NCBI RefSeq assembly: GCF_048287415.1 | Contig: NZ_JBLWEN010000001.1 | Span: forward strand, 88,790 to 152,789 | Length of the DNA: 64,000 nucleotides | DNA from: Candidatus Electronema sp. JM | Lineage (GTDB): Bacteria; Desulfobacterota; Desulfobulbia; Desulfobulbales; Desulfobulbaceae | Direction of reading: 5' to 3' | Shown here: one piece after another, positions 1 through 64,000 of the stretch | Layout: each line of letters starts with the position of its first letter | Position numbering within the stretch: position 1 is the first letter of the stretch | Program-made: the position numbers and the translations under genes | Notes under the pieces: model-generated | What the model saw: the letters and a program-made list of their open reading frames with translations, nothing else | What the model was told of the DNA's origin: nothing | Databases searched by the model: none

Positions 1-1486
1 CAATTTGGAAAACGGGGTGATCAAGGCTCGGAATATTTTCATCAAAATCGCGGCCACCGCCCTGACCATCGGCAGCGGCAATTCAGCGGGCGTGGAAGGC
101 CCCATTGCCCAGATCGGCGGCGCACTCGGCTCGCAATTCGGCCAGCGGCTGCGGGTTTCCGGGGCGAGGATGAAGGTTTATGTCGCCGCAGGCTGCGCGG
201 GCGGCGTGGCCGGAATTTTCAACGCTCCGCTGGCCGGGGTCTTTTTCGCGGCGGAGATCATCCTGCTCGGCACCTACGAGATCGCCGCTTTTTCCGCCTT
301 GGTCATTGCCTCAGCGATGGCCACCGTGATTTCGCGGGCTTGGTACGGCGAGGTGGCTGCCTTTCCCATCCCTGCGTATCACATGGTCAATCCGCTGGTG
401 GAATTGCCGCTCTACACCCTGCTGGCTGTCATTATCGGCATCTTGGCGGTGCTGCACATCCGTTTTTTTTATTTTGTCCGCGACCGCTTCGCCGCTCTGC
501 CGCTGCACAGCCAGCTCAAGCCGATTTGCGGGGCCTTTTTTGTCGGCTGCGTCGGCATTTTTTTTCCGCAGGTGATGGGCGACGGCTACGAATACATTGC
601 CGAAGTGCTCGACGGCAAGGGCGAGCTGGGCGTGATGGCCGCCCTCATCCTGCTCAAATCCGCCGCCACTGCTGTGACGCTCGGCTCCGGCGGCGCGGGC
701 GGCGTGTTCGCGCCCTCGCTCTTCATCGGCGCGGTGATCGGCGGTGCCTTCGGCAGTGTGGCTCATGCCTTGCTGCCGGAGCAGACCGCGACCGCAGGGG
801 CTTATGCCACCGTGGGCATCGGGGCCTTTCTCGCCGCCGCAACGCACGCGCCGATGACCGCAATTTTCCTGCTTTTTGAAATGACCGGCAATTATCTGAT
901 CATCATTCCGGTGATGCTCACCGCCATACTCGGCACCGTGGTTGCGGAAAAACTCTACGGCGATTCGATTGACACCGTGGATTTCACCCGCGAAGGCATA
1001 GACATCCACGAAGGACGGGAAGTGGCGGTGCTGAAATCGATCAAAGTCGGCAAAGCGATTACTGAAGATGTGGACTTCATCAGCGAGACAGCGAATATCA
1101 ATCATCTCCTCAATCTTTTTGCTATGGCCGATGATTCATTTTATTTCCCAGTGGTCAATCATGCTGGACACATGGTCGGCGTTGTCTCCATGCAAGATGT
1201 TAAAAATATTATTCATGACGATGAGCAGCGTTGCTGTCATCTTGTCGGCGCAATTTGCAGCCGCGAGGTCATCGCCCTGACTCCTGACCATAATCTCTAT
1301 GACGCAATTCAGCTTTTTGACATCAAAGGCATTGAGGAAATTCCGGTGGTCGAGAATATGGAGGACAAATGGGTGCTGGGCATGTTGAAACGCCGGGACG
1401 TGATCTCGGTGTACAACCGCGAGGTGCTGCGGCGCGGCATCCGCGAAAAAGCGGAGGAAATCAGAATCCTCTGCGCGTCCGCCTGA
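1..1486 (+). CDS. ClC-type chloride/proton channel with C-terminal CBS-domain pair. It is 5'-partial; the ORF runs off the window start.
   Basis: The protein has multiple hydrophobic helices with ClC signature segments (GSGNSAGVEGP, GCAGGVAGIFNAPLAG, GGAGGVFAPSLFIGA). The C-terminal ~140 aa have two CBS-like repeats (ITEDVDFISETANI... / VIALTPDHNLYDAIQLF...IEEIPVV). The tool starts the ORF at a non-ATG codon at position 5. Confidence 0.85.
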   Translation, partial: NLENGVIKARNIFIKIAATALTIGSGNSAGVEGPIAQIGGALGSQFGQRLRVSGARMKVYVAAGCAGGVAGIFNAPLAGVFFAAEIILLGTYEIAAFSALVIASAMATVISRAWYGEVAAFPIPAYHMVNPLVELPLYTLLAVIIGILAVLHIRFFYFVRDRFAALPLHSQLKPICGAFFVGCVGIFFPQVMGDGYEYIAEVLDGKGELGVMAALILLKSAATAVTLGSGGAGGVFAPSLFIGAVIGGAFGSVAHALLPEQTATAGAYATVGIGAFLAAATHAPMTAIFLLFEMTGNYLIIIPVMLTAILGTVVAEKLYGDSIDTVDFTREGIDIHEGREVAVLKSIKVGKAITEDVDFISETANINHLLNLFAMADDSFYFPVVNHAGHMVGVVSMQDVKNIIHDDEQRCCHLVGAICSREVIALTPDHNLYDAIQLFDIKGIEEIPVVENMEDKWVLGMLKRRDVISVYNREVLRRGIREKAEEIRILCASA

Positions 1487-1496
1487 GGAGGCCCGC

Positions 1497-1892
1497 ATGA
1501 AGATCAGGCTTTTTTCCTTCGGCTTCAAATATGGCCGCCCGGAAGCGGACACAGTCTTCGATGTCCGCTTTCTGCCAAATCCCTACTGGGTGCCGGAGCT
1601 GAAGGAGCGCAGCGGTCTCGACGCGGAGGTGGCCGCCTACGTGCTGGAAAGCCAGGCCGGACGGGAATTCCTCTCCCGCTTGGAACCGCTGCTGCTCTTC
1701 ATGCTCGACAGCCACCGGCAGGCTGGCCGCGAGGACTTCAGCTGCGCGGTGGGCTGCACCGGCGGCAGGCACCGCTCCGTGGCTGTGACCGAGCATCTGC
1801 GGCGGTTCTTAGCCGGAACGGCGGGCGATAAATTGGAGTTTTTTCACCGCGATATCGAGCGGACAGATGCACCATCAACTAATTTTCCCTAA
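1497..1892 (+). CDS. RapZ C-terminal-domain-like protein; the N-terminal P-loop half is absent
   Basis: The 131-aa ORF starts 11 nt after the ClC stop. Its sequence (KYGRPEADTVFDVRFLPNPYWVPELKERSGLD...DFSCAVGCTGGRHRSVAVTEHL) matches the C-terminal domain of RapZ/YhbJ-family proteins. No Walker A half is present. Confidence 0.5.
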   Translation: MKIRLFSFGFKYGRPEADTVFDVRFLPNPYWVPELKERSGLDAEVAAYVLESQAGREFLSRLEPLLLFMLDSHRQAGREDFSCAVGCTGGRHRSVAVTEHLRRFLAGTAGDKLEFFHRDIERTDAPSTNFP

Positions 1893-1904
1893 AGGAGAAC
1901 GAAG

Positions 1905-2960
1905 ATGACTCATGAAGAGCTGCTTCAGGCGATTCAAAGAGCTGCGGATAGCAAAGTGGCACGTTTCAATCTCATCGGCACCCAGCTCAAGGAGCTGCCG
2001 CAGGAACTCTTCGGGTTGAGCAATTTGACCGAACTGAACCTGCGCGGCAACTGCCTGACTGAGCTGCCGCCGGAAATCGGCAGGCTGACCAAGCTGAAAT
2101 CGCTCAACCTCGGCGGCTGCGGCCTGCGCTGTCTTCCTAAAGAAATAGCCAAGCTGAACGCGCTGGAGGAGCTGTATCTGCCCAACAATCTGCTGACGGA
2201 ATTGCCGCCGGAAATCGGCCAGCTCACCCACCTTACCGAACTGAATCTCAACGACAATCAGCTCGAAATGCTGCCGCCGGAGATCGGCAAGCTGACCCGC
2301 CTGCAAGAGCTGTCGCTCAACGGCAACCGCCTGAGCGGGCTGCCTGCGGAATTTTTCCAGCTGACCGAGCTATGCGAGCTGAATCTCGACAGCAACCGTT
2401 TGGCCAGCCTGCCGCCGGAAATTGGCACCTTGGACAAGCTGACTGATTTTTCTATTCTCGACAACCGATTGACCGATCTGCCCGCGACCATTGGCAAGCT
2501 GCGCAGCCTGATCCGCCTCTATCTTGGCGGCAATAAACTGCGCCAGTTGCCGTCGGAAATCACCCAACTGACGAACCTGACCGCCCTCTGTCTCGGCAAC
2601 AACGAGCTGACCGAGCTGCCGCCAGAAGTTTTCCAGCTCACCGGGCTGACTGAGCTGAATCTGCACAGCAACCATCTCAGCGAGCTGCCGCCGGAAATCG
2701 CTAAGTTGAGCGGGCTGGAATCGCTCTGCCTCTACGGCAATAAATTCAATTCCTTCTCGCCTGTGCTTTTCCGGCTGCCGGAACTGACTGAGCTGAATCT
2801 GCACAGCAATCATCTCAGCACGCTGCCGCCGGAAATCACCCAGCTCACCAATCTGGCCGAGCTGCTCGTGGACAACAACCCGCTGATCTCGCCTCCGCCG
2901 GAGATCGCCGAGCAGGGCATTGAGGCGGTGCGGGAGTATTTTGCGGAAACAGAGGCATGA
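1905..2960 (+). CDS. Leucine-rich-repeat protein. It is an LRR-only paralog of the ROCO gene at 53.4 kb and ends exactly where the Roc GTPase would begin.
   Basis: It has about 13 tandem 23-aa LRRs (LxxLxxLxLxxNxLxxLPPEIGxL). The C-terminus NPLISPPPEIAEQGIEAVREYFAETEA* parallels NPLVSPPYEIAIKGISAIREYFAEMEGESKE... of the ROCO ORF. An RBS-like GGAGAA precedes the ATG. Confidence 0.85.
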   Translation: MTHEELLQAIQRAADSKVARFNLIGTQLKELPQELFGLSNLTELNLRGNCLTELPPEIGRLTKLKSLNLGGCGLRCLPKEIAKLNALEELYLPNNLLTELPPEIGQLTHLTELNLNDNQLEMLPPEIGKLTRLQELSLNGNRLSGLPAEFFQLTELCELNLDSNRLASLPPEIGTLDKLTDFSILDNRLTDLPATIGKLRSLIRLYLGGNKLRQLPSEITQLTNLTALCLGNNELTELPPEVFQLTGLTELNLHSNHLSELPPEIAKLSGLESLCLYGNKFNSFSPVLFRLPELTELNLHSNHLSTLPPEITQLTNLAELLVDNNPLISPPPEIAEQGIEAVREYFAETEA

Positions 2961-2973
2961 ACGGATGCTACGG

Positions 2974-5124
2974 CTACGGTTTCGCTTTGGGCAGACTGAT
3001 GGCAAAGACCACGCCGCTTCTGCCGTCATCAAGGTTCCGCACGCTGGCCTTGCCGCCGTGATGCTCCAAAATGGTGCGGACGATATACAGCCCCAAGCCC
3101 ATGTGCGGCCGGTCGTCTTTCACGGGCCGATTTGTTGTCATGGAGTTGAATATCTGCTGCTGGACAGCAGGGTCAATAGTCGGCCCCTGATTGACCACCT
3201 GCATGACAATGAATTCCCCCTGCTCCTCCAGCAGCAGCTCGACCGGCGTTTCCGGCAGATGGAATGAAACCGCATTTTCAACTAATTTGTCGAGGGCCTG
3301 ATGCAGGCGGACTGGATCGCCCTCGACTGCCGCTTCCTGCTCCGGCTGCTGATAGAGAAACTTCACCTCGCTGAAAGCCAACTGCCAGCCATGCTCCAGC
3401 CACATGGAAACGGCCCGGCCCAGATCGAACTGCTCTTTGCTGTCGAGAACCAGGGCATTTTTTAAACTGGCTGCCTCGCGGATTGAGGTGAGCAGGCCTT
3501 CCAGCCGCTGCACATCGCGTTCGGCCCAGCGGATGTACTCCATGATCTGCTTGGGCGGATTTTCCTGCTGCCGCCGCTGCTCCTGCTTGAGATTTTTCAA
3601 CGAAGCGGCGACACCGGCCAGCGGCGTGCGCATTTCATGCTCCAGATTGTCGGCCATCTTCTCCCGATGCTCAATCTGCTGCTGAAGCTGCTCCAGCATG
3701 GAATCCAGAGTCCGGCCCAGATCACCGATCTCATCGTGTGACCGCCGCGCCGGACGGCTGCTGCGGAGATGGCCGTCCGAAGTGATGGCTGTCGCGGCCT
3801 GATCCCGGAGTTTTCTGATCCGGCCTGAGAGGCGGTAGGCGAAGAAGAAAAACACGCCGCCGCCGAAGAGGAAGGCCAAAACGGAAAGGGTGATCGTTTC
3901 CTCAATCATCTGGTTGCCGAGCGCGAGGATGGAGTTGGTGGTCTGCTCAACCACCACCGCAGCAATGACCTTGCCGTTTTCGTGCAGCGGGGCAATGGCG
4001 GCCATTACTTCGGTCTGGCCGTCCTCCATCAGGTATTTGGTGAGCGTGTGCCTTCCTTCCAGCCCTTCCCGGATGCCCTGCATGTCCAGCTCAGTCGGCT
4101 GCGAGGCCTGCTCTTGAATTTTCACATCAGGAGCAATGGTGAAAAAACGGTACAGAGGCCGGAGCAGTTCACCAGCTTGGCGCATGATTTCGGTAAATCG
4201 ATCTGCCTCCTCAGACAGATTTTCAGGATTGCGGAGACTGCCGACCTGCGCCCGGACCCGCTGATTTTGATCCACCACCCGGATGCGGGCATAAGGCCGG
4301 TCCAAGGAACGGAGGATATCCTCTATCGGCTTGGAGGTGCCAAGCAGCCAGCCCGGCTCCTGATTGGCAGAAATATTGGCGGTGCCGATCATGGTGCGGA
4401 CACTCCGCTCCTGCTCATCGTCCACATCAGCTACGATAAAGGCCAGCTTGCTGCCGAGCAGATCAAGGGGAATGCGCAGTTCCAGCACATAGCCTCCGCT
4501 TTTCTGCTTCCATACCCCCTGAATGCGCGGCTCGCTGACCGGAAATTTGATTGGATTGCTCGGCATGAGAAAGGGGCTGATCCAGCCTGGTTCATACGGA
4601 GAAATCAAATACCGCCGCTGGCCTTGCTCATCTTCAATCACCAACTGAAGATGGTCGGAACGATCAAGGCGGAGCGAGCTGCGGCTGCGGTAGATGACCT
4701 GGTCATCTTGCACATCAAAAAAAGCGTAGAGATATTTGTCCTGCTTGCCGGTCAGATGACGGAAGCTGAGGGTTTGCGGCAAATATCCCTCTTGCGGACT
4801 GAGCAGATGCTCTTGACCAAAGGTTTTCGCCTGCTCCAGTTCTGGCTGCCAGTCATCCACATTGCCGTCCAGCCGGATGGTGTTGGAAAGCTGAAACAGG
4901 TAGAGATCGCGGCTTTGGTTGAGTGAGCGGAACTGCTCGCGGTCAAACAGGTCGCTGCGGTTGGTGAGGGCGGCCGCGACGGCCTGCGCCGTGAAATTGA
5001 GGGTGTCTTTCTGGCTGATCATCAGGCTGCGCTTGAGCGTGCTGTTCAGCCGCATTCCCAGCAGCGGGAAGAGCAGCAGCAACAGCGAGAGCAGCGCCAG
5101 TTTAGAGCGGAGGGAAATGCGCAC
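2974..5124 (-). CDS. Sensor histidine kinase with a large periplasmic sensor between two TM segments, then HAMP-like, HisKA and HATPase_c domains
   Basis: There is an N-terminal signal/TM (LALLSLLLLLFPLL) and a second TM (LSVLAFLFGGGVFFFFAY). The H-box is EHEMRTPLAGV. The C-terminus has N/G1/G2 boxes (NAVSFH..., GLGLYIV). The gene sits immediately upstream of an OmpR-type regulator, separated by a 4-nt gap. Confidence 0.85.
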   Translation of the reverse strand: MRISLRSKLALLSLLLLLFPLLGMRLNSTLKRSLMISQKDTLNFTAQAVAAALTNRSDLFDREQFRSLNQSRDLYLFQLSNTIRLDGNVDDWQPELEQAKTFGQEHLLSPQEGYLPQTLSFRHLTGKQDKYLYAFFDVQDDQVIYRSRSSLRLDRSDHLQLVIEDEQGQRRYLISPYEPGWISPFLMPSNPIKFPVSEPRIQGVWKQKSGGYVLELRIPLDLLGSKLAFIVADVDDEQERSVRTMIGTANISANQEPGWLLGTSKPIEDILRSLDRPYARIRVVDQNQRVRAQVGSLRNPENLSEEADRFTEIMRQAGELLRPLYRFFTIAPDVKIQEQASQPTELDMQGIREGLEGRHTLTKYLMEDGQTEVMAAIAPLHENGKVIAAVVVEQTTNSILALGNQMIEETITLSVLAFLFGGGVFFFFAYRLSGRIRKLRDQAATAITSDGHLRSSRPARRSHDEIGDLGRTLDSMLEQLQQQIEHREKMADNLEHEMRTPLAGVAASLKNLKQEQRRQQENPPKQIMEYIRWAERDVQRLEGLLTSIREAASLKNALVLDSKEQFDLGRAVSMWLEHGWQLAFSEVKFLYQQPEQEAAVEGDPVRLHQALDKLVENAVSFHLPETPVELLLEEQGEFIVMQVVNQGPTIDPAVQQQIFNSMTTNRPVKDDRPHMGLGLYIVRTILEHHGGKASVRNLDDGRSGVVFAISLPKAKP

Positions 5125-5128
5125 CGAT

Positions 5129-5821
5129 TCAGGGCTGCCAGCGGTAGCCCATGCCGTATTCCGAACGGATGGCGTTGAATTCTGGGTCAGCTTCCCGGAA
5201 CTTGTCCCGGATGCGGCGGATATGGGCGGCGATGGCGTTGTTGGTCACGATCACGCTGGCCGCCTCCATGAGCTGATCATGATTTTTGACATGGCCGGGC
5301 CGCCGCGCCAGGCAAAGCAGTATCCAAAATTCCGTCAGAGTCAAGCTGACCGGCTCGCCTTTCCAGTGCACCTCTTTGCGGTCCTCGTCAATACGCAAAT
5401 CTTGATGCTCAATGATCCGGTTGTTGGCCGGACTGCTGCGCAGGGCTTCGACCGTGCGGAACAGGGCGGAAATGCGGGCCGGCAGAAAATCCAAGGTGGT
5501 GGTGTCCTTGGTCAGATAATCCCATGCGCCGAGCCGCAGGCCGGAAACCCGGTCCACATCTGAATTGCGGGCGGTGAGGAAAATGATCGGAATCACTGGC
5601 GAAAGCGAGCGCAGATGCTGGCACAGCTCGAAGCCGCCAGCCATCTCCTCGCCGAGCATGATGTCTAAAATGGCCAGATCAGGCAGCGAACGGCTGAAAG
5701 CGGTCATTGCCTCCTGTCTGCTGCTGTAGCTGCTGACTTCATAGCCTTCCCGGTGCAGGGCTTGGGCATAATTGGCCTGAAGCCGTGGGTCATCCTCAAC
5801 CAAGGCGATGCGGTAGGTCAT
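5129..5821 (-). CDS. OmpR-family response regulator (receiver plus winged-helix)
   Basis: The receiver has a conserved Asp pocket (VEDD...LAILDIML) and a C-terminal trans_reg_C-like winged helix (LTLTEFWILLCLARRPGHVKNHDQLMEA...). It is co-directional with the kinase, separated by 4 nt. Confidence 0.85.
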   Translation of the reverse strand: MTYRIALVEDDPRLQANYAQALHREGYEVSSYSSRQEAMTAFSRSLPDLAILDIMLGEEMAGGFELCQHLRSLSPVIPIIFLTARNSDVDRVSGLRLGAWDYLTKDTTTLDFLPARISALFRTVEALRSSPANNRIIEHQDLRIDEDRKEVHWKGEPVSLTLTEFWILLCLARRPGHVKNHDQLMEAASVIVTNNAIAAHIRRIRDKFREADPEFNAIRSEYGMGYRWQP

Positions 5822-6018
5822 GGCGGAATGTTGCGGGCGAAATAAGCGGTCATGCTGTTTTTTTAAAACGTTACCACAGATTTTTCTTTTCCGCCAGTTC
5901 GGAATGCGTTGTCATGATTCGTCACCTTTCTTCTCCGACGCGTCATGATTCAGCGGCGGAATGGTCATGGTCATTGATAAAAATACTGACAGGAAGAATT
6001 CTTAGATGGAGAACAATC

Positions 6019-6216
6019 ATGACCACAAAAAAAGCAAACAAACTTGGCAGCCTTCCTGCCGTTGACCCTGGCTCTCTGATGCTGGCTGTTTATGTTTTCG
6101 CGGTGAGTGCGCTGGTGCTGCTTGGCTGGCTTGGCTCCGCCGGCGCCGACGGCAAAACGGATATCGTCTTGGCAAAAACAGAAATTCCGGCGGTGACAGT
6201 TCAAATCCAGCGGTGA
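6019..6216 (+). CDS. Small single-TM protein of 65 aa, hypothetical
   Basis: An internal ATG with RBS-like GGAGAACAATC sits upstream. The product is MTTKKANKLGSLPAV...LMLAVYVFAVSALVLLGWLGS. It ends 3 nt before the next ATG. The call relies on ORF and RBS only. Confidence 0.3.
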   Translation: MTTKKANKLGSLPAVDPGSLMLAVYVFAVSALVLLGWLGSAGADGKTDIVLAKTEIPAVTVQIQR

Positions 6217-6219
6217 ATC

Positions 6220-6747
6220 ATGCGGCACCAGAACATATCACCTGAGTTGCAGTATTGTCCGCAGTGTGGTGACGAATACCGGGCGGACATAGTCCGCTGC
6301 GCCGCCTGCGTTGTTCCTTTGCTCAGTGGTAAAGAGCTGCTGGCACAGCAGCGAGGGCAAGCTGCTGCGCCCCGCCGACCGATCAGCCCGGATGATGAGT
6401 TGGTCACCATCCAGAAAGGGCCGGTGGTGCAGATGCAGATGGTGCAGGCGATGCTGAAGCGGGCGGGCATTCCTTCCTTGGCGGCAGGCGAGTCCTCATC
6501 ATCCTGCGCCAGCGGCGGCTGCGGCGGCCCTAACTTGCTGATTCAAATCAGAAGCAGCGATTATGAGGCTGCCGCTGCGGCACTTGCCGCAGAGTATGTC
6601 CGCAGCACCGGGCTGCGCGATCATGACGTTGCCGCCGCTGGCGCAGTTTTTGACGCGGAAGCCGAAACTGCCCTCTGTCCAGCCTGCGGCTGCCACTTTT
6701 CAACCACGCACGACTCCTGCCCTGACTGCGGCCTCTCCTTTGTCTGA
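6220..6747 (+). CDS. Double zinc-ribbon protein with a central DUF2007-like putative signal-transducing fold
   Basis: The N-terminus has CPQCG...CAAC and the C-terminus has CPACG...CPDCG. The middle segment (LVTIQKGPVVQMQMVQAMLKRAGIPS...LLIQIRSSDYEAA) resembles DUF2007. Confidence 0.4.
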   Translation: MRHQNISPELQYCPQCGDEYRADIVRCAACVVPLLSGKELLAQQRGQAAAPRRPISPDDELVTIQKGPVVQMQMVQAMLKRAGIPSLAAGESSSSCASGGCGGPNLLIQIRSSDYEAAAAALAAEYVRSTGLRDHDVAAAGAVFDAEAETALCPACGCHFSTTHDSCPDCGLSFV

Positions 6748-6901
6748 CTTTTTGTTTCCACCTTGATTTTCTCGGCGGAAACGAAAAGTTCTTTTTTTTT
6801 TCAGCCAGGATGATGTACAATTTCTTTTAAAAATCCTGCCAGGCAGCGGCGCGCCGCGCATTCCGCCTGGCTGCGGCAACATTTCAAGGAGAGACAGCAA
6901 C

Positions 6902-7660
6902 ATGAAAAAACTCGCAGCATATGCGGCAGCTGGTCTGATGCTGCTGGCCGTGCATCCGGCGGCAGCAGAGGTCAAATTGGAGACAGAAAGCCAGCGGTTC
7001 AGCTACGCCCTGGGCATGGATTTCGGCACCTATCTGAAAGGGCTGGGCGAGGAGTTTGATCTCAACATCATTGAGCAGGCGATGAAGGATGCCTACACTC
7101 CCGGATCCAAACTGCTGATGACTGCGGAAGAGGCGGCCAAGGCGCAGGAAAACTTCGGCAAGCGGCAGCAGCAGAAGTTCATGGCGATGTTGCAGGCCAA
7201 CAAAGAAGCGGCGAAAAAATTTCTTGATGAGAATAAAACGAAAGAAGGCGTGAAGACTACCGCTTCGGGTCTTCAGTACAAAATCATCAAGGAAGGCAGC
7301 GGAGCTAAACCGACCTCGTCCGACCTCGTCAAAGTGCAGTACAAGGGCACCCTGCTTGACGGCAAGGAATTCGACAGCTCGTACAAACGCAAGGAACCGG
7401 CCAAATTCCGCGTGGATCAGGTCATCCCCGGCTGGACCGAAGCCCTCCAGCTCATGCCGGTCGGCAGTTCTTTTGAGCTGTACATTCCGCCCTCGCTGGC
7501 CTATGGCGACCGGGGTGCGCCGCCGGTGATTCAGCCTGGCTGCCTGCTGAAATTTGAGGTGGAGCTGCTGGAAATCCTGAAGCAGGAGGAAAAGCCGAAG
7601 GCGGAACCGGCGGCAGAGGAGAACAAAGCGGACGACAAGAAGGACGAAGGTAAAAACTGA
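6902..7660 (+). CDS. fkpA: Periplasmic FKBP-type peptidyl-prolyl cis-trans isomerase (FkpA/Mip-like)
   Basis: It has a signal peptide ([22 protein letters not shown]), an N-terminal dimerisation helix, and an FKBP core ([19 protein letters not shown]...[34 protein letters not shown]). Confidence 0.85.
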
Positions 7661-7680
7661 GTTCGTTCTGACGACGGGCA

Positions 7681-7718
7681 GAGCCTGATCCTTTCCGGGA
7701 TCAGGCTTTTTTTTCTGT
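7681..7718. terminator. Bidirectional intrinsic terminator between convergent fkpA and the DUF134 gene
   Basis: GAGCCTGATCC-TTTCCG-GGATCAGGC is followed by T8 on the + strand and A-rich on the - strand. The DUF134 stop codon lies in the T/A tract. Confidence 0.7.
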
Positions 7719-8003
7719 CAGTTCATCCTCCTCGAAAATCAAGGCCGCGCCGGAGACCAGCGCATCAGCAGTTTTCTGGCGGGCGGAAGCAAGCAGCCGC
7801 TGCACTGTTCCTCGCGAAACCCCCATCCGCTCCCCAGCCTGTTCTTGAAACAGCCCTTCCAGATCGCAGAGCTTGAGCACCTCCAGCTCGTCGCGAAACA
7901 GCATGATCTGCCTCAGGCTGCGCAGCGGGATGCCGACCGGTTTGAATGCGCTGCTGGGGCAGCCGCCTTCACAGCAGCGTTGTTTCCGGGGGCGCGGCGA
8001 CAT
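7701..8003 (-). CDS. DUF134-family small putative DNA-binding protein
   Basis: It has an N-terminal Cys cluster (RCCEGGCP) and an HTH-like C-terminal half (EQAGERMGVSRGTVQRLLASARQK). It is adjacent to and co-directional with a NifX/NifB-like gene, which is a recurrent pairing. Confidence 0.6.
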   Translation of the reverse strand: MSPRPRKQRCCEGGCPSSAFKPVGIPLRSLRQIMLFRDELEVLKLCDLEGLFQEQAGERMGVSRGTVQRLLASARQKTADALVSGAALIFEEDELTEKKA

Positions 8004-8013
8004 GCGGGGCAGC

Positions 8014-8415
8014 TCAATGGTGGTGGCAGTTGCCGTCGCCTTTGCAGGTCTGCTCAGGCCGCATCAGGGCGAAGCTGCCTGCCAGCAGCCCGGCTGCGGC
8101 ATCCTTGACATGCTTCAGGCCAAGCAATTCAGCACGATAGACCGCAATGCCCACATCCGCGCAGGCCTGCATGGGCCGCGCTCCCATGCCGCCAACCACC
8201 AGTGCGCCGACACCTTTGTTGTGCAGCAATTTCACCGGCCCGACACAGCCGCCTGCGCCATGCTCCACATTGGCGACTGTGTCCACTGAGGCTATGGCCC
8301 CATCCTGAATTTGGATCAGGGTGAACAGATCGCAGTGGCCGAAATGTTCGGAAATTTCCGCATCTAAGCCGCCAGGATTATTGGACGGCACTGCCAGCGT
8401 CATCGTCGCTTCCAT
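8014..8415 (-). CDS. NifX/NifB-family (dinitrogenase FeMo-cofactor-binding fold) small protein
   Basis: The sequence is MEATMTLAVPSNNPGGLDAEISEHFGHCDLFTLIQI...GVGALVVGGMGARPMQ...GIAVY. The tool ORF extends to 8487, but the likely start is the internal MEATM. Confidence 0.6.
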   Translation of the reverse strand: MEATMTLAVPSNNPGGLDAEISEHFGHCDLFTLIQIQDGAIASVDTVANVEHGAGGCVGPVKLLHNKGVGALVVGGMGARPMQACADVGIAVYRAELLGLKHVKDAAAGLLAGSFALMRPEQTCKGDGNCHHH

Positions 8416-8627
8416 TTTTTTCGCTCTGCTGAAATTTTTTCTTCTGCGGCAGCCGATTGCTGCCGCACGTTTTGAACATATGCACATTACGCCGCCTGCG
8501 CCAGCATGTCAAGCACGAAAAATCACCGCCTGCCGGTGGACAAGAACAGCGGAATAGTGTACCTTGCAGCAGCTTATCCGCTTCAGAGCAGCGGCGTTCA
8601 GCCTGCTGCCAATTCCCGGAACATCGT

Positions 8628-9194
8628 ATGCGCAGACGTTTTTTTCTTTTTCTTTTTCTTTGTGTTGCCTTGCCCGCTGTCCTGTTTGCGGCAGGAGCTG
8701 AAGATGACAAGCCGACAGTTGCCGGCATCACGCTCACGGCCTCTGGCGGACGGCTGCTGCTGGCCGCCGCTGTCAAAAATTCTTTCACCAAAGAGATGCT
8801 GGAAGGGGTGCAGAACGGCATCCCTGTCATCTTCCGCTTCACCATGAAGCTGGAGCGCGTCCGCAGCTATTGGTTCAACAAGGAACTTGCCGCTCTTGAT
8901 ATCAGCCACACCCTGAGCTACGATCCTATCCGGCGGGAATATCAGATCGTTTTTTCGGAGAAAAAACAGCCGCACAGCACCCGTTCTCTGAGCGAGGCGC
9001 AGCGGCTGATGGCCGAGCTGAAAGGACTTGAAATCGCTAAACTGGATCAGCTTGCCGCTGGTTCAGGCTGCGCCCTGCATATCAAGGCCACGCTGGCGGA
9101 AAATACTTTTCCGCTTGGTCTGCACATGATTATCCCCTTCACTTCGCTGTGGAATATTGAAACCGACTGGCGCACTGTCGAATTCACCTACTGA
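8628..9194 (+). CDS. DUF4390-family periplasmic protein, the usual ntrY-upstream partner
   Basis: It starts with the signal peptide MRRRFFLFLFLCVALPAVLFAAGA. The rest of the sequence (LTASGGRLLLAAAVKNSF...VIFRFTMKLERVRSYWFNKELAALDISHTLSYDPIRREYQIV) looks like DUF4390. The tool ORF at 8457 has a probable over-extended N-terminus. Confidence 0.6.
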   Translation: MRRRFFLFLFLCVALPAVLFAAGAEDDKPTVAGITLTASGGRLLLAAAVKNSFTKEMLEGVQNGIPVIFRFTMKLERVRSYWFNKELAALDISHTLSYDPIRREYQIVFSEKKQPHSTRSLSEAQRLMAELKGLEIAKLDQLAAGSGCALHIKATLAENTFPLGLHMIIPFTSLWNIETDWRTVEFTY

Positions 9195-9206
9195 GCATGT
9201 GGACCG

Positions 9207-11447
9207 ATGCTGACCCCTGAGCAGCGCAGAAAAAAGCAGCGGCTGATCCGCTGGGTCATAGCCTTCTGCCTGCTGCTGATTCCCTGTCTGATCTGGATGC
9301 AGCGGCAGCTCCTGCAAGGCCAGCTCAACCTGCCGGTATCCAGCACGGTGCTGATCTTCGCCCTGATCAACATCAACGGCCTGCTGCTGCTGCTGCTGCT
9401 TTACCTGATACTCCGCAATCTGGTTGAGCTGCTGTTTGAATGCCGGAACCGAATTATCGGGGCGAGGCTGCGGGCCAAATTGGTGCTTGCCTTTGTCTCG
9501 CTTTCGATTATCCCGACAGCGGCCTTGTTTTTAGTCGCATTAGGATCAGTGTCCACCTCAATGGACTACTGGTTCAACAGCAATGTCGAGGACTCGCTGG
9601 AATCTTCTCTCAAGCTGGCTCAAGGCATATTTCAGGAAACCGAAAACCGGGCCGCCAATATGGGCAGGCAGATCAGTCTGCTGCTGGAAAACATTGATAT
9701 TCGTCTGGAGGACAGCGACGGTCTCCAGCAGCTCTTCAGCAACACCCTTGCTCTTGCCCCTTCCGGCGCGCCAGATGCCTTGGTGCTGATTGATCATCAA
9801 CTGCGGCTGCGGGCCTCTGCCAAAGGGGAGCGGTTGGCTGCAATCGCCCTGCCGGACATCCCCAGCGAGGCACTGCGCCGGGCAGAAAGCAGCCGCAGCC
9901 CGGAGATCGTCACCCGGCAGGTCGGCATCGGCGAGCTGGTGCAGGCTGCTGCGCCGATGCAGTTCAAAGACGGCAGCCGCGCCTTTCTGATCACCAGCCT
10001 GCTCATTCCGTCAGAGCAGTTAGCCCTGATGCAGTCGGTTTCGCAAGGCATCACTGGCTATAAGCAGCTTGTTCTGTTCAAGGCGCCGATCAAGCTGAGT
10101 TTAATCCTCATGCTGCTGATCATCACCCTGCTGATTCTCTTCGGGGCGATTTGGTTCGGTTTTTACATCGCCCGCTCAATGACCAGCTCCATCAACAAGC
10201 TGGCGATCGCCACCCAGCGCATTGCCGAAGGGGATTTGAATTTCACCATCGAGAAGGACTCGGACGACGAGCTGGGCCTGCTGGTGGATTCCTTCAACTC
10301 AATGACCGCCGACCTTTTGGCCAGCAACAGCCAGCTAGCTGAAGCGCATCAGGCCTTGCAGGAGTCAAATCAGATCTCGGAGCAGCGCCGCCGCTATCTG
10401 GAGGCCATCCTCCGCAACGTGGCCGCCGGGGTTATCGCCATCAACGAGCAGCATCAGGTCACGATCATCAATCCCTTTGCCGAAAAGCTGCTGCGCATAG
10501 ACCCCGCGCTCTTCCTGCAACGCGATTTCCATGAGGTGCTGCCCCTCTCGCACGCGGCGATGCTGGAGCAGTTTTTCAGCGACCTGCGCGAGTCCGGCCA
10601 GCGGAGCATTGAGCGGCATCTCAGCCTGACGGTGCGCAAGGGCGAGACCTACTCGCTCTTAGTCAACATCACCCGCCTGCTCGATGACCGCGAGCGGCCC
10701 ATCGGCTACGTCATTGTTTTTGATAATTTGACCAAGCTGGAGAAGGCCCAACGCATCGCAGCCTGGCAGGAAGTGGCCCGCCGCATCGCCCATGAGATCA
10801 AAAACCCGCTCACGCCGATCCAGCTTTCGGCGCAGCGGCTGCGCAAGCGGTATCTGGAAAGCATCAGCAAGGACCGGGAGATATTCGATCAGTGCACAGC
10901 GACCATCATTCAGCAGGTGGACGAGATCAAGCGGCTGGTGACTGAATTCTCCGACTTCGCCCGGATGCCGCGCATCAAGAAGCAGCAGGCGGATTTAACC
11001 GCGCTGGCCGCTGACACGCTGGTGCTCTACCGCGAGGGCTGCAAGCACATTGATTTTCAATTGGAGCGCGGCCAGGTTCCGCCCTTCTCCTTTGATCCGG
11101 TGCAGATCCGCCGCGTGCTGATCAATCTTTTAGACAACGCGGTCAGCGTCCTCAGCAGCGGCGGCGCGGTCAGCCTCGCCATCAGCCTTGACCAGAATGA
11201 GGAAACGGTCAGCGTCTCAGTCAGCGACAACGGCCCCGGCATCCCGGAGGAGGTCAAGCGGCGGCTCTTTGAACCCTACTTCTCCACCCGCAAATCCGGC
11301 ACCGGTCTTGGCTTGGCCATTGCCAACACCATCGTTTCCGAACACAACGGCTCCATCCGCGTGCAGGACAATGCCCCGACCGGCACGACGGTCATCGTGG
11401 AGCTGCCCTTTCTCCGCGAGGAGCCAGCATGTCCGCAAGCATCCTGA
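9207..11447 (+). CDS. ntrY: NtrY-like sensor histidine kinase (multi-TM, HAMP, PAS, HisKA, HATPase_c)
   Basis: It has four or so N-terminal TM helices. The HAMP region is IARSMTSSINKLAIATQRIAEGDLNF, followed by a PAS-like region, the H-box HEIKNPLTPIQLSAQRL, and G-boxes DNGPGIPEE / GTGLGLAI. Its 3' end overlaps the downstream sigma-54 regulator. Confidence 0.8.
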   Translation: MLTPEQRRKKQRLIRWVIAFCLLLIPCLIWMQRQLLQGQLNLPVSSTVLIFALININGLLLLLLLYLILRNLVELLFECRNRIIGARLRAKLVLAFVSLSIIPTAALFLVALGSVSTSMDYWFNSNVEDSLESSLKLAQGIFQETENRAANMGRQISLLLENIDIRLEDSDGLQQLFSNTLALAPSGAPDALVLIDHQLRLRASAKGERLAAIALPDIPSEALRRAESSRSPEIVTRQVGIGELVQAAAPMQFKDGSRAFLITSLLIPSEQLALMQSVSQGITGYKQLVLFKAPIKLSLILMLLIITLLILFGAIWFGFYIARSMTSSINKLAIATQRIAEGDLNFTIEKDSDDELGLLVDSFNSMTADLLASNSQLAEAHQALQESNQISEQRRRYLEAILRNVAAGVIAINEQHQVTIINPFAEKLLRIDPALFLQRDFHEVLPLSHAAMLEQFFSDLRESGQRSIERHLSLTVRKGETYSLLVNITRLLDDRERPIGYVIVFDNLTKLEKAQRIAAWQEVARRIAHEIKNPLTPIQLSAQRLRKRYLESISKDREIFDQCTATIIQQVDEIKRLVTEFSDFARMPRIKKQQADLTALAADTLVLYREGCKHIDFQLERGQVPPFSFDPVQIRRVLINLLDNAVSVLSSGGAVSLAISLDQNEETVSVSVSDNGPGIPEEVKRRLFEPYFSTRKSGTGLGLAIANTIVSEHNGSIRVQDNAPTGTTVIVELPFLREEPACPQAS

Positions 11448-12796
11448 TCATTGACGACGAAAGCGCCATCCGCGAGAGCCTCTCCGGCATTCTGGAGGAC
11501 GAGGGCTTTCAGCCGCTGACCGCCGCCTCCGCCGAAGAGGGGCTGAACCTGCTGGCGCGGCAGGACGTTGATTTGATTCTTTTAGACATCTGGCTGCCGG
11601 GCATGGACGGCATCGAAGCCCTCAAGCGCATCCGGCAGAACTGGAGCGAGGCCCCGGTGATCATGATTTCCGGTCATGGCAGCGTTGAGACCGCAGTGCA
11701 GACCACCCGCATCGGCGCCTTCGATTTCATAGAAAAGCCGCTCTCTTATGACAAGGTGGTGCTGGCGGTCAACCAGGGCCTGCGGCTGGCCCGCTTGGAG
11801 CGCGAGAACCGCCTTCTGCGCGAGGCCGCGCCTGCCGGAGCGGCGATTATCGGCGAATCCCAAGCCATCCGCCAGCTGCGGCGGCAGATCGAGCGGGTCG
11901 CGCCCACAGACGCTTCCGTGCTGATTCTCGGCGGCCACGGCACCGGCAAGGAGCTGGCCGCGCAGGCTGTGCACCGCCAGTCGTCCCGCGCCGCCAGCCC
12001 GATGGTCGCGGTCAACTGCGCCGCCATCCCAGAGGAGCTGATTGAGTCCGAACTTTTCGGCTATGAGAAAGGGGCCTTCACCGGCGCGGACAAGGCCAAG
12101 CAGGGCAAATTTGACCAGGCCGACGGCTCAACGCTCTTTCTCGATGAAATCGGCGACATGAGCCTGAAGAGTCAGGCCAAGGTGCTGCGCGTCCTGCAAG
12201 AGAAGAACTTCGAGCGGGTCGGCGGCGGCAGGATGATTGAGGTGGATGTGCGCATCCTGGCAGCCACCAACAAGGATTTGGAGCAGGAAATCAAAGCTGG
12301 AAATTTCCGCGCCGACCTTTTCTACCGCCTGAACGTCATCCCGCTGCGCATCCCGGATTTGAAGGAGCGGCTGGAGGACATCCCGCTCCTTGCGGCGGAA
12401 TTCCTCCGCCAGCTCCGCAGCCGGGGCTTGGGCGAGAAGCGTTTAGACGACGGTGCGCTGGCCCTGCTCATGCGCCACAGCTGGCCCGGCAACATCCGCG
12501 AGCTGCGCAACCTGATCGAGCGGTTGGTGATCATGACTCCCGGCCAGCTTATCACCGCCGAGGATGTGAGCTTCTTTCTTCAGCCCAGCGCGGCACGGCC
12601 CATTCAGTCTGTCAGCCTGCCGGATTGGTGCCGCTTCGGCTTCAAGGAGGCGCGGCGGCAATTTGAGCACGATTATCTCTGCAAAAAGCTGGAAGAATGC
12701 GGCGGCAACATTTCCAAGACGGCGGAGACAATCGGCCTGGAGCGCAGCCATCTGCACAAGAAGCTGAAGGCATTGGGCATCAAGGCCGAGGAATAG
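11429..12796 (+). CDS. ntrX: NtrX/NtrC-family sigma-54-dependent response regulator
   Basis: It has a receiver (ILIIDDE...LILLDIWLPGMDG), an AAA+ sigma-54 activation domain with Walker A GGHGTGKE, the GAFTGA motif (EKGAFTGADK), an ESELFGYEKG box, and a C-terminal Fis-type HTH. Confidence 0.88.
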   Translation: MSASILIIDDESAIRESLSGILEDEGFQPLTAASAEEGLNLLARQDVDLILLDIWLPGMDGIEALKRIRQNWSEAPVIMISGHGSVETAVQTTRIGAFDFIEKPLSYDKVVLAVNQGLRLARLERENRLLREAAPAGAAIIGESQAIRQLRRQIERVAPTDASVLILGGHGTGKELAAQAVHRQSSRAASPMVAVNCAAIPEELIESELFGYEKGAFTGADKAKQGKFDQADGSTLFLDEIGDMSLKSQAKVLRVLQEKNFERVGGGRMIEVDVRILAATNKDLEQEIKAGNFRADLFYRLNVIPLRIPDLKERLEDIPLLAAEFLRQLRSRGLGEKRLDDGALALLMRHSWPGNIRELRNLIERLVIMTPGQLITAEDVSFFLQPSAARPIQSVSLPDWCRFGFKEARRQFEHDYLCKKLEECGGNISKTAETIGLERSHLHKKLKALGIKAEE

Positions 12797-13061
12797 GGTG
12801 AAGGGCCGACTTGCGCAGGGAATTGCTATCGGCATAGAGCAAGGCATTGCGTGGAAGACTAAACTCGAACCCGCCAGAATCATGCTGTAACGGCATGCCT
12901 GCCGAGCTGATTTGCAGATACACCGTATCGGCAAAGAGACGATTGAACGCCTTCGGGCGGAGATGTAATATGAAATCAAGGATAAATTTGCAATGGCAGA
13001 AAAATTCTGACAGAAGATCAGGAATTGCAAGCATCTCTTTCACCTGAATTAACAAACGCCA

Positions 13062-14159
13062 ATGACTGAAATCACCACAACCATCCCCCACGTCCGCCAG
13101 CGGATTGACGAGATAGACAGCAATATCCTCCGCCTGCTTCAGGAGCGCCTGAGCTGCGCTAAGGAAATCGGCAGGCTCAAGGCGCAGTCCAATCTGCTGA
13201 CTTGGGATCCGCAGCGCGAACGCGCCATTTACGCCCGCCTCTTGGAAGAAAACAGCGGCATCTTCCCGGAAGACGCTGTGCGCAGCGTCTTTCATGAAAT
13301 CATCACCGCCTGCCGCTTGGCCCAGAAACAGGACGAAGTCGCCTTTCTGGGGCCGGAGGGCACCTTCACCCACCTTGCCGGGGTGCGGCATTTCGGCACG
13401 TCCGCCCTCTACCGCCCAGCGGAGTCCATCGAGGATGTCTTCAACGAGGTGGAGAAGGGCCGGGTGCAGCACGGCGTGGTGCCGGTGGAGAACTCCACCG
13501 AAGGCTCGGTCTTCTGGACGCTGGACTCGTTCATGAAGTACAAGGTCAAGATTTGCGGCGAGCTGCAACTGCCTATCCGCCACAATCTCGTGTGCAGCTC
13601 CGGCAGGATTGAGGACATTCAGGCTGTGGCCTCGCACGCCCAGCCGCTGGCGCAATGCCGCGAGTGGCTGCGCAAGCACCTGCCCGGTATTTCCACTCTG
13701 ACCATGCCTTCCACCGCCGCTGCGGCGCAGATGGCGGCGGAGAATCCGAACATCGGCGCAATCGTCAGCGACTTGGCGGTGAAGCTCTACGCGGTGCAGG
13801 TCGCGGTGCCGGGGATTGAGGACTATCAGGGCAACACCACGCGCTTTCTCATCATCAGCAATCACTCGCACTCGCGCAGCGGCAGCGACAAGACCTCGCT
13901 TCTGCTCGGCTTGGCGGACAAGCCCGGCGCGCTGAAGGAGGCGTTGACCATCCTGTCCGACAAAGGCATCAATCTGGCCAAGATTGAATCCAGGCCAATG
14001 AAGGGCAAACGCTGGCAGTACCTCTTCTTCATGGACCTGATCGGCCACATTGAAGACGCGGTGATTCAGGACGGCTGCGAGGCCTTGAAGCAGATATGCT
14101 CCTATTATGAATGGCTCGGCTCCTATCCCAAGGCCGTTGAGCCTGAGGCAGGAATTTGA
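13062..14159 (+). CDS. pheA: Bifunctional chorismate mutase / prephenate dehydratase (P-protein)
   Basis: There is an N-terminal chorismate mutase helix (IDEIDSNILRLLQERLSCAKEIGRLK), a PDT domain (VAFLGPEGTFTHLAG...TRFLII), and a C-terminal ACT domain (SLLLGLADKPGALKEALTILSDKGINLAKIESRP). Confidence 0.9.
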   Translation: MTEITTTIPHVRQRIDEIDSNILRLLQERLSCAKEIGRLKAQSNLLTWDPQRERAIYARLLEENSGIFPEDAVRSVFHEIITACRLAQKQDEVAFLGPEGTFTHLAGVRHFGTSALYRPAESIEDVFNEVEKGRVQHGVVPVENSTEGSVFWTLDSFMKYKVKICGELQLPIRHNLVCSSGRIEDIQAVASHAQPLAQCREWLRKHLPGISTLTMPSTAAAAQMAAENPNIGAIVSDLAVKLYAVQVAVPGIEDYQGNTTRFLIISNHSHSRSGSDKTSLLLGLADKPGALKEALTILSDKGINLAKIESRPMKGKRWQYLFFMDLIGHIEDAVIQDGCEALKQICSYYEWLGSYPKAVEPEAGI

Positions 14160-14301
14160 CCGCTGGGCTTGCCGCACTCCAAATTTAGCTGACCAATGCT
14201 ATGCTGCGAAGAGCATGATGTCAACTAAGCTGCATTTTTCTCAATGAAGCAGATTTGATGCCGAAGCCGCCGACACGCCGCCTCGTGTCCTGCATCCATT
14301 C

Positions 14302-14720
14302 TTGATGCTGTCAGCTTTCATGCAGCGTATATCAAGCGGCTCCAGCAGACGGTTGAGGATCAATGACCATATTGACAGTCATCCCGGCATGAAGCAGGAC
14401 ATGGAGCTGCTGGTCAACATTCCGGCGGTCGGGCCGCAGACCGGCAGCAAGATGCCCGCAGTCATGAAAGCCCGCCATTTTCAATCTGCCGAGCAGCTCG
14501 CCGCTTATTTGGGCCGGGCACCTCTCGAAGACAGGTCCGGCCAAACTTCGGGCTGTGCCGCACATGGCCGCTGTTGTGGCCGTTCGGCGTAATCCGAACA
14601 TCAAAGCCCCCTATGCACAACTGCTTTCGCGGCAAATCCACAATGTCGGCTTTGGGGGCTGCAATGCGCAAGCTCGCTCATTCTGCTTCGGCGTGGTGCT
14701 CACTTGCTATTCTGCTCCAG
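14302..14720 (+). pseudogene. IS110-family transposase C-terminal remnant. It is frameshifted and lacks the N-terminal DEDD catalytic domain.
   Basis: IS110-like C-terminal motifs are split across three frames: LLVNIPAVGPQTGSKMPA...FQSAEQLAAYLGRAPLEDRSGQTSG, then AVVAVRRNPNIKAPYAQLLSRQ, then AAMRKLAHSA. The fragment abuts the 3' end of gyrA. Confidence 0.6.
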
Positions 14721-17247
14721 CTCTATCACTCTCCCCGCTGTCCTCCGCGCCGTCTTCCTCTGCCTCCACATCGCCGGATGAGCGCGCCAAGATGGACATG
14801 TCCACTACCTTTTCGCCCTCGCCGAGATTGATCATCCGCACGCCCTGCGTGTTGCGGCCAATCACCCGGAAGGAGTCCATGGGCAGGCGGATCACCTTGG
14901 CCGAGTTGGCGATCAGCATGACCTGATCGCTGTCCTCCACTTGCAGTGCGCCGACCACCAAGCCATTGCGCTCGCTGGTCTTGATGGTGGAGACACCCTT
15001 GCCGCCACGGCTTTGCAGGCGGTACTCAGAGATGGCTGTGCGCTTGCCGTAACCATTCTCAGTCACAGTGAGGATGGACGTGGACTCGCAGTCGCTCTTC
15101 TTCAGCACCACCGCGCCGACCACCTCGTCCTCGTCCACCAGCGTGATGCCCTTGACCCCGCTGGCGACGCGGCCCATCTCGCGCACGTCATCCTCATGGA
15201 AGTGAATGGACTGGCCGTGCCGCGTGACAAGGAAGACCTCGTCCTCGCCGGAAGTGACAGCCGCGCAGAGTATCTCGTCGTCCTCGCGGATGGTCAGGCC
15301 GATCTTGCCCTTGCGCATGGGCCGCTTGTACTCAGCGATGCTGGTCTTCTTGACGATGCCTTTCTTGGTCACCGTGAGGATGGAGAGGGCCTCGTCAGCA
15401 TGGGCAAGATCAGCTATGGGCAGGATGGCCGCCACCTTCTCGCCCTCGGCCAGCTCCAGCAGATTGACTATTGCCCGGCCTTTCGCTGTACGCCCGCCTT
15501 CAGGCAGCTCATAGACCTTGCGCCAGAAGACGCGGCCCCGGTTGGTGAAGAAGAGGAAGGTGTCGAGCGTCGAGGCGGCATACAGGCCGGAGACAAAGTC
15601 GTCCTTGACATCGGCCATGCCCGCCACGCCCTTGCCGCCGCGCCGCTGCGCCCGGTAGAGACTGAGCGCGGCGCGTTTGATGTAGCCATTGTGCGAGACG
15701 GTGACCACCATCTCCTCGTCGGCGATCATGTCTTCCGGCAGTATCTCATCCGCCGCCTCGATGATCTCCGTGCGCCGCGCGTCGCCGTACTGCTCGCGGA
15801 TCTCGCGGAACTCGTCGCGGATGATCTGCATGACCAGCGCGTCGTCCGCCAGTACCTTCTTCAGCCAGGCGATGCGCTCAAGGATCTCCGCATACTCCTG
15901 CATGATCTTGTCGCGCTCCAAGCCGGTGAGGCGTTGCAGGCGCATGTCCAAGATCACTTGCGCTTGCAGCTCGGACAGAGCGAAGCGCTCCATCAGCCCG
16001 GCCTTGGCCTCCGGCGGGCCAGCAGCGGCGCGGATCATGTCCACCGCCGCGTCGAGATTGTCGAGAGCGATCTTCAGCCCTTCTAAGAGGTGGGCGCGCT
16101 CCTCAGCTTTGCCTAAGTCAAAGGCGGTGCGGCGGTACACCACCGTGCGCCGGTGCTCCAAGAAGTGAACGAGCAGCTGCTTGAGGTTAAGTATCTCTGG
16201 CCTGCCGTTGACGATGCAGAGCATGATCACGCCGAAGCTCTTTTGCAGCGGCGTGAGGCTGTAGAGCTGGTTGATGGTCACGTCCGGGTTCTCGTCCCGC
16301 TTCAGATCCATGACGATGCGCAGGCCGTCGCGGTCAGACTCGTCGCGCACCTCGGCAATGCCCGGCAGCCGCTTCTCCTTCATCAGCAGAGCGATGCGCT
16401 GCACAAGATCGGCCTTGTTCTGCTGATAGGGCACCTCAGTAACAACGATGGCCTCGCCTTCGCCCTTTTTGCGCCGCTCCACGTGCAGCCTGCCGCGCAT
16501 GACGATCCTGCCGCGTCCCGTCTCGTAGGCCTCGCGGATGCCCGCTCTGCCGCAGATGAAGCCGCCGGTGGGGAAGTCCGGGCCGCTGATCTGCTCCAGC
16601 AGCTCCAGCACGCTGATGCCGGGCCGGTCAATCAGCGCGAGCAGGCCGTCCATCAGCTCGCTCAGATTGTGCGGCGGAATCTTGGTGGCCATGCCCACCG
16701 CGATGCCTTCCGAGCCGTTGAGAAGCAGGTTCGGGATGCGCGAGGGCAGGACGGTCGGCTCCTGCTGCGAGCCGTCATAGTTGGGAATGAAATCCACCGT
16801 GTCCTTCTCGATGTCCGCCACCAGCTCCTGATCCAGCCTGCTCATGCGGGCCTCGGTGTAGCGCATGGCCGCCGCCGAGTCGCCGTCCATGGAGCCGAAG
16901 TTGCCCTGGCCGTCCACGAGCGGATAGCGCAGCGAGAAGTCCTGGGCCATGCGCACGATGGTGTCGTACACCGCCGTGTCGCCATGCGGGTGGTATTTGC
17001 CGATCACGTCGCCGACGATGCGGGCCGACTTGACGTAGGGCCGGTTGTGGAATGTGCCCAGCTCGCGCATGGCGTAGAGGCAGCGCCGGTGCACCGGCTT
17101 GAGGCCGTCGCGCACATCAGGCAGGGCGCGGCCGACAATCACGGACATGGCGTAGTCCAGATAGGACTTGCGCAGCTCCTTCTCTATGTCAACGGTCTGA
17201 ATCGCTTCGGGCAGGACTTCGTCCTGCGCTGCTTCTACTGTGGTCAT
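14707..17247 (-). CDS. gyrA: DNA gyrase subunit A
   Basis: The N-terminus is canonical ([28 protein letters not shown]...), the active-site region is AAMRYTE, and the C-terminus has beta-pinwheel repeats. Total length is 846 aa. Confidence 0.97.
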
Positions 17248-17280
17248 GCCTTGCCTTGTGTCGTGGTTGCCGGCCGCGGA

Positions 17281-17688
17281 TCAGCGCAGGCCGTTCTCAT
17301 TGAAGAATGCGCTGTACTTCTTGTCTGTGCCCTTGATGTGGCCTTGCAGCCAGTCGCGCAGGAAGTACAGGGTGTCTATGGAGACCGTCAGGCGGCCTCC
17401 CTCAAAGTCGATCTGGAACTCAGTCACCTTCTTGACAAAGGCGGCGTGCTCCTTCACATGCGCCGTTGTGTCCGGGTATTTGAACTGGGCGAAGTACTTC
17501 TCCTCCGCCTTGAAATGGGTGTCGGTGTAGCTGATCAGGCCGCTGAGGATCCTGCCCAGCACATCCTTCCCCTTGCCGCTCTTCATTGCGTCGTGCAGCT
17601 CGTTGATCATCGCCACCAGCTTGCGGTGCTGGCTGTCGATCTCCGCCACATTGACGCTCAAGCTCTCGTCCCACGCTATCAGGCTCAT
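17281..17688 (-). CDS. Hemerythrin-like (bacteriohemerythrin) metal-binding protein
   Basis: Key motifs are MSLIAWDESLSVNVAEIDSQHRKLV and H...HF..EE..F...YPD...H..EH. The internal Met with RBS GGGAGGG is the likely start; the tool ORF extends to 17730. Confidence 0.8.
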   Translation of the reverse strand: MSLIAWDESLSVNVAEIDSQHRKLVAMINELHDAMKSGKGKDVLGRILSGLISYTDTHFKAEEKYFAQFKYPDTTAHVKEHAAFVKKVTEFQIDFEGGRLTVSIDTLYFLRDWLQGHIKGTDKKYSAFFNENGLR

Positions 17689-17713
17689 TTTGGCACCCTC
17701 CCTGTTTGCTTGG

Positions 17714-18586
17714 TTATTGTGGTGTTGCATTCTTACTGAAATATTTTTTCATGAGAATGAACCGTTCAACAGCGCAATCATTTCTAAGTTTCATGTATTT
17801 GCCATCAAATGGAGTTGGTGCATGCAGGCAGGCGAATTTTTCATCATATACAGTAAGCAGAACACCTCTCGCCCGTGTGAAGAAATCAGCATGTTCTAAT
17901 TTTTTAAGCTTGTTGTCCCAGCCGACTTTTTTTATCCTGTCTGTTCTGCAGATAAAAAAATTTGGCACTTTATCGTAAACAGGAAGGCCTGAAATTTTGC
18001 TGCCGATTGGAGCCACAGGCTGAGAATCAGTCGGATACAAACCTATCTTGCTGTAAGCATGAATTGTAAAAAAAGGAAGGTCAATCACCTTTCCTCCTAA
18101 TATATCAATTCTTGAATCAGAATCTATCAAATAAAGACTATCCTCTATCTTTGTTTTTCTGAAAAAGACAAAATCGTCATCTAAAAAAAGCGTGTACTTT
18201 GTTGCAACGCAACCTAACGCCGCATTTCGTCCTGCGGATATGCCTGAATTATATGGCATGGTTATCTTCTCAACGCTCTTGACTTCTTCTGGATGCAGAC
18301 TGTCATCAACTACAATAATTTTAATAGATGGATAATATTTCCTTATACTCCGCAGAAGACGGACAAGTGCTTTGTAACGTTCAAATGTTTTTATAACAAT
18401 CGTTAGTTCATTCAGCAGCTCGCTGTTGCTTGGAGCGGCAGGTTTTAGTGAATCAAGAAAATTTTGCAGTGCCAATTCAAGATAAATAACAAAATCGTAA
18501 AAAAATTTAGCAACAAATTGAACCCTGCTGCCCATCAGAGCATATTTTATCTTTTTCAGATAAAAAAAAGCGATATTTTTATTCAT
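17714..18586 (-). CDS. Glycosyltransferase (GT2-like), AT-rich and likely horizontally acquired
   Basis: Motifs are LTIVIKTFERYKALVRLLRSIRKYYPSIKIIVVDDS and DDDFVF (a DxD-like motif). The gene is visibly AT-rich against a GC-rich background. Confidence 0.6.
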   Translation of the reverse strand: MNKNIAFFYLKKIKYALMGSRVQFVAKFFYDFVIYLELALQNFLDSLKPAAPSNSELLNELTIVIKTFERYKALVRLLRSIRKYYPSIKIIVVDDSLHPEEVKSVEKITMPYNSGISAGRNAALGCVATKYTLFLDDDFVFFRKTKIEDSLYLIDSDSRIDILGGKVIDLPFFTIHAYSKIGLYPTDSQPVAPIGSKISGLPVYDKVPNFFICRTDRIKKVGWDNKLKKLEHADFFTRARGVLLTVYDEKFACLHAPTPFDGKYMKLRNDCAVERFILMKKYFSKNATPQ

Positions 18587-19523
18587 GCGACTTGCTTTCC
18601 TTCATTAAATTTTGTTGTTTCTGCTCCTGTAAGCTGGCCAGTTCCTCGCCGGACAGGCCAGTGCTGGCAGCAATAACCTCCAGCGCGACACCGTGCGCCA
18701 GCAGGCTGCGGGCAACAGCGAGCTTCTCCTCACGTTTTCCCTGTTCCATGCCTTGTGCCATGCCCTTCGCCAAGCCATCCTTCTCCGCCTTGGCCAGCGC
18801 TCCCTGCTGGAGCATGATGAAGTCCCGGCGTTTGAACTGCATCTCCAGCTCCTCCTCGTTCAGGGCGGCAGTGTTGGCCAAATCAAAGGCATCAAGCAGC
18901 GGCGGCTCAGTGAAGGTCTTGGGGATGAAGTCAAGGCTGCCAGCGTGCTTGATGAAGTATATCCATTTATCGGTGACGGAATCCAGCTCAGTCTCGCTTT
19001 TGCTGAATTTTGGCAGCTCGATGAAGATCAGCTCAATGTCGCCATTGTACTGAACAAGCTGCTCTTTTTCTCTGAGATCCCAATACGAAATAGCCTTGCC
19101 GAACTCAGGGAACATCGCAAAGTCGGTGATGGTCAGGGCTATGACCGGCTCCAAGCTGGCGTAGTGCTGCGAGCGTTTGAGCTGAGATGAGTAAAGTTTG
19201 GCGGCGTTGTACAACACCCGCTTCTCAAAGCCCTCGACATTCAGCACCTGCATCTCGACGATCACCCTGCGCTGATTGGACAGCACCGCCTTCACGTCCA
19301 CATAGCTGTCTTTCATGCCTTTTAATAGCGGCACCTGATACGGATCAACTATGGTCAGGTCGGTAATTTGCGCATCTTCAAAGTCAATCACGGCATTGAG
19401 GAAGTCAATCAGGATGCCTTTTGACTGCTCGCTGCCGAAGTTTGGCAATCTCTTCTTCAGATAATCCCGTGCTGGCAGCGATGACCGCCGATGCAACGCC
19501 ATGCGCCAGCAGATTGCGGGCAA
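18579..19523 (-). CDS. Rpn-family recombination-promoting nuclease / putative transposase (PD-(D/E)XK, transposase_31-like), copy 1
   Basis: The N-terminus is ILIDFLNAVIDFEDAQITDLTIVDPYQ...VDVKAV...VIVEMQV. The C-terminal helix LLAHGVALEVIAASTGLSGEELASL is typical of Rpn/YhgA-like proteins. The exact start is uncertain because it overlaps copy 2 in another frame. Confidence 0.7.
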   Translation of the reverse strand: MPAICWRMALHRRSSLPARDYLKKRLPNFGSEQSKGILIDFLNAVIDFEDAQITDLTIVDPYQVPLLKGMKDSYVDVKAVLSNQRRVIVEMQVLNVEGFEKRVLYNAAKLYSSQLKRSQHYASLEPVIALTITDFAMFPEFGKAISYWDLREKEQLVQYNGDIELIFIELPKFSKSETELDSVTDKWIYFIKHAGSLDFIPKTFTEPPLLDAFDLANTAALNEEELEMQFKRRDFIMLQQGALAKAEKDGLAKGMAQGMEQGKREEKLAVARSLLAHGVALEVIAASTGLSGEELASLQEQKQQNLMKESKSHE

Positions 19524-20286
19524 TAGCGATTTTTTCTTCGTATTTCCCTTCGGTGCGTCCCTCTTCCTTTGAAGACCAGAGCATGGACTGCTGATACGAC
19601 ATATTTAGCATATATTCATCATAGGCTTTGCGCTGCGGCTCATCTAAATTCATCATCCGCAGCCGTGCCGAGGCTTCTTGGATATGCTTGGCCCTGAAAT
19701 CAGGGCGCACTTCGCTGTGCTTGAGCATGTAAATCCATTCATCCAATCCAGACTGCACTTTATCGGGGAAATCCTCAACGCGAATAAGGTAATGCTCAGG
19801 AAATATTTTGCGCACATCGCTGATGCCGAACAGCTCCTGCTGTCTGTTGCTCAGGCTGAGTATATCTTTGCTGTGAACGCCGACAAAATTGGTGGAGCCG
19901 TAATAGAGATAATCTGTGCCGATGCCAAGACTGAAATAGGTGATGCTGACCGAGATGATTTTTTTGATTTCCCGGTACGGCTGGCCTTTTTCTAAATATT
20001 CGGTCATCAGTTTGGCGACACCGTAGGCGATGCGGTGGAAGAAATCGTATTCCGATTTCACCTGCACTTCAATCAGCAGCAACTCGCCTTTGCTGTTTTC
20101 AACCAGCAAATCAACGCGGTTGAATTTATCGAGGCTGTCTTCCTGATTGCTTTCGCTCTCCAAGAGATTGACGACGGTGACATCTTCATCAAGCACGGCA
20201 GTGAGGAAGCCTTCCAGAACGGAAAAATTGGCTTTGTCGCGCAGCAGCTTTTTGATAGCCCAGTCAAAGCGGATGAGTTTTTCCAT
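19405..20286 (-). CDS. Rpn-family recombination-promoting nuclease / putative transposase, copy 2 (tandem paralog)
   Basis: Motifs are NFSVLEGFLTAVL...LLIEVQV and the C-terminal LLAHGVASAVIAASTGLSEEEIAKL. It is a paralog of the adjacent gene. Confidence 0.7.
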   Translation of the reverse strand: MEKLIRFDWAIKKLLRDKANFSVLEGFLTAVLDEDVTVVNLLESESNQEDSLDKFNRVDLLVENSKGELLLIEVQVKSEYDFFHRIAYGVAKLMTEYLEKGQPYREIKKIISVSITYFSLGIGTDYLYYGSTNFVGVHSKDILSLSNRQQELFGISDVRKIFPEHYLIRVEDFPDKVQSGLDEWIYMLKHSEVRPDFRAKHIQEASARLRMMNLDEPQRKAYDEYMLNMSYQQSMLWSSKEEGRTEGKYEEKIAIARNLLAHGVASAVIAASTGLSEEEIAKLRQRAVKRHPD

Positions 20287-20376
20287 GTTACGGTCTATTC
20301 AAAATCAATTACAAGGAAAATTTTTATGGTTATTCCGAGCACAACGAGGAATCTTTGCTGCTTCTGAAACATCCAT

Positions 20377-21864
20377 CTATCGGCTGACACCAGCTTTGCG
20401 CTGGGCTATATCATCCAGTGCTTGCTGAAGCAACTTGGCCTTAGGGTGTTTCATTTTCTGATACAGGTGCAGGCTCCTCTTCCAAGCTGCTTCCGCCTGA
20501 TCAAAATTACCGTATGTCACATACACGCTGCCCAAATTTCCGTATGTGCTCGCCGTTGCTTCTTTTAGCCCCAAGGCTTCGCTGATCTCAAGGCTCTTTC
20601 TGTACATCTCCTCCGCCTTGCCCAATTCGCCGTGTTTGAAGTGTATACTACCCAAATTAGCATACTGTATTGCTGATGTTTCCTTCAACCCCAAGGCTTC
20701 GCTGATCTCAATGCACATCTTGGACATTTTTTTCGCCTTGCCCATCTCGCCGCGTCTTGCATACATATTGCCCAGATTGCCATAATCTTGCGCCATGCAT
20801 TCCCTGCGCCCCAAGGTTTCGTGGATCGCAAGTGCTTTCATGTACATCTCCTCTGCCTCGTCCATCTCGCCGCGCGTAAAGTGTGTATTACCCAGATTGG
20901 CGTACTGGTTCGCTGTTGCTTCCGTCAGTTCCAAGGCTTCGCTGATCTCAAGGCTCTTTTTGTACATTTCCTCTGCCTTGCCCTGCTCGCCACGTATCCT
21001 ATACACATTACCCAGATTCCCGTAATCTTTCGCCATGCCTTCCTTGCGCCCCAAGGTTTCGTGGATCGCAAGTGCTTTTATGTACATCTCCTCCGCCTTA
21101 TATAGCTCACCGCGTGTGCGATACACATTGCCCAGATTACAAATAGCGATTCCCTGTAGCTCGTTGTCCTGATTTGCCTCGCCCAAGGCCAGCACCTTGT
21201 AGTATGCCTCTTCGGCCTGCGCAAATTCCCCTGTGCGGAGGAGTAAGGTGGCAAGCATATTCCAGCCCTCCGCATTGTCCGGGTCAAGCTCCACAGCCTT
21301 CTGATATGCAGTTAGGGCTGCCTTGGTATCGCTCATAAAGGCCAATGCGCCCAAATGCCGGGCGGCGGCGGCTGCTTCCTTGTTCGCCTTCCTTCCTTCT
21401 GCCTCCTTGGTCTTCAGCACTTCAGCAAAGATGGCTTGAGCCAGTTCGGTACGCCCCTGCTCCAAAGCCTTCAAGGCTTCGTTGATGCTCTTTGGTGGCG
21501 CATCCGTCTTGGACAGAGCAGCAATTGCTTCCGTTAATGCCTTGATCTGCTCGTCTTTGGCCTCCAACTGCCCTTGCAATAGCTTTACGGCCAGCTTTCC
21601 CGCATCAACTGCCGGTGCCTTGTCCATGTATTTGTTCCAAACCGCAAGGAAAAAGCCAAGCACCGTCACACTCATCCCAAGCTGGAAGCCATAGGCGAGC
21701 ATCAACTTGATGATCATGCCTGACTCCTCTGGTGAAGGCGGTTGCAGCAGCTTAGAGTCAATGAGCTTAGTGTGGATGCCAAAGACAAGCATCAGGACAA
21801 AGCCCACTAGCACCAGCGGGACAGCCAGATACTTGGCAATCTTCTCAAAGTCTGTGAAGTTCAT
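20377..21864 (-). CDS. Membrane-anchored tetratricopeptide-repeat protein
   Basis: It has an N-terminal TM (VPLVLVGFVLMLVFGI) and about 10 TPR units with recurring G(N)LGNVY...G...KAEEMY..(K)ALAI/EISEALG. The repeat structure is also visible at the DNA level. Confidence 0.8.
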   Translation of the reverse strand: MNFTDFEKIAKYLAVPLVLVGFVLMLVFGIHTKLIDSKLLQPPSPEESGMIIKLMLAYGFQLGMSVTVLGFFLAVWNKYMDKAPAVDAGKLAVKLLQGQLEAKDEQIKALTEAIAALSKTDAPPKSINEALKALEQGRTELAQAIFAEVLKTKEAEGRKANKEAAAAARHLGALAFMSDTKAALTAYQKAVELDPDNAEGWNMLATLLLRTGEFAQAEEAYYKVLALGEANQDNELQGIAICNLGNVYRTRGELYKAEEMYIKALAIHETLGRKEGMAKDYGNLGNVYRIRGEQGKAEEMYKKSLEISEALELTEATANQYANLGNTHFTRGEMDEAEEMYMKALAIHETLGRRECMAQDYGNLGNMYARRGEMGKAKKMSKMCIEISEALGLKETSAIQYANLGSIHFKHGELGKAEEMYRKSLEISEALGLKEATASTYGNLGSVYVTYGNFDQAEAAWKRSLHLYQKMKHPKAKLLQQALDDIAQRKAGVSR

Positions 21865-22029
21865 GTGTGCTCGTGGTGTATTGCAAGAAACGATGCAGGC
21901 AGGCTGCGGGGACAGTCGCCGCAGCGCCTTTACACATTCGATTCTAAAACTTCCTCATCGCCAACCTACGCTTGGCTGCGCAACTGCTTCGGATAAGGCT
22001 GTATCAACGTTGGCAGGCCAGCTCCGATC

Positions 22030-22290
22030 TTTTCAAGGCAGCCTCCTTTTCTTCCGCGCTCAAGCCCTCTTTTAAAAAGGACAGGCCCTTTTCTTAAAAG
22101 GGCGCATCCTTTCAACGAAAGAGTATCTCCTTTTTTAAATAGGGCTTCCGCTTTTAACAAAAGTGCGCGTTCTTTTCTTAAAAAGAACGCCTCTCTTAAC
22201 GAAAGAGACCTCCCTCTTTAAAAGAGGACACGTCCTATCGAAAAATTAGGGCTTCATTTTCTTAAAAGGACAGCCTCTTTCGTCCAACGG
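22030..22290. repeat. Degenerate tandem array of about 11 units with a 21-bp period. Each unit is a GC-rich 9-mer plus a short AT-rich palindrome (ttttcttaaaag or similar).
   Basis: Direct reading gives units such as ...gacaggccc ttttcttaaaag / ggcgcatcc tttcaacgaaag / agtatctcc ttttttaaatag / ggcttccgc ttttaacaaaag / tgcgcgttc ttttcttaaaaag... The array lies between the 3' end of gyrB and the 5' side of the TPR gene. Confidence 0.8.
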
Positions 22291-22336
22291 GGCCGTGCAT
22301 TTGTTCCGCAGCCCCGGTTGTTCGCCGAAGTTCCCT

Positions 22337-25300
22337 TCACACATCCAGCTCAGAAACCTCCAGCGCGTGGTTCTGGATGAACTCGCGCCGTGGCTCGACC
22401 TTGTCGCCCATCAAGGTGACGAACAAATCATCCGCAGCCTCGGCATCCTCAATCCTGACGCGCAGCAGGGTGCGGTTGGCCGGGTTCATGGTCGTCTCCC
22501 AAAGCTGCTCCGGGTTCATCTCGCCCAAACCTTTATACCGCTGCAAATGACTGCCCCGGAAGGTCTCCTCGCGGACAACACGAATCAGCTCGCGCCAATT
22601 TTTAGCCGGAATTTCCTTCTCCTGACCAGAGGCCGCATTCTTGCAGAGGGTGAAACTGCTGCCGATGTGCTCCCTGATTTCAGGATAGAGATCAAGACCG
22701 AGCCGGTATTCGGGAATCAGCGGAATATGCGGCCCGATGACCGCACGGGTGTGGGCCAAACCTTGAAAGGCCGCCTCCGCCTCAAAGCAACTGGGCCGGG
22801 ACGCGCAAACGCGAATGCCGCTGGTGACGGCATTGATGCTGGCGAGCTTATCCAGCAGCCCGTGCAGGAACGCCTCCTCCTTGAATTGATCCGCAGAATG
22901 GACATCGTTTTCAAGCAGGAAGAGGGTGAGCTGCTCCTGAATGTTCATCCGTTCCAAGAAGGTGCTGATGCGCTCAAACAGGGTGAGCTTCTTCAGCAAA
23001 CTGACCAGTTCCTGCCCGGCCAGCACGCTGCCGTTCTCCAAGCGGACTTGCACAAACTGGGCCGCCTGATCGTAAAGGTGGTTGTTGAGCGCGTCCTCAT
23101 CCAGGAAATATTGCTCCTTCTTGCCCCGGCCCAAGCGATAAAGCGGCGGCTGGCCGATATAAACATAGCCTTGCTCGACCAGCGGCAGCATCTGGCGATA
23201 GAAGAAGGTGAGCAGCAAGGTGCGGATGTGCGCGCCGTCCACGTCCGCGTCGGTCATGATGATGATCTTGTGGTAGCGCAGCTTGCTCGCATCAAACTCC
23301 TCCCGCCCGATGCCGGTGCCCATTGCGGCGATCAATTGCTTGATCTCCTCCGAGTCGAGAATCTTGTCGAAACGTGCCTTCTCCACATTCATGATCTTGC
23401 CGCGCAACGGCAGGATGGCTTGGATGGAGCGGTCGCGGCCTTGCTTGGCACTGTTGTGAACAAACACGCCGCTGGCTAAAGCAAAATTGTGCGTGTTCGG
23501 CACTTCGATGTCGTACACATCAATACGCTCGGTCAGCTTCTCCACTGAGACAACGCGGTGGTTGTAATTGCTCACCGCTTCCAGAGCGCGTTCGGTGTTG
23601 TTATCAAAATACCGCTGGCAGAAGGTGTCAAAGCGCAGCAATGATTTGTCCTTTGTGGCAATGCGGTGCTGGCGGTAGCCTTCAAGATCAACTGCGCCGG
23701 GCCGCAGCTCGTGCCGCTTGAGCACGGCCAAAGTTTTCCGGTAATACGTCTGCTGCAACGCAGCTTGGCGGCGGGCGCGGAACTCTGCTGTCCATTGCTG
23801 CTGAGTTTTCTGACTGCGCCACGCCAGCAGCTCGGCATCGCTCCATTGCTCTTTCGCCTTTCGTGACTGCTCCGCACGGGCTTCCGGGTGCTCTTCAAAA
23901 TAGGAACGCACCCGTTCAGCTTGGGCCAAGCGGTTTTCCTCATCCTGCCAGTAGATTTTCTGCGCCTCATTCAACAAAGCGGCATTTTGCTGGCGATATT
24001 CTGCGTTGCTGCGGTAGAACTCCCGCCATTTGTCGGCCATGAAGGCTTTGTACGCCGCATCGTCCCATTGCACTTGAGCGCGTTCAGAGAGCTGCTGCCG
24101 CAACTGCATCATGCGTTGGCTCATCTTGGTGCGGAATTCAGGACTCTGCCGGACAGCCCGACTCTTTTCGATCACATCGGGCCGACGCAGGGTTCGGTCA
24201 GCGTGCTGCCGATGCAGGCGCAAATGCTCTTCCGCCGGAAGCCGCCGGATGTTGGAGGGATTGTTGTTGCGCTTATTGAAATCAAGGTGATGCCGATGTT
24301 CGCCATCTTCAGCCTGATAACCACCTGCCTTGCAGTTATATTTATCGGCAAGGACATGTGTGAATTTCCAGCGGCTGGCATTTGGTTCCCAAACCATTTC
24401 ATAGCCGTCAATGGTGATGCCCGGTTCATTCATATCCGAGAGCTTGCGATACAGCGGCATCAAAGAAGTGCCGACAGTCAGCCGTTCTGCCGGGCAATAG
24501 CTGCCATCGCGAAGCAGGAAGCGGTGATCCGGGGTGCAGACAATCTGCTCGCCATTGTCCAGCGTCACCTGCACAACTTCCTGCTGCCGCTTAGTCAGGC
24601 GCGGATGCAAAATCCGTTCGAGGCCAATCTTGCCGTCTGCTTGAATGGTGTAGCAGAAATGCTCTTTGCCCTGCTCCTGCTCGGCGATCAGCTCCAAAAA
24701 GCTGAGGGCGCGGCCATCGGCCAAAGCCACTTTGGTCTCGCCAGAAAAGCAGCCGCCCGCTGAATCGCCCTCCACGAGAAACAGCTCGCGCTCTGCCGGA
24801 TTCTTCGACTGGCATTCAGCCAGCTTGCCTGCCATCAGCAGAGAAATGCCGTCCTTCTTGCGTGACAAATCACGCGCCTTCCGCGCCGCTTCTCTGGCCC
24901 GCGCCGCCTCGACCGCCTTGCTGAGTATCTGCCGCGCCACCTGCGGGTTGCGCTCCAAGTAATCGCCAAGCTGCTCGGTGCAGATGGAAGCGACGATGCC
25001 CTTCACCTCGGAGTTGCCCAGCTTGGTCTTGGTCTGACCCTCGAACTGCGGATTCGGCACCCGCACTGAAATGATTGCAGTCAGGCCCTCGCGCACATCA
25101 TCGCCCTCCATTTTCTCCTTCATGTGCTTGGGCACAATGTCATCAGTGGCGTATTTGTTGATGCACTTGGTCAGCGCGGCGCGGAAACCCGCCACATGCG
25201 AGCCGCCTTCGCGGGTGTTGATGTTGTTGACAAAGGAAGCCAGCCGCTCAGTGTAGCTGTCCACATATTGCAGACAGACCTCGACCTGCACCTGCTCCTG

Positions 25301-26110
25301 CTCGCCTTCCAGAAAGATCGGCTGCGGATGAATCGGGGTGCGGTTGCGGTTCAGGTGCTCGACATATTCAACCACGCCGCCTTCATAATGAAACACATCC
25401 TCAGCCCCGCTTTGCTCATCCTTCAGGGTGATGTGAACGCCCCGATTGAGAAAAGCCAGCTCGCGCAGCCGGTTGAGGACGATCTCGTATTTGAACACAA
25501 CCGTCTGGGTGAATATCTCCGGGTCTGGCTTGAAAGTAATCGTGGTGCCGGTGTGCTCGCTGGTGCCAACCACCTCCAGCTCGCTGGTCTTTGCGCCGTA
25601 AGAGAAGGTCTGCCGGTAGAGCTTGCCGTTGCGCCGCACCTCAGCGGTGACATGGGTGGAGAGCGCATTGACCACCGACACGCCCACGCCGTGCAATCCG
25701 CCGGAAACTTTATAGGACGAATGATCGAACTTGCCGCCCGCGTGCAAGGTGGTCAGCACCAGCTCAAGAGCGGTCATGTTTTCCGTCGGATGCTTGTCCA
25801 CCGGAATGCCGCGTCCGTTGTCTTCGACCGAGCAGGAACCGTCCTCCAGCAGGATCACCTTAATCTGGTTGCAGTATCCGGCCAGAGCCTCGTCAATCGA
25901 GTTGTCCACCACCTCGTAAATCAGATGATGCAGCCCTTCTTCCGCCGTGTTGCCGATATACATGGACGGACGCTTGCGCACCGCCTCAAGCCCGTCAAGA
26001 ACCTTGATCTGATCCGCCCCGTAGGACGTGTTCTGCTGTTCGCTCACTTGCTTGCCTTCTCTGAAGAATTTATACGGAAAACGGCATGGTTGCGATGCGG
26101 CGCGCCGCAT
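22337..26110 (-). CDS. gyrB: DNA gyrase subunit B carrying an in-frame intein of about 433 aa. The real start is probably near 26035-26050 at [17 protein letters not shown].
   Basis: GHKL ATPase motifs are present ([38 protein letters not shown]). A TOPRIM domain with EGDSAGG is interrupted by [10 protein letters not shown]...GVFVHN. The sequence then resumes [27 protein letters not shown] and continues to the C-terminus ...[11 protein letters not shown]. Confidence 0.95.
23453..24751 (-). mobile_element. Intein inserted in GyrB TOPRIM, between EGDSAGG and SAKQGRD, with an HNH-type endonuclease module
   Basis: The first intein residue is Cys (block [14 protein letters not shown]). The intein ends VHN followed by Ser(+1). 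The internal HNH-like motif is [31 protein letters not shown]. The extein-only length is about 800 aa, normal for GyrB. Confidence 0.8.
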
Positions 26111-26352
26111 CCTGCCGGAAGCGGCTCATCATACCATAGTTCCGGCAAAAACGGGGAAAAATCTGCGGTTTGCAAGGAATTTTATCCAGATGGCCGCGCC
26201 GCCGCCAAGGAGCATTCCAGCGCGGAGCACTGCTGGCAAAATATGCAATAACGAAGAAAACAGGAACAGCCTGAATACAGTGGCATTTTTTCGCTACGAC
26301 TGGTATGATGGGCGGAGCTTGCCATTTTTATTTTTCATTGAGGAGAAGCGTT

Positions 26353-27045
26353 ATGGAATATTCCCACGAAGTCAAAGAGATGTGCTGCGTCACCAAGGGG
26401 CCGGATCACGGACCTTCGCCCATCCCGCAGGAAGGGCAGTGGAATCAGGTGCGGCAGATCAGCGAAATCAACGGCCTGAGCCATGCGGTCGGCTGGTGCG
26501 CTCCGCATCAGGGGGCCTGCAAGCTGACCTTGAACGTCAAGGGCGGCATTATTGAAGAAGCCTTGGTTGAAACCGTCGGCTGCACCGGCATGACCCATTC
26601 CGCAGCGATGGCGGCGGAAATCCTGCCCGGCAAGACCATTCTGGAAGCCCTGAACACCGACTTGGTCTGCGACGCGATCAACGTGGCCATGCGCGAGTTC
26701 TTCAAGCAGATCAGCTATGGCCGCACACAATCCGCCTTCTCGGAAGGCGGCCTGCCTATCGGCGCGGGCTTGGAGGATTTGGGCAAGGGGCTGCGCACCG
26801 TCACCGGCACCACCTACGGCACCCGCCTGAAAGGGCCGCGCTACTTGGAGCTGGCCGAGGGCTACATCATGGAGCTGGGGCTGGATGCCAACGACGAGAT
26901 CATCGGCTACAAATTCCTCAGAATCGGGCCTATGCTCGACGCGATCAAAAAGGGCGTTGATCCGGCAGAGGCGATGGCCAAGGCCACCGGCACCTACGGA
27001 CGCTTCGCCGAGGCCGTCAAAACAATTGATCCCCGGAAGGAGTAA
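26353..27045 (+). CDS. NifU/IscU-like N-terminal-domain protein, partner of the GGGtGRT protein
   Basis: Three conserved Cys lie in an IscU-like context (MCCVTKGP...VGWCAPHQGACKLTLNVKGGIIEE...VGCTGMTHSAAMAAE). The start is at MEYSHEV, preceded by GAGGAG. Confidence 0.6.
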   Translation: MEYSHEVKEMCCVTKGPDHGPSPIPQEGQWNQVRQISEINGLSHAVGWCAPHQGACKLTLNVKGGIIEEALVETVGCTGMTHSAAMAAEILPGKTILEALNTDLVCDAINVAMREFFKQISYGRTQSAFSEGGLPIGAGLEDLGKGLRTVTGTTYGTRLKGPRYLELAEGYIMELGLDANDEIIGYKFLRIGPMLDAIKKGVDPAEAMAKATGTYGRFAEAVKTIDPRKE

Positions 27046-27050
27046 CTATC

Positions 27051-28052
27051 ATGGCGCTTTTTGAAGGATACGAACGGAGAATCAGCAAGATCAACGCGGT
27101 GCTGGCCGAACACGGGATCAAGGATTTGGATGCGGCCAAGCAGCTCTGTTTAGATGCGGGCGTGGATGTCTATGCCATTGTCAAGGGCGTGCAGCCGATC
27201 TGCTTTGAGAACGCCTGCTGGGCCTACATCGCCGGTGCGGCCATTGCTTTGAAAAAAAGGCAGAAAAAGGCGGTGGAAATTGCCTCCACTTTGGGCATCG
27301 GCTTGCAGGCCTTTTGCATTCCCGGCTCAGTGGCCGAAAACCGCAAAGTGGGCATTGGTCACGGCAACTTGGCCGCCCGGCTCCTTAGCGAGGAAACAAA
27401 GTGCTTCGCCTTTCTCGCCGGGCATGAGTCCTTTGCCGCTGCGGAAGGCGCCATCGGCATTGCCAGATCCGCCAACCGGGTGCGCACTGAGCCGCTGCGG
27501 GTCATCCTCAACGGCCTCGGCAAAGACGCGGCCTATATCATCTCGCGCATCAATGGCTTCACCTATGTGAAGACACAGTACGACTACTACAGCGGCGCAC
27601 TCAACATTGTTGAGGAAAAGGCGTTTTCCAGCGGCGAGCGGGCCAAAGTGCGCTGCTACGGCGCGGATGACGTGCGCGAGGGCGTGGCCATCAACCACTT
27701 GGAGCTGGTCGATGTGTCCATCACAGGCAACTCGACCAACCCGACCCGCTTCCAGCATCCGGTGGCCGGAACGTACAAGAAGGAATGCCTTGAGCAGGGC
27801 CGGAAGTATTTCTCGGTGGCTTCCGGCGGCGGCACAGGCCGGACGTTGCACCCAGACAACATGGCCGCTGGTCCGGCTTCTTACGGCATGACCGACACCA
27901 TGGGCCGGATGCACAGCGACGCGCAGTTCGCCGGCTCGTCCTCCGTGCCTGCGCATGTCGAAATGATGGGCTTTATCGGCATGGGCAACAATCCGATGGT
28001 TGGCGCATCAGTGGCGGTGGCAGTGGCCTTGCAGCAGGCGGCGGGGCAGTAA
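27051..28052 (+). CDS. GGGtGRT-family protein
   Basis: It contains the eponymous motif (FSVASGGGTGRTLHPDNMA). It starts 6 nt after the upstream NifU-like gene. Confidence 0.75.
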   Translation: MALFEGYERRISKINAVLAEHGIKDLDAAKQLCLDAGVDVYAIVKGVQPICFENACWAYIAGAAIALKKRQKKAVEIASTLGIGLQAFCIPGSVAENRKVGIGHGNLAARLLSEETKCFAFLAGHESFAAAEGAIGIARSANRVRTEPLRVILNGLGKDAAYIISRINGFTYVKTQYDYYSGALNIVEEKAFSSGERAKVRCYGADDVREGVAINHLELVDVSITGNSTNPTRFQHPVAGTYKKECLEQGRKYFSVASGGGTGRTLHPDNMAAGPASYGMTDTMGRMHSDAQFAGSSSVPAHVEMMGFIGMGNNPMVGASVAVAVALQQAAGQ

Positions 28053-28272
28053 AACAACAGCAGGTCTGCATCACAAATTGGTGCAGACCATGCACAGTTT
28101 ACGGCTCTCGGTAATCAAACAGCAATGAGGACAGGTTCAATTCTGTCCTCAATATCTTTAGTTCATCCGTCAATTGCATCGGCTTTTTCCGAGCGCAGAC
28201 CGGCTGTGATTGGAAATCCGGGAAGATGAATCAATGTGAACGGCCTGAACTGCCACTCTGAACCCGCCTGTC

Positions 28273-31200
28273 ATGCGCATCCTCAAACTCCGCCTGCGCA
28301 ACCTCAACTCCCTTGTCGGCGGGTGGGAGATTGACTTCACCCACCCGGCCTTTGCCGACGGCATCTTCGCTATCACCGGCCCAACCGGCGCAGGCAAGAC
28401 CACTATTCTCGATGCGCTCTGCCTCGCGCTGTATGGCCGCACGCCGCGCTTGGATAAAGTGACGAAGCGCGGCAATGAGATTATGTCTCGGCAGAGCGGC
28501 GAATGCTTTGCCGAGGTGGAATTCTCGGTCGGCAAGGAGGCCCGCCGCTGCTCCTGGAGCCAAGGCCGCAGCCGGAAAAAGGCGGACGGAGAACTTCAGC
28601 AGCCGAAGCGCGAGCTGTCGCTGCTCAACGGCGAGATTCTTGCCAGCAGCGTCAGCAGCGTGGAACAGCTTGTTGAGGAATGCACCGGCATGGATTTCGA
28701 CCGCTTCACCCGCTCCATGCTGCTCGCGCAGGGCGGTTTCGCCGCCTTTCTCCAAGCCTCGCCGGATGAGCGTTCGCCGATTTTGGAGCAGATCACCGGC
28801 AGCACAATTTACAGCGAGATATCCATCCGTGCGCATGAACGCTGGAAACGCGAAAACGACCGCCAGAAGCAGCTTGAGGAACAGGCGGCGGCCTTCCAGC
28901 TTCTCAGCTTGGAAGAAGAGGACGTGCTGCGGCAGGAGCTGGACAGGCTGCGCGGCGAGGTGCGCGTTCAGGGCGACAGGCTGACGCAGCTTGATGCCGC
29001 TCTGAAATGGCTGAAGCGACTTGCTGATCTACGCCAAGACGTGGCAGCGGTCAGCAGGGAGCAGGCCGGGCTGGCTGCGGCGCAAGAGCAGTTTGCCGCC
29101 AGCGAGCAGCGGCTGCGTCTGGACGGACTGGCCCTGCTTGTAGCTGGGGAGCACGCCGCCTTGGCCGCCCGGCGTAAGCAGCAGGCGGATGATCTCAGTG
29201 CAGCGGCAATCTTACGCCGCAGCCTGCCGGAGCTGGAAGCCGCGCTCAAGGCGGCAGACGGGCGGTTGGTCAGCAGCGGCGATGCGCTTGCAGCAGCCAA
29301 AGCAGCGCAGGAGACAGGCCGCGTCCTTATCACCAAAGTGCGCGAGCTGGATTTTCGCTTGCAAGAGAAGCGGGCCGCGCTGCGCAAGCAGGACGAAGCC
29401 TGCGCCGAATTGCGCCGGAAAAATGCTGCTGATCTCGCCGCCTGCGGGAAGCTGGAGCAGGAGCTGCGGCGTGTTCAGGATAGTCAGCAGCAGAGTGCGG
29501 CTTATCTGGCGAAACATGCGGCAGACGAGCGGCTGCTGACAGACTTGACCGGTCTCGGTCAGCAATTGAAGCAGCTTGGCGAGCTGGCCTGGCGGCATGA
29601 GGATGTCAGGCTCGCAGCGGCACTTGCTGAGAAAACCGCTGCCGAGGCGGCGCAGTTCTGGCAGGGCAAAGCTGCGGCGCGGCGCAAGGCGGATGAGCTG
29701 CTTGCCGAAGTGCAAGAGGCACGGGCGGCGGCGGACAACGAATTTGCTCAGCTCCTGCAAGGCCGCCGGGCTGAGGAGCTGTGGCACGAGCAGAACGCCT
29801 TGATCACGCTGACCAAGCTGCTGGCCCAAGCAGATATGCTGGCCAAGGAGCGGGCTGATCTGCATGAGCAGCAGGTTGCGAACAGCGTGGCCAAACAGGT
29901 GCTGGCAGAGACGCTGCGCACGCTGCGGCAGCACTGCAATGCGGCACGGCAGGAGGAGGAAGTCCGGCGGATTGAAGCGGACTTTGCCAAGCGCGTGCTC
30001 AGTCTGGAGGAGCAGCGGGCGCGGCTTCAGGCCGGACAGCCGTGTCCGCTCTGCGGCTCGCCGGAGCATCCCTACGCACAGGGCGGTTTACCTTTGCTGC
30101 ATCAGGCCGAATTGGCCGCGCAGGCAGCCGCTGCGGCCTTGCGGCAGGCTGAGGAAGCTCTGAACAAGGCGGACAAAGAGCAGGCGCGGTTAGATCAGGC
30201 TGCCCAGCATCTCGATGAGCGTCTGACTGAGAAGAACACGGCCATGCAGGCACTTCAGCAGCAGACAGCCAACTGCTGCGCCGAGCTGGCTCTGGTGCCG
30301 GAGCAGCAGCTGTCGGAAATTGAGCAGCGGCTGCATGAGAATCGGCAGACCGTGCAGGCCGCTGAGGCATTGACCAAGAAAATCAGCCAGCTTGGCAAAA
30401 CGCTGGAGCAGCGGCAGGCCGCCTGCATCCAAACTGCGCAGGATGAAAGCAAGGCCGCTGCTGCGCGGGATAAGGCGCAGGAGGCGCGGCAGCGTCTGGC
30501 TGAGGAAGAGCGCAATTTAGCAGAAGATGTGGCGGTAAAGCTGCGGGCGGCGCAAACTGAGCTAGCGGTGTACGGCTGCGCTGAGTTCTCGCTGCGGGAG
30601 ATTGACCAAACCGCCATTGCGTTGACCACCCGCCGCGACACATGGCAGCGGCATCAGCAGCAGCGTATTGCGGCGGAGCAGAAGATTGCCGGGCTTGATA
30701 CAGACGTAAAGGTGCTGCGGGCGGGCATTGAGCAGCGGAACAGGCAGCTTGAGCACGAGGAGCCGCTGCTGCAAGCAGGACGGCAGGAGGCGGAACGGTT
30801 GGCCGCTGAACGGGCCGCGCTCTTTGCCGACAAGCAGCCGGAAGCGGAAGAAAAGCGGCTGGCTGAGGCGGTCAAAGCGGCGGAGCAGGCCGTTGAGCAG
30901 GCGCAGGCGGCGCAGCAGCGACAAGAGAAAACGCTGCATCAGCAACACGCCCTGATCAGCAGCCGGGAGCGTGCCGCTGCGGACAGGATGCCGGAGCTGG
31001 CGCGGCAGGAGGCAGCCTTTGCCGAACGGCTGCGGGCGGGCGGTTTTGCCGATGAAGCGGCTTGGCAGACGGCGCAGCTTGCTGAGGCGGAGCGGGCGGC
31101 CTTGCGGCGGCAGGCGGAAGAGCTGCGTGACCGCCGGACACAGCTTGACGAGCGGCGGCGCGACCGCGAAGCCCGCTTGGCCGAGGAGGAGCAATTAGCC

Positions 31201-31884
31201 CTCACCGACTTGGATCAAGCGCGGCTGGAGGAGGAGCAGGCCGGGCTGACGCTCGCCAGCCGCCGGACAGCGGAGCAGATCGGCTCGCTGACGCAGCGGC
31301 TTGCTGACAACCAGGAGCGGCGCGGCCAGCAGAGCGGCCTGCTCCGTGAGCTGGCGGCGCAGAAAACAGAATGCCTGCGCTGGAAAAGCCTGCATGACCT
31401 GATCGGCTCGGCGGACGGCAAAAAGTACCGCAACTTTGCTCAAGGACTGACCTTTGAGCAGATGGTGCTGCACTCCAACCGCGAGCTGGCCCGCATCCAC
31501 AGCCGCTATCTGCTCCTCCGCGATCCGCAGCAGCCGCTGGAGCTGAGTGTGGCTGATTTCGAGCAGGCGGGCGAAGTCCGCTCCGTCAAAAATCTTTCCG
31601 GCGGCGAGAGCTTCATGGTCAGCCTCGCTCTGGCCCTCGGTTTATCAAGCATGGTCGGCGGCAAGGTGGAATCCCTCTTTCTTGATGAGGGCTTCGGCAC
31701 CTTGGACGACGACGCGCTGGACTCCGCCTTGGCCCGGCTGGCCGAGCTGCGCGGCGAAGGGCGGCTGATCGGGGTGATCTCGCATGTGGCCGCGCTCAAG
31801 GAGCGGATTGCCTGCCAGATTGAGGCCCTGCCCGGCAGCGGCGGGCGGAGTGTGCTGAAAGGGCCGGGCGTGCGGCGGCTGTGA
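28273..31884 (+). CDS. sbcC: SbcC/Rad50-family ATPase with zinc hook. No sbcD is adjacent.
   Basis: There is an N-terminal Walker A (ITGPTGAGKTTILDALCLALYG). A 900-aa coiled coil carries a CxxC hook (GQPCPLCGSPEHPY). The C-terminus has the signature and Walker B / D-loop (LSGGESFMVSLALALGL...LFLDEGFGTLDD). Confidence 0.9.
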   Translation: MRILKLRLRNLNSLVGGWEIDFTHPAFADGIFAITGPTGAGKTTILDALCLALYGRTPRLDKVTKRGNEIMSRQSGECFAEVEFSVGKEARRCSWSQGRSRKKADGELQQPKRELSLLNGEILASSVSSVEQLVEECTGMDFDRFTRSMLLAQGGFAAFLQASPDERSPILEQITGSTIYSEISIRAHERWKRENDRQKQLEEQAAAFQLLSLEEEDVLRQELDRLRGEVRVQGDRLTQLDAALKWLKRLADLRQDVAAVSREQAGLAAAQEQFAASEQRLRLDGLALLVAGEHAALAARRKQQADDLSAAAILRRSLPELEAALKAADGRLVSSGDALAAAKAAQETGRVLITKVRELDFRLQEKRAALRKQDEACAELRRKNAADLAACGKLEQELRRVQDSQQQSAAYLAKHAADERLLTDLTGLGQQLKQLGELAWRHEDVRLAAALAEKTAAEAAQFWQGKAAARRKADELLAEVQEARAAADNEFAQLLQGRRAEELWHEQNALITLTKLLAQADMLAKERADLHEQQVANSVAKQVLAETLRTLRQHCNAARQEEEVRRIEADFAKRVLSLEEQRARLQAGQPCPLCGSPEHPYAQGGLPLLHQAELAAQAAAAALRQAEEALNKADKEQARLDQAAQHLDERLTEKNTAMQALQQQTANCCAELALVPEQQLSEIEQRLHENRQTVQAAEALTKKISQLGKTLEQRQAACIQTAQDESKAAAARDKAQEARQRLAEEERNLAEDVAVKLRAAQTELAVYGCAEFSLREIDQTAIALTTRRDTWQRHQQQRIAAEQKIAGLDTDVKVLRAGIEQRNRQLEHEEPLLQAGRQEAERLAAERAALFADKQPEAEEKRLAEAVKAAEQAVEQAQAAQQRQEKTLHQQHALISSRERAAADRMPELARQEAAFAERLRAGGFADEAAWQTAQLAEAERAALRRQAEELRDRRTQLDERRRDREARLAEEEQLALTDLDQARLEEEQAGLTLASRRTAEQIGSLTQRLADNQERRGQQSGLLRELAAQKTECLRWKSLHDLIGSADGKKYRNFAQGLTFEQMVLHSNRELARIHSRYLLLRDPQQPLELSVADFEQAGEVRSVKNLSGGESFMVSLALALGLSSMVGGKVESLFLDEGFGTLDDDALDSALARLAELRGEGRLIGVISHVAALKERIACQIEALPGSGGRSVLKGPGVRRL

Positions 31885-32000
31885 AAGCCTGCCCGGCACT
31901 TCTTTCTTGACAAATGCGGCCCGCCGAAATAAAGTCGGTGTTTATGACCTGTTGCGTAACTGCCCTGCGTTGAGGAGCCGCAAAGCATGTGCTTGATGTA

Positions 32001-32022
32001 GGGGCGAAAAATTTTTCGCCCC
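32001..32022. repeat. Copy 1 of a 22-bp perfect-palindrome hairpin element, GGGGCGAAAAATTTTTCGCCCC
   Basis: An exact palindrome is seen with flank tgta...tgctgc. The same element recurs at 60482 and, degenerate and inverted, at about 63749. Confidence 0.85.
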
Positions 32023-32120
32023 TGCTGCTTATGCAAGAGGTCTGCTGACTGAGGATAAGTTTGCAACAAAACTGGCGGGAACATCCTGCCAAACAAGAAC
32101 TGACATCGGGAGGAGCGGAA

Positions 32121-32246
32121 AATGGGAGATAAAGGCGGCAAGAAGGATAAAGAAAAGAACAAGAAGCAGCAGGCCCAGAAGCATGACCAGAAGGGCAAGG
32201 CTGCGCCCGCCGCGCAGGAAAAGCCGCCGAAGAAGGCGGAGAAGTA
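32121..32246 (+). CDS. 41-aa lysine-rich basic peptide (MGDKGGKKDKEKNKKQQAQKHDQKGKAAPAAQEKPPKKAEK)
   Basis: An ATG is preceded by GGGAGGAGCGGAAA. The composition is very biased. It is below the ORF-track length cutoff, so the call relies on RBS and ORF only. Confidence 0.35.
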
Positions 32247-32291
32247 GGAGGACAGCTCCCGCCGAGCTGCTGTCTGCGGCTTGGCGGGAGA

Positions 32292-32900
32292 TTGAATCGG
32301 GCAATGATGAAGGACTGCAATGCGATGAAACGGCCAGCAGTTTTTCTTGATCGTGACGGCACCATCAACGAGCAGATGGGCTATGTCAATCATATCAGCC
32401 GCTTTGTCCTTTTGCCCGGCGTGGCGCAGGCAATCCGCAGGCTGAACGAGCATGACATTCCGGCGGTGGTGGTGACAAATCAGTCCGGGCTGGCGCGGGG
32501 CTATTTTCCCGCCTCCCTGCTGGATGAGGTTCACGCGGAGCTGGTGCGGCTGCTGGCAGCGGAAGGGGCGCGGCTGGATGGCATTTATGTTTGTCCGCAT
32601 CACCCGGAGGCGAAAGTGGAGCAGTACCGCCAAGCCTGCCGCTGCCGCAAACCGCAGACCGGGCTGCTGGAGCAGGCCGCCGCCGAGCTTGATCTGGACC
32701 TTGCCCGCTCGTTCATGGTCGGTGACCGCTGGTCAGATTTGGAATGCGGAGTCCGGGCTGGCGCGGCGCCGGTGCTGGTGCTGACGGGCTATGGACGCGG
32801 CGAGCTGGAGTTTATCGGGCCACACAAAAAAATCCAGCCCGCGCTGGTCGCAGCTAATCTGTTGGATGCGGTGGAACAGATTATTCGGCTGAATACTTAG
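32292..32900 (+). CDS. gmhB: HAD-IIIA phosphatase, D,D-heptose 1,7-bisphosphate phosphatase-like (GmhB / histidinol-phosphatase family)
   Basis: Motif I is DRDGT (VFLDRDGTIN). The gene also has NQSG and GDRWSD motifs and a CxHx...CxC zinc site (CPHH...CRCRKP). The real start may be the internal MKRPAVF. Confidence 0.75.
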   Translation: MNRAMMKDCNAMKRPAVFLDRDGTINEQMGYVNHISRFVLLPGVAQAIRRLNEHDIPAVVVTNQSGLARGYFPASLLDEVHAELVRLLAAEGARLDGIYVCPHHPEAKVEQYRQACRCRKPQTGLLEQAAAELDLDLARSFMVGDRWSDLECGVRAGAAPVLVLTGYGRGELEFIGPHKKIQPALVAANLLDAVEQIIRLNT

Positions 32901-33006
32901 TTTCCAAAAAAAATCGGCATGTTGCACAGGACACTTCCTTTCGGAAGGACATATCCTGCTAATTCCTCTGCACACTGGTGAGGAGGATGGAACATGGATA
33001 GTGAGC

Positions 33007-35025
33007 TTACAGGCCGCGAACTGGCGGCAAGGAAAGGGCAAGCCGGAAGCCCAAGTCGTCGCTGCGGTTGTCCGGCGAGTACCAGTAGCGGAACGCCGCC
33101 CGCACGAACAAGGGTGAGTCGCCCCAGCTACCGCCGCGAAACACGCGGCTCGAGCCTTTCTCAGGGCCAATCGGATTGCCCTTAGGACTGACAGCGTAAT
33201 AACCACTGTTGTACCAATCCGCGCACCACTCCCAGACATTGCCGTGCATGTCGTGAAGGCCCCAAGCGTTGGCCTTCTTTTCACCAACTGGATGGGTTGT
33301 ATTGCCGGAATTTTTGCCGTACCAAGCATAGTCCTGAAGCTGCGCCTCATCATCACCAAAGCACCAAGCCGACTCACTGCCTGCCCGGCAGGCATATTCC
33401 CACTCCGCTTCGGTGGGGAGGCGATAGGTGTGACCTGTTTCCTGACTCAGCCATTGACAGTAGGCAACCGCATCGTCCCAGCTTACATTGATCACCGACC
33501 GCTGCCCTCTGCCCCAGCCCCTGTTTTCTTTACCTGTGGCCTCACAGAAAACATCGTACTCGGCAAAGGTGACTGGATAGCGGCCAATGGCAAAGCTGTC
33601 CAGTTCCACCTCATGCACCGGTCGTGCATCGTCACTGCCATTGCCCTGAATATCTCCCATGCGGAAACGACCGCCGCGTATAAGCATCATCTTTATTCCG
33701 AGTCCACCGCCAAAAGACTCCGGCAAAAGACAAGGTAAGGCAATCTGATCAACGTGCCTGAATATCCCATCAGCAAGATCAACAAAGCGCACGAGCTGAT
33801 CCGTGGCCCGCAGCGGTGTTTGTTCAGCCAACTGCTTCTGCACGATGCCCCAAGCTAAGAGGAACTCCTGCACCGTGTAATGGCTGAAGCGGAAGGCGCG
33901 GTCAGAGTTGCGGTTGAGCAAAGATCGTCCGCCCAGCTCGAACTGCTCCAGCCAGGCTATGTTCGCGTCCGCACGGATGAGCTGCTTCAGCTCATCCTCT
34001 GAGAGTACCCGCGTGCCCTGCCGCTGCATCCGCTCCGCAATCCGCAGGCAGGCCAGAAAGAGTTCCTTGCGCTCAGGCACCTGCTCGCCTTGATGCTGCT
34101 CCCGCAGCTTGCGCACTTCCCGGTCAAGCCATTCCTCCACCGTGTAGGTGTTCCAGTCTTGGCGGCGGCAGTCCTTGGCCAGCAGCTTGTCAATATGCTG
34201 AAGGAGCATGGGCCGCATCCGCAAATCCTGCATGTGCTTGAGCAGACAGTCCGCCTTGGCCCGCTCATCCCTGATCTTCCCAGCCTGAAAGCACAGACGA
34301 TGGTGCCAATGCAAGGGCAGCTTGCGCTCAATGAAGTCCTGCACTTGGGCATCGGTGAAGGGGGAAAGATACAGCACCGGGCAGTGATAGCCGGACAGCA
34401 CCCTGATCTCCGGGCGGCCAAAGCGGTCTGGCTCCATCTCCGGGAAGAACTGCGTCCGGCTGGAGATGAGCACCCGGCGGAAATCCTCGCTGGCGCGCAG
34501 CAGCTCCAGCAGGCGGTCGCGGATGCGCTTCCATGCCTGCGGGTCTTCGTCCAAGGCATCGAGCAGCAGGACGGTCCCGCCCTTGTTCGGCAGAGCCTGC
34601 ACGCGCTCCAAGGTGTCTTTCCCCAGCTTGAACAGGGCGCAGCCATGCCCCTTGGGCCAGAAGCTGGTCAGGTGCATGAGCTTGATCATCAGCAGCAGCG
34701 AGGTCTTGCCCATCCCAGCATCAGAGAGGATGAACATCTGGTGGCGGCCATCCTTCTCCAAAGGCAGACCGCCCTGAAAGAACTCGTTGATCCGCTCAAA
34801 GGCAGGCTGCCGGGCCGCAGAGAGCAGGTCGTCCTGCTGCACATCCGCCGGGTTGCGGTCTTGCAGGAACGGCTCAATGTAGAGGCCGCGCAGGGTTTCA
34901 GGATCAACGAACTCGTCCCGCAGACGGTCAAGCTCCTGCTTCCGCTCGCCGGTCAGTTGCGTGAGCCGCTTCCAAAGATCCTTAATCCACGCTGGCTTGA
35001 CAAAGCTCAGGACTTCCAAGGCCAT
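33007..35025 (-). CDS. STAND NTPase with an N-terminal NACHT-like P-loop domain fused to a C-terminal formylglycine-generating-enzyme (FGE-sulfatase/SUMF1) fold
   Basis: Walker A is LSDAGMGKTSLLLM and Walker B is VLLLDALDED. The C-terminal approximately 250 aa have FGE hallmarks (RGGRFRMGD...RPVHEVELDSFAIGRYPVT..EY, WDDAVAYCQWLS, RLPTEAEWEYACRAG, HGNVWEWC, RGGSW). Confidence 0.8.
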   Translation of the reverse strand: MALEVLSFVKPAWIKDLWKRLTQLTGERKQELDRLRDEFVDPETLRGLYIEPFLQDRNPADVQQDDLLSAARQPAFERINEFFQGGLPLEKDGRHQMFILSDAGMGKTSLLLMIKLMHLTSFWPKGHGCALFKLGKDTLERVQALPNKGGTVLLLDALDEDPQAWKRIRDRLLELLRASEDFRRVLISSRTQFFPEMEPDRFGRPEIRVLSGYHCPVLYLSPFTDAQVQDFIERKLPLHWHHRLCFQAGKIRDERAKADCLLKHMQDLRMRPMLLQHIDKLLAKDCRRQDWNTYTVEEWLDREVRKLREQHQGEQVPERKELFLACLRIAERMQRQGTRVLSEDELKQLIRADANIAWLEQFELGGRSLLNRNSDRAFRFSHYTVQEFLLAWGIVQKQLAEQTPLRATDQLVRFVDLADGIFRHVDQIALPCLLPESFGGGLGIKMMLIRGGRFRMGDIQGNGSDDARPVHEVELDSFAIGRYPVTFAEYDVFCEATGKENRGWGRGQRSVINVSWDDAVAYCQWLSQETGHTYRLPTEAEWEYACRAGSESAWCFGDDEAQLQDYAWYGKNSGNTTHPVGEKKANAWGLHDMHGNVWEWCADWYNSGYYAVSPKGNPIGPEKGSSRVFRGGSWGDSPLFVRAAFRYWYSPDNRSDDLGFRLALSLPPVRGL

Positions 35026-35193
35026 GCTTCCCTCCTTTTTTACTGTTCCTCACCTGCACGACTGTAAATCAGTTCCCAGCCGCAAGCAAGCCGAAAAGCC
35101 CTCTTCGCCTGCCGCAGTTGCAAATTGGCGGCAAGCTGCGTAATATGCTGCGGATGACAATTCTCTCCCGTAACCGCAGCAGACAAGGCCAGC

Positions 35194-38100
35194 ATGAATA
35201 CTACCCAGCCGCCGCCCATCGCCTCCAAGGCTCTTGAAGCCAACTTCCAGCAGACCGCCAGTGCCGTTGCAATTTCTCCCCGCTACGCCCCGCTGCGGGA
35301 GGCCGTGGCCCGCTATCAGGGCTTGTCCGCCCGGCTGGAGCACCTGCTCTACGAAATCAGCCACCCGTTCCGCAACTGGCAGCTCATCATCGCCGAGCTG
35401 CGGCCCTTTGTCCTCAAGAATCTCAATCATTACCTCAGCCATGCGCAGGGGCCGGACTGCTTCGCCCTCTTCAGCTCGATCTTCCTGGACGCGCTGAAGG
35501 ACTCGCGCAAAAACAGCAAGGTCATCGCCCTGACCATGGAGGCCATGCTCGCCTATGCGGACAAAGTCGTCGCCTCGCTCAAGCCGGACATGCTGCCGCT
35601 CTACGGCCCGCAGCTCAACGCTTTTTTCGAGCAGCTCGCCCGCTTGGACGAGATAGACAGCAGCCTGATGGCGCACATGGTGCAGGGCCATCATCCGATG
35701 AAGAAGATGGCGGCCCAGCTCATCAGCCTGAGCCGCAGCGCGGGCGCGGAAACCTTCTCCTGCGCTGCGGCGGCCAAGCTGCTGCGGAAAATCCTCGAAA
35801 TCAACTATGCCTGCTGGCTGGGCGAAGAGGATCCGCAGCCTTGGTTCGAGTCGCAGTGCGGCGGCGGCAGCTGCTGCGGTCAGGCCGGAACCGACTTGGC
35901 GGCGATCTCTCACAGCCGGATGCGCGAGCATCTGACCGCGCTGGAGCAGATCAGCATTGACGAGGATCCGCAGGAGGCCCTCAGCCGCATCTTGGAGCTG
36001 CCCGCGCATATCGACATCGTCCGCCTCTACCGGGAAATCCCCGGCAAATTAGGCGAACATGCTGCGGACACCGACCCGGCGGCGGTGGAGAACCGGAAGC
36101 TCTTCTTCCTCTTCCGCATCATGGAGACCTCCGGCCTCTCGCTCATTCATGAGGAAACCCTGCGCGAGATCAACCGTTCTTTGGTGCAGCTCATCCGCCG
36201 TCAGAGCTTTGACGAGATTGCCGAGTTTTTCACCACCGCCTTTCACTTGCTCAAGGCCAATGTGCGCAAATATCCGCACACTTCGCTGCAATGTATTCAG
36301 GTCATCGGCGGTGAAGTCTTCCAGCGCGGCAACTCGCGTTTAGTTGAAGCCTTCCTCTTCGAGACCGTGCGCTTCGGCTTCCAGCACGCCAATGTCATGG
36401 GCGTGGACGAGGACTGGCAGCCGATCAGCAACCCGGCGCATTTGGCCAACATCCGGGTCTGGCTGAACTTGATCATGCAGGAGCCGAAATGGTGCTCGAC
36501 GCTCTTCTCGGCCCTGATCATCAACCTGCGTCTCTCCGGCACCTGCGTCAAAGACACCGACCTCTTCCAGCGCGACATCACCCAGCTCCTCAATCATCCC
36601 ATCGGCCCGATCTATAACTTGGCCAAGCAGTTCAGCAAGCTGATGCCGGTCTTCTTCAATGAGATCGGCGCGGAAGGCGAGCTGCGCGATGTCTCCACCG
36701 AATTGGATGAACTGCACAAGCGGCACGACGTGCTCATTCATTTTCTCCGCAAGCAGTCGCACGTCGAGTCGTCGAACCTGATTGTCGGCTTCATCCGGGC
36801 CATCTACAGCTTCTGGCTGACCTTGGACAAGAAACCGCTGGCCGCCTATCTGCCGGAAGAAATCCTCAGTCAGGTGGCGAGCAGCGGCCCTTATGTGGAC
36901 GAGCTGCATCTGCTCGCTCAACAGGTGCGCGAGGAATTGGAATACAGCACAGTGGACGAGCTGCTGACCTGGGACGAGGCGGAGCGGAAAGACTGGCTGC
37001 TGCGCCAGAGCGACATTTCCGCTGGCGAGCGCAAACGCTTTGACCTGCTGGTGCGGATGTTCAAGCTGCTCCACCACAAATACAGCTTGGGCATGGATGA
37101 GCTGCGCGGTCAGCTCGAGCACGCGGTGCAGAACGGCTTCCCGGAAATGACCGAGCTGCTGGAGGTTTTGGAGCACGGCGACACCTGGACCTGCTTGGAC
37201 GCAGTGCTGACGCAATTAGAGCAGCTTAAAGAGACCATCCTCAGCGACAAGAAATTTGCGCCGAAGGAGGAAATTTACTACAAGCGGCACATCGCGGTGG
37301 ATATTCCTTCCGTCTATGGCCGCTATTCGGAGCGCAAATTTGACGCGCTCGGCCTGACCTTCCGCTTGGAGAGCCTGGCCAATATTTATTTGGAACGGCT
37401 GAACCGCTCGATCAATCTCGGCTTCATCACCCAAGCCACCTTCATCGGCATCGCCAAAAGCCTCAGCCTCTCTCTCCGCGCCCTGAAGATTGACGGCATC
37501 AGCAGCCGCCGCTTGGACACCTACACCAGCCTGCTCAACTCCTCGATCAGCATCAAACGCTTCACCTACACCCAGCACTTGGACATCTTCCGTGGGTTGT
37601 CAGAAGGGGTGAAGGATGTGATTTATGCCTATTACACCAATATTCATCAGAACAATCTCTCGGTCATCATTCCCCAGATCGGCGGCGAGAATCTGCTGAC
37701 CAAAAACCGGACGCTCTGGGACGAGAAGGACATGTCCTCGACCGTGCACCGCCTTTCCGAGTCCTTCTTCCGCGACCTGATCGCAGCCACCTTCGGCCTC
37801 CAGCATTTGGACAACTTCATCACCCGCATCATCCACACGCTGGAGGCGCAGCGCGACATTCTCGACGAGCAGACCCTCGACCTGCTCATGACCTACAACC
37901 CGGAAATCGCCATCTCCTCGCTCTACAACGAGAATCCGCTCACGCACAACCTGATTCATCTCGGCAACAAGGGCTTCAACCTCATGCTCTTGGCCAACGA
38001 CGGCAAGCCGGTGCCGCCCGCCTTCATCATCACCACTGAAATATTCCGCTGCTGGCAGGCGGTGCAGGGCTTCACCAAGGCGCGGGAGGAGTTTATGCAG

Positions 38101-39444
38101 CGGCTGCACACCTCCATCACCGGCTTGGAGGAGCGCACAGGCCGCCGCTTCGGCTCGCCGGAAAACCCGCTGCTGCTTTCGGTGCGTTCCGGCGCGGCGA
38201 TTTCCATGCCCGGCATGATGACTACGATCCACAACGTCGGCCTGAACGAGGATTTGCTGGAGGAGCTGTGCGTCAAGCACCCGGAGCAGGAGTATTTTCT
38301 CTGGGACACCTACCGCCGCTTCCTGCAATCTTGGGCGATGGGCGAAGGCATGGGCCGCGAGGAGTTCGGCGCGCTGATGAACGCGCACAAGAAACGCTAC
38401 GGCAAGCGGCTGAAACGCGAATTCAGCCCGGCGCAGATGCGCGAGCTGGCTCTTGAATACCGCAACGCCATGCGGCGGCACGGATGCAGCGCGCCGGAAG
38501 ATCCTTGGCTTCAGCTGGTGCGGGCGGTGGAGATGGTGCTGGATTCGTGGAGCACCCATAAAGCCCGCCAGTACCGCCACCTGATGGCCGTCTCCGACGA
38601 CTGGGGCACAGCAGTGATTGTCCAGACGATGGTCTATGGCAACCGCAATCAGCAGTCCGGCAGCGGCGTGCTCTTCACCGCCCATCCCTACCGCAAGGTG
38701 CGGCGGGTCGCGCTCTGGGGCGATTACGCCTCCGGTGATCAGGGCGAGGACATCGTCTCCGGCCTTGTCACCAGCTATCCGATCTCGGTCGAGCAGGCGG
38801 AGCTGGACGGGCGTTCGGTCGAGCAGAGCCTCGAACGCCGCTTCCCGGAGATCTACGAGCAGCTCCTCAGCATCTCCCGCGACTTGGTGTACACTAAAGA
38901 ATGGAACCCGCAGGAGATTGAGTTCACCTTTGAAAGCCCTGACCCGGACGATCTCTACGTGCTCCAGACCCGCGACATGATCACCATCAAGAAGAAGGAG
39001 CATTTCCGGGTCTTCGAGGAAAGCGAGGCGCAGCAGGCGGCGGTGCTCGGCAAGGGCATCGGCGTGAGCGGCTCCGCCATCTCCGGCCTGGCTGTCTTCA
39101 CCGACGAAAACATCCGCCAGCTCCGCCACGAGCAGCCGGACATGCCGCTCATCCTCCTCCGCCAGGACACGGTGCCGGAGGACATCCGGGAAATCTCCAT
39201 GTGCGACGGCCTGCTCACCGCGCGCGGCGGCCAGACCTCGCACGCTTCCGTGGTCGCAACGCGCTTGGAGAAAACCTGTGTGGTCGGCTGCCGCGACTTG
39301 CAGGTCTTCGAGGACAAGGAGCAGGCGGCCATCAACGGCCTTGTGATAAAATTCGGCGACCCGGTCTCCATTGACGGGCGCAGCGGCCTCTTCCTGCGCG
39401 GCATCCATCCGACGCGAGAAGAGGTGCATATTTTGCCGCTGTAG
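35194..39444 (+). CDS. Giant 1416-aa protein. An unknown approximately 900-aa N-terminal region is followed by PPDK-type ATP-grasp (PPDK_N) and PEP-utilizing phosphohistidine (swivel) domains. It lacks a PEP/pyruvate-binding TIM barrel.
   Basis: The C-terminal third reads LGNKGFNLMLLANDGKPVPPAFIITTEIF...NPLLLSVRSGAAISMPGMM...HLMAVSDDWGTAVIVQTMVYGN...RGGQTSHASVVATRLEKTCVVGC, the conserved His motif. The ORF ends 60 aa later. The N-terminal 900 aa have no motif I recognise. Confidence 0.75.
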   Translation: MNTTQPPPIASKALEANFQQTASAVAISPRYAPLREAVARYQGLSARLEHLLYEISHPFRNWQLIIAELRPFVLKNLNHYLSHAQGPDCFALFSSIFLDALKDSRKNSKVIALTMEAMLAYADKVVASLKPDMLPLYGPQLNAFFEQLARLDEIDSSLMAHMVQGHHPMKKMAAQLISLSRSAGAETFSCAAAAKLLRKILEINYACWLGEEDPQPWFESQCGGGSCCGQAGTDLAAISHSRMREHLTALEQISIDEDPQEALSRILELPAHIDIVRLYREIPGKLGEHAADTDPAAVENRKLFFLFRIMETSGLSLIHEETLREINRSLVQLIRRQSFDEIAEFFTTAFHLLKANVRKYPHTSLQCIQVIGGEVFQRGNSRLVEAFLFETVRFGFQHANVMGVDEDWQPISNPAHLANIRVWLNLIMQEPKWCSTLFSALIINLRLSGTCVKDTDLFQRDITQLLNHPIGPIYNLAKQFSKLMPVFFNEIGAEGELRDVSTELDELHKRHDVLIHFLRKQSHVESSNLIVGFIRAIYSFWLTLDKKPLAAYLPEEILSQVASSGPYVDELHLLAQQVREELEYSTVDELLTWDEAERKDWLLRQSDISAGERKRFDLLVRMFKLLHHKYSLGMDELRGQLEHAVQNGFPEMTELLEVLEHGDTWTCLDAVLTQLEQLKETILSDKKFAPKEEIYYKRHIAVDIPSVYGRYSERKFDALGLTFRLESLANIYLERLNRSINLGFITQATFIGIAKSLSLSLRALKIDGISSRRLDTYTSLLNSSISIKRFTYTQHLDIFRGLSEGVKDVIYAYYTNIHQNNLSVIIPQIGGENLLTKNRTLWDEKDMSSTVHRLSESFFRDLIAATFGLQHLDNFITRIIHTLEAQRDILDEQTLDLLMTYNPEIAISSLYNENPLTHNLIHLGNKGFNLMLLANDGKPVPPAFIITTEIFRCWQAVQGFTKAREEFMQRLHTSITGLEERTGRRFGSPENPLLLSVRSGAAISMPGMMTTIHNVGLNEDLLEELCVKHPEQEYFLWDTYRRFLQSWAMGEGMGREEFGALMNAHKKRYGKRLKREFSPAQMRELALEYRNAMRRHGCSAPEDPWLQLVRAVEMVLDSWSTHKARQYRHLMAVSDDWGTAVIVQTMVYGNRNQQSGSGVLFTAHPYRKVRRVALWGDYASGDQGEDIVSGLVTSYPISVEQAELDGRSVEQSLERRFPEIYEQLLSISRDLVYTKEWNPQEIEFTFESPDPDDLYVLQTRDMITIKKKEHFRVFEESEAQQAAVLGKGIGVSGSAISGLAVFTDENIRQLRHEQPDMPLILLRQDTVPEDIREISMCDGLLTARGGQTSHASVVATRLEKTCVVGCRDLQVFEDKEQAAINGLVIKFGDPVSIDGRSGLFLRGIHPTREEVHILPL

Positions 39445-39495
39445 CTGATGGCGAAAAAGGGGCGAAGAAAATCGCCCCAGTAGAATCAGCGCAAA

Positions 39496-40212
39496 CTATT
39501 GAGCAGTGCCTTTTCGAGGAATCTTCAGCCGTAGTCTTGGATAAATTAAGTTTGGGTTATCCATCAACTGAGGATGCTTCTCTTTATTTGCCAAAATAAT
39601 TTCTTGAACAGAAACGTGGTGTCGTTCAGCGATCTTTCCTAAACAATCGCCTTCCATTACTTGATAGCAGTCTTTGCCTAAATAGCAATCAACAGTCTCC
39701 TTTAGTTCTGTGATATTTTCTGGATTGGCATAGAATATGTAGACTGGCGCGAAAATCAAAGAAACAGCGTACCATCTTTTTTTACGAAATATCCATCTAA
39801 TGTTTATTGTTTTTTCATAAATTTTTTTTATTTTGCTTTTGCAATTTTCAATAAAAATTATGCCGCCGCTCAAGATGCCATCTATTTTATAGACAAAAAC
39901 AGGCAGATTCGACCTGTATTTCCGTATCAATCTATTTCCATATCCTTCCATGTAAAGAAGGATAAAAAACAATGTAAAAACACAGAATGCTATTATTTTA
40001 AATAAAATCATTAAAATCCAAGGAAGCACCCGGAGCGCAAGCCAAGGAATCAACAACATCAATACGAAAAGAATAACAAACGGGAGTGCAACGGATAGCC
40101 ATTCTGATCTTGATGCAGAAAATAGCTGTTCGGAAATAACTTGGAAGAAAAGAATACCTTTTATAAGGTATTCATCTTGAATTTGGTTTAACAGGCTATT
40201 CAGGCGTTCCAT
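39496..40212 (-). CDS. Membrane protein with a C-terminal LysM domain (last gene of the AT-rich operon)
   Basis: It has 2-3 TM helices (LPFVILFVLMLLIPWLALRVLPWILMILFKIIAFCVFTLFFILL). The C-terminal LysM is CYQVMEGDCLGKIAERHHVSVQEIILANK...NLIYPRLRLKIP. The gene is visibly AT-rich. Its start overlaps the upstream gene by 17 nt. Confidence 0.7.
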   Translation of the reverse strand: MERLNSLLNQIQDEYLIKGILFFQVISEQLFSASRSEWLSVALPFVILFVLMLLIPWLALRVLPWILMILFKIIAFCVFTLFFILLYMEGYGNRLIRKYRSNLPVFVYKIDGILSGGIIFIENCKSKIKKIYEKTINIRWIFRKKRWYAVSLIFAPVYIFYANPENITELKETVDCYLGKDCYQVMEGDCLGKIAERHHVSVQEIILANKEKHPQLMDNPNLIYPRLRLKIPRKGTAQ

Positions 40213-41437
40213 CTCTCCTTATTGATTCAGGGTGTATATTAATATCCGCACTTTCTTCTTGTTGATCCTGTTGTTTTTCCTCGCTGGATGACTTTTCTCC
40301 AATAAGAGCAGCTCCTTGGTCTGACAATCTTCCTACCTTCTGCACAAGTGATTTGGCAATATCCTCAAACCTCCATTCGCCGATCACACCTTTTTCAACG
40401 AAAATTTTTAATATTTCTATACAAGTTGAATTCTCTTCAACACGCATCTTCTCTTCCCTGTCTATTTGCTGTTTGACAAATGAAAGCAATTCTCTGTCGT
40501 TTGGATTTTCTGGATTGCATATTGCAATAATTCCGCGCCAATTACCAATTGACAGGAGCGGCGACAGCAGCGTTTCCCTATTTAGCCTATGATTGAATTC
40601 AATTCGCTGCATTTCAAGCTGCTTCTCAAATTCAATCTGCTTGATTCGCATCTCTGCTTCCATTTTCTTCAATTCAAAATTCATACTTTGTTCCAGCAGG
40701 ATAGTTTGCCTATAAAGCTCAATTTTCCTATCCTTAAATAGCAGCTCCTGTCTCATGGACTCTATCTCCATTTTCTGCTGCATCAGCCGTTTTTCCATTT
40801 CAGCCTTTATGGCATCTACCGAGAATTGCTCCTGAATGATTTTTTCTTGATTTTTTGCATCTATCGTCCCCAGCTTTCCATCAATCAGCCTTTTGCTGAT
40901 GGATTCATGTGGCGACAGCGTAACGAATGGAGGACGGCTTAACTTGAATCCTAAGTCATGAATTTTATTGCCATATATCAATTGACTTTTAAGCTCCTCA
41001 ACAACAGCTCGTTCTGCCTGCGATGCCTGCTCGTTCGCATAGTTTCGACAGATAGGCCGGATTATATCAAGAGCTGACTCTTTTAAAAAATCCCGAATGT
41101 CTCTCCTTCCATTCTGCACAATAAGCAATGGATTATCTATGCAATAAGTCAATGTGACTTCAGCTTGAAAAGGGAGTTCGTCAGCACAAGGAATACTTAC
41201 TGAAAAAAGAATTGAATATTCCGACAGATCAACTTCATAATACACCTTATATGTGCCGATGAGAATGTCGCCAGCTGTCGGCCCGCCATTTTTTCCTGCG
41301 TAAACAACAATTGGCGGACAATTTTCTCCAAGAAAGACATGTGCCTTTCCGAATTTCGGCGATTCAGGCCGTTTGAAGGAAAATTTTTCCAGTTTTCTCT
41401 CAATAACAAGCGGATATTCTTCAGGAGCGAAATCCAT
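40196..41437 (-). CDS. SPFH/band-7 (flotillin-like) domain protein with a long coiled coil and a C-terminal unknown domain
   Basis: The segment AEVTLTYCIDNPLLIVQNGRRDIRDFLKESALDIIRPICRNYANEQASQAERAVVEELKSQLIYGNKIHDLGFKLSRPPFVTLSP matches the SPFH-core consensus pattern. It is followed by an approximately 100-aa heptad-rich E/K/Q coiled coil. No TM segment is present. Confidence 0.5.
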   Translation of the reverse strand: MDFAPEEYPLVIERKLEKFSFKRPESPKFGKAHVFLGENCPPIVVYAGKNGGPTAGDILIGTYKVYYEVDLSEYSILFSVSIPCADELPFQAEVTLTYCIDNPLLIVQNGRRDIRDFLKESALDIIRPICRNYANEQASQAERAVVEELKSQLIYGNKIHDLGFKLSRPPFVTLSPHESISKRLIDGKLGTIDAKNQEKIIQEQFSVDAIKAEMEKRLMQQKMEIESMRQELLFKDRKIELYRQTILLEQSMNFELKKMEAEMRIKQIEFEKQLEMQRIEFNHRLNRETLLSPLLSIGNWRGIIAICNPENPNDRELLSFVKQQIDREEKMRVEENSTCIEILKIFVEKGVIGEWRFEDIAKSLVQKVGRLSDQGAALIGEKSSSEEKQQDQQEESADINIHPESIRRDGTPE

Positions 41438-42929
41438 TTTTTATCTCTGTTAAAATTTTCAAGGAAGTTTCAGATTCATCAGACCATTTTTCTAAGTACG
41501 CGCAAATGCAATTGCGATTTCTTGGAATACGAGAGACATCATATAAAATTCTTGCGAGAGTTTTCCAGAATTTTCCGTGCATGTCAATATGTTTCAGCCA
41601 CTTGAATATTTCAGTAAGAGCAAGTCGTCTGATTGGCTCCGAATCAAAAACTCTTTGCAGCAGACGGACAATGAGTTCTTCCGTCTTTGCTTTCTCTTCC
41701 GCAAGAATAAGAAGGCTCGGATGCTGGGAGCCGTCTTTAATTGACCAAGAAATACGCATCAAATCTGAAAATATAAGCAGAGACAAGCGATGAAGCGAGG
41801 ATTTTTTCTCCTGCCGTCCCCATTGGTTAAGAGATTGCAGAACGAGAACCGACGAACTTGATTGCTTGAAGAGCCATTTGACAGCATAAGCTATATCTTT
41901 AAAGAGTATTCCGTTGCCTGAATTTGCAATATTTCTTAAATCTTCGAGAGCTTGTTCAGGAAAATGCTGACCAAGACAAGAGCAATATGCGAAAATTGCA
42001 GTTTGATTCAATTTGACTGAATTTTTCAGACTACTCCAATAATGAATACTATTTAAAGAAAGTTGAGCAACATCTTCGTTTTCATCATATAAAACAACTG
42101 CAAGCGCAAATCCAACTAATTTTTGGATAGATTGACTTTCTGATTTTGCCCAAGGCAACAATATTTGGTCACGAACCGGTTGAAATTCATACCGTGCCAG
42201 CCGACCCGCTGTTGCTGCTGCTCTCAGTCTGATTTGAGAATTTTCATGTTTCCCTAACTCAAACAACCATTGCAGCATTGCTTTTGCATAAACATCACGT
42301 TCATGCCAGATGTGATGCAAAACAGTTTCTGGAGTTTCTTGGTCATCAAATGCAACTTTCTTGACAGGACTTTTGCCGCATTCGGTAACTTCGCAATCAT
42401 TTTCAAGATGCGCTGATATGTCTTTAAGCCACTGACTCCTTTTCTTTTCCTCTATCTCTTCGTCCAGATTAGAAGTATTTTCTATCTCCGCTTCCTTCCG
42501 CGACTGCAACCGAATGATATTTTGCAAATACTGGCTCGCCTCATCAACTAATCGGTAATTGCAGCCATTAAACACTGACAGTGAAATGATAAAACTGCGC
42601 CTGCTTTTGCAGCTATCAAATATAGATTCGATAGAAGAATCAAACGATTTATCTTTGTCCGCTTGCGTTTTTTGGCCAGAATAATTGCTCTGATCTCCGG
42701 CGATTATCGAGCCAGTATTATTTATATTGCTGTTTGATGCATGAAACCCTCCAGTGTAATTATAATTTTTAATTATTTGAATAATAGTTCTGCTGTTCTC
42801 TGTAAAATCATCTGTTTCGTTCGTATGTATTTTATTGTATTTTATAGATTCTTCAACAGATTTTATACCGTCATCTTCAGAAAGATGATCAATTTTTTCA
42901 AAGAAATTTTCTTCGTCGCCTTGTTCCAT
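41421..42929 (-). CDS. Hypothetical 502-aa protein with a C-terminal HEAT/ARM-like helical repeat region and an acidic N-terminus
   Basis: It is tightly coupled to its neighbours (a 14-nt gap upstream and a 17-nt overlap downstream). It carries no family motif I recognise. The C-terminal half is predicted all-alpha with periodic L/A/W patterns. Confidence 0.45.
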   Translation of the reverse strand: MEQGDEENFFEKIDHLSEDDGIKSVEESIKYNKIHTNETDDFTENSRTIIQIIKNYNYTGGFHASNSNINNTGSIIAGDQSNYSGQKTQADKDKSFDSSIESIFDSCKSRRSFIISLSVFNGCNYRLVDEASQYLQNIIRLQSRKEAEIENTSNLDEEIEEKKRSQWLKDISAHLENDCEVTECGKSPVKKVAFDDQETPETVLHHIWHERDVYAKAMLQWLFELGKHENSQIRLRAAATAGRLARYEFQPVRDQILLPWAKSESQSIQKLVGFALAVVLYDENEDVAQLSLNSIHYWSSLKNSVKLNQTAIFAYCSCLGQHFPEQALEDLRNIANSGNGILFKDIAYAVKWLFKQSSSSVLVLQSLNQWGRQEKKSSLHRLSLLIFSDLMRISWSIKDGSQHPSLLILAEEKAKTEELIVRLLQRVFDSEPIRRLALTEIFKWLKHIDMHGKFWKTLARILYDVSRIPRNRNCICAYLEKWSDESETSLKILTEIKNGFRS

Positions 42930-42942
42930 TTTTGATCTCTCT

Positions 42943-43353
42943 TCATTTTTTATTTATTTGATCCCTGCCTATAAAAGTCCCTTCATTGACAAAGGTGGAA
43001 TTTTTGATAAGCACACCTCCTGTTTGCACAATTCTTTCTACCTTTACCCCATAAAGCCGTGCGATATCTAACGCTAATTCCTGATCTTCTTGGAGCAGCT
43101 TTTTCACTTGAAAGTGCAGAGTCTTCTGCGCATCTTCTTCTGAAGGATCCCGTACCACATCTTCTGCCGCCATTTTCACACCTTCAACTCTTGCAGAAGA
43201 ACGGGAAGAAATTTTTGTCCAGACAGCCTTGGCCGTCTCCCATCCGTCAGAACCTATTTTTTCTAACGCTCCTCCCAGTATCTGTCCCCCACCGCTCAAC
43301 AGATAAGGAAGTACTGGCACTAAAGAAGAAACAACCATTTCAGCAAGTTCCAT
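42943..43353 (-). CDS. Hypothetical 136-aa protein, first gene of the AT-rich operon
   Basis: The ORF has a Gly-rich N-terminus (LLSGGGQILGGALEKIGSDGWE). It is followed within 14 nt by the next gene. No homology is recognised. Confidence 0.4.
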   Translation of the reverse strand: MELAEMVVSSLVPVLPYLLSGGGQILGGALEKIGSDGWETAKAVWTKISSRSSARVEGVKMAAEDVVRDPSEEDAQKTLHFQVKKLLQEDQELALDIARLYGVKVERIVQTGGVLIKNSTFVNEGTFIGRDQINKK

Positions 43354-43534
43354 AGTTTTTTCTCAATGTCTCAAGTTGTTCCAGCAGCCAGAGCAATTCA
43401 GGCTTGACAAGGGCAGGCTGCCGATGAATACTGCGCTGCTCAGTATGTGATCACCTGCAATAAATTTCAAGTATTTTAAAAGGGCTTTTGAGCTGCCTTG
43501 CTGCCTGTCTCGGCGGTGCAACAGCGGAGGCCGT

Positions 43535-43592
43535 CACATCGTTTACATTGAAAAAACAAGGCTACAGGTCACAGCTTGGATTGAGCATTTAC
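43535..43592. promoter_or_regulatory. Conserved ~55-bp boundary element, copy A: ATTGAAAAAACAAGGCTACAGGTCACAGCTTGGATTGAGCATTTAC
   Basis: It is near-identical to 48998..49056 (ATTGAAAAAGCAATGTTATAGATCACAACTTGGATTGAGTGTATTG). Both copies lie 3' of a GC-rich minus-strand gene and 5' of an AT-rich minus-strand cassette. Confidence 0.6.
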
Positions 43593-43653
43593 GTCGAGGA
43601 AGTTTTCAAATTATCTAAAAACTGAAATACTACAGCTTGCATGTCCGGCAGCT

Positions 43654-45081
43654 TTAATACGCCCCCTTGCCGCTGATCATGCAGCCGACCGTTTTGAGGA
43701 TGATCTTCAGATCGCCGACAAGGGAGTGATTGAGGACATACCAGTCATCCAGCTCAATTCGCTCCTGATAATTTTCCGTATCGCTGCGTTTGCTCACCTG
43801 CCACAGCCCGGTGATGCCCGGCTTCATCGAGACATAGCGGCCCGCGCTCGGCCCGCCGCTGCCCTTGTAGTATTCCTCCAGCTCTCTGCCGACGATAGGC
43901 CGTGCCCCGACCACGCTCATTTCGCCTTTCAGGACGTTGATAAACTGGGGGAATTCATCCAAGCTGCTGCGGCGGAGAAAACGGCCCATCCGCGTCACAC
44001 GGGGGTCATGCTTGAGTTTGAAGGTGCTGCGCCATTCCTCGGCCAAGGCAGAATCACGTTCCAGCAGCTCGTGCAGCTTCTTATCTGCGTCCACCACCAT
44101 CGTGCGAAACTTCAGGCATTCAAATTCCCGGCCTGTCGCGGTGATCCGCCGATGGCGGTAGATCACCGGCCCTCTGCTGTCCAATTTAATCAGCAGCATG
44201 ATCAAGAACATCAGCGGCGCGGTCAGGATGAGGATAAGTAGTGAAAAAACGATATCAAAGCTGCGCTTCCAGCTATGATCTGGGTTGAAGCTGAGAACCA
44301 GCATTTCGCCGATGGACTGTATCTCCGCGTGATGTAAACCGAAAATATAGAGATCAGGCACCAGATAGAGCTGTGCGCCGAGGTCGCGGCATTCGCGCAG
44401 GATCCAGAAGATTTTCCGCTCCGCCCGCATCGGCAAGGCGATATACACGTAGTCAATGTCGTTGACCATCAGATATTCGCGCAAATCACGGATTCTGCCG
44501 AGCAAGGGTTTGTTGACCGCAAGATGGCCTTTTTGCTCCAGCTTGTCGTCAAAAAAACCCAGCACTTCGATGCCCGCCCACGGAATGGCCTCGGTCTGCT
44601 GGGCCATCCGCACCCCCAGTTCGCCCGCGCCGATGACCACCGCATGGCGGATGTTTTTGCCCTGCGCCCGGTAATGGCGCAGAAGCTGACGCACTGCCAA
44701 ATGGGAAAGGAAAAGCAGCAGCGGCGTGGTCAATGACCAGACGATGAAGATTGCCCGCGAGTAGCCTTCCGAAACTTTGCAGATGAAGAAATAGAAAAGC
44801 AGGATGCCGACAACTGCCGCCCAGGCCTTCAGGATGACGAAAAATTCCAGATAGAGCTTCCAGCCCCGCCACGAGCGGTAAAGCTGAAAATAATGAAAGC
44901 TGATAAAACTGGCGACAAAAACGACAGCCTCAAGCCAGGTGTAGTATTGGCTCCACGGCACCTGATGCCAATCCACCAGCAAGCTGAGATAGCCGCAGAC
45001 CAGCAGGCAATCGAGAATATGCAGCAGTTTGTAGATGGACGAGGTGCGCTGACGCAGGTTCCACGACAGGGCAGGGGACAT
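43654..45081 (-). CDS. Polyprenyl-phosphate hexose-1-phosphate transferase (WbaP/EpsB-type bacterial sugar transferase)
   Basis: It has N-terminal TM helices, a Rossmann-like segment (VVIGAGELGVRMA), and the C-terminal Bac_transf domain (KRSFDIVFSLLILILTAPLMF...DSRGPVIYRHRRI...DEFPQFINVLKGEMSVVGARP). Confidence 0.85.
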   Translation of the reverse strand: MSPALSWNLRQRTSSIYKLLHILDCLLVCGYLSLLVDWHQVPWSQYYTWLEAVVFVASFISFHYFQLYRSWRGWKLYLEFFVILKAWAAVVGILLFYFFICKVSEGYSRAIFIVWSLTTPLLLFLSHLAVRQLLRHYRAQGKNIRHAVVIGAGELGVRMAQQTEAIPWAGIEVLGFFDDKLEQKGHLAVNKPLLGRIRDLREYLMVNDIDYVYIALPMRAERKIFWILRECRDLGAQLYLVPDLYIFGLHHAEIQSIGEMLVLSFNPDHSWKRSFDIVFSLLILILTAPLMFLIMLLIKLDSRGPVIYRHRRITATGREFECLKFRTMVVDADKKLHELLERDSALAEEWRSTFKLKHDPRVTRMGRFLRRSSLDEFPQFINVLKGEMSVVGARPIVGRELEEYYKGSGGPSAGRYVSMKPGITGLWQVSKRSDTENYQERIELDDWYVLNHSLVGDLKIILKTVGCMISGKGAY

Positions 45082-45084
45082 GGA

Positions 45085-46020
45085 TTAACGTGCCCAGCCT
45101 TGCCAGCCGGGATTCATGCTGAGTGTTTTCGCCCAAGACCGGGGCAGCAGGCGGTGCCGTCTGCCGAGCTGATAGGCGATGAATTTGCCTGCATTGCGGC
45201 AAAACCATTCCGGCAGGAGCTGGTATTTTTTCCGGGCCAACAGCAAGGCCAGCTCGGAACGCACATACTGCCTGCCTGCGCCGCCAGCCCCGCCGAACTG
45301 CCGCAGCAGAGCCTGCTCTTCGGCATGAAGCACGCCAATGTCGAAATACCGCCGCGCTTCCTGCATGATAGAGTAATTATGAGAATGCCAGACAAGGGCC
45401 TCGCTGACGTAGAGCACATCATAGCCGTTTTCAAGCAGTTTGGCCAAGGTCAAGGTGTCTTCGCCAAAAAGAAGCCGCTGCGGGAAATAACCAGCAGTAG
45501 CCAGCGGCTCCCGTCGCCATGCGGCAAAGGAATTGGAGATGAAAATGGTTTTGAAGCCGAATTTGGCTCGATCGTTCCAGCGGCGGCATTGCGCCTGCTC
45601 TGGATAATTGAAACGGCGCAGATGCTCGCTGAACAGCGTGGCATCTTGGGCCGGAAGCTGGCGGCCATAGGTGGCGGCCAGCCTGTCTTTATCGTGAAAA
45701 GGCCGGACTAATCGCTCCAGCGCGTCATCTGCCGCCGGAATTGCGTCTTGGCTCATGCAGATGAGAATTTCGCCGGAGGTCTGCTGGGCAGCCCAAGTGC
45801 GAGTGCCGCCGTGATCAAAATCCTGCTGAGGAATTTCCAGCAGGCGGATGGCCGGATTGGTGGTCTGATGCCGCCGGATGATGCTCAAACTGTTGTCAGT
45901 GGAGCCGGAATCCACCAGCAGAATTTCGTCGGGCAGCAAGGTCTGCCGGGCCAGCGCAGTGAGCAGCTCGTCCAGCCAGTACCCGCCGTTCCAAACAGGA
46001 ATAATGAGCGAGACGGTCAT
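45085..46020 (-). CDS. Family-2 glycosyltransferase
   Basis: Key motifs are VSLIIPVWNGGYWLDELLTALARQT...EILLVDSGSTDNS and DxD-like D..QDA...FGEDTL. Confidence 0.8.
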   Translation of the reverse strand: MTVSLIIPVWNGGYWLDELLTALARQTLLPDEILLVDSGSTDNSLSIIRRHQTTNPAIRLLEIPQQDFDHGGTRTWAAQQTSGEILICMSQDAIPAADDALERLVRPFHDKDRLAATYGRQLPAQDATLFSEHLRRFNYPEQAQCRRWNDRAKFGFKTIFISNSFAAWRREPLATAGYFPQRLLFGEDTLTLAKLLENGYDVLYVSEALVWHSHNYSIMQEARRYFDIGVLHAEEQALLRQFGGAGGAGRQYVRSELALLLARKKYQLLPEWFCRNAGKFIAYQLGRRHRLLPRSWAKTLSMNPGWQGWAR

Positions 46021-46023
46021 GCG

Positions 46024-47334
46024 TCACAGCTCGTTCTGCCACTCAGCCAGCAGTCGCAAGGCCAGCTCGGCCCGCTGGCCGCCTCGGTCTTTTTTGCGCA
46101 CTCGGCCCGACAGCGGCGGGAAGAGGCCGAAGTTGACATTCGAGGGTTGAAAATGGGCCGGATCGGTTTCAGTGAGATGACGGATAAGTGCGCCAAGAGC
46201 AGTGCCTGCGGGCGGCGCGGCCATTGTTTGCCCCTGCGCCAAGCGGGCGGCGTTGATACCTGCCAGCAGACCCATCGCCGTTGACTCCACATAGCCCTCG
46301 ACCCCGGAAAGCTGTCCGGCAAGGAAGAGGCCGGGCCGCTTTTTCATCTGTAAAAATGGATCAAGCAAGACCGGGGCGCAGATGAAGGTGTTGCGGTGAA
46401 TGGAGCCGAGACGGACGAACTCCGCCTGCTCCAAGCCGGGAATAGTGCGGAAAACCCGCTGCTGCTCGGCATAGGTGAGCTTGGTCTGGAAGCCGACGAG
46501 ATTGTACGAAGTGCCGTCGAGGTTCTCGGCCCGCAGCTGGACAACCGCGTGCGGCTCCCTGCCGGTGCGCGGATCAGCCAAGCCGACCGGCTTCATCGGC
46601 CCGAAACGCAGGGTGTCCTTGCCGCGTGCGCACATCACCTCAATCGGCAGGCAGCCCTCAAAATACTTCGGCTCCTCGAACGCCTTCAGCGGCACGGTTT
46701 GGGCATTGCCGAGCAAGTCAATGAAGGCGTTGTACTCCGCCTCATCCATCGGGCAGTTGAGGTAATCGCCCGGCGTGTCGTCATCCCAGCGCGATTTGCG
46801 GTAGATACGCTTCATGTTGAGCGAGTCTGCGGCCACAATCGGGGCGATGGCATCGTAGAAAGCGAGATGCTGTTCTCCGGTCAGAGCGATCAAGCTGGCG
46901 GTCATGGCCTCGGAGGTCAGCGGCCCGGTGGCGAGAATCACCGGCCTGTCCGTCTCCGGCAGGGCTGTGACTTCCTCGCGGATGACGGTGATGCGCGGAT
47001 GCGCGTCCATAACTCTGGTCAGATATTCAGCAAACTGCTGCCGGTCAACCGCCAGTGCTGTGCCTGCCGGAACCGCGCTGGCCTCCGCCGCCCGGATGAC
47101 CAATGAATACAGCCGCCGCATTTCCTCTTTCAGCAGGCCGACCGCCGAATCCGGCGCATTGGAGCGCAGCGAGTTCGAGCAGACTAATTCGCCGAGCAGC
47201 TCGGATTCGTGCGCCGGGCTGAAGCGCGTCGGCTTCATCTCGTATAATTCGACGGAGCAGCCGCGCTGCGCAGCCTGCCAAGCGGCCTCGCAGCCCGCTA
47301 AGCCGCCGCCGATGATTTTAATGGATGCGGTCAT
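46024..47334 (-). CDS. trmFO: Methylenetetrahydrofolate--tRNA-(uracil54-C5)-methyltransferase, FAD-dependent (TrmFO/Gid)
   Basis: The FAD dinucleotide fold is [18 protein letters not shown]. Typical TrmFO internal blocks follow ([29 protein letters not shown]). Confidence 0.88.
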
Positions 47335-47340
47335 GAAAAA

Positions 47341-48318
47341 TCAGTCCTTGCGCCTGCTGATGCTGACGCGTTGCAGCAGGCGGTTCTGGTCTTTGGCACC
47401 GTCATAGGCAATGACAAGCTGCCAGCTGTCCTGCCGCTCCTCAAGCACAGCCAAGCCCTCAGCCTTGGAGTCCTCGTCCGGCGGCGCAATTTCACCAAGC
47501 AGACACAGCCTGCCCATATCCTCCGGCCTGCGGTCTTTGCCCGGCACCGTGTCTTTGCCGTTCCAATGATAAATTTGATACGAATCTGTCCCGTCGCCCA
47601 CCGGCCCGGCCAAGATCAAAAAACCGTCAGCAACAGTGGCGAGATCGCGGATACCCCGCCCGCCGAGCCGGACATACAGCAGCTCGTATTGTTCCGGCTC
47701 CTCCCAACGCAGCCGCAGCACCGGGACGTAATTGTCCCGGAAGACCGGTCCCCGGAAACCGACATGCAGCCAGCCGTCCTTGACAGCAAGGCCTTCAATG
47801 TCAACGCCGTTCTCTTTGCTGGGAATGCCGCAGAAGGCTTTCAAGGCCGGATCATTATAAATGATGCCGCGCAGACTGATTCTGTCCTTCGCCAGCTCCT
47901 TGCCGTCTTCATTCAGCCGCAGGCGGAAGAGCCAGTCCCGGCTGACCTCGTCTTCAATTTTGTCCTGATGAAAAGTCTCCCGGTTTTCCTTCCAGTTGCG
48001 TTCTTTCTTGATCTTCTTCCGTTTGGAGGAGTGCGAGCCGATGACGTAAGCAAGATCGCCTTCAACGCAGATGCCTTCAATATCCAGCTCCTTGCCTTGC
48101 GTTACGAGGATACTGTGCGCCGCCACGCAGCTGCCGTCGCTGTTTATCGTAAGAAACTGAATGCGATTCTCGTCTCCGTCATGGCCTGATGCCTCGTCTG
48201 CGCCGATGATTAAAAAGGAGCGGAACTTTGCGACCGCGCTCACATTCTCAAGGGCCAAAATTTCGCCTGATATGCTTATAAAGCAAGCAGGTGCCATATC
48301 CTCATTTCTCCATAACAT
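47341..48318 (-). CDS. Hypothetical protein of 325 aa
   Basis: This is an ORF with no motif I can name. Its GC level is close to the background. Confidence 0.4.
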   Translation of the reverse strand: MLWRNEDMAPACFISISGEILALENVSAVAKFRSFLIIGADEASGHDGDENRIQFLTINSDGSCVAAHSILVTQGKELDIEGICVEGDLAYVIGSHSSKRKKIKKERNWKENRETFHQDKIEDEVSRDWLFRLRLNEDGKELAKDRISLRGIIYNDPALKAFCGIPSKENGVDIEGLAVKDGWLHVGFRGPVFRDNYVPVLRLRWEEPEQYELLYVRLGGRGIRDLATVADGFLILAGPVGDGTDSYQIYHWNGKDTVPGKDRRPEDMGRLCLLGEIAPPDEDSKAEGLAVLEERQDSWQLVIAYDGAKDQNRLLQRVSISRRKD

Positions 48319-48967
48319 TATATTTCTTAATATGCCTGAAAGCGGTCAACGCATCAAGGATGAAATCAAGCGATCCGGCTGGGCCATTGTAATGATAGAC
48401 ATTCTTCTTAGCCATGACCAATTCTCCGATATGCACTGGTGAAAAATCAGGATCAGCGCATGAAAGCTGGAACCATTCTCCTTCTTTTTTTTGAAACTTC
48501 CCCTGCATGGCTTCGATATCATAATTTGCCACCTGGTCATCTGTCGCCCGCCACATATTGTAGCTGCCATGCCCGACAAGCACGATGCTTTGATATTTTG
48601 GATCAGTGAGAACGTTCATGAAATCCGCTTTGGTAGCCGCAAAAAAATAGTCTATTTTTTCTCCTCTTGCATTAAAATACCACGTCCATGCCGGGTAGCT
48701 TCCCAAAAAGCCGAACGGCGGCGCCCAATAATCATAATCTGAAAAGGCATGTGCGGACAGCAGAATTGCGGCGTTCTTATCTGTTTTTGTAAGTAAATTT
48801 GAAGTGAATGCAATCGCCGCTATTGGTATATAAACTGCGATAAGAATAACAACATATTTTATCAGAGGCTTAATGCTGATAGTTCCAAATTTTTTCTTAA
48901 ATATAACGTGATATAAGCTCATGGGTGTCGTGCATGTTGAAATGATATAGCTTTTTCTTATGATCAA
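48302..48967 (-). CDS. Hypothetical membrane-anchored protein of 221 aa; an AT-rich single-gene cassette
   Basis: It has an N-terminal TM (VVILIAVYIPIAAIAF). The gene is visibly AT-rich. The conserved 55-bp element lies about 40-100 bp upstream on its strand. Confidence 0.4.
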   Translation of the reverse strand: MIIRKSYIISTCTTPMSLYHVIFKKKFGTISIKPLIKYVVILIAVYIPIAAIAFTSNLLTKTDKNAAILLSAHAFSDYDYWAPPFGFLGSYPAWTWYFNARGEKIDYFFAATKADFMNVLTDPKYQSIVLVGHGSYNMWRATDDQVANYDIEAMQGKFQKKEGEWFQLSCADPDFSPVHIGELVMAKKNVYHYNGPAGSLDFILDALTAFRHIKKYNVMEK

Positions 48968-48997
48968 AACTCTCAGCGTATATCCATGTCGTCACCT

Positions 48998-49056
48998 GAC
49001 ATGGCTTTAAATTGAAAAAGCAATGTTATAGATCACAACTTGGATTGAGTGTATTG
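48998..49056. promoter_or_regulatory. Conserved ~55-bp boundary element, copy B
   Basis: See copy A. It overlaps the last approximately 10 codons of the histidine kinase ORF (...KDNTLNPSCDL*). Confidence 0.6.
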
Positions 49057-50525
49057 TCCTTCATTTTTTTCACCGGCAGGCTGATGAAAAACGCCGCGCC
49101 CTGCCCCTGCGCACTCTCAACCGTGATTGCGCCACCGTGCTTGGTGATGATCTCGCGGGTCACAGCCAAACCAAGGCCGCTGCCCTTGCCAACTTCCTTG
49201 GTGGTGTAGAAAGGATCAAAGATTTTCTCCATATCCACTGCCGCGATGCCGGGGCCGTTGTCGCGCACTTCAATACGGAGCAGCCCTTCCTCTGCCGCGA
49301 TGCCTGCTTTGAGCAAAATCTGCCCTGCGCCGTCCAAGGCTTGCGCTGCATTGCGGAGAATATTGATCAGAGCCTGCTGGAGCTGCCGCTTGTCAGCGCA
49401 GAAGAGGCCGTCCTGCGTGATTTCAGTGCGGAACTCAAGCGTGTCCGGGATGTCGCCTTTGACCAATTTGCAGGTCTCGCGGATGAACGCGCCCAGCTCC
49501 AGCTCTTTGGGCCGCACTTCGCGGTCATGGGCGAACTCCAGCAGAGAGCGGATGATGTTCCGCGCCCGGTCTGTTTCCTCGTCTATCTGCGCGGCCATTT
49601 CAAGCAGAAAGTCGCTGTCCGGCAGGTTTGCCTCCTGCAATTCTTCCAGCAGTATCTGCGCCGAGGTGCTGGCGTTGGAAAGCGGGTTGTTCAGCTCATG
49701 CGCCACGCCCGCCACCAAAGTGCCGACCGCCGCCATCTTTTCGCTCTGGACGAGCTGCTTCTCGCGCTTGTCTAAAATCTCCATCATGTGACAAATCGCC
49801 TTGCTCACCGCCTGGATTTCCACCGGATCAGCAGCATCTTCCCAGCAGGTGAAATTGCCTGCGGCGATGCTGTGGGTGTAATCCACAATATGCTGAAGCG
49901 GCTGCACAATCAAATTGCGCATCTGCCTGCCAAGAAGCAGGGCCATGCCAGCCACAGCAGCGACAAGGAGCAGTCCGGCAACTTTCAGGCGGGCCAGCTT
50001 CCGGTCTATCGCCTCGCGGATGTTCCGGTTCATCGCCCCAGACAGATTCACCAGCTCCTTGCCTGCGCTGCGGATGGCCTCCTCATTCAGATGACGGCGA
50101 TTCGTCTGAAAGAAGGCGAATTCCGCATCCATGAGCTGGCGATAGCGGAACAGCTCGTCCTGCAAGCGCACCTTAGCCTTGCGGTCTTCCCCAACCTGCT
50201 TTTCCCGAAGCAGCATGAAGGCATTCTCAATCTGCGCTTGGTTCTCAAGGAACTCCTGCTGCTCGCGGTACAGGAGCCAGTTCTTCTCATAACGGCGGAT
50301 TTCCAGCACGGTGTCAGTCAGGGCGGCGACAGACTCCAAGGTGGAGACGCGCTGGCGGATGTCGGCAAGGCCCACAGCCACCATGAGGGTGATCGTGGCG
50401 GCCAGCAGCACCATCAGGCAGTAGCCAAGCTGGATGCGCCGGACAAGGCTGTTCGGTAGACGGCTGATAATGGATTGCATAATGCAATAGTGCTCTCTGA
50501 AATGCAACAGCCCTTGCAGGCCCAA
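49026..50525 (-). CDS. Sensor histidine kinase (two TM segments, HAMP, HisKA, HATPase_c)
   Basis: The H-box is VAHELNNPLSNASTSAQIL and the G-boxes are DNGPGIAAVDMEKIFDPFYTTK...GSGLGLAV. It is a paralog of the kinase at 58536. Confidence 0.85.
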   Translation of the reverse strand: MGLQGLLHFREHYCIMQSIISRLPNSLVRRIQLGYCLMVLLAATITLMVAVGLADIRQRVSTLESVAALTDTVLEIRRYEKNWLLYREQQEFLENQAQIENAFMLLREKQVGEDRKAKVRLQDELFRYRQLMDAEFAFFQTNRRHLNEEAIRSAGKELVNLSGAMNRNIREAIDRKLARLKVAGLLLVAAVAGMALLLGRQMRNLIVQPLQHIVDYTHSIAAGNFTCWEDAADPVEIQAVSKAICHMMEILDKREKQLVQSEKMAAVGTLVAGVAHELNNPLSNASTSAQILLEELQEANLPDSDFLLEMAAQIDEETDRARNIIRSLLEFAHDREVRPKELELGAFIRETCKLVKGDIPDTLEFRTEITQDGLFCADKRQLQQALINILRNAAQALDGAGQILLKAGIAAEEGLLRIEVRDNGPGIAAVDMEKIFDPFYTTKEVGKGSGLGLAVTREIITKHGGAITVESAQGQGAAFFISLPVKKMKDNTLNPSCDL

Positions 50526-50726
50526 GCAGTCTGACCTTTTCTATGCAATCGGGCCAGACTGTTGCCTCTTGCAGCAGCGGCAGGCTGACAGGCTGAATCC
50601 GCACCTGCGCTTGTCAGCGTATATCAAGGCATTGCTGGCGTTTTTCTCAACTGGCACAGACCTTGCATTAATTAAACCAAGTGTACTCGGAACTTCCGCT
50701 TTTCACCACATACAAGGAGAAAAATC

Positions 50727-50912
50727 ATGAAACTCGCCTGCACGCTCCGCTGTCTGCTTGAAGAAACCTTTGCCGCCGCCGCTTTTGCTGAAGAAGGCCA
50801 GCATGAAACCGCACGGGAGCTGCTCCGCAAGGAGGAGGCCGAGCGGGCCGCCCGCCGGGCTGCGTCAGTCGGCGGCGACTGCTGCCTGACAGCGGCAGCC
50901 CCTGCCGCATGA
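50727..50912 (+). CDS. Small 61-aa protein with an ETFAAAAFAEEGQHETAREL motif. A second 30-aa paralogous ORF follows at 50910..51002 (MKSAVKGIKMQLNSLLRLLAKTFAEEGGHK).
   Basis: The two adjacent small ORFs share the core LL..TFA(A)EEG.H and sit upstream of the TauE/TIGR02186 pair. RBS-like GGAGAAAAATC precedes the first. Confidence 0.3.
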   Translation: MKLACTLRCLLEETFAAAAFAEEGQHETARELLRKEEAERAARRAASVGGDCCLTAAAPAA

Positions 50913-51341
50913 AGTCAGCAGTCAAAGGAATAAAAATGCAGCTCAACAGCCTGCTCCGCCTGCTGGCAAAGACTTTTGCCGAGGAGGGCGGGCATAAATG
51001 AAGGGGAGCAAAGCACGTGCTGCAGCTGCTCCGCCAGCAAAAGAAAGCAGCCTGCCACTCTCGCCGCCGCCATCTGACACCAGCGCGGCTCAACTCGGCA
51101 CTCTTCTGTTTTTTTCTCGCAGCATCCTAAAAATACGGCTGTTTCAGCCTGCCGTGTTATTTCAGCGTTCTTCCTGCTGAAATAATGTGTCAGGCTGCTG
51201 TTTTCCTCTTTGCTTCCGCCGCAGAATTGAGTAAATAACTCCCGCTGAAGCTGCGTGCGCAGCACTGTCTGCCAGTCTGCGCCGCAACCTGCTCTGCCTG
51301 CAAACAAATTGAACCACTTCAACATAAAGGAGAGACCAACG

Positions 51342-52265
51342 ATGTACATGTACCTGCCTGTCGCCCTCACCAGCGTGAACTTCCTGCTGGTGTCGGGCAT
51401 CGGATTCACGGTCGGAATGCTGTCCGGCCTTTTCGGCGTGGGAGGTGGCTGGCTGATGACCCCCCTGCTGATGATGATCGGCATTCCGCCCACCATTGCT
51501 GCGGGCACGGACGCGAACCAGATTGTGGCCGCCTCCACCTCCGGCATGTACACCCACTGGCGGCTGGGCAATGTGGACTACAAGATGGGCATCTGTCTGC
51601 TCATCGGCAGCTTCCTCGGCGGCGCTTTCGGCGTGCAGGTCATCAAAGTGCTCACCGCCACTGGCGGCGCGGACTTCCTGATCAAGATCACCTACGTGCT
51701 CATGCTGGGCATAGTCGGCTCCTTCATGTTTGTCGAGAGCCTGACAGCGATGAAGAAGGCCAAGAGCGGCGAGGCCAAGCCTGCCGCGCCAAAGGACAAT
51801 GCCAAGAAGAGCCTGATCATGCGTCTGCCCTTGCAGACCACCTTTGAGAAGTCCGGCGTGTCCTTCTCCGCGCTGGTGCCGGTGGGCCTTGGCGCCTTTG
51901 TCGGCCTGCTGGCGGCGATCATGGGCGTGGGCGGCGGCTTCCTCATGGTGCCGGTGATGATCTACATGCTGCGCATTCCGATGCACGTGGTGGTCGGCAC
52001 CAGCCTGTTCCAGATCCTCTTCACCTGCATTGAGGTGACCTTCCTGCAAGCCTACTACAACCGGACTGTTGACTTCCTCCTCGCCCTGCTCCTCCTGATC
52101 GGCTCGGTCTTCGGCGCACAGATCGGAGCGAAGCTGGGCCGCAAGCTGCACGGCGACCAGCTCAAGATCCTCCTTTCCGTCATCGTCCTGTCCGTGACCG
52201 TGAAGCTGGTTTTCGACTTGATACTCCAGCCTGCCAACCTGCTTTCCTACGCTGGAGGACATTGA
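51342..52265 (+). CDS. TauE/SafE (DUF81, TSUP) family anion exporter
   Basis: It has two internal repeats with GxGGG motifs (LFGVGGGWLMTPLLMMIGIPP ; IMGVGGGFLMVPVMIYMLRIP). The start is at MYMYLPV, preceded by AAGGAG. Confidence 0.8.
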   Translation: MYMYLPVALTSVNFLLVSGIGFTVGMLSGLFGVGGGWLMTPLLMMIGIPPTIAAGTDANQIVAASTSGMYTHWRLGNVDYKMGICLLIGSFLGGAFGVQVIKVLTATGGADFLIKITYVLMLGIVGSFMFVESLTAMKKAKSGEAKPAAPKDNAKKSLIMRLPLQTTFEKSGVSFSALVPVGLGAFVGLLAAIMGVGGGFLMVPVMIYMLRIPMHVVVGTSLFQILFTCIEVTFLQAYYNRTVDFLLALLLLIGSVFGAQIGAKLGRKLHGDQLKILLSVIVLSVTVKLVFDLILQPANLLSYAGGH

Positions 52266-53029
52266 TCATGCGCATGATGAAAACAGCCCTGCTCGCAGCC
52301 GCCGCGCTCGCGCTCTCCGTTCATGCCGCCGCTGCGGCAAGCATTCAGGCCGCTCCGTCGGACATCAAAATATCCCTGTTCTACCACGGCGCGGCTGTGG
52401 AGGTCAAAGGACAGGCTGCGCCGGGCGAGGACGTGCTGGTCAAAGTCACGCCCTCCGAGCAGCATGAGTTCCACCTCAAATACAAGGGCAAGGCCGCAGG
52501 CATCTTCTGGATGAAGCTCGGCACCTTGGTGTTTGAGAACCTGCCCAGCACCTATCTGCTCGCCTCCTCCGGCCCGGTTGACAAGGTGCTGGACGCGGAG
52601 GCGCGGACTGCCGAGAACGCGGGCTTGGACGCTTTGCAGAAGAAGGCGGTGATCAAGGCGGAGAAAGGCGCGATGCCTGCTGGCGACTGGTTCGGCCAGT
52701 TCCTTGATTTCAAGAAGAAGGAGAAGCTCTACAATGTTGAGGAAGGCACGGTGAAGGTCGGCGCGGACGGCAGCTACAGCTACACGCTGGCCTGGCCGTT
52801 CCAGGCTCCTCCGGGCAGCTACAAGATTGAGGCTGTCACCGCCAAAAACGGCAAGGTGACAGGCCACGCCGAGACAGCGCTCACGGTTGAGCTGACCGGC
52901 ATTGTCGCCCTGCTGGCTAAGATGTCCGCTGACAACCGCACGCTGTACGGCATCATCTCCATTGTCGTGGCTGTCGCCGCCGGTTTCGGCGTGGGCATGA
53001 TCTTCAAGAAGGGCGGCGGCTCGCACTGA
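52262..53029 (+). CDS. TIGR02186-like periplasmic/TM protein, the usual DUF81 partner
   Basis: It has a signal peptide and then a soluble domain. The C-terminal TM is IISIVVAVAAGFGVGMIF. It overlaps the TauE stop by 4 nt. Confidence 0.5.
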   Translation: MIMRMMKTALLAAAALALSVHAAAAASIQAAPSDIKISLFYHGAAVEVKGQAAPGEDVLVKVTPSEQHEFHLKYKGKAAGIFWMKLGTLVFENLPSTYLLASSGPVDKVLDAEARTAENAGLDALQKKAVIKAEKGAMPAGDWFGQFLDFKKKEKLYNVEEGTVKVGADGSYSYTLAWPFQAPPGSYKIEAVTAKNGKVTGHAETALTVELTGIVALLAKMSADNRTLYGIISIVVAVAAGFGVGMIFKKGGGSH

Positions 53030-53060
53030 GCATTTCGTTCGGGACGACGCAGCATGTTCA

Positions 53061-53094
53061 GGGGCAGGCCGCTGGTCTGCCCTGTTTTTATTTG
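53061..53094 (+). terminator. Intrinsic terminator after the TIGR02186-like gene
   Basis: The hairpin GGGCAG-gccgctggt-CTGCCC is followed by TGTTTTTATTT. Confidence 0.75.
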
Positions 53095-53208
53095 CGCACC
53101 GCCGTGCTTGCAGGGTGATTGCGGAACAGGCGGAAAATTGGTTGAATGGGCAGCGTGGCCACGTAGGGGCGGCTCGCGAACCGCCTCCTACTATGCTGTG
53201 AATCATGC

Positions 53209-53293
53209 TTGCACTATAGTGGAAGCAGCCATTGCACTACAGTGGAAACCTCGGTTGCACCATAGTGCAAACATCGGTTGCACTATAGTGCAA
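53209..53293. promoter_or_regulatory. Array of four 16-bp palindromic sites (TTGCAC-NATA-GTGCAA) at exact 23-bp spacing, about 120 bp upstream of the ROCO start
   Basis: Units start at 53209, 53232, 53255 and 53278. Units 3 and 4 are perfect palindromes. Units 1 and 2 have the half-site variant GTGGAA. Confidence 0.8.
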
Positions 53294-53412
53294 CCGCAAG
53301 CCACAGCCTGCTGGCCGCTTGGCTGCGAGGAAGCTGCAAGTATCCGAGCCATGCTCGAAGGCATTGCAGGGGCACCCTTAGCACAACCACACACCCACGG
53401 AGGAACGAGGCG

Positions 53413-55434
53413 ATGAGCAAAGAAGAAGCCTTGCAGCTAATTAAAGAGGCTGCGGAGACAGGGGCAACGTGGCTTAATCTCTTTAATCAAGGATTGAGTG
53501 AAATACCACCTGAGGTGTTTGCGCTTAAGCAGCTCACCTATCTTGGTCTCACTCATAATCGTCTCGCCTTTCTACCGCCAGAACTGTTTGAGATGAAGCA
53601 GCTCACCCAGCTTGAACTCAGCGACAATTGCCTTATCTCATTACCGCCTGAGGTGTTTACACTCAAACAATTAACCTTGCTTAACCTCATTCGCAACCAC
53701 CTTGTCACCCTACCGCCAGAGATTAATCAACTACCCAAGTTAAAAGATATTTGGTCTTTCGATAACCCCCTCGTCTCTCCTCCTTACGAAATAGCTATCA
53801 AAGGCATCTCAGCCATACGCGAATACTTCGCTGAAATGGAAGGCGAGAGCAAGGAGCTGGCCGAGGTCAAGATCATCCTTGTGGGCGAAGGCGCATCGGG
53901 CAAGACCTCATTAGTCAGGCGGCTGCGCGGGGAGCAGTTCGACCCGCACGAGCCAATGACGCACGGCATCAGCATCAACAAATGGCGGCCCGCAAGCGCA
54001 GGCCAGCTGCCCTGCTGCAATGTCTGGGACTTCGGCGGCCAAGAGATCATGCACGCCACGCACCAGTTTTTCCTTTCCCGCCGCAGCCTGTACGTCCTTG
54101 TCCTCGACAACCGGCGCGACGAGCGGCCCGAATACTGGCTGCGCTACATCGAAACCTTCGGCGGCGATTCGCCGGTCTTAGTGGTGCTCAACAAGCAGGA
54201 CATCAATCCCGGCTTTGATCTCAACCGGCCTTTTCTGCACGAGAAATACCCGTTCATCAAGGGCTTTTGGCCGCTTTCCTGCCACAGCGGACAGGGCATG
54301 GCGGCATTCACGCAAGCCTTGCACGAGGAGTTAGACAAGGTGCCCTTGAGCAAGAACCGCTGACCCGCAACCTGGTTCCGGGCAAAGGAAAAGCTGGAGC
54401 AGCTGCACGAGCCGCGCATCAACTACGAACGCTTCGAGCAAATCTGCCTTGAAGCCGGGGTGAAGGGCGCGACCACGCAGCAGGTCTTGGTGGATTTCCT
54501 CAACGATCTGGGCACGGTCATTCACTTTGATCAATTTGAGCTGAACGATCATCACGTCCTTAATCCGCAATGGGTGACAGAGGCGGTGTACAAGATCATC
54601 AACGCGCCGTCGGTGGCACATGCCAAGGGCCTGCTGCACGTGGATGCGCTGGCGGACATCTTAGCAAAGAAGAAGGACAGCGAGCATCGTTATTATCCCG
54701 CTGATCACCATTACATCATCGAGCTGATGAAGAAGTTCGAGCTGTGCTATCAAGTGGGTGAGAGCGAGGTGCTGATACCGCAGCTTTTGGCCGTGCCTGA
54801 GCCTTCCTTCACCTTTTATTACAGCAATGCCCTGCGTTTTGTTCTCCATTATGAGGACTTCCTGCCGCCGTCTGTCATGCCCCGCTTTATTGTCAATCGG
54901 CATAAAGAGATTCAAGGCGAACTGCGCTGGCGCAGCGGCGTTGTCCTGAAGAATGCGCAGCTTGATGCCAGCGCGGTGGTGCGGGCGGATGACGAGGCCC
55001 GCCGCATTCATATCGCTGTGACCGGCAAGGAGCGCAAAATCTTCCTCGCCCTGATTTGGCTCACTCTGCGGGAAATCAATGCGGGCTTTGAAGGCTTGAA
55101 GGTCAGCGAGCGCGTGCCCATGCCGGATGAGCCGGAACGCAGCGTGGATTACGAGACACTTCTCAGCTATGCGGAACAGGGCTTGGAAAAGATTATCCCC
55201 GAAGGCACGAAAAAGGCATATAGTGTGAAAGAGCTGCTGGAACGGGTGCATTTCGCCAATGAAAGCGAGGGCAGGCAGATGCTGGCTTTGGCTGAGGGTG
55301 AACGGAAAGGCGGAGCAGTGAACAAAACAGGCGCCGCATTGAACACCATGTTCAAGCTGGAGCCTTCAGTTTTTGGCGTGGGAATCAACCTCAATGCGAT
55401 GTTTGACGCTCTGCTGAAATGGCAGAGGAAGTAA
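53413..55434 (+). pseudogene. ROCO-type signalling GTPase (LRR - Roc/Ras-like GTPase - COR) interrupted by a single in-frame TGA at 54361..54363
   Basis: There are LRRs at 53413 onwards. The Roc P-loop is ILVGEGASGKTSL, with DFGGQE and NKQD motifs. After the stop, the same frame continues (PATWFRAKEKLEQLHEPRINYERFEQICLEAG...) into a COR-like approximately 320 aa. The tool ORFs 53278..54363 and 54460..55434 are in the same frame. Confidence 0.8.
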
Positions 55435-55545
55435 GCCCGCAACCGCTTGGGCCTGAGAATCCTAAGTGCTTGGGATTTTGGCCGAGGCGTTGCTTTGAAT
55501 AACTCGCGCAGCTTATTGGCTGCTCTGAAGATAAAGAAATCTGCA

Positions 55546-55785
55546 ATGAGATGCGTATGCTGCGGAGGGCCGCTCAAAAGCGGCACAGTGACATTCAGCT
55601 ATGAGGATGAGGAAGCATACATCTTTGTTGAGCATGTTCCGGCTGATGTATGCAGTCATTGCGGCGAGAAAGTGTATTCCCCGGCTGTTGCGGACATGCT
55701 GCTGGATATCGCTCAAAGGAAGAGCGAGCCAGTCAAGATGCTCCATATCCCTGTTTATGATTTTGCTCAAACGAAGAGAACATGA
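55546..55785 (+). CDS. YgiT-type zinc-finger protein (MqsA N-terminal-domain-like, no HTH)
   Basis: It has two CxxC pairs (CVCCGG...CSHCGE) spaced as in the YgiT/MqsA zinc ribbon. Its stop overlaps the next start (ATGA). Confidence 0.55.
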   Translation: MRCVCCGGPLKSGTVTFSYEDEEAYIFVEHVPADVCSHCGEKVYSPAVADMLLDIAQRKSEPVKMLHIPVYDFAQTKRT

Positions 55786-57314
55786 CTCCACCTGTCGGCC
55801 TGGCCAAGCACGAGCAGCTGCAAGCGCTTGCAGCTCAATACGGCTGCCCTGTCCTGGAATACAGCGAGAAGGTCAGCGTGCCGTTCCTCATCCTCATTCA
55901 GCTCAATGCGGAGCAGCTGCGGCAGGAAGGCTGGCTGCCGCTACACGTCACGGAAGAGAAGGTGAAAATCCTCACGCACCGCGCCCCGGACGAGGTCGCC
56001 GCCGCTGTCCGCCAGACGCTGGGCGAGGTGGAGCTTGATTTTGTCCTCACTGTGCCGCATGACTTTATCCGGGTCTTTGAGCACAGCTGCGATCTCAACC
56101 CCAGATTCCCCATGCCCGCAGGCCGCACGCCGCTGGCCAGAGTGCGCACTTACTTCGCAGGCCGCCGCTCGCTTTTCGCGCACTACCGCACCTTGATGGC
56201 CAAAAGCCGCACCGATCTGGCCACCGTCCGCACCGCGCTGTCCTTCATGACCATCGCCCTGCTCGGCGTGCGGGTCTTCGGCCTGGGCACGCTGGCAGTG
56301 CTGGAGCTGCCGCTCTTTCTCCTCGGCGCATGGGTCTGCGTTGACAGCATCGTCAGCTACCTGCCTGCCCGCCGGGTGAAAAGCCGTCTGCCCGCCTGCT
56401 CCGGCACCACGCCGACCAACGGCACCACAGTCTTGGCGGCCTCGAACGCGGAGGATTTCCCGCTCTTCCGCCGCCTGCCTGAGACACCGGGCGCAGCCGC
56501 CTTGCGGGCAGGCTGGACCAAGCTCACCCCGCTGATGCGCCGCCGCTTTCTCGCCAGCGACCGCACCGACATGGCCGAGGAGCGGACAACGCTGGCCTGC
56601 CTCCGCACCAAAATGGCGAAGGCGCGCACCGGCCTGGCTTTTGTCCGCACCGGCCTGGCCTTTTTCTCCCTCGGCTTCGGCCTGATGCGGGCCTTTCCCG
56701 AAGTCATTTATTGGCACATCTTAGATGTGAGTTTGATGGCCGCCGGAATCCTCATGGCACTGGAAGGCTTCTTCTGGTATAAAAAAGGTCGGCCTGCGGG
56801 CGAGGAAGGGCAGGCTTCGGTGGAGAAAGCGAACAAGGCGGGCACGATCTGGGATTTCTTCTTCCCGCATGTCGCGGCCTGCCCCAGCCCCAATCCCCTG
56901 CAAACCCCGCCAGTGCGCCGCTCGCACGCGCCGGGCCTCTGGGCGACCACAGGTCTAGCTTTGGAGCGCACCGTCTTAGCTGACCGCCGCAATGTCATGG
57001 CGCGGCTACGGACGGTCATGGCCCGCTCGCGCACGGGCATGGCCTTCATCCGCACCGGCCTGAGCATCCTGCTGATCGGTGTCACCTTCTTGGTCTCCTT
57101 CCCGGATGCGGGCCTGCTCTGGCAGCTGCTCGACTGGTGCCTGATCCTCGGCGGCTCCGTCTTAGTTGCGGACGGCTTTTACTGGACGGTGCCTGCGGAG
57201 CGGAAACGGACGGAGTTCCCCTACTGCTTCGCGGATTTGGAAATAGCTCTGGCGGATTACGGCATTCCCTCCCGCCATTGGCGGAAGACGGTGTTTTATC
57301 GTGCAAGCAAGTAA
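55782..57314 (+). CDS. T2SS-E N-terminal (GspE_N/MshEN-like) domain fused to three DUF202 (YidH-like) membrane repeats
   Basis: The N-terminal approximately 110 aa resemble the GspE N-domain (AAQYGCPVLEYSEKVSVPFLILIQLNAEQLRQEGWLPLHVTEEKVKILTHRAPDEVAAAVRQTLG). Three blocks follow, each [RT.LA..RT.[LM]A..RT.LA..RTGL + hydrophobic helix]. Confidence 0.65.
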   Translation: MTPPVGLAKHEQLQALAAQYGCPVLEYSEKVSVPFLILIQLNAEQLRQEGWLPLHVTEEKVKILTHRAPDEVAAAVRQTLGEVELDFVLTVPHDFIRVFEHSCDLNPRFPMPAGRTPLARVRTYFAGRRSLFAHYRTLMAKSRTDLATVRTALSFMTIALLGVRVFGLGTLAVLELPLFLLGAWVCVDSIVSYLPARRVKSRLPACSGTTPTNGTTVLAASNAEDFPLFRRLPETPGAAALRAGWTKLTPLMRRRFLASDRTDMAEERTTLACLRTKMAKARTGLAFVRTGLAFFSLGFGLMRAFPEVIYWHILDVSLMAAGILMALEGFFWYKKGRPAGEEGQASVEKANKAGTIWDFFFPHVAACPSPNPLQTPPVRRSHAPGLWATTGLALERTVLADRRNVMARLRTVMARSRTGMAFIRTGLSILLIGVTFLVSFPDAGLLWQLLDWCLILGGSVLVADGFYWTVPAERKRTEFPYCFADLEIALADYGIPSRHWRKTVFYRASK

Positions 57315-58539
57315 CGAGACGCTCCTGACGGCCTTGGCCCGGAAGGGCGTTCTGCCGGCAGAGACGCTGGCGGAGATTGAGCAGGCCGCCACGCTGCGCG
57401 GGCTGGCGCCTGCGACGCTGCTGGTCTATGAGTACAATGTGCCGCGCGTCACGCTGCTGGAGGCCTTGGCTGAGATTCACGCCTGCCAGCCGGTGGAGTA
57501 TGATGAGCGGCTGCCCATCCCGCCGGACTTCCTGCCCAAGCTCTCCGGTCCGGCCTTGCTGAAGGAAGGCTGGTTCCCCATCTTCTTGGAGGAGGACGGC
57601 ACTGTGACGGTCGCCGCCTCCAACCCTGCCGCGCCGGGCCTGTGCGCTTCGGTGCGGCAGACGCTCGGATGCAGCAATGTGGTCTGCATGGTCACCCTGC
57701 CGGAGGACGTGCAGTGGTTCATTCAGGATTATCTGCACGCGCCGCCCGGCCTGCTTATCGGCACTGAGCGCACTGGCCTGGCCTATTGGCGCAACACCAT
57801 GGCCCAGTGGCGGACGCTGCTCGCCTGCTGCCGCACCGACATGGCCAAGGCGCGCACAGCACTGGCCTTTGGCCGCTTTGGCCTCTCGCTGATCACGGTC
57901 GCCATGACCTTGCTGCGCCTGACTCCGCCGCGCCTGCCCAAGCCTGCGGCCTTCCTCCTCCTGGCTTTGGGCCTGCTCTGCAACGGACTGGGCGTGGCGG
58001 TGTATCTGCGGATCCGCCGCTCGCAGCTACGCCCGCCCGGCAGCCAGACGATCATGGAAGTGACTGCGGCCACCATCTCGTTCTTGGAGCAGTACCATTT
58101 CCCGGAAGAGCTGAAGGGCAGCCTGCCGCCGCCGCAGACCGGCGCATCCATGCTCGCCCGCCTGGGAGAGCTGCTCGCCGACTACTCGACCATCCTTTTC
58201 CCGGCTCCGCCCAGCCGCGAGCGCACGCATCTGGCCCGTGAGCGCAACGTGCTGGCGGCCCAGCGCACGGTGGCTGCTTGTTACCGCACCATCTATGCCC
58301 GCGCCCGCACTGGGCTGGCCTTCACCCGCACTGGCGTGAGCTTCTTCAGCTTTGGCGTGGGCCTGATCCTCTATTTCGGCCTCGGCCTGAACACCATCTT
58401 TGATGCGCTGCTGATTGCCGCAGGCCTGCTGATGATCACCGACGGCCTGCTCTGGTATCTGCCGGTGCGCAAAGAGCAGGCCGAGCTGCCGCGCTCGCGC
58501 AGCGGTGCCCTGGCTGGCTGGGAGGATGACGACGAATGA
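57301..58539 (+). CDS. GspE_N/MshEN-like domain fused to two DUF202 membrane repeats (paralog of the upstream gene)
   Basis: The N-terminal region (LLTALARKGVLPAETLAEIEQAATLRGLAPATLLVYEYNVPRVTLLEALAEIH...WFPIFLEEDGTVTVAASNP) is followed by ERTGLAYWRNTMAQWRTLLACCRTDMAKARTALAF and RERTHLARERNVLAAQRTVAACYRTIYARARTGLAFTRTG. It has a GTG start that overlaps the upstream gene by 14 nt. Its stop overlaps the kinase ATG. Confidence 0.6.
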   Translation: MQASNETLLTALARKGVLPAETLAEIEQAATLRGLAPATLLVYEYNVPRVTLLEALAEIHACQPVEYDERLPIPPDFLPKLSGPALLKEGWFPIFLEEDGTVTVAASNPAAPGLCASVRQTLGCSNVVCMVTLPEDVQWFIQDYLHAPPGLLIGTERTGLAYWRNTMAQWRTLLACCRTDMAKARTALAFGRFGLSLITVAMTLLRLTPPRLPKPAAFLLLALGLLCNGLGVAVYLRIRRSQLRPPGSQTIMEVTAATISFLEQYHFPEELKGSLPPPQTGASMLARLGELLADYSTILFPAPPSRERTHLARERNVLAAQRTVAACYRTIYARARTGLAFTRTGVSFFSFGVGLILYFGLGLNTIFDALLIAAGLLMITDGLLWYLPVRKEQAELPRSRSGALAGWEDDDE

Positions 58540-59942
58540 AGATCCTGCACCGCATCTGCCTGTCTGACGCGATCAACATCTGCCTTTTGGTGCTGATCGG
58601 CCTCTTTGCGATCCACTCCTTTGACGAGCTGCTGGCCAAGTTCCGCTTCACCACGATTGCTGACGGCCTCAACGCGGCCTTTTTGGAAATGCGCATCGCC
58701 GAGAAGAACTATCTTCTTTACGGCGACAAGGAGGCCCTGAACTCCATTTCCACCCGCATTGCTGAGACTGTCCCGGTCTTGGAGAAAGAGCGGGAGAACA
58801 TCGAGCAGGTCACGGGCGGCAGCGACTACAAGTACCTTGTCCAGCTGCTGGCCGAGTACCGCAGCGATGTCCTTGCCCTGCGAGACGGGCATGGCGCGGA
58901 CAAGCGGGTGCGGGAGTCCGGCCACAGCCTGCGCGCCTTCTCCGAACATCTCACCGCCATGGAGCGGGACAAGGTGGCGCAGATCATCGAGCGCTCGAAA
59001 GCCGTGCTCCGTCATTCCTTCTGGGCGGTGATCTTCTTCGCCTTTGTCTTCACCCAGTGGAATGCGCGGAGCATCCGCCGTTCCCTTCGGCAGGTGGAGC
59101 AGCTGACACGCTCGATTGCCAAGGGCGAGTTCTCCCTTATCCAAGAGAAGCCAGCGGCAGATGAGCTGGGTTCCATCGTCCAGGCGATCAGCACGATGTC
59201 GGACGAACTGAACCGGCGCGAAGAGGAGATTGTCCGCTCCAAGCGCCTGGCTTCCATTGGTGTGTTGGTGGCCGGTGTGGCCCATGAGCTGAACAATCCG
59301 CTCAACAACATCTCCATGATTGCGCAGACCTTCACAGAGCTGCACGACAAGCTGAACAGCGGGCAGCAGCTGGAGTTCATGGCCCAGATTGATGAGGAGA
59401 CCGAACGCCTGCGGGTGACAATCAAGAACCTGCTTGATTTCTCCAAGCCCAAGGAGAAGGAAATGGAGCCGCGCTGCCTGAACGAGGTGGCGCAGAAATG
59501 CATTGGCTTAGTGCAGAACATGCTGACCATCGGCAACATCCGCACCAAGCTGGCCTTGGCCGAAAACCTGCCCCAGCTCTGCTTGGACGAGCACCAGATT
59601 CAGCAGGTGCTGGTGAACATGCTGATCAACGCCATTCAGGCCATGCCGCCCGGCGGCGTGCTCAGTGTCAGCACCCGCCTGCTGCCTGAGCAGCACATGG
59701 CGGAAATAGAAATCAGCGACACCGGCAAGGGCATTCCGCCGGAGCTGATCAACCACATCTTCGACCCCTTCTTCACGACTAAAGACGAGGGCGGCACCGG
59801 CCTTGGTCTCTGGGTCAGCTACGGAATCATCAAAAACCACGGCGGGGAGATTCACGTCAAGAGCACAGTGAACAAGGGCACGACCTTCACTGTCACCCTG
59901 CCGACAGACTTGGAGCGATGTCAGCTATGCACAGCATCATGA
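58536..59942 (+). CDS. Sensor histidine kinase (two TM segments, HAMP, HisKA, HATPase_c)
   Basis: The H-box is VAHELNNPLNNISMIAQTF. The G-boxes are DTGKGIPPELINHIFDPFFTTK and GGTGLGLWV. Confidence 0.85.
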   Translation: MKILHRICLSDAINICLLVLIGLFAIHSFDELLAKFRFTTIADGLNAAFLEMRIAEKNYLLYGDKEALNSISTRIAETVPVLEKERENIEQVTGGSDYKYLVQLLAEYRSDVLALRDGHGADKRVRESGHSLRAFSEHLTAMERDKVAQIIERSKAVLRHSFWAVIFFAFVFTQWNARSIRRSLRQVEQLTRSIAKGEFSLIQEKPAADELGSIVQAISTMSDELNRREEEIVRSKRLASIGVLVAGVAHELNNPLNNISMIAQTFTELHDKLNSGQQLEFMAQIDEETERLRVTIKNLLDFSKPKEKEMEPRCLNEVAQKCIGLVQNMLTIGNIRTKLALAENLPQLCLDEHQIQQVLVNMLINAIQAMPPGGVLSVSTRLLPEQHMAEIEISDTGKGIPPELINHIFDPFFTTKDEGGTGLGLWVSYGIIKNHGGEIHVKSTVNKGTTFTVTLPTDLERCQLCTAS

Positions 59943-60307
59943 TTATTGACGACGAACGGATAGTGGGCGACATGGCCAAACTGTCCCTCAGTCAGGATGG
60001 CTACGATGTGGAAACGTTTCTCGACGGCGAGAGCGCGCTGAGGCGGCTCAAGGAGAAGAGCTTCGCTGTCGTGGTCACGGATTTGAAGATGAAAGGCGTG
60101 GACGGGCTGGAAGTCTTGCGCAACGTCAAGCAGCTTTATCCGGCAACAGCGGTGATCATGATCACTGCCTTCGCCAATCTTGATGTGGCCATCGAGGCTC
60201 TGCGCGACGATGTTTTTGATTTCTTCCCCAAGCCGGTGAAGATCAAAGACCTGAAAGCGTCGGTCAAGCGGGCAGTGGAAAAGGGAAACATGCCGCAGGC
60301 AGGCTGA
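59918..60307 (+). CDS. Single-domain response-regulator receiver (CheY-like)
   Basis: Key motifs are IMIIDDE...VVVTDLKMKGVDG...ITAF...K. It overlaps the kinase 3' end. Confidence 0.8.
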   Translation: MSAMHSIMIIDDERIVGDMAKLSLSQDGYDVETFLDGESALRRLKEKSFAVVVTDLKMKGVDGLEVLRNVKQLYPATAVIMITAFANLDVAIEALRDDVFDFFPKPVKIKDLKASVKRAVEKGNMPQAG

Positions 60308-60481
60308 GTCTGTGGCTGCTGTCGGCGATGGAGTTCTTCCTGGCAGCTTATGCTCTGGCAGAGGACACCATTATGCTTGACAAGAGGACAACGTTATCCT
60401 CTTGCGGAGCATAACATTATGCTCTTTGGCTGCATAGTGCTATGCAGCGGCAGCAGCAAATATGGTCGTGGCAATGGTGTA

Positions 60482-60503
60482 GGGGCGAAAAATTTTTCGC
60501 CCC
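60482..60503. repeat. Copy 2 of the GGGGCGAAAAATTTTTCGCCCC palindrome
   Basis: It is identical to copy 1 and has similar flanks (gtgta...tgcagc). Confidence 0.85.
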
Positions 60504-60542
60504 TGCAGCATTGCGGAAAACATGCAAAGGAGGAACGAGGCG

Positions 60543-60674
60543 ATGAACAAAGAAGAAGCCTTGCGGCGGATTAAACACGTGGAGGAGACAGGAGCAACGA
60601 GGCTTGATCTGAGCTTTCAAAGATTGACTGAACTGCCGCCTGAACTCTTTCAAATAAAAAATGAACCAACTTGA
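60543..60674 (+). pseudogene. 43-codon stub of a ROCO/LRR-family N-terminus with a conserved RBS region
   Basis: MNKEEALRRIKHVEETGATRLDLSFQRLTELPPELFQ... parallels MSKEEALQLIKEAAETGATWLNLFNQGLSEIPPEVFA... at 53413. The upstream GGAGGAACGAGGCGATGA is shared with the ROCO gene. Confidence 0.6.
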
Positions 60675-63261
60675 TAGTTCTGCCGACAAAGGAGCAACTC
60701 TCCGCAGCCTGTGGACTGCCTTGCTCAAGCTGCTGCCGGGCCGCAGCGCGCCGCCAGTCAGCCCGCGTCTGGTCTTTGAACGCTTTCAGAAGGTGCTGGC
60801 CAGCAACAATCAGGCTTTGGAGATCATTGCCGATCTGGGCGAGAAGCTGGGCGGCGACTACCTCTTTGACATGCGCTATGTTGAGTCCTCGGTTGAGGAG
60901 CTGATTGCGGCGGTGCACAGCTCAGTGCTGGCGGTGAATGAGCTGTGCGGCGACCGTCACGCCAAGCTGCATCAGGTGCATGAGCGTCTGAGCGAGGACT
61001 TGCGCCTGACCCTGGCTGGCCGTGAAGACCGCGAGGGGCCGCTGATCTTCACGCTGGATGAGATCCGCCCGCGCAACTGGGCCTTGGTCGGCGGCAAGGC
61101 CGCGCACTTGGCGGTGATGCGGCATGATCCGCAGCTGCGCGTGCCGGACGGCTTTGTCATCACCGCCCGCGCCTACAACGATCTGATTGACCATAACGGC
61201 CTGCGGCAGCAGCTCACTGCTTTTGAGGAGCTGATGTCCGCCACTGAGCCGGATGCCGACCTGCTGGAGGAGCAGCGCAGCTTGATTGAACAGGCCGTGC
61301 TCGCTGCCGCGCCGCCGCCGGGCCTGTTGGACGCGCTTGCCCAAGCAGCAGGCCGTCTGCCGCAGACCAGCAAGCCGCTCTTCTTGGCGGTGCGCAGCTC
61401 GGCGCAGGAGGAAGACATGGACTTCTCCTTTGCCGGCCAGTTCACGTCGGTGCTCAACGTGCCTGCCCAGCCGGATGCGCTCTTTGCTGCTGCCCGCGAG
61501 GTGATGGCCAGTCTGTTCTGCGCCGGGGCTGTGTCGTACCGCCGCCGCGTCTTCCCGGATGAAGGCAAGATGGCTATTGCCGTGGTCTGCCAGCGGATGG
61601 TGGATTCCCGCAGCAGCGGCATCGTCTTTTCGGTGGACACCATGCAGCTCGCTCACGACACGATGGTGGTGGTGGCCGCGTGGGGCCAAGGCGAGGCGGT
61701 GGTGGAAGGCGGCACAGCCACTGACACCTTCCAGCTCCACAAGGGGCCGCCGCTGCGCATCGCTGCCCGGCAGGTGGCGGACAAAGAGCAAGGCCTCTTT
61801 GCCGGAGCCGAGAGCGGCCTGACCAGCCGGGCCATCGCCAAGGAGCTGCGCACTGCGTCCTGTCTCTCAGACGATGAGCTGCTCCAGCTTGGCAGCACAG
61901 CCCTGCACTTGGAAACGCTCTTCAAGCGGCCGCAGGACATCGAATGGGCCTTTGACAGCAGCGGCCAGCTCTACATTCTCCAAGCCCGGCCCTTGGTGCT
62001 CAACACCCCGGCGCGGGAAAAGGCCCTGCCAGTCCGTGTGGAGCAGCACGAGGTCATCTGCGCCGGACAAGGCAAAGTGGCCCAGCAAGGCATTGCCGCC
62101 GGGCCAGTGCATTTGGTCAATTTTGCTGAGGAGACCGGCGAGTTCACGGAAGGCTCAGTGCTGGTCACGCACCACGATTCCTCCCGCCTCGTCACCTACA
62201 TCCAGCGGGCCGCCGGTGTCATCACCGAGACCGGCACGCCGGTCAGCCACATGGCCACCATCTGCCGCGAGTTCCAAGTGCCCTGCTTGGTCAATGTGGG
62301 CAGCATCCTCGGCAAGGTGCGCGAAGGCGAGCTGATCACCGTGGACGCGGAAGACCGCCGCATCTATCGAGGCTTAGTTGACGAGCTGCTGGTCTATCGC
62401 GCCACCTCCTGCATCAACCTGATGTCCAGCCGCGAGTTCCGCCTGCTCCGCCGCATTCTCAAGAAGGTCTCTGAGCTGCATCTGGTGGATCCGATGATGC
62501 AGGACTTCAGCATAGACGGCTGCCGCACCTATCACGACATTCTCCGCTTCTCGCATGAGTCAGCAGTGCAGGAGATGGTCAACCTTGGCCGCGATGAGCG
62601 GCGGCTGATCAAGGGCAGCATCGTCCGGCCGATGAAGCTGCCCATTCCCACCGGCATTCTGGTGATTGACATCGGCGGCGGCCTTGCCTCTGACGCGCCT
62701 GAGCGCGATGTGCCGTTTCAGGCCATTGCTTCCGTGCCCTTCCGTGCTGTGCTGCAAGGGATGCTCTTCCCGGAGATATGGCACAACAATCCTATGCCGG
62801 TAGGCATCCGCGACCTGATGAACAGCATGTTCAGTCCGATCCGCGAAGAGGCGGCGGAGCAGTACAGCGGCCACAACATCGCCATCATCGGCGGAAATTA
62901 TGTCAATCTTTGCTTTCGTCTGGGCTATCATTATAATATTATAGACGCGCACTGCGGCGAGGCGGAGCAGAACAACCATCTTTACTACCGCTTTCTGGGC
63001 GGCGTGACGGACATGACCAAACGCTCGCGCAGGGCGGCGATGATCGCGCAGATACTCAAGGAGTTCGAGTTCAATGTCCAGACCAAAGGCGACCTGGTCA
63101 CAGCCCGGCTCTCGCGCCTGCCGCAGCGGGAGGCCGAGCGCGCGCTGGACATCCTTGGCAGACTGGTGGGCTACACCCGCCAGCTGGATGTGCGCATGGA
63201 GAGCGACAATGATCCGGGCAGATATGCCGAAGCGTTCCTGAACGGGGAATACAGGGTTTGA
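60661..63261 (+). CDS. PEP-synthase/PPDK-like protein. It has PPDK_N ATP-grasp and PEP-utilizing phosphohistidine domains. The approximately 290-aa C-terminal region does not resemble the canonical PEP-binding barrel.
   Basis: Motifs include NWALVGGKAAHLAVM, FVITARAY, LFLAVRSSAQEEDMDFSFAGQFTSVLNV, AVVCQRMVDSRSSGIVFSVD, and the His domain TGTPVSHMATICREFQVPCLVNVG...GELITVDAEDRRIY. Confidence 0.8.
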   Translation: MNQLDSSADKGATLRSLWTALLKLLPGRSAPPVSPRLVFERFQKVLASNNQALEIIADLGEKLGGDYLFDMRYVESSVEELIAAVHSSVLAVNELCGDRHAKLHQVHERLSEDLRLTLAGREDREGPLIFTLDEIRPRNWALVGGKAAHLAVMRHDPQLRVPDGFVITARAYNDLIDHNGLRQQLTAFEELMSATEPDADLLEEQRSLIEQAVLAAAPPPGLLDALAQAAGRLPQTSKPLFLAVRSSAQEEDMDFSFAGQFTSVLNVPAQPDALFAAAREVMASLFCAGAVSYRRRVFPDEGKMAIAVVCQRMVDSRSSGIVFSVDTMQLAHDTMVVVAAWGQGEAVVEGGTATDTFQLHKGPPLRIAARQVADKEQGLFAGAESGLTSRAIAKELRTASCLSDDELLQLGSTALHLETLFKRPQDIEWAFDSSGQLYILQARPLVLNTPAREKALPVRVEQHEVICAGQGKVAQQGIAAGPVHLVNFAEETGEFTEGSVLVTHHDSSRLVTYIQRAAGVITETGTPVSHMATICREFQVPCLVNVGSILGKVREGELITVDAEDRRIYRGLVDELLVYRATSCINLMSSREFRLLRRILKKVSELHLVDPMMQDFSIDGCRTYHDILRFSHESAVQEMVNLGRDERRLIKGSIVRPMKLPIPTGILVIDIGGGLASDAPERDVPFQAIASVPFRAVLQGMLFPEIWHNNPMPVGIRDLMNSMFSPIREEAAEQYSGHNIAIIGGNYVNLCFRLGYHYNIIDAHCGEAEQNNHLYYRFLGGVTDMTKRSRRAAMIAQILKEFEFNVQTKGDLVTARLSRLPQREAERALDILGRLVGYTRQLDVRMESDNDPGRYAEAFLNGEYRV

Positions 63262-63273
63262 CAAGGAGACGGA

Positions 63274-63717
63274 ATGCAGCTTACAACCACGGCCAGCGAC
63301 AGCTCTGACCTGCTCATTATTGATGACGAGCCGATCATCGGCAAGCGGCTGCAACACACCTTCAGCAAAATTGGACTGAACGCGCAGGCCTTCACCAGCC
63401 CGCAGGCGGCGATGGAGCGTATCAGCAGTGCGCCGGTCCATGTGGTGATCACCGATTTCCGCATGAAGGGCATGGACGGCCTGGAGGTCTTCCGCCAGGT
63501 CAAAAAATTGAGTCCGCGCAGCAAGGTGATCATCATCAGCGGCTACGCCAGCCCGGAGACGGTGGACATCGCTTTTCAGGAAGGGGTGTTCGATTTTCTC
63601 GTCAAGCCGTTCCGCTTGGACGAACTGAAGGAGGCGGTGCGTCGGGCGCTGGAGGAGATCAGCAGGGAGCGGAAAGCAGAAGCGTCAGCCGCGCCATCTC
63701 CAGTGTATGGCATGTAG
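63274..63717 (+). CDS. Single-domain response-regulator receiver
   Basis: Key motifs are LLIIDDE...VVITDFRMKGMDG...IISGY...K. It starts 12 nt after the PPDK-like stop. Confidence 0.8.
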   Translation: MQLTTTASDSSDLLIIDDEPIIGKRLQHTFSKIGLNAQAFTSPQAAMERISSAPVHVVITDFRMKGMDGLEVFRQVKKLSPRSKVIIISGYASPETVDIAFQEGVFDFLVKPFRLDELKEAVRRALEEISRERKAEASAAPSPVYGM

Positions 63718-63748
63718 AATTGTCCCCTGCGTTGAGTGGCTACGTGAT

Positions 63749-63776
63749 GCAGCAGGGGCGAAAAATTTTTCACACC
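63749..63776. repeat. Degenerate, inverted copy 3 of the palindromic hairpin element (GCAGCAGGGGCGAAAAATTTTTCACACC)
   Basis: Its reverse complement matches ggtgt-GAAAAATTTTTCGCCCC-tgctgc of copies 1 and 2, with 6 nt of the left arm deleted. Confidence 0.6.
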
Positions 63777-64000
63777 TTATATTAGAGCCTGTTACTGTTA
63801 ACACTAGACCTCTTGCGTAAGTCACAACTTATTGATAAAAGAAGCTATGACCTGTTAGCATTATTTGATTGCAATCACGATCAAGGCAAAAACGACAAAC
63901 CCGATGAACATGACATCCAGTTTGTCAAACCGGGTGAAGATGCGGCGGAATCCCTTCAGCCTTCTGAACAGCCGCCCGACTTCATTCCGTTTTTCATACA

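Follow-up and report, generated by a model that had tools for sequence, protein, structure and literature searches.

Two copies of a short repeat, here called A and B, were found in a 64-kb window (the whole 64,000-nt stretch of DNA analysed) of Candidatus Electronema sp. JM, both inside short joining segments (123 and 148 nt) that are restricted to JM-type strains. The reading we prefer, with a probability of about 45%, is that the conserved core of the repeat derives from mobile or recombinogenic DNA, as a remnant or end piece that is low in copy number and restricted to this lineage; it would lie at recombination joints and form part of neither the core genes nor the accessory modules. On present evidence the core is a two-copy, lineage-specific repeat that can be used as a marker in strain comparison; it does not amount to a new mechanism. 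If it does mark recombination joints, it would provide a handle on the reshuffling of core and accessory genes in cable-bacterium genomes, which are mosaic and rich in insertion sequences; to our knowledge no cable bacterium has been obtained in pure culture. Among the accessory genes at these joints are a predicted caspase-like protease family and a STAND NTPase-related module.

Two copies of a short repeat

Copy A (conserved core 43543..43590, GC 0.38; the string ATTGAAAAAACAAGG...CATTTAC is located at 43548-43593) and copy B (conserved core 49007..49054, GC 0.27; ATTGAAAAAGCAATG...GTATTG at 49011-49056) are identical at 36 of 45 bases in ungapped comparison (43543-43587 vs. 49007-49051). 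The top local alignment, with 42 of its 51 columns matching, scores 55, whereas 1000 shuffles averaged 16.8 (sd 2.1) and did not exceed 27. The copies are 80-84% alike, and the runner-up ungapped match to A or B across the 64 kb is 26/45. The repeat described in the initial annotation is confirmed as real, although its conserved part is 45-50 bp rather than 55 bp and the ranges first given were slightly offset. Just two independent copies are known, as would suit a chance likeness of two AT-rich intergenic stretches; however, the statistics leave next to no room for such a coincidence, and each copy lies in a joining segment, the two segments together amounting to about 0.4% of the window, so that we consider it extremely improbable. 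Outside the core the two intergenic stretches show no significant similarity, with permuted and inverted arrangements included in the comparison.

The shared relative position that had been claimed for the copies was found at both joints: each lies 3′ of a GC-rich minus-strand gene and 5′ of low-GC minus-strand genes. GC content of the core is 0.27-0.38, as against 0.55-0.63 in the flanking core genes.

Folding of 81-nt segments on both strands was no better than that of shuffles (z −0.35 to +1.44), hence the core is not more structured than shuffled sequence; its longest perfect inverted repeat is 4-5 bp. Rfam at gathering thresholds gave no matches in the whole window, and in E-value mode just two eukaryotic chance matches (E about 3); the tRNA and tmRNA search found none. 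An 8-bp hairpin adjoins copy B (48984..49004, −10 kcal/mol); it has no equivalent at copy A, and one of its stem pairs is broken in the metagenome contig L137. We rejected a structured-RNA or hairpin reading of the core, whose own hairpin is worth about −2 kcal/mol with z-scores at shuffle level. Related to this is the idea that the core is an intrinsic terminator or insulator, ending upstream core-gene transcription ahead of the foreign module. By direct reading of the minus strand, a short hairpin CAAGCUGU-GACCU-GUAGC(C)UUG can be drawn, followed by UUUUUU (CUUUUU in B), and one C-G to U-A change involves both sides of the stem. This hairpin is nevertheless worth only −2 to −3 kcal/mol, whereas the GC-rich palindromes that follow other genes of the window reach −14 to −22; moreover it is absent from the minimum-energy folds and a terminator scan makes no call at the core. 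A terminator is thus highly improbable.

A weaker third match had also been reported. The string GTCACAACTT is indeed present, at 63821-63830 inside the end of an IS5-family insertion sequence, but the match is not significant and went undetected by a profile of the core even at E<100; it is at chance level, at best an unproven lead. Copy A has a marginal similarity to the IS5-family end at 63842-63875 (window-wide p about 0.05), which copy B does not share.

Searches were extended to other genomes. About 75 kb of related cable-bacterium loci contain no true copy of the core, nor was it present at five other loci with cassette-gene relatives or at three TrmFO loci from close relatives. The exact pattern AGNTCACANCTTGGATTGAG was scanned in species-representative genomes (185,579 genomes, 596 Gb), yielding 2 matches, both from Bacteroidota and both attributable to chance as they have no similarity beyond the pattern. 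The pattern scanned in metagenome contigs, TCACARCTTGGATTGAG, is too short for that collection: among the matches listed (at least 120), all are chance and are missing the element's upstream half. A longer core pattern, TTGAAAAANCAANNNTANAGNTCACANCTTGGATTGAG, has 31 fixed bases, for which chance matches are essentially nil. Scans of viral contigs, PLSDB and INPHARED gave no real match, and the genome, viral, plasmid and phage scans did not find a parent element of the core. Contig L137 carries a counterpart of copy B, identical at 42 of 45 bases. With 2 copies in 64 kb, none in the related loci and no true match in the collections, the core does not behave as a generic abundant repeat. As a separate observation, the window has a GC-rich REP-like palindrome of its own, AGGGGCGAAAAATTTTTCGCCCCT, in 3-4 copies and quite unlike the core.

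Block joints and strain comparison

The joints were compared with seven related contigs. Junction B joins the histidine kinase gene to a gene for a 206-aa protein, through a joining segment (48926..49073, 148 nt) shared by JM and contig L137 alone. Contig L138, where a response regulator gene comes after the kinase gene, is homologous as far as 49071-49074; the sequences are unrelated beyond, and the core lies about 20-22 nt further on. From the other side, homology to contig L143 (KptA-like gene, 207-aa gene, DUF3616) begins at the ATG, about 48922-48925.

The histidine kinase gene (49026..50525, minus strand; Pfam HisKA and HATPase_c) has a chimeric 3′ end. Its last 15 codons (VKKMKDNTLNPSCDL*) are DNA of the joining segment, missing from the orthologues in other strains, and copy B encodes on its minus strand the final 7 codons and the stop; the initial annotation was correct in stating that copy B supplies the end of this ORF. 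Orthologues with 93-95% identity terminate in ...ISLPLRAA, the JM and P0130 kinases in ...ISLPVKKMKDN(T/I)LNPSCDL. The JM kinase has lost its native last 4 codons together with its response regulator neighbor. Since the window does not contain that regulator gene, junction B is a rearrangement rather than a simple insertion.

On the far side of the segment is cassette B, consisting of the 206-aa gene (48305..48922, minus strand, GC 0.41; the ORF spans 48302-48967, with a probable start at 48922). Its product is predicted to be membrane-anchored with a caspase-like fold (AlphaFold2 pLDDT 85; Foldseek matches are caspases and SAVED-CHAT), and has 232 homologues and no Pfam family. Relatives of this gene in other genomes likewise have low GC compared to the host, and are packed closely behind other genes, without the element. 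The order of kinase, element and 206-aa gene is kept in a second population, represented by L137, in which the joining segment is 91% identical, vs. 82-87% at third codon positions.

Junction A lies between the sugar transferase gene (43654..45081, minus strand; Pfam Bac_transf and CoA_binding_3), which belongs to the core block upstream of copy A, and cassette A. Its joining segment (43535..43657, 123 nt) has no counterpart in the other contexts of either neighboring block. Homology to contig L135, where the orthologous sugar transferase block is followed by a collagen-like gene and no core, stops at 43658. Homology to contig L136, which shares the cassette A block, stops at 43528-43534, placing the end of the shared cassette 9-15 nt from the core. 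In L135 weak similarity may extend about 45 nt beyond the stop codon, at a score that 11 of 300 shuffles equalled; in L136 the DNA past the cassette A boundary has no significant similarity to the core, and a divergent PIN gene takes the element's position.

Cassette A consists of four low-GC genes (39496..43353, minus strand, GC 0.35-0.44), which code for proteins of 136 aa, 502 aa (related to the C-terminal part of nSTAND3 proteins), 413 aa (SPFH) and 238 aa (LysM). It is 93.6% identical to L136 over 39679-43528. PADLOC and NCBIfam searches with the cassette proteins returned the LysM domain and one weak BovA-region match and nothing else, and no viral relatives of these proteins were found.

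The initial annotation had proposed that the core is a promoter or operator associated with the cassettes. A common one that co-regulates both low-GC modules would fit the position of the core, upstream of both and in the same orientation, and its slight dyad symmetry with one pair of symmetric changes; both modules resemble conflict or defense genes, which might be co-regulated. However, neither A nor B has a sigma-70-like hexamer pair on either strand, and cassette A has a predicted sigma-70-like promoter of its own (43442..43470, minus strand, TTGAAA-17-CATACT), about 70 nt downstream of copy A and within the segment common to L136, which has the same cassette and promoter without the element. 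Relatives of the 206-aa gene also do without it, and 45 conserved bases are far above the need of an operator; we therefore hold the regulatory reading to be very unlikely. Sigma-54, CRP-like and ops/JUMPstart readings, judged by eye against consensus sequences, were rejected for misfits of spacing or strand.

The element is missing from every alternative arrangement of the four flanking blocks: another sample has cassette A but no element, the same applies to the 206-aa gene with DUF3616, and the kinase and sugar-transferase genes have elsewhere different downstream neighbors and no element. In the interval 39.5-51.5 kb, two of the three block joints carry the core. Because the flanking blocks are found elsewhere with other neighbors and without the element, the link of the core to strain-variable boundaries holds, and the proposal to that effect is borne out by junction DNA that differs between closely related strains. 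The element does not move with the cassettes, since L136, L143 and L139-L142 lack it.

Coding and insertion-site alternatives

The core may be a protein-coding stub with no role of its own, either the last 7 codons and stop (LNPSCDL*) of a gene formerly situated upstream of the two modules or, on the other strand, the first ~14 codons (LKKQ[G/C]YRSQLGLS) of a divergently read gene. The differences between copies are in codon phase: numbered from the C of CTCAAT, they lie at 12, 18, 21, 24, 26, 30 and 40 between A and B and at 6 and 41 between B and L137, and 6 of these 9 fall at third positions and are synonymous in either candidate frame. The stop codon is kept as TAG or TAA, and in copy B the LNPSCDL frame truly is the tail of the kinase ORF. 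Yet the phase signal is weak and post hoc (about 0.04 for one frame, about 0.13 allowing three frames), and A and B share start and end points, which is unexpected from independent truncations. In copy A a stop codon closes this frame just ahead of the core, a single ATG codon intervening, and neither possible start has a ribosome-binding site. Both peptides were compared with 5.8 billion proteins and nothing was found at E≤10, a short query having little power here. Taken jointly, the two versions of a stub are unlikely.

An att-like site for cassette insertion was the other proposal of the initial annotation; it would be analogous to those of integrons or Xer systems and be served by a recombinase encoded elsewhere. 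In its favor, the core marks the boundary between core DNA and a variable module in both cases, in the same orientation, module content varies between strains at these joints, and the L135 sequence downstream of the sugar transferase gene faintly resembles part of the core (TGAATTGCAGCTGTGA), at the shuffle level given above. Against it, GTTRRRY and RYYYAAC, the attC core motifs, are absent from both strands of 43520-43660 and 48920-49080, and there is neither dyad symmetry >5 bp nor a stable single-strand fold. The check for an integrase or other recombinase was negative in the window, no Phage_integrase or other recombinase domain being present in its 52 ORFs of at least 100 aa. Neither module has a partner site at its other end, and the breakpoints as mapped fall not within the core but 22 nt upstream of it in B and 9-15 nt downstream of it in A. 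No clear attB-like version is seen at the insert-free sites of L138 and L135, junction B does not reflect a simple insertion, and the copies are only 80-84% alike. Altogether an att-like site is quite unlikely. A more particular form of it, in which the core is the recognition site of an undescribed cassette-capture system of cable bacteria, with a recombinase elsewhere and no attC-type hairpins, is very improbable; under it, low-GC conflict-system modules would be inserted at the 3′ ends of core genes, and the site would provide the disrupted gene with a new stop codon.

Origin of the repeat and likeness to known systems

In the preferred reading, the core, as a remnant of mobile or recombinogenic DNA, may be one end of an insertion element, a miniature version derived from such an element, or an island edge. 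We would place the insertions of this DNA at two points, the kinase gene's 3′ end and the region downstream of the sugar transferase gene; the insertion itself, or subsequent recombination or deletion at the inserted DNA, would have brought the low-GC modules beside core genes. The joining segments would have arisen as the gene blocks came together in the Electronema sp. JM lineage. The position of the two independent copies suggests that the core possibly had a part in making the joints and was not just carried along.

Neither A nor B is linked to a transposase, an integrase or another recombinase, and the window has no tyrosine or serine recombinase. Terminal inverted repeats and a target-site duplication, as features of a MITE or insertion sequence, were not found at the core, nor was a hairpin; the sole terminal-repeat candidate is TGAAAA...TTTTCA (6 nt), but conservation extends past it. 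The far ends of the modules (39445-39500 and 48298-48305) and the rest of the window have no second copy. We also rejected A and B as attL and attR of the intervening 5.4-kb segment: past A, the sequence is not a continuation of the interrupted kinase/response-regulator locus.

Among known systems, integron attC and attI sites are similar in being repeated sequences at the upstream edge of variable accessory units, next to conserved DNA. The core differs in that it has no R″/R′ motifs and no imperfect palindrome and is shorter than any attC; the window has no IntI gene and no array with one site per cassette. Integron cassettes are often promoterless units of accessory genes, while cassette A comprises four genes preceded by a predicted promoter of their own. 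The pdif (XerC/D) modules of Acinetobacter plasmids likewise have short sites that bound interchangeable gene modules, but the 11-6-11 dyad is not visible by inspection in the core, and the sites described here are one-ended and chromosomal. REP and BIME-type repeats share with the core a position just past gene 3′ ends; the core, in contrast, is neither palindromic nor abundant. The homology stubs of polymorphic-toxin loci (CDI, Rhs) are also short coding-like pieces upstream of variable low-GC modules of conflict type, and the codon phase of the differences in the core is a further likeness; however, the core would be a stub that stops and is not fused in frame, no parent gene was found, and the modules here are not toxin-immunity pairs.

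Solo relics of insertion sequences or miniature elements are the comparison that corresponds to our preferred reading. The core departs from them in having no terminal inverted repeats, no duplication and no identified parent, in its length of only 45-50 bp and in its low copy number, and the likeness to the IS5-family end of the window is marginal and limited to copy A. It agrees with them as a short, low-GC, non-coding repeat that lies outside both blocks at a synteny break, in a region that holds an IS5-family element and a PD-(D/E)XK ‘transposase’ gene.

The repeat pair and its genes

The two strings quoted in the initial annotation were found on the plus strand, at 43548-43593 and 49011-49056. 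In the best ungapped register copies A and B are identical at 36 of 45 positions (43543-43587 against 49007-49051), and the second-best ungapped match to either copy within the 64-kb window reaches 26/45. Their local alignment (42 matches in 51 columns) scores 55, against a shuffle background with mean 16.8, sd 2.1 and maximum 27 (n = 1000). The repeat pair is real. The intergenic stretches around A and B show no similarity beyond a 45-50-bp core, in any orientation; core GC (0.27-0.38) is low, as in the accessory genes. An abundant, scattered repeat had been named as the contrary reading, yet the element occurs twice in 64 kb and not at all in ~75 kb of related loci. Among the matches listed from public collections, only chance matches to the element were found. 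The proposed third, weaker match, GTCACAACTT at 63821-63830, was missed by a three-copy profile even at E<100 and is not established as a site.

The window belongs to the cable bacterium Candidatus Electronema sp. JM (Desulfobulbaceae), and all genes concerned are on the minus strand. In that order a histidine kinase (49026-50525) comes first and then copy B; an 8-bp hairpin separates copy B from a 206-aa gene (48305-48922, GC 0.41), and genes for DUF3616, TrmFO and a family-2 glycosyltransferase lead to a sugar transferase (43654-45081) and then copy A. After copy A come the four low-GC genes of cassette A (39496-43353), for 136-aa, 502-aa, 413-aa SPFH and 238-aa LysM proteins. Among the 52 window ORFs of 100 aa or more are gyrA, gyrB and many signalling genes; domains of the integrase, resolvase or IntI type are absent from all 52. 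Mobile elements are represented by just two genes, a PD-(D/E)XK "transposase" family gene (18579-19523) and an IS5-family transposase whose C-terminal end is at the window's right edge. gyrB (22337-26110, minus strand, 1257 codons) carries an intein, with Pfam Intein_splicing placed between its GyrB and Toprim domains. A 122-nt direct repeat, 79% identical, has one copy (53399-53520) within an LRR-Roc gene, where LRR-Roc-COR genes span 53278-55434, and another (60529-60650) upstream of a PEP-utilising enzyme gene.

The 206-aa protein has 232 matches, which make up an unnamed family without a Pfam entry. It combines an N-terminal membrane helix with a caspase-like fold (AlphaFold2 model, pLDDT 85; top Foldseek matches caspase-3/-7 and a SAVED-CHAT protease); His118 and Cys155 are invariant across 52 sequences. 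Genes of this family have GC below the host genome in several genomes and form tandem paralogues (L139 493-1782; L141 4523-5811), in L139 adjoining a Tae4 amidase gene. The cassette A protein of 502 aa aligns only to the C-terminal part of its 813 relatives, which are mostly 720-760 aa long; an N-terminal nSTAND3 NTPase domain was present in all five relatives of that length scanned with Pfam. Taken with the 136-aa, SPFH and LysM genes, it resembles a conflict or defence module, one that PADLOC did not recognise (39496-43353, minus strand).

The junctions in related genomes

We compared each junction with contigs carrying close relatives of each flanking gene block. On the kinase side of junction B, contig L138 matches the window at 88.7% identity between 51481 and 49071-49074 and is unrelated beyond that point. 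Its kinase, ending ...ISLPLRAA, precedes a response regulator gene; the LRAA ending is also found in two more kinase orthologues (93-95% identical). In JM, ISLP is followed by VKKMKDNTLNPSCDL and a stop codon, and no orthologue of the response regulator occurs in the window. Copy B does, as proposed, supply the last codons of the kinase ORF, whose tail is the minus-strand frame LNPSCDL-stop. On the other side, L143 has the 206-aa gene and DUF3616 as a pair (93% protein identity) with a KptA/Tpt1-like gene ahead across a 32-nt gap, and its homology to JM starts at the ATG of the 206-aa gene. SecDF is immediately ahead of DUF3616-TrmFO in L132 and L133, and in L134 a restriction-modification pair takes its position. 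The joining segment B (48926-49073) is thus foreign to both neighbouring blocks. Junction B is more than a simple insertion: four terminal codons of the kinase are gone, as is its partner gene, which implies that one or more additional recombinations or deletions came after, or together with, the element's arrival.

The JM-type order of kinase, copy B and 206-aa gene recurs in L137, from a different metagenome. The joining segment is 91% identical between the two (93% in the core), against 82-87% for third codon positions of the flanking genes, a mild hint of constraint; an intergenic stretch on the upstream side of the kinase, however, reaches a comparable 94.5%.

At junction A, clear homology between JM and L135 stops at the stop codon of the sugar transferase block, after which L135 has a collagen-like gene. 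Cassette A is 93.6% identical to L136 over 39679-43528; a divergent PIN gene precedes the L136 cassette, and L136 DNA past this boundary shows no significant similarity to the element. Joining segment A (43535-43657) is likewise foreign to both neighbouring blocks. Block by block, the comparison therefore places each copy in a short joining segment. The two segments make up ~0.4% of the window, and the core is present at two of the three block joints of this 12-kb stretch. Both copies thus lie in strain-specific segments at synteny breaks, which bears out the suggested link to strain-variable boundaries. The element was not found in L136, L143, four loci where the relatives of the 206-aa gene are more distant, or any of three TrmFO loci; judged from these contigs, it does not travel with the accessory genes. 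Nor does it mark every low-GC insertion, since there is no copy at a third low-GC gene, a family-2 glycosyltransferase (17714-18586, minus strand, GC 0.37) that adjoins the PD-(D/E)XK gene (18579-19523, minus strand).

The surroundings of trmFO differ in every related genome examined (L132 9033-11314, L134 7901-11332, L143, window 46024-48318), the variants being SecDF-DUF3616, a NotI-like restriction-modification pair, KptA-like plus caspase-like genes, and kinase plus caspase-like genes. The breaks coincide with gene boundaries, and the region looks like a local gene-exchange hot spot in Electronema.

Source of the core

We infer that the core derives from the DNA that made the joints, which could be an insertion-element end, a miniature derivative or an island edge; alternatively, it may have been passively carried along. 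Copy A aligns with an IS5-family element end at 63842-63875 (score 30, background maximum 22 over 412 tiles; window-wide p ~0.05) and copy B does not, so that this end may be a marginal pointer to a parent element. We take 63784-64000 (minus strand) to be an IS5-family insertion-sequence end, with transposase C-terminus ...RFDKLDVMF...IAIK-stop, by eye against known IS5 transposases; its stop codon is followed by an imperfect palindrome, AAGTCACAACTT-N11-AAGCTATGACCT. Copies of AGGGGCGAAAAATTTTTCGCCCCT, a GC-rich palindrome, follow the ends of genes (31994-32028, 60475-60509, 63748-63782, 39460-39479; -14 to -22 kcal/mol); this is probably a native two-way terminator or REP-like repeat of the JM genome; the insertion sequence cuts off the 63748 copy at ~63770-63784.

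The core may instead, on thin evidence, be the former end or start of a gene. Six of the nine differences among A, B and the L137 core fall on every-third-base positions (6, 12, 18, 21, 24, 30). They are synonymous in the frame LNPSCDL-stop, which in B forms the tail of the kinase and in A a closed mini-ORF, and equally so in the plus-strand frame LKKQ(G/C)YRSQLGLS. This pattern, picked up post hoc, has a probability of ~0.04 for one frame and ~0.13 over three, and the identical limits of A and B argue against two independent truncations. Neither peptide matched any of 5.8 billion proteins, a search of little power with so short a query.

Comparison with known elements

The suggestion of a promoter or operator found no support: a consensus scan gave no sigma-70-like site in A or B, and the predicted promoter of cassette A (TTGAAA-17-CATACT, 43470-43442) lies downstream of the element, within the stretch that L136 has in common. 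Both strands, folded as 81-nt segments, scored no better than shuffles, and Rfam gave no match for the element. A terminator was rejected, the minus-strand hairpin with U run reaching only -2 to -3 kcal/mol against -14 to -22 for the local GC-rich palindromes. So was attC: neither core nor inverse-core heptamers occur, inverted repeats are at most 5 bp, and the window has no integrase. Of the att-like proposal, the position at variable boundaries stands and the attC features do not, leaving position as the only pointer to such a possible function. An unlinked recombinase acting on a hairpin-free cassette-capture site is a very improbable reading.

The element could not be placed in any named family, failing every testable defining feature of attC sites, inverted-repeat miniature elements, promoters, terminators and Rfam families. 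It is a low-copy, junction-associated repeat, and such repeats are a familiar kind; by position, it most resembles a relic or solo end that mobile DNA has left where rearranged DNA was joined.

Follow-up and report, generated by a model that had tools for sequence, protein, structure and literature searches.

A row of four 23-bp-phased palindromes before a ROCO gene of Candidatus Electronema sp. JM, plausibly an orphan copy of a dispersed array family with HU-Ig paralogues as candidate binders

Candidatus Electronema sp. JM is a freshwater cable bacterium, and one of its recorded proteins is 100% identical to the N-terminal part of the ROCO protein described below. In the stretch of its genome analysed here, a window of 64 kb, a 383-bp intergenic region lies between an Alph_Pro_TM gene on one side and a ROCO gene on the other, and it encloses four 16-bp dyads of the form TTGCAC-N4-GTG[C/G]AA, which we call array 1. 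The features of this region and of the gene that follows are these:

52262-53029, Alph_Pro_TM gene, upstream neighbour of array 1
53061-53083, + strand, terminator-like hairpin with a T-run, closing the TauE / Alph_Pro_TM gene pair
53163-53191, + strand, REP-like GTAG hairpin GTAGGGGCGG...CCGCCTCCTAC, 17 bp 5' of array 1
53209-53293, no strand assigned, array 1: four dyads of 16 bp, each with 6-bp arms around a 4-bp centre, with 7-bp spacers and a period of 23 bp
53209-53224, unit 1 of array 1, TTGCACTATAGTGGAA, one arm mismatch
53232-53247, unit 2, TTGCACTACAGTGGAA, one arm mismatch
53255-53270, unit 3, TTGCACCATAGTGCAA, arms perfect, centre asymmetric (CATA)
53278-53293, unit 4, TTGCACTATAGTGCAA, perfect palindrome, extending to CGGTTGCAC..GTGCAACCG
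53312-53326, + strand, putative sigma-54 -24/-12 element TGGC-N8-TGC, weak and read by eye
53413-54363, + strand, LRR and Roc part of the ROCO gene (ATG at 53413, RBS GGAGG at 53399, in-frame TGA at 54361-54363)
54460-55434, + strand, COR-A and COR-B domains of the ROCO protein, in the same frame carried on past the TGA

The window sequence confirms the description in the initial annotation of four dyads that begin at 53209, 53232, 53255 and 53278, with a spacing of exactly 23 bp. Its further statement that the last two units are perfect palindromes holds for unit 4; unit 3 has perfect 6-bp arms around an asymmetric centre. The mismatch in the arms of units 1 and 2 is a G opposite a G at positions 3/14, and the centres of the array read TATA, TACA or CATA. 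Tandem Repeats Finder (TRF) reports a period of 23, 3.6 copies and a score of 108. The array was also said to be more than a product of chance, and this is borne out: with up to one mismatch allowed, its units are the only four TTGCAC-N4-GTGCAA sites in the 64-kb window, against a chance expectation of 0.24, and none of 100 shuffles reached four.

Array 1 ends 120 bp before the ATG of the ROCO gene. Because the terminator-like hairpin at 53061-53083 precedes the array, the ROCO gene needs a promoter of its own; a sigma-70 scan from 53294 to 53412, that is, from array 1 to the ROCO ATG, gave zero consensus matches.

The window holds a second array (array 2) that has the architecture of array 1 with another palindrome, and it also stands before a ROCO-like start codon, 97 bp downstream of its end:

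60362-60446, no strand assigned, array 2: four 16-bp dyads of the AGCATA-N4-TATGCT type, with units at 60362, 60385, 60408 and 60431
60479-60506, + strand, REP-like hairpin GTAGGGGCGAAAAATTTTTCGCCCCTGC, just past array 2
60543-60674, + strand, truncated paralogous ROCO 5' end (RBS and ~40 codons), which runs into a PPDK-like gene at 60661

The units of array 2 are AGGACACCATTATGCT, AGGACAACGTTATCCT, AGCATAACATTATGCT and TGCATAGTGCTATGCA, exactly 23 bp apart, and the truncated ROCO remnant is ~80% identical to 53399-53540. Exact copies of the GTAG hairpin occur three times in the window, two of them flanking arrays. Since the third copy, at 31998, has no array beside it, we treated these REP-like hairpins as separate neighbours and not as a component of the arrays.

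To place array 1 among related sequences, we searched a single genome of each species for pairs of adjacent units. This gave 112 loci (L numbers denote loci throughout), which fall into two classes. The majority, from Rhodobacteraceae, Rhizobium or Rouxiella, have just two CG-centred dyads; these are ordinary LacI double operators and were set aside as unrelated. We also rejected array 1 itself as a LacI-family operator, given its neighbours (Alph_Pro_TM and ROCO) and its TATA, TACA or CATA centres, which are not CG. The other class consists of multi-unit arrays found in cable bacteria, Verrucomicrobia and Bacteroidales. The cable bacteria that carry them are E. aureum, E. nielsenii, E. halotolerans, Electronema sp. 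KV and Electrothrix gigas, and a metagenome scan gave seven loci (L116-L122). We define the cable-bacterial family by an intergenic position and at least three 16-bp dyads in an exact 23-bp step, and array 1 has these features.

The unit type of array 1 recurs in cable bacteria at many unrelated loci: L002, L033, L043, L054, L060 (two arrays), L081, L102, L104 and L117-L122. Arrays with the TATA centre (L081, L033, L118, L119, L121) have conserved arms and free spacers; at L081, in E. gigas, the dyads are near-identical to those of array 1, with unrelated spacers and different neighbours. The double-unit pattern had 0 matches among viral contigs, so the array is not phage-borne.

Arrays that have no HU-Ig gene (described below) as their neighbour are called orphans here. 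We took their neighbouring genes from open reading frames checked with Pfam. Among 12 independent cable-bacterial orphans, seven lie between co-directional genes, one between divergent and four between convergent genes. The co-directional ones, which sit roughly 20-150 bp before the gene start, precede ROCO (twice), a ChlI-like ATPase, Uma2, a LysA-like decarboxylase and relB, or occupy a nitrogenase component-1 spacer; the last (L121) is between two nitrogenase component-1 genes, within the operon. The convergent pairs are RecQ/Der (L060), TonB receptor/NB-ARC gene (L102), DUF3482 GTPase/NifH-family gene and transposase/TPR gene, and L120 is among the convergent loci. Orphan placement is roughly that expected of random intergenic positions. 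Because the share of orphans between convergent genes (4/12) is close to the chance expectation, their placement does not imply a regulatory role at any orphan, ROCO included. According to the initial annotation, its reading would be contradicted if the motif belonged to a family of repeats dispersed without relation to promoters, and this is in part what we see, since the array type is dispersed and lies also between convergent genes and inside the nitrogenase operon.

We asked in particular whether the array is conserved together with ROCO. None of the three loci with ROCO homologues (L113, L114, L115) has an array upstream of the gene, and we therefore dropped this idea. L115 contains a third array type, AACTCAC-CA-GTGAGTT, with five units at 23 bp, between a COR gene and a relB/parE pair. 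The dispersal of the array type, these three loci and the lack of a convincing promoter between array 1 and the ATG all go against strong cooperative control of ROCO by a dedicated operator, as had been proposed, and we regard it as unsupported. Occupancy of array 1 may still alter ROCO transcription, in either direction, or its effect may be architectural only. In favour of an effect on ROCO is that an array precedes each of the two ROCO-type starts of the window by ~100-120 bp, a distance like that at the HU-Ig loci described below; against it are the lack of a recognised promoter, the random-looking placement of orphans and the other ROCO genes without arrays.

In the cable-bacterial DNA examined, 23 bp is essentially the sole tandem period. 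In 192 kb of cable-bacterial DNA we found 21 regions that match themselves at a lag of 23 and zero at lags of 17-20, 22, 24-26 and 28-29, and every TRF array in the same DNA has a period of 23 or 46. Outside the selected sites, TRF detected no such array in the 615 kb that come from other phyla. A typical array has four or five units, and orthologous arrays differ by whole units (10 in L054, seven in L002).

An alignment of 72 units gives 1.25-2.0 bits at arm positions 1, 2, 4-6, 11-13, 15 and 16, and 0.1-0.4 bits in the 7-bp spacer. The mirrored positions 3/14 form a Watson-Crick pair in 35 of the 72, where independence would predict 32.4, and mismatches of G-G or C-C are frequent there. Conserved arms, free spacers and the absence of covariation at 3/14 argue for recognition of half-sites, as by a dimeric protein, and not for a hairpin. 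The view of array 1 as a binding array for a dimeric protein is in this respect supported: the half-sites, the dyad symmetry, the strict 23-bp register and the four or five units agree with it, and a candidate binder family has been found; what is not supported is its assignment as a dedicated ROCO operator.

This candidate is a family that we call HU-Ig, of ~357 aa, with an N-terminal HU fold (PF14848), an Ig-like DUF4469 domain and a second beta domain. We found 516 matches to it, with several paralogues per genome; the best 120 of these are 55-90% identical, and all the named ones among them are cable-bacterial. At L033, L117, L118 and L119 the array ends ~105 bp before a 357-aa gene with the PF14848 HU-DNA_bdg domain. 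We then chose four extra loci by protein identity alone, three in E. aureum (P0202, P0220, P0237) and one in Electronema sp. JC (P0139), and in every one of them a 23-bp array occupies the equivalent place. In total, 9/9 HU-Ig loci examined have an array of three to five units at 23 bp upstream of a conserved TTGACA -35 box. This box lies 79-89 bp before the ATG in the nine loci and is followed 17 bp later by TAGGAT, TACGAT or TACCAT. The array abuts TTGACA directly in eight of the nine; in L002b a REP-like insert comes between them. The distance from array to start codon at the ROCO-type starts of the window resembles that at the HU-Ig loci.

The dyads of the nine loci are as follows:

L033, L118 and L119 (orthologous loci, one type), TTSCAC-TATA
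L117, TTSCAC-TCTA/TAGA
L002b, TTGCAC-TCTC/GAGA
P0220, AGTCAC-CAGA-GTGACT
P0139, CCTGAA-CCTC-TTCAGG
P0237, TATGC-AG-GCATA
P0202, CATAC-N5-GTATG

The array type co-varies with the HU-Ig paralogue. Arrays linked to a gene also have matching orphans: in E. aureum the array at L002:~490-555, upstream of a truncated paralogue at L002:300, matches the orphans at L002:7331-7490 and L043, and in the E. gigas AU1_5 assembly the gene-linked array of L033 matches the orphan L081. Mobile arrays with a target preference for the regions upstream of HU-Ig genes could also give rise to such co-variation.

An AlphaFold2 model of the HU-Ig protein has a pLDDT of 90.8. In a Foldseek comparison with the PDB it matches best the HU-Ig homodimer 4FMR of Bacteroides vulgatus (E 6.5e-14, probability 1.0), which is the sole high-confidence match, the others being Ig or Fab folds. 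Pfam detects HU-DNA_bdg (PF14848) at residues 10-116 with a borderline 21-31 bits for a cut-off of 30, and DUF4469 weakly at 133-224, after which comes another beta domain; residues 132-357 are predicted to be all-beta. Column entropy and a comparison of paralogues with known arrays pointed to no clear region of specificity-determining residues, and helices alpha1-alpha2 are nearly identical in P0139 (CCTGAA type) and P0122 (TTGCAC type). Searches of the 64-kb window by tblastn, profile HMM and Pfam returned no HU-Ig gene.

Our literature search found no paper on DUF4469 and a single mention of PF14848, in Treponema denticola TDE_2259, which adjoins the gene of an LRR protein. The family is of the HU-HIG type, a clade described as lineage-expanded, fast-evolving and without conserved gene neighbours (Burroughs et al., 2017; PMC5499826). 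On the basis of 4FMR, the same work argued that the classical DNA cleft of HU is blocked by the Ig domain and that sequence-specific action is improbable for HU-HIG proteins; associated repeats are not mentioned (PMC5499826). A search by motif brought up only primer and CRISPR noise, and in the genome papers on cable bacteria we did not find these arrays described. As far as the literature that we searched shows, a link between this protein family and the arrays would be new.

Similar associations appear in other phyla. In Verrucomicrobia, dyad arrays accompany HU-DUF4469 genes on the 3' side and not the 5' side. At L085, six TTGCAC-N4-GTGCAA units lie 63 bp past a HU-DUF4469 gene, and remnants of such genes adjoin the arrays of L001 and L056. 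In two loci chosen by protein alone, there are three TTGCAC-GACC-GTGCAA dyads at a 46-bp spacing (L128) and five TTGCAT-N4-RTGCAA dyads at 23 bp, ~480 bp downstream (L129). In Bacteroidales, arrays phased at 22 bp lie upstream of HU-HIG genes in L028, L058 and L100, although such a gene is found inside the 8-kb locus for only three of ~25 arrays of this order.

We consider it somewhat probable, judging from sequence comparison, that array 1 is one orphan copy of a set of 23-bp-phased palindrome arrays dispersed across the genomes of cable bacteria and recognised by HU-Ig paralogues. It would be a row of predicted binding sites for one HU-Ig paralogue of Electronema sp. JM, and this bacterium may be expected to have a paralogue specific for the TTGCAC-TATA type. 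A dimer with two-fold symmetry would read two TT[G/C]CAC half-sites with centres 10 bp apart, and adjacent dimers would bind every 23 bp, presumably cooperatively. Each paralogue would have its own palindrome, with the cognate array just 5' of its own promoter for autoregulation, and further arrays scattered elsewhere in the genome. Binding of HU-Ig paralogues to their own arrays would be the simplest account of the conserved arms, the register, the four or five units, the position at promoters, the paralogue-specific sequences and the matching orphans. Points against it are the argument in PMC5499826 that HU-HIG proteins are hardly sequence-specific, the near identity of helices alpha1-alpha2 in paralogues with different array types, the window's lack of an HU-Ig gene, the 3' position of the Verrucomicrobial arrays, the small share of Bacteroidales arrays with an HU-HIG gene nearby, the chance-like placement of orphans and the mobile-array account of the co-variation.

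Other explanations have to be weighed against this one. One is a dedicated operator, on whose four sites a dimeric repressor or activator would act cooperatively and for ROCO specifically. It could draw on the position of array 1, which ends 120 bp before the ROCO ATG and past a terminator, on the equivalent placement of array 2 (97 bp) before the truncated ROCO paralogue, and on the seven of 12 orphans that are upstream of a co-directional gene. However, the same array type also stands before a ChlI-like ATPase and a HU-Ig gene, between convergent pairs and in a nitrogenase operon, the homologues in L113-L115 have none and the truncated paralogue in the window has another type; moreover, the gene of a regulator is not adjacent and a promoter is not recognised between array and ATG, all of which makes this explanation quite unlikely. 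A selfish or neutral dispersed repeat, minisatellite-like or mobile, growing in 23-bp steps with a possible preference for HU-Ig upstream regions and without a dedicated binder, seems unlikely too, if less so. Such an element would agree with the many copies per genome in all intergenic contexts, the variable unit number at orthologous loci (L054, L002), the 46-bp super-period of some arrays, the conserved flanks of multi-copy Verrucomicrobial and Bacteroidaceae elements and the REP-like hairpins that often adjoin arrays. Yet the arms are conserved across genera while the spacers are free, and each diverged type has kept its dyad symmetry, its period and its place with respect to the HU-Ig -35 box, none of which neutral drift would preserve; transposase, terminal repeats and target duplications were not seen.

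The array might alternatively act as RNA or single-strand DNA, with tandem stem-loops in a 5' or 3' UTR that serve as stabilisers, attenuators or protein-binding RNA. The predicted fold of the region is indeed strong (-43.5 kcal/mol, z = -5.9 vs shuffles) and some arrays are inside operons or 3' of genes, but a strong fold follows trivially from palindromes, the pairing at 3/14 is near its independent expectation with G-G and C-C common, and arrays occur in either orientation to the neighbouring genes. Rfam at gathering and permissive thresholds returned nothing but chance miRNA-like hairpin matches, and we regard this possibility as very improbable. Equally improbable is an upstream activating sequence for a sigma-54 enhancer-binding protein that acts on a -24/-12 promoter of ROCO. 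The TGGC-N8-TGC element at 53312-53326, a sigma-54 activator gene at 11429-12796 and a dyad that we take to resemble NtrC-type TGCAC...GTGCA sites would speak for it. Against these, the promoter is a weak match without the usual surrounding CAC and TTGC, only ~19 bp separate the proximal site from the -24 element, and the arrays of HU-Ig loci precede sigma-70-type TTGACA-N17 promoters. The initial annotation had also described the array as iteron-like, and plasmid-type iterons or a centromere-like partition site would be tandem and multi-copy, with the 22-23-bp phasing that is typical of plasmid iterons. This reading is unsupported because neither a replication gene nor an AT-rich unwinding element lies nearby; there are no par genes either, the surroundings are chromosomal, arrays are numerous in each genome, and viral contigs gave 0 matches, so that its probability appears slighter than that of any other considered here.

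Recognition by HU-Ig paralogues, if true, would give ROCO a named candidate factor in place of an unknown dedicated repressor. Orphan arrays before ROCO-type genes would then couple variable, defence-like loci, through expression or local DNA architecture, to particular paralogues, and the conspicuous intergenic repeats of cable bacteria would be explained. The expansions of HU-HIG and DUF4469 proteins would gain a testable DNA target, and the prediction that they are non-specific would be overturned. Matched pairs of protein and site from several paralogues could serve as material for a study of how specificity co-evolves. More generally, and only tentatively, we suggest that HU-Ig proteins may be diversifying sequence-specific binders, each paralogue with its own 16-bp dyad in 21-23-bp-phased arrays, and may constitute an undescribed protein-repeat system in at least Desulfobacterota, Verrucomicrobiota and Bacteroidota.

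Several known systems share part of these features. Lambda OR1-OR3, with a centre spacing of 23-24 bp, and hipBA O1-O4 are multi-operator arrays of dimeric helix-turn-helix repressors, in which several 16-18-bp dyads about two helical turns apart are bound by cooperative dimers. The arrays of HU-Ig loci likewise lie beside the promoter of the protein's own gene, a layout of autoregulation. In contrast to lambda and hipBA, the candidate binder has a HU fold with Ig domains and not a helix-turn-helix, and the arrays are 5' of the -35 box, not over the core promoter, with extra copies away from promoters.

The arrays also recall the REP/BIME elements of E. coli with their IHF sites (RIP/RIB) and the REP-RAYT pairs. 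Both are clustered extragenic palindromes, found also between convergent genes and in operons, with several sequence families per genome that are each tied to a protein gene, and both have a link to HU/IHF-type proteins. REP/BIME units are imperfect palindromes of 20-40 nt that carry a GTAG head and alternate in orientation, whereas the units described here have no GTAG head, follow one another in a strict 23-bp register and are linked to a gene that does not encode a transposase.

The LacI-family double operators of Rhodobacteraceae, Rhizobium and Rouxiella have identical half-sites, TTGCAC-N4-GTGCAA, in two copies 22-24 bp apart. They differ in having two sites only, a GCGC or CCGG centre and, always, a LacI-family gene on one side and a sugar ABC transporter operon on the other. 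Plasmid iterons such as those of pPS10, R6K and RK2 are tandem units with a period of ~22-23 bp; these are direct repeats by a rep gene and an AT-rich region, while the arrays described here consist of dyads and are dispersed in chromosomal DNA.

For the protein, the closest comparison is with the HU-HIG clade and its structure 4FMR, which share the HU-plus-Ig architecture, the lineage-specific expansion, the fast divergence and the lack of conserved operon partners (PMC5499826). That clade was predicted to be non-specific, with its HU cleft unused, and no DNA repeats had been linked to it. The cable-bacterial proteins differ from it by an extra C-terminal beta domain and by the phased palindrome array that accompanies each paralogue examined.

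Besides the array of four TTGCAC-N4-GTG[C/G]AA dyads upstream of the ROCO gene (array 1, window 53209-53293), we detected a second array in the window. It also consists of four dyad units in 23-bp phase, built on a palindrome unlike that of array 1 (AGCATA-N4-TATGCT type); a truncated ROCO-like start follows 97 bp downstream, at 60543. REP-like hairpins with a GTAG head (e.g., GTAGGGGCGAAAAATTTTTCGCCCCTAC) are recurrent in cable-bacterial intergenic DNA, being present at five comparison loci (L002, L043, L102, L120, L122) as well as in the window; they often lie 15-40 bp from a 23-bp array, and one window copy has no array. These and other features of the window are:

60362-60446, array 2
31998-32025, 53163-53191 and 60479-60506, GTAG-headed REP-like hairpins
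20567-21099, 120/240-bp tandem repeat (4.4 or 2.2 copies) inside a TPR-protein gene
39500-43400 and 48000-49000, low-GC islands (37-49% vs about 58%)

The tandem repeat shares a stretch of lower GC (17-22 kb) with two PD-(D/E)XK (PDDEXK_2) transposase-like genes. The two low-GC islands, which hold four co-directional genes (one encodes a LysM domain) plus one more small gene, were possibly acquired horizontally.

The LRR-Roc-COR reading frame is broken by a single in-frame TGA (window 54361-54363), after which the same frame resumes. Its homologues in three other cable-bacterial contigs (L113, L114, L115) are each called as two neighboring ORFs, with differing split points; these split frames could reflect pseudogenes, assembly errors or recoding. 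Another LRR protein gene (window 1905-2960) encodes an N-terminus similar to that of the ROCO protein; it abuts the preceding gene and leaves no space for an array.

Further arrays, their types named where possible by the central 4 bp of the dyad, occur elsewhere in cable bacteria, two of them as follows:

L115 5219-5341, Ca. Electrothrix gigas, a third type with five AACTCAC-CA-GTGAGTT units at 23 bp
L121 2544-2674, six-unit TTSCAC-TATA array

The L115 array shows a 46-bp super-period on top of the 23-bp one, and is flanked by a ROCO COR gene on one side and a relB/parE pair on the other. That of L121 lies within an operon, in the spacer separating two nitrogenase component-1 genes (nifD/nifK-like). 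The TCTC-type arrays of Electronema (L002, L043, L054, L102, L120) are repeatedly found 146-251 bp 3' of NB-ARC(-TPR) STAND NTPase genes; this side recurs while the gene on the opposite side varies, and in L120 a TPR gene also has an array on its 3' side.

Bacteroidales genomes contain many copies of 22-bp-phased arrays (e.g., TTTCACACGTGTGCAAAT..AT, four units) with short conserved boundaries, found at seven loci of one Alloprevotella MAG (L015, L017, L028, L044, L051, L057, L078) and at L013, L046, and L058. Most have no adjacent HU-HIG gene, a member of the family proposed to bind the arrays. At two loci of one Puniceicoccaceae MAG (L056, L085), six-unit arrays lie between the arms of a 20-bp inverted repeat (CCTAAGGAAGCGACCCC ... 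GGGGTCGCTTCCTTAGG) and are also bracketed by HU-DUF4469 gene fragments in opposite orientations, an arrangement suggesting a duplicated or invertible module.

The placement of HU-Ig-type arrays before the LRR-ROCO gene of the window has a curious parallel in Treponema denticola, where the HU-DNA_bdg/DUF4469 gene TDE_2259 adjoins lrrA (TDE_2258), which codes for an LRR protein, and a trtA mutant shows joint down-regulation of the two (PMC12724145). Pairs of TTGCAC-[GC-rich N4]-GTGCAA dyads, 22-24 bp apart, are found in Rhodobacteraceae, Rhizobium, Rouxiella, and Granulosicoccus (about 60 loci, L004-L110), with the gene of a LacI-family regulator on one side and a sugar ABC transporter operon on the other. 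Each such pair is a conserved double operator, and its half-site is identical to that of the cable-bacterial arrays.

What the first reader, a model, noticed from the sequence alone, without database searches (positions are those of the whole stretch)
53413..55434. ROCO (LRR-Roc-COR) GTPase interrupted by one in-frame TGA, plus two truncated paralogs in the same window
The Roc GTPase ORF ends at TGA 54361..54363. The identical reading frame then continues without a shift through a COR-like domain of about 320 aa. This means either a recent nonsense mutation, a sequencing error, or programmed UGA readthrough or recoding. Before the TGA the sequence is ...KVPLSKNR; the in-frame continuation ...PATWF... 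has no ATG, and the tool's downstream ORF restarts on a GTG at 54460. A C-to-T change in a CGA Arg codon is the simplest origin.

Two other copies of the family N-terminus are present. One is an LRR-only gene that stops exactly at the LRR/Roc junction (1905..2960). The other is a 43-codon stub with the same RBS (60543..60674). Together they suggest active turnover or recombination of this family.
Basis: seen in the sequence. Interest (0 to 1): 0.5.

Follow-up and report, generated by a model that had tools for sequence, protein, structure and literature searches.

The report
ROCO GTPase gene with premature stop
One copy of a large family of LRR-Roc-COR ("ROCO") GTPase genes in a cable bacterium carries a single G-to-A change that turns a conserved tryptophan codon (TGG) into a TGA stop between the GTPase and COR domains; this is an ordinary, very recent gene-inactivating mutation (or a base-call error), not programmed recoding.

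Summary
ATG 53413 opens a 673-codon frame with LRR, Roc, COR-A and COR-B domains. It has one internal stop, TGA 54361-54363, exactly at the Roc/COR-A boundary.

The proposed origin (CGA Arg) is wrong. The syntenic ortholog (L001, TauE–Alph_Pro_TM–ROCO, 84% aa identity, intact 673 aa) has TGG there. Of 166 homologous copies, 143 have TGG, the rest code Phe/Leu/Val, and none has TGA, Cys or Arg.

The 356 codons after the stop show no decay: dN/dS is 0.07-0.23, and 111 of 111 family-invariant residues are kept. TGA is a normal stop elsewhere in the window, and no SECIS-like fold follows it. The best reading is a very recent nonsense mutation, or a single-base error. The stop signal UGA-C is a weak one, and misreading by tRNA-Trp would restore the wild-type residue; this was not tested.

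The two "truncated paralogs" differ:
- The 43-codon stub (60543) is a proven remnant of a ~2 kb deletion; a relative has an intact ROCO there.
- The LRR-only gene (1905) is conserved with the same stop in a 94%-identical relative, under purifying selection (dN/dS 0.10). It is not decaying.

In passing: 23-nt-period palindrome arrays lie upstream of ROCO genes.

The parts
53209..53300 (+). Array of four 23-nt units (TTGCACTATAGTG[G/C]AA plus a 7-nt spacer). It ends 113 nt upstream of the ROCO start codon and is a probable regulatory element or leader of the gene (inferred).
   Evidence: the repeat finder; TRF (one of only two period-23 arrays in the 64 kb); conserved in ortholog L001; analogous arrays with other palindromes lie upstream of ROCO paralogs.
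53399..53403 (+). Shine-Dalgarno GGAGG, 9 nt before ATG 53413.
   Evidence: Sequence. The stretch GGAGGAACGAGGCGATG is shared with the stub and with L001.
53413..54360 (+). First 316 codons of the ROCO gene: the N-terminal cap, about 4 leucine-rich repeats (about 53467-53781) and the Roc GTPase domain (about 53869-54360). G1 GEGASGKT, G3 DFGGQ and G4 NKQD are intact.
   Evidence: PDB match to MbRoco2 RocCOR-deltaC 4wnr, E 3.6e-121.
54361..54363 (+). In-frame TGA replacing the conserved Trp317 codon (TGG in the ortholog). The next base is C (UGA-C).
54364..55434 (+). 356 further codons in the same frame: COR-A (54364-54789), COR-B (54826-55242), a C-terminal tail and TAA 55432-55434. No start codon lies before GTG 54460.
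   Evidence: Pfam; dN/dS 0.07-0.23 against L001; 111 of 111 invariant family positions retained.
1905..2960 (+). Stand-alone LRR protein (351 aa, about 13 repeats) with the ROCO-type N-cap and C-cap. It ends 8 residues before the Roc beta-1 position and has no Roc/COR remnant after it. Its stop lies 13 nt from the stop of a convergent histidine-kinase gene.
   Evidence: It has the same length and stop in L163 (94% nt identity) with dN/dS 0.097.
60543..60674 (+). 43-codon stub: the RBS and first about 36 codons of a ROCO paralog fused out of frame to the start of the PEP-synthase-like gene (ATG 60661). It is the remnant of a deletion of about 1.98 kb, with the junction at 60651-60656 (CAAATA).
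   Evidence: L086 has RR - intact 698-aa ROCO - PPDK-like gene. The window aligns to L086 1095-1224, then jumps to 3206 onward.
60348..60425 (+). Second 23-nt-period palindrome array (3.4 units), 118 nt upstream of the stub's ATG. The ROCO upstream region is retained after the deletion.
   Evidence: A similar array is present at L086 778-880.

Best explanation
The window comes from a cable bacterium of the Candidatus Electronema/Electrothrix group. These genomes carry many paralogous LRR-Roc-COR (ROCO) GTPase genes. In the copy at 53413-55434, one G->A transition changed the conserved Trp317 codon TGG to TGA, exactly at the Roc/COR-A junction.

Shown: the change is a single base relative to the positional ortholog, and everything else in the gene is intact.

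Inferred: translation now ends after LRR-Roc (316 aa). This product lacks the COR domain, which in characterised ROCO proteins mediates dimerisation and supports GTPase activity. The copy is therefore a newly inactivated gene (an incipient pseudogene), in line with the loss and reshuffling seen in other members of the family. Because the downstream 356 codons show no decay, the event is very recent relative to the roughly 6-9% nucleotide divergence from the nearest relatives.
For: - Frame continuity and domain content.
- Organism and family: the best hits are Candidatus Electronema/Electrothrix COR-domain proteins, with several per genome.
- Positional ortholog L001 (TauE, Alph_Pro_TM, ROCO; intact 673 aa) has TGG where the window has TGA, and the neighbouring codons are identical. 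L010 is also syntenic and intact.
- Trp is invariant in the 15 closest homologs. Across 162 loci, 143 of 166 copies have TGG and none has TGA.
- No decay downstream: dN/dS is 0.07 for COR-A and 0.23 for COR-B, against 0.16 for Roc, and 111 of 111 invariant positions are kept.
- Interrupted ROCO copies occur elsewhere: 5 of about 175 have in-frame stops and 1 has a frameshift. One of these is another TGG->TGA (L153).
- The same window holds a ROCO deletion remnant.
- The other long genes in the window are intact: GyrA, GyrB with an intein, SbcC and a 1416-aa protein. Differences from relatives show no asymmetric substitution pattern and no GGCC-linked bias. This argues against an error-prone assembly.
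- COR is needed for dimerisation, and isolated Roc has low GTPase activity: PMC6337361.
Against: - No reads and no second assembly of the same strain could be examined. The source genome is absent from all collections searched, so a single miscalled base cannot be excluded.
- The complete lack of decay downstream fits a sequencing error, or continued function through readthrough, equally well.
- Loss of function of the truncated product is inferred from other ROCO proteins and was not tested.
Confidence: 0.62

Rival explanations
1. Sequencing or assembly error: the true sequence is TGG and the gene is an intact 673-aa ROCO.
For: The lesion is a single base, and the rest of the gene is flawless. 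Every other homolog has a sense codon here. The wild-type context CTGGCCC contains GGCC, a common methylation motif that can cause systematic miscalls in some long-read data (own knowledge, not tested).
Against: No other broken long gene was found in 64 kb. Substitutions against relatives are symmetric (G>A 144 vs A>G 137). GGCC loss is not significantly biased (27 vs 18), and GGCC is not depleted (527 observed, 423 expected). Consensus substitution errors are rare in polished assemblies (own knowledge).
Confidence: 0.22
2. Leaky stop: the mutation is real, but UGA-C is read through at a low rate by tRNA-Trp (near-cognate, anticodon CCA). This inserts the ancestral Trp and yields some wild-type full-length ROCO. 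The gene would be turned down rather than off, and the COR part would stay under selection.
For: The stop is UGA followed by C. Termination at UGA with +4C is documented as inefficient in bacteria, and tRNA-Trp misreads UGA in E. coli and B. subtilis (PMC5289835). The ancestral residue is Trp. The downstream part is perfectly preserved. A second ROCO homolog (L153) has TGA-C at another conserved Trp.
Against: There is no conserved TGA in any ortholog and no stimulatory RNA structure (z-scores +0.6 to +1.2). TGG->TGA is simply the most likely one-step transition to a stop. Background readthrough is usually only a small fraction of translation (own knowledge). No data exist on tRNA-Trp or RF2 of this organism.
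Confidence: 0.1
3. Programmed recoding: either selenocysteine insertion at UGA, or a genome-wide code in which UGA means Trp or Gly.
For: The order Desulfobulbales includes selenoprotein users (own knowledge). UGA=Trp codes exist in some bacteria (PMC13092985).
Against: - Homologs have Trp/Phe/Leu/Val at this position, never Cys or Sec.
- The 60-120 nt after the TGA fold no better than shuffles, and the same small hairpin is present in the TGG ortholog.
- There are no Rfam hits.
- TGA terminates ClC (1484), DUF4390 (9192), Alph_Pro_TM (53027) and the PEP-synthase-like gene (63259), each at a full-length profile end.
- Cable bacteria are not listed among reassigned lineages in PMC13092985.
Confidence: 0.01
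4. Functional split gene: LRR-Roc and COR are made as two polypeptides that assemble, with COR translated by reinitiation after the TGA.
For: The break falls exactly at a domain boundary. The COR part is intact.
Against: There is no ATG/GTG/TTG in frame for 32 codons after the stop. The first candidate, GTG 54460, has no clear Shine-Dalgarno sequence and would remove the first 32 residues of COR-A, including invariant W321, F322, K325, L328 and E329. No homolog among 166 copies is split here. The Roc-COR tandem on one chain is the defining trait of the family (PMC6337361).
Confidence: 0.05

Closest known systems
Prokaryotic group-1 ROCO proteins (LRR-Roc-COR): Methanosarcina barkeri Roco2 (PDB 4wnr) and Chlorobium tepidum Roco (PDB 6hlu, 3dpu, 8r4b)
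   Same: The domain order LRR-Roc-COR-A-COR-B is the same. Sequence similarity is very strong (E 3.6e-121 to MbRoco2 RocCOR-deltaC, 3.9e-120 to CtRoco). The G1, G3 and G4 motifs are present, and MbRoco2 has Trp at the position equivalent to residue 317.
   Different: The reading frame is broken by TGA between Roc and COR. The LRR region is short (about 4 repeats). The gene is one of many paralogs in cable bacteria. The biological role of bacterial ROCOs is unknown.
Young bacterial pseudogenes created by a single nonsense mutation
   Same: There is one disabling substitution (a TGG->TGA transition), the rest is intact, the orthologs are intact, and the gene family shows other losses (a deletion stub in the same window; about 3% interrupted copies in other assemblies).
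   Different: It cannot be proven that the product is non-functional or that the base call is right.
Near-cognate UGA readthrough by tRNA-Trp at weak UGA-C stop signals (E. coli, B. subtilis; summarised in PMC5289835)
   Same: The stop codon and +4 base are the same, and the amino acid that would be inserted equals the ancestral residue.
   Different: There is no evidence of conservation, of a stimulatory element or of readthrough in this organism. This is a resemblance of context only.

Membership tests
ROCO (Roc-COR) GTPase family | Ras-like Roc G domain with nucleotide-binding motifs | tested here: met
   Pfam Roc PF08477, E 1.2e-28. GEGASGKT, DFGGQ and NKQD are read in the translation. Aligns to MbRoco2 and CtRoco structures.
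ROCO (Roc-COR) GTPase family | COR domain directly C-terminal of Roc (the tandem that defines the family; PMC6337361) | tested here: met
   At DNA level, COR-A (E 3e-38) begins at the codon after Roc, and COR-B (E 6e-31) follows in the same frame.
ROCO (Roc-COR) GTPase family | Roc and COR encoded on one uninterrupted polypeptide | tested here: not met
   TGA at codon 317 lies between the two domains. All 166 homologous copies compared have a sense codon there. The locus is therefore a ROCO gene by descent but, as written, does not encode a complete ROCO protein.
ROCO (Roc-COR) GTPase family | COR-mediated dimerisation and dimer-dependent GTP hydrolysis | not testable with these tools
   This needs biochemistry. 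It is known for CtRoco and MbRoco2 (PMC6337361).
Bacterial selenoprotein gene | UGA aligned with Cys (or Sec) in homologs | tested here: not met
   Homologs have Trp (143 copies), Phe (15), Leu (7) or Val (1), never Cys.
Bacterial selenoprotein gene | SECIS stem-loop immediately 3' of the UGA | tested here: not met
   The folds of 54361-54420 and 54340-54460 are not more stable than shuffles (z +1.16 and +0.63). The small hairpin is also present in the TGG ortholog. No Rfam family matches.
UGA-reassigned genetic code (table 4 or 25) | UGA used as a sense codon throughout genes and not as a terminator | tested here: not met
   TGA ends four genes at the ends of their Pfam profiles. The scan of same-frame neighbouring long open stretches found no other conserved gene split by TGA.
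Pseudogene (recent) | Disabling lesion relative to intact orthologs at the same locus | tested here: met
   L001 and L010 carry intact ROCO genes between the same neighbours.
Pseudogene (recent) | Relaxed selection or loss of expression after the lesion | tested here: inconclusive
   No relaxation is detectable. This is expected if the lesion is very young, but also if it is an error or is read through. No expression data are available.

The most novel reading that the evidence does not exclude
The TGA is real and is tolerated because UGA-C at a Trp codon is decoded at a useful rate by tRNA-Trp, which regenerates the wild-type ROCO protein. TGG->TGA changes in this expanded gene family (a second case is in L153) would then act as reversible, leaky 'dimmer' alleles that diversify ROCO dosage among cells or filaments of a cable bacterium, rather than as dead genes.
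Probability: 0.07. Interest if true: 0.55.

Novelty: new member of a known kind. Interest (0 to 1): 0.2.

Why it matters
On its own this matters little. It is a textbook single-base nonsense lesion in one paralog, useful mainly as an annotation flag: pseudogene or possible base-call error, with ancestral codon TGG and not CGA.

The wider context has modest value. Cable bacteria hold a large ROCO family that is not discussed in the searched literature. In this one window the family shows a nonsense hit, a ~2 kb deletion remnant, a selected LRR-only derivative and mosaic, recombination-like identity. ROCO genes there are also preceded by unusual 23-nt-period palindrome arrays. These features could guide work on what bacterial homologs of the Parkinson's-disease protein LRRK2 do and how they are regulated.

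Tried and rejected
1. CGA->TGA origin: rejected, because the ortholog and 143 of 166 homologs have TGG.
2. Selenocysteine or SECIS: rejected.
3. Alternative genetic code: rejected, because TGA is a genuine stop in four genes.
4. Finding the source genome or a same-strain second assembly, to test TGA against TGG:
   - Exact-protein look-ups for three window proteins found nothing.
   - The genome-contig scan gave at best 77% identity.
   - A 23-mer pattern scan of metagenome contigs found nothing.
   - A protein-based metagenome scan gave at best 65%.
   - The closest DNA found is 91-94% identical (L001, L163).
5. Homolog search with the LRR-only protein: dominated by generic LRR hits and uninformative. 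The question was solved instead through the neighbouring histidine kinase.
6. Anti-phage defence role: no PADLOC match for the ROCO, the LRR-only protein or neighbours.
7. Systematic motif-linked sequencing error: no signal.
8. Sigma-70 promoter consensus upstream of the gene: none found.
9. Literature on ROCO proteins, pseudogenes or repeat arrays in cable bacteria: nothing in the library.
10. The dN/dS for the histidine kinase was misaligned by an indel and is not used.

Full report
OBSERVATION

The ORF list and raw sequence show ORF 53278..54363 and ORF 54460..55434 in the same frame. Translating from the homolog-supported start ATG 53413 to 55434 gives 674 codons. There is exactly one internal stop, at codon 317 (TGA 54361-54363), and a terminal TAA.

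Pfam places LRR_8 and Roc (E 1e-28) before the stop. COR-A (E 3e-38) starts at profile position 1 with the very first residue after the stop, and COR-B follows (E 6e-31). The break therefore sits exactly at the Roc/COR-A junction, and the downstream frame is unmistakably coding. No canonical start codon lies in frame between the TGA and GTG 54460.

ORGANISM AND FAMILY

A search with the joined protein returned thousands of LRR-Roc-COR proteins. The best hits come from Candidatus Electronema, Candidatus Electrothrix and Desulfobulbaceae MAGs, with several paralogs per genome. The histidine kinase at 2974-5124 is likewise closest to Electronema proteins. The window is therefore from a cable bacterium.

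The protein is very similar to solved prokaryotic ROCO structures: Methanosarcina barkeri Roco2 (4wnr, E 3.6e-121) and Chlorobium tepidum Roco (6hlu, E 3.9e-120).

WHAT THE TGA REPLACED

In an alignment with the 15 closest full-length homologs, the position is an invariant Trp. The best hit, P0001, is 84% identical and exactly 673 aa. Its contig (L001) carries TauE, Alph_Pro_TM and then the ROCO gene, the same neighbours as in the window, so it is the positional ortholog.

Codon by codon, L001 reads ...AAC CGC TGG CCC GCA... where the window reads ...AAC CGC TGA CCC GCA.... L010 (Candidatus Electronema sp. KV) is syntenic over an even longer stretch and is also intact.

Across 162 fetched loci from genomes and metagenomes, 166 homologous copies align over this position. 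Of these, 143 have TGG and the rest have Phe, Leu or Val codons. None has TGA, Cys or Arg.

IS THE DOWNSTREAM HALF DECAYING?

It is not. Against L001:
- dN/dS is 0.16 for Roc (before the stop).
- dN/dS is 0.07 for COR-A and 0.23 for COR-B (after the stop).

All 111 columns after the stop that are invariant among the 15 homologs are retained in the window, compared with 114 of 116 before it. The lesion is therefore either much younger than the 6-9% nucleotide divergence from the nearest relatives, or not real, or not inactivating.

RECODING AND ALTERNATIVE CODE

- TGA terminates the ClC channel gene, the DUF4390 gene, the Alph_Pro_TM gene and the PEP-synthase-like gene at the ends of their profiles.
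- The scan of same-frame adjacent long open stretches found no other conserved gene split by TGA.
- The RNA after the TGA folds no better than shuffled sequence, and its small hairpin is equally present in the TGG ortholog.
- Rfam finds nothing in the window.
- A selenocysteine site would be expected to align with Cys, not Trp.

These readings are rejected.

REAL MUTATION OR ERROR?

This cannot be settled without reads. The source genome is absent from every collection reachable here.

Indirect evidence leans towards a good assembly. The long genes in the window (GyrA, an intein-containing GyrB, SbcC, and 1416-aa and 866-aa PEP-utilising proteins) are intact. Differences from relatives are symmetric, and there is no bias at GGCC, the motif overlapping the wild-type site.

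Interrupted ROCO copies also occur in other assemblies: 5 copies with stops and 1 with a frameshift among about 175. One of them, L153, is another TGG->TGA at a different conserved Trp.

MECHANISM AND CONSEQUENCE

Shown: a single base change produces a stop between Roc and COR.

Inferred from established ROCO biochemistry (PMC6337361): the Roc-COR tandem defines the family, the C-terminal half of COR mediates dimerisation, and isolated Roc has much lower GTPase activity. The 316-aa LRR-Roc product should therefore be a crippled GTPase, and this paralog is an incipient pseudogene.

A COR-only product is unlikely. The first candidate start, GTG 54460, lacks a clear Shine-Dalgarno sequence and would remove 32 residues containing several invariant positions.

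One nuance is worth stating. The stop signal is UGA-C. Termination at UGA with +4C is documented as inefficient in bacteria, and tRNA-Trp is the known near-cognate misreader of UGA (PMC5289835). Any readthrough product would therefore carry the ancestral Trp and be wild type. This is compatible with the data but unsupported by conservation or by any stimulatory element.

THE TWO 'TRUNCATED PARALOGS'

(a) The stub at 60543-60674. It shares the RBS and its first about 36 codons with the family. Metagenome contig L086 has histidine kinase, response regulator, an intact 698-aa ROCO and then the PEP-synthase-like gene, the same neighbours as in the window. The window aligns to L086 1095-1224 and then jumps to L086 3206 onward. 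About 1.98 kb of ROCO body has been deleted, leaving 6 nt of filler. The stub is a proven deletion remnant. Its retained promoter region and RBS may now serve the downstream gene (inference).

(b) The LRR-only gene at 1905-2960. It has the family's N- and C-terminal LRR caps and ends 8 residues before the Roc beta-1 position. There is no Roc or COR remnant anywhere else in the window. An independent metagenome contig, L163, is 94.2% identical and colinear over 7.7 kb. It carries the same 351-aa gene with the same stop, and dN/dS is 0.097 (55.5 synonymous against 18.5 non-synonymous differences). It is therefore a stable, selected stand-alone LRR protein, probably derived from a ROCO gene, not a decaying fragment. 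In Candidatus Electronema aureum and Electronema sp. PJ, the kinase is instead followed by YkuD, SSB and DnaJ genes. The LRR gene therefore lies at a synteny breakpoint.

RECOMBINATION

Identity to L001 along the gene is mosaic:
- 50-79% in the LRR part;
- 91-99% through Roc and COR;
- 77-82% in codons about 550-650;
- 97% at the 3' end.

The core is also 93-97% identical to a ROCO at a different genomic location (L002/L003).

SEEN IN PASSING: PALINDROME ARRAYS UPSTREAM OF ROCO GENES

The only two period-23 tandem arrays in the 64 kb lie at 53209-53300 and 60348-60425. They end 113 and 118 nt upstream of the ROCO start and the stub start.

Arrays of the same period (22-23 nt, sometimes with a 45-46-nt superperiod) occur upstream of ROCO paralogs in many cable-bacterium loci, built from different 16-18-bp palindromes. 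In total, 17 of 29 such arrays in 1.15 Mb lie within 400 nt upstream of a ROCO start. Some precede other genes.

Their function is unknown. The near-zero palindrome centres suggest DNA operator sites rather than RNA hairpins. I found no description of them in the literature library.

VERDICT

This is an ordinary single-base nonsense lesion (TGG->TGA) in one member of a dynamic ROCO gene family. It is either a very recent pseudogenisation or, less likely, a base-call error. It is not recoding. Interest is low. The family context and the upstream arrays are the more interesting leads.

Noticed in passing
window 53209-53300 and 60348-60425; loci L001, L002-L005, L009, L010, L013-L015, L066, L086-L088, L090, L091: Tandem arrays with a 22-23-nt period (2-7 units, each a 16-18-bp palindrome plus a short spacer) lie 50-310 nt upstream of ROCO start codons. 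The palindrome sequence differs between paralogs but the period is constant. They are the only period-23 arrays in the window. In the fetched loci, 17 of 29 such arrays lie within 400 nt upstream of a ROCO start; the others precede small TA-like ORFs, an RND pump and other genes. Function unknown; no Rfam hit and no literature hit.
   Followed up: partly
window 53312-53326: Directly after the array there is a sigma-54-like -24/-12 element, TGGCCG-N5-CTGC (GG and GC at the canonical spacing). It is conserved in L001. No sigma-70 consensus was found upstream of the ROCO gene. Judged by eye only.
   Followed up: no
window 1497-1892: A 131-aa ORF corresponds only to the C-terminal half of RapZ (NCBIfam positions 160-278 of 278; Pfam PapZ_C 1-121 of 121). 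It lies 10 nt after a ClC-channel gene. It is conserved at 130 aa in L163 with dN/dS 0.14, so it looks like a selected stand-alone RapZ C-domain protein lacking the N-terminal kinase-like domain.
   Followed up: partly
window 22337-26110 (- strand): The gyrB gene encodes 1257 aa with an intein splicing domain (residues about 473-886) inserted before the Toprim domain.
   Followed up: no
L153 (JACCEE012395933.1), within 1289-2533: A second ROCO homolog has a single in-frame TGA followed by C at a different conserved Trp (the EYWLRYIE motif, W242 in the window protein's numbering). This is either an independent TGG->TGA pseudogenisation or a hint that this class of change is tolerated.
   Followed up: partly
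window 53413-55434 compared with L001 and L002/L003: Identity along the ROCO gene is mosaic: the LRR part and codons about 550-650 are far more diverged than the Roc-COR core. The core is 93-97% identical to a ROCO at a non-syntenic location. This suggests gene conversion among paralogs.
   Followed up: partly
window 55447-55785; L001 4641-5254; L005 3467-3703; L066 3446-3679: Small toxin-antitoxin-like genes flank ROCO genes and vary between relatives. The window has a YgiT/MqsA-type zinc-finger ORF downstream of the ROCO, where L001 has PhdYeFM and PIN genes. The same MqsA-like gene lies just upstream of other ROCO paralogs in L005 and L066.
   Followed up: no
window 18579-20286 (- strand): Two adjacent, partly overlapping ORFs of the PD-(D/E)XK nuclease-family transposase type (PF12784).
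   Followed up: no
window 55782-58539: Two tandem paralogous genes combine an MshEN-like N-terminal domain with DUF202 membrane domains. They contain internal 21-nt repeats (TRF rows at 56614, 58304 and 58407) and are syntenic in L010.
   Followed up: no
window 60471-60514: A 22-nt-arm, 91% complementary inverted repeat (GCAATGGTGTAGGGGCGAAAAA / TTTTTCGCCCCTGCAGCATTGC) lies between the array and the RBS of the ROCO stub. A similar GGGGCAAAAGATTTTTTGCCCC element is present upstream of the ROCO in L010.
   Followed up: no

Follow-up and report, generated by a model that had tools for sequence, protein, structure and literature searches.

Within the window, a 64,000-nucleotide stretch of DNA from the cable bacterium Candidatus Electronema sp. 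JM, two overlapping genes (A and B) encode proteins in which an N-terminal domain of the type known from secretion ATPases precedes repeated DUF202 membrane modules, and the question is what such a pair does in the membrane. DUF202 is widespread in bacteria; to our knowledge, no function is established for bacterial DUF202, and the only known function of the domain comes from the yeast VTC channel. No published description of the A-B pair or its operon was found in the literature, which treats DUF202 in the context of VTC only and mentions YidH only as a non-confirmed candidate in a D-alanine export screen (PMC10299036). The eukaryotic VTC polyphosphate channel has DUF202 as its transmembrane domain (PMC4400040, PMC9911596); the unknown function given to DUF202 in the first-pass annotation thus does not wholly hold, and the VTC link is the main lead to the mechanism of A and B. 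We favour, tentatively and at somewhat less than an even chance, a reading in which A and B form a heteromeric, VTC-like, arginine-lined anion conduit under two-component control.

Repeated DUF202 hairpins and their arginine ladder

Gene A (55782..57314, + strand) encodes a 510-aa protein composed of a truncated MshEN-fold domain, three DUF202 hairpin units and a conserved C-terminal tail, and gene B (57301..58539, + strand; 412 aa) combines a complete MshEN-fold domain with two such units. Both open reading frames lie on the same strand exactly where the first-pass annotation had placed them, the start of B overlapping the end of A by 14 nt, and an A-B overlap is also kept in loci L001, L003 and L005. 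The products are collinear paralogues with about 33% identity over the N-domain and the first two units, which bears out their earlier description as tandem paralogues. In a homologue search, protein A was 100% identical to a protein of Candidatus Electronema sp. JM, and homologues of both A and B, at 50-60% identity, number in the hundreds across several phyla; natural A-B fusions, sought as a single-chain proxy of the complex, were absent from 868 representative matches. NCBIfam holds no model for A or B, PADLOC returned no defence-system match beyond generic receiver-domain matches, and a promoter and terminator scan of the cassette gave nothing exceeding shuffled expectation.

In Pfam searches, DUF202 (PF02656; gathering score 23.4 bits) was matched by A at 47.6 bits in three stretches and by B at 45.2 bits in two, in either case roughly double the gathering score and in agreement with the three and two units counted earlier. 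The units of A, all on the + strand as are those of B, span 56109..56387 (unit 1, aa 110-202), 56529..56837 (unit 2, aa 250-352) and 56931..57209 (unit 3, aa 384-476), and those of B 57754..58023 (unit 1, aa 152-241) and 58207..58482 (unit 2, aa 303-394). Scanned one by one, the units reach between 19.1 and 38.7 bits, and only A unit 1, at 19.1 bits, falls below the gathering score. The low score of this unit by itself, together with an MshEN score for A that stops 0.5 bit short of its own gathering score, could be taken as the mark of an Arg/Thr/Ala-rich, low-complexity reading frame with no true DUF202 or GspE_N kinship, an artefact that the first-pass annotation had itself envisaged. The whole-protein DUF202 scores, the hundreds of full-length homologues with their invariant columns, and the conserved synteny described below rule this out, and the probability left to it is practically nil.

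Hydropathy and AF2 models agree on the architecture of the unit, a two-helix hairpin: each ladder is followed by two membrane helices, where one per unit had first been annotated and where a three-helix DUF202 domain, as in Vtc1, would have one more. In the AF2 models, both proteins have periplasmic loops of only 4-7 residues. The monomer model of B has a pLDDT of 76.5 and a pTM of 0.56. That of A (pLDDT 82.7, pTM 0.80) is confidently predicted by itself and A may be a self-contained bundle, an observation that speaks against a conduit.

The first helix of each unit carries a strict heptad ladder (L-A-x-x-R-T-x) of 5-6 repeats, in which R[T/S/N] recurs at an exact spacing of seven residues, five or six times in each unit. 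Its rungs are R115, R122, R129, R136, R143 and R150 in A unit 1; R254, R261, R268, R275, R282 and R289 in A unit 2; R396, R403, R410, R417 and R424 in A unit 3; R157, R164, R171, R178, R185 and R192 in B unit 1; and R308, R315, R322, R329, R336 and R343 in B unit 2, which makes 29 ladder arginines over the five units. The E-R-T ... R-T motif that opens the first membrane helix on its cytoplasmic side is present in all five units, extended to 5-6 rungs; the resulting seven-residue Arg-Thr repeat was previously undescribed. Aligned with one another, as the first-pass annotation had proposed, the units are 29-44% identical and share the invariant residues A10, R13, A17, R20, R27, R34, T35, R41 and G73, with rungs R13 to R41 in identical register to the membrane helix and the conserved residues clustered on the g-a-d-e face of the heptad. 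Each unit is moreover conserved separately in two phyla, with 60-76% identity inside a unit group and 29-44% across groups; this bacterial family carries five individually fixed DUF202 units. By manual residue counts, the five ladder segments together bear about +32 net, a charge that the ladders cannot neutralise among themselves.

Comparison with VTC and other DUF202 proteins

The VTC channel is formed by five TM1 helices contributed by three Vtc1, one Vtc3 and one Vtc4 (3:1:1), Vtc1 having three membrane helices; K24 and R31 line the pore, and R31 forms its constriction (PMC9911596). In Pfam alignments, R27 and R34 of the A/B units fall on positions 1 and 8 of the DUF202 model, as do K24 and R31 of Vtc1, respectively, and a direct alignment of Vtc1 to an HMM of the units likewise places R31-T32 on unit R34-T35. 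The pore positions of Vtc1 are thus basic in A and B, R27 and R34 being invariant in all five units. The Vtc1 query sequence used here scores 64 bits to DUF202, and its numbering agrees with PMC9911596. PDB searches with profiles of A, B and the five units retrieved relatives for the MshEN domain of B only (PilF, PilB) and did not retrieve the VTC chains.

A and B belong, as VTC does, to PF02656 and likewise have basic residues spaced by heptads where the first membrane helix begins on its cytoplasmic side. They also share with VTC a total of five DUF202 domains (per assembly in VTC, summed over the two proteins here) and a phosphoryl-transfer enzyme accompanying the membrane module. By comparison with VTC, which is made of five subunits and resides in the vacuole, the units of A and B are concatenated 3+2 on two chains in the bacterial cytoplasmic membrane, and the basic ladder, which would line the pore, is greatly amplified, with five or six rungs against two. 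The two membrane helices per unit, against three in Vtc1 and in YidH, count against a conduit of the VTC kind. In place of the SPX domain and the TTM/CYTH polymerase of VTC, A and B have MshEN-fold domains and are accompanied by a PpsA-like dikinase; Pfam found neither TTM/CYTH (VTC) nor SPX in A, B and the three downstream genes, and both are absent from the conserved neighbour clusters examined or annotated. E. coli YidH and YidG resemble A and B in the DUF202 domain and in the ERT...RT motif at the start of the first membrane helix. In contrast to A and B with their MshEN-fold domains, YidH-type proteins are single-domain proteins of about 115-140 aa with three membrane helices, two rungs and no cytoplasmic domain. 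They lie outside the A-B cassette, yet a canonical DUF202 gene is found downstream in 4 of 85 loci.

N-terminal domains and the conserved cassette

The first-pass annotation had assigned a GspE/PilB-type N-domain, devoid of an ATPase, to both proteins. In B, the domain (57322..57735, + strand; aa 8-145) matches MshEN (PF05157) at 33.4 bits and has the full fold with degenerate c-di-GMP motifs; in A (55794..56090, + strand; aa 5-103), the MshEN/GSPII domain scores 22.6 bits, just short of the gathering score of 23.1, and lacks three of the four N-terminal helices, a truncation to a single helix seen in the lineage of the window. The fold and an HMM match are thus both found, and no T2SSE AAA+ ATPase domain was detected by Pfam in A or B. 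A and B resemble MshE, PilF, XpsE, PilB and NfrB in the MshEN/GSPII fold, complete in B, and in its N-terminal placement ahead of a membrane-associated machine, and differ from them in lacking an ATPase or glycosyltransferase, in failing the c-di-GMP motif, in the truncated domain of A and in having no pilus or secretion neighbours. A secretion or pilus role was rejected on this last account, none of 85 neighbourhoods containing such genes.

As MshEN domains are known to be joined to outputs other than ATPases, glycosyltransferases among them (PMC5013675), the MshEN-bearing synthase NfrB being one precedent, A and B could be c-di-GMP-gated membrane effectors in which these domains switch the membrane module as they do in MshE, PilF and NfrB. 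Binding was judged by the two tandem 24-residue motifs RLGxx(L/V/I)(L/V/I)xxG(L/V/I)(L/V/I)xxxxLxxxLxxQ (PMC5013675). The MshEN helix pattern noted earlier in the second protein corresponds to a genuine four-helix subdomain, but its best c-di-GMP motif segment agrees at only 7 of 11 constrained positions (8 of 11 in A). The motif is absent, in its strict as in its relaxed form, from all 116 family members (0/57 B-type, 0/59 A-type), the ligand-contacting Arg and Gln being missing, and A lacks most of the ligand-binding subdomain. Because small deviations from the motif already abolish c-di-GMP binding in PilF GSPII-A (PMC12002112), a c-di-GMP role is not predicted from these sequences, and c-di-GMP gating is very unlikely.

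The A-B pair was found in 228 of 185,579 species genomes, chiefly in Desulfobulbales and Nitrospirota, with A immediately ahead of B in 78 of 80 loci. A HAMP histidine kinase and a CheY-like regulator come next in nearly all cases, and in most cases the dikinase comes after them. In the window, the sensor histidine kinase (58536..59942, + strand; HAMP-HisKA-HATPase by Pfam) starts 4 nt inside the end of B, and is followed by a stand-alone, 129-aa CheY-like response regulator (59918..60307, + strand; Pfam) and an 866-aa PpsA-like dikinase (60661..63261, + strand). The kinase comes after B in all of L001-L005 and, when loci are matched strictly, in 62 of 77; the regulator stands immediately behind the kinase in 66 of 72 loci, and the dikinase behind the regulator in at least 53 of 63. 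The whole gene order, A-B-kinase-regulator-dikinase, is found again in Nitrospirota, Desulfobulbales and Thiovibrio, and links the family with a two-component system as well as with a phosphotransfer enzyme. Cultivated carriers of the cassette include Hydrosulfovibrio ferrireducens CB1MN (locus L056) and Thiovibrio sp. JS02 (locus L005). In the complete genome of Candidatus Electronema halotolerans, the pair, kinase and regulator are present and the dikinase is not adjacent, which counts against the conduit as envisaged here.

The dikinase comprises, by Pfam and NCBIfam, an N-terminal extension, a PPDK_N ATP-grasp domain (250 bits), a mobile His domain (62 bits) and a family-specific C-terminal domain of 290 aa. 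It resembles PpsA and rifampicin phosphotransferase in its ATP-grasp and mobile phospho-histidine domains, arranged in the order of PpsA, and matches PpsA models over positions 5-467. It differs from PpsA in its 130-aa N-terminal extension, in the absence of the PEP/pyruvate-binding C-terminal barrel (PEP-utilizers_C) and in the C-terminal domain, which has no Pfam match and, searched as a single sequence or a 30-sequence profile, no PDB match; PDB sequence matches to the enzyme are confined to residues 124-577. Given the missing barrel and an NCBIfam PpsA score of 312 against a cut-off of 598, the enzyme does not qualify as a PpsA. A homologue search with the C-terminal domain returned dikinase fragments only, and the cassette brings to light a dikinase subfamily that has not been characterised and whose C-terminal domain is new. 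The conserved histidine of the enzyme lies in the sequence VSHMA. Dikinase paralogues number up to four in one locus.

The conserved neighbourhood extends upstream of A, where the window holds a TauE/SafE-family anion exporter (51255..52265, + strand; Pfam 168 bits) and an Alph_Pro_TM membrane protein (52262..53029, + strand; Pfam 152 bits); among the 63 loci with enough upstream sequence, TauE is found in 31 and Alph_Pro_TM in 33, and Usp genes are often upstream as well. Nearly every host belongs to a sulfur-metabolising lineage (Desulfobulbales, cable bacteria, Thermodesulfovibrionales, Sulfobium, Dissulfurispiraceae, Thiotrichaceae). With such hosts and with TauE and Alph_Pro_TM upstream in the window, in about 33/63 loci and in the related P0303 locus, A and B might constitute a small-anion channel, for phosphate or for an oxyanion of sulfur (sulfite or thiosulfate, for instance), acting alongside the exporter in sulfur-cycling anaerobes. 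This is improbable: six arginine rings along a conduit some 50 Å in length would exceed the need of a small-ion channel, the dikinase would be left unexplained, and about half of the loci lack TauE. Cable bacteria, sulfur-cycling Desulfobulbales and Nitrospirota are environmentally important and noted for polyphosphate storage; no published work was found on Alph_Pro_TM, nor any that brings cable bacteria together with polyphosphate and dikinase.

A putative anion conduit and its rivals

In the conduit reading, A and B would be co-produced from their overlapping genes and sit in the cytoplasmic membrane with six and four helices, respectively, their N-termini in the cytoplasm. The first helix of each hairpin measures 52-56 residues, of which the first 35 or so, carrying the ladder, extend about 50 Å into the cytoplasm. 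Counting of the units and analogy with the five TM1 helices of VTC suggest a 3+2 ring around one pore, in which three A and two B ladder helices would pack in parallel about a single axis. Such a bundle would present the 29 arginines as up to six stacked Arg/Thr rings and provide a strongly positive conduit, leading from the cytoplasm to the membrane, for an anionic, probably polyanionic substrate, polyphosphate being the only candidate with a precedent. At the cytoplasmic mouth, the MshEN-fold domains, held by linkers of about 10 residues and having lost the c-di-GMP motif, would probably serve as docking sites for the dikinase, for the CheY-like regulator in its phosphorylated state, or for both. 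Gating or tuning of the assembly would fall to the HAMP kinase and the regulator, and the dikinase would provide ATP-driven phosphoryl chemistry.

In the prevailing view, PPK enzymes synthesise bacterial polyphosphate in the cytoplasm, where it stays, and no membrane conduit is involved; we know of no role for polyphosphate export to the bacterial periplasm. The cassette bears on whether bacteria translocate polyphosphate or another polyanion across a membrane at all, and offers a testable entry to bacterial DUF202 function. A bolder reading, which we consider unlikely, makes it a bacterial counterpart of VTC built from different parts, with a 3+2 pseudo-pentameric channel threading polyphosphate or another phospho-polymer and the dikinase replacing the TTM polymerase. 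At the channel mouth, the dikinase would then synthesise or lengthen the polymer, to be guided through the tube of the long arginine-threonine ladder, and the two-component system would switch the machine via the MshEN-fold docking domains, a Cytidylate_kin2-type P-loop kinase taking the role of the dikinase in the sister family. No PPK or PPX gene was found among the window ORFs scanned. The cassette's lack of TTM/CYTH and SPX, and the absence of a polyphosphate kinase or phosphatase from the conserved neighbour clusters, count against a conduit.

The sister family also bears on whether anything is transported. Its proteins carry 8-20 RT heptads, rich in acidic residues, followed by a single hairpin, and these ladders, very long and with almost no net charge, resemble coiled-coil stalks more than pores, an observation that again weighs against a conduit. 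A and B could accordingly be a signalling scaffold without transport, the ladder being a membrane-anchored coiled-coil stalk that relays or integrates signals between the kinase, regulator and dikinase, with the hairpins as anchors and the MshEN domains as adaptors. The stalk-like sister proteins, the fusion of one ladder variant to a receiver domain, the two-component system always found in the cassette and the very short periplasmic loops all fit such a scaffold. The A/B ladders themselves, however, with their net positive charge and an arginine at a core heptad position, disfavour a dry coiled-coil core; the one DUF202 assembly characterised so far functions as a channel by means of the homologous basic residues (PMC9911596), and the long-term fixation of five distinct units is hard to square with a mere anchor. 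On balance, a scaffold is somewhat unlikely.

Sister-family loci are linked to the A-B cassette by more than their ladders. The P0303 locus has the same gene set, including TauE and Alph_Pro_TM, and the window's regulator is 46% identical to the receiver domain of a DUF202 ladder fusion in locus L086. There, the ladder-hairpin-receiver fusion lies directly before a homologous 864-aa dikinase, and this arrangement is an independent link of ladder proteins to the cassette.

Tandem DUF202 proteins and their N-domains

Genes A (55782..57314, + strand; 510 aa, ATG start) and B (57301..58539, + strand; 412 aa, GTG start) are open reading frames overlapping by 14 nt (ORF calling) that lie where the first-pass annotation had placed a tandem pair; their products are 100% identical to database entries from the freshwater cable bacterium Candidatus Electronema sp. 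JM. The repeated DUF202 modules proposed for them are confirmed by Pfam, with three matches in A (47.6 bits) and two in B (45.2 bits) for a gathering score of 23.4, and it is extremely improbable that the similarity is an artefact. The GspE/PilB-type N-domain ascribed to both proteins is recovered in B as an MshEN match of 33.4 bits, above the gathering score of 23.1; A, at 22.6 bits, falls just below it. NCBIfam has a model for neither protein, and A/B-type proteins are currently labelled ‘DUF202 domain-containing’ or ‘GspE N-terminal domain-containing’ in the databases. A and B are collinear paralogues with about 33% identity from the N-domain through the second unit (a unit being one DUF202 helical hairpin), and A has one additional unit. 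Grouped at 50% identity, the full-length members form only about 7 clusters of the B type and 10 of the A type, and no A-B fusion was present among the representative search hits.

AlphaFold2 models, built from alignments of 59 (A) and 57 (B) sequences, are confident, with pLDDT 82.7 and pTM 0.80 for A and pLDDT 76.5 and pTM 0.56 for B. The four-helix subdomain, which in MshE is the c-di-GMP-binding part, is present in the N-domain of B; in A, a single one of these helices is left in the window lineage, and all four are kept in the Nitrospirota orthologues. Neither the strict nor the relaxed form of the 24-residue c-di-GMP motif (Wang et al., PMC5013675) occurs in any of the 59 A-type or 57 B-type aligned members; an MshE sequence used as positive control matched both. 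As small deviations already abolish c-di-GMP binding in PilF GSPII-A (PMC12002112), such binding is not predicted by sequence despite the MshEN fold, and it is quite improbable that A and B are c-di-GMP-gated effectors. The N-domains more likely serve in protein docking, as the analogous pairs GspE-GspL and PilB-PilZ suggest.

An arginine ladder comparable to the VTC channel

Each unit is modelled as a helical hairpin with a first helix of 52-56 residues and a second of 28-44 residues. Hydropathy assigns two membrane spans to each unit, ten over A and B, and no third span, unlike canonical DUF202; the ‘TM helix’ earlier assigned to each repeat thus holds as a membrane segment and fails as a single helix. 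With the N-domains placed in the cytoplasm, all units would begin and end on the cytoplasmic side, and the outer loops of the hairpins measure only 4-7 residues. Along the first helix, R[T/S/N] recurs exactly every seven residues, forming a ladder of six rungs in A unit 1 (residues 115-150), A unit 2 (254-289), B unit 1 (157-192) and B unit 2 (308-343), and of five in A unit 3 (396-424); these counts include R254 and R192, which are in register and followed by a residue other than T/S/N. The ladder arginines total 29, and a manual residue count in the window sequences puts the net charge of the five ladder segments at about +32. The heptad consensus is L-A-x-x-R-T-x, Ala occupying position a and Arg position d, with usually Leu or Met before each ladder Ala, and the g-a-d-e face most conserved. 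In an alignment of the five units taken from 54 sequences, A10, R13, A17, R20, R27, R34, T35, R41 and G73 are invariant, and conservation is 90% or higher for A24, T28, A31 and G43. Identity is 60-76% inside a unit group and 29-44% between groups, across two phyla, which argues that the five units have long been distinct and fixed. Two further segments of A could be partner-binding elements: the C-terminal tail (aa 477-510; window 57210-57311), of low model confidence yet with strongly conserved P480, C482, Y493, G494, P496 and W500, and the unit 1-2 linker (aa 203-249; window 56388-56528), a small conserved β-hairpin with C206, T209 and G214.

Vtc1, a subunit of the yeast VTC complex, scores 64 bits on DUF202, its residues 24-85 covering model positions 1-67. 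As unit residue 27 also falls on model position 1 (Pfam), R27 corresponds to Vtc1 K24 and R34 to Vtc1 R31; a separate unit HMM aligned ‘ANERTFL’ of Vtc1 to ‘AkaRTgL’. In eukaryotes, the VTC polyphosphate polymerase has DUF202 as its transmembrane domain (PMC4400040), and genes with an SPX-VTC-DUF202 architecture are on record (PMC12388464). By cryo-EM, VTC is a pentamer of three Vtc1, one Vtc3 and one Vtc4, whose five TM1 helices build a channel lined by Vtc1 K24 and R31 and constricted at R31; mutation of such lining residues of Vtc1 abolishes vacuolar polyphosphate (PMC9911596). The units exceed Vtc1 by a single rung deeper down (R41) and by two or three on the cytoplasmic side, namely R20 and R13 in every unit and R6 in four of the five. 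The three units of A and two of B make five, as do the domains of the VTC pore, and the split echoes its 3+1+1 composition; this match is suggestive, not proof.

As the model with the best support, we tentatively propose that A and B form a heteromeric, VTC-like conduit, lined by Arg and Thr, through which an anionic substrate would pass. Its cytoplasmic mouth would carry the MshEN-fold domains as docking sites, control would lie with a two-component system, and a PpsA-like dikinase would be its working partner. Counted against this model are the two membrane helices per unit, where canonical VTC-type DUF202 has three, and the lack of any structural match to VTC found for A, B or the units; it is possible, if unlikely, that the two proteins are instead a non-conducting signalling scaffold. 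That the substrate of the conduit is polyphosphate specifically is doubtful. Two more points count against the conduit model: no polyphosphate enzymes occur in the gene neighbourhoods, and we know of no role for polyphosphate outside the bacterial cytoplasm.

A conserved cassette and its sister loci

B is followed on the + strand by a HAMP-HisKA-HATPase kinase (58536..59942), overlapping its stop by 4 nt, a stand-alone receiver of 129 aa (59918..60307) and a dikinase of 866 aa (60661..63261), all assigned by Pfam. The similarity of this dikinase to PpsA is confined to the ATP-grasp and mobile histidine domains; the PEP-binding barrel is absent, and the 290-aa C-terminal domain has no relative in Pfam or the PDB, profile search included, its homologues being found only as part of such dikinases. 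A second stand-alone receiver ORF (about 147 aa; 63214-63657, +) starts about 48 nt ahead of the point where the dikinase gene stops, and a second, much larger dikinase-like protein (1416 aa; 35194-39441, +) has PPDK_N and the mobile His domain as its C-terminal part, behind some 960 residues without a Pfam match.

A scan of 185,579 genomes, one per species, recovered relatives in 228, nearly all Desulfobulbales (cable bacteria included) or Nitrospirota (Thermodesulfovibrionales, Sulfobium, Dissulfurispiraceae), with one Thiotrichaceae genome and Hydrosulfovibrio as further hosts. The five-gene order recurs in loci L001 (a Nitrospirae genome), L003 and L005 (Thiovibrio sp. JS02). Gene order is strongly conserved among 85 loci: with denominators varying by gene pair, A immediately precedes B in 78 of 80, kinase is followed by receiver in 66 of 72, and a dikinase lies downstream in at least 53 of 63, with as many as four paralogues in a single locus and a metallophosphatase after it in 10. 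The complete chromosome of Candidatus Electronema halotolerans has A, B, kinase and regulator (L052, 8476-12976) and no dikinase following them. Four of the 85 loci have a canonical single-domain DUF202 gene downstream of the cassette (e.g., L016 13106-13522; 138 aa, ‘MANERTFLAWIRT’).

Upstream of A, about 33 of the 63 loci whose sequence extends far enough carry TauE, Alph_Pro_TM and Usp genes, and Pfam finds TauE (51255..52265, +) and Alph_Pro_TM (52262..53029, +) in the window. That A and B are a small-anion channel tied to TauE and sulfur metabolism is improbable. At the position that Usp genes take in other genomes, the window has two insertions, a Roco gene and an ORF for a small zinc-ribbon protein. 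The LRR-Roc-COR (Roco) gene (53278-55434, +) is split by one in-frame TGA (54361-54363), past which the frame picks up the COR-A start that was missing; a pseudogene, a sequencing error and read-through are possible explanations. The MqsA-like zinc-ribbon ORF (55447-55785, +; 27 bits in Pfam, where the cut-off is 30) runs 4 nt into the start of A and is in none of the 25 largest clusters of neighbouring genes from the 85 loci.

Independent evidence comes from a sister family that surfaced in the representative search, in which 8-20 consecutive R-T-x-L-A-x-x heptads precede a single DUF202 hairpin (P0303, P0306, P0309, P0321, P0336, P0355, P0373, P0375 and P0384; loci L088 8001-8738, L089 2746-3867 and L091 8001-8738). 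In P0305 (L086, 8001-9092), ladder and hairpin are fused to a C-terminal receiver 46% identical to the window regulator; an 864-aa PpsA-like dikinase (9094-11688), 32% identical to that of the window over residues 39-864, directly follows, and two Usp genes, one receiver and one more dikinase lie nearby. The P0303 locus combines dikinase, metallophosphatase, ladder protein, Cytidylate_kin2/BON, receiver, Alph_Pro_TM, TauE and HAMP kinase; three loci have the gene for Cytidylate_kin2, a P-loop kinase, directly upstream of the ladder protein, and in one more it is adjacent. Ladder DUF202 proteins are thus repeatedly tied to a receiver domain and an ATP-dependent phosphotransfer enzyme, which argues for an action of the regulator on the membrane proteins and for the dikinase as the partner with which these function. 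We found no published account of the A/B architecture or its cassette, of the RT heptad ladder, or of what DUF202 does in bacteria, and class A and B with the DUF202/VTC-type membrane modules, set in a conserved system new to the literature. Elsewhere in the window, a DNA gyrase B gene (22340-26110, −) contains an intein (Intein_splicing, residues 473-886 of the 1257-aa product).
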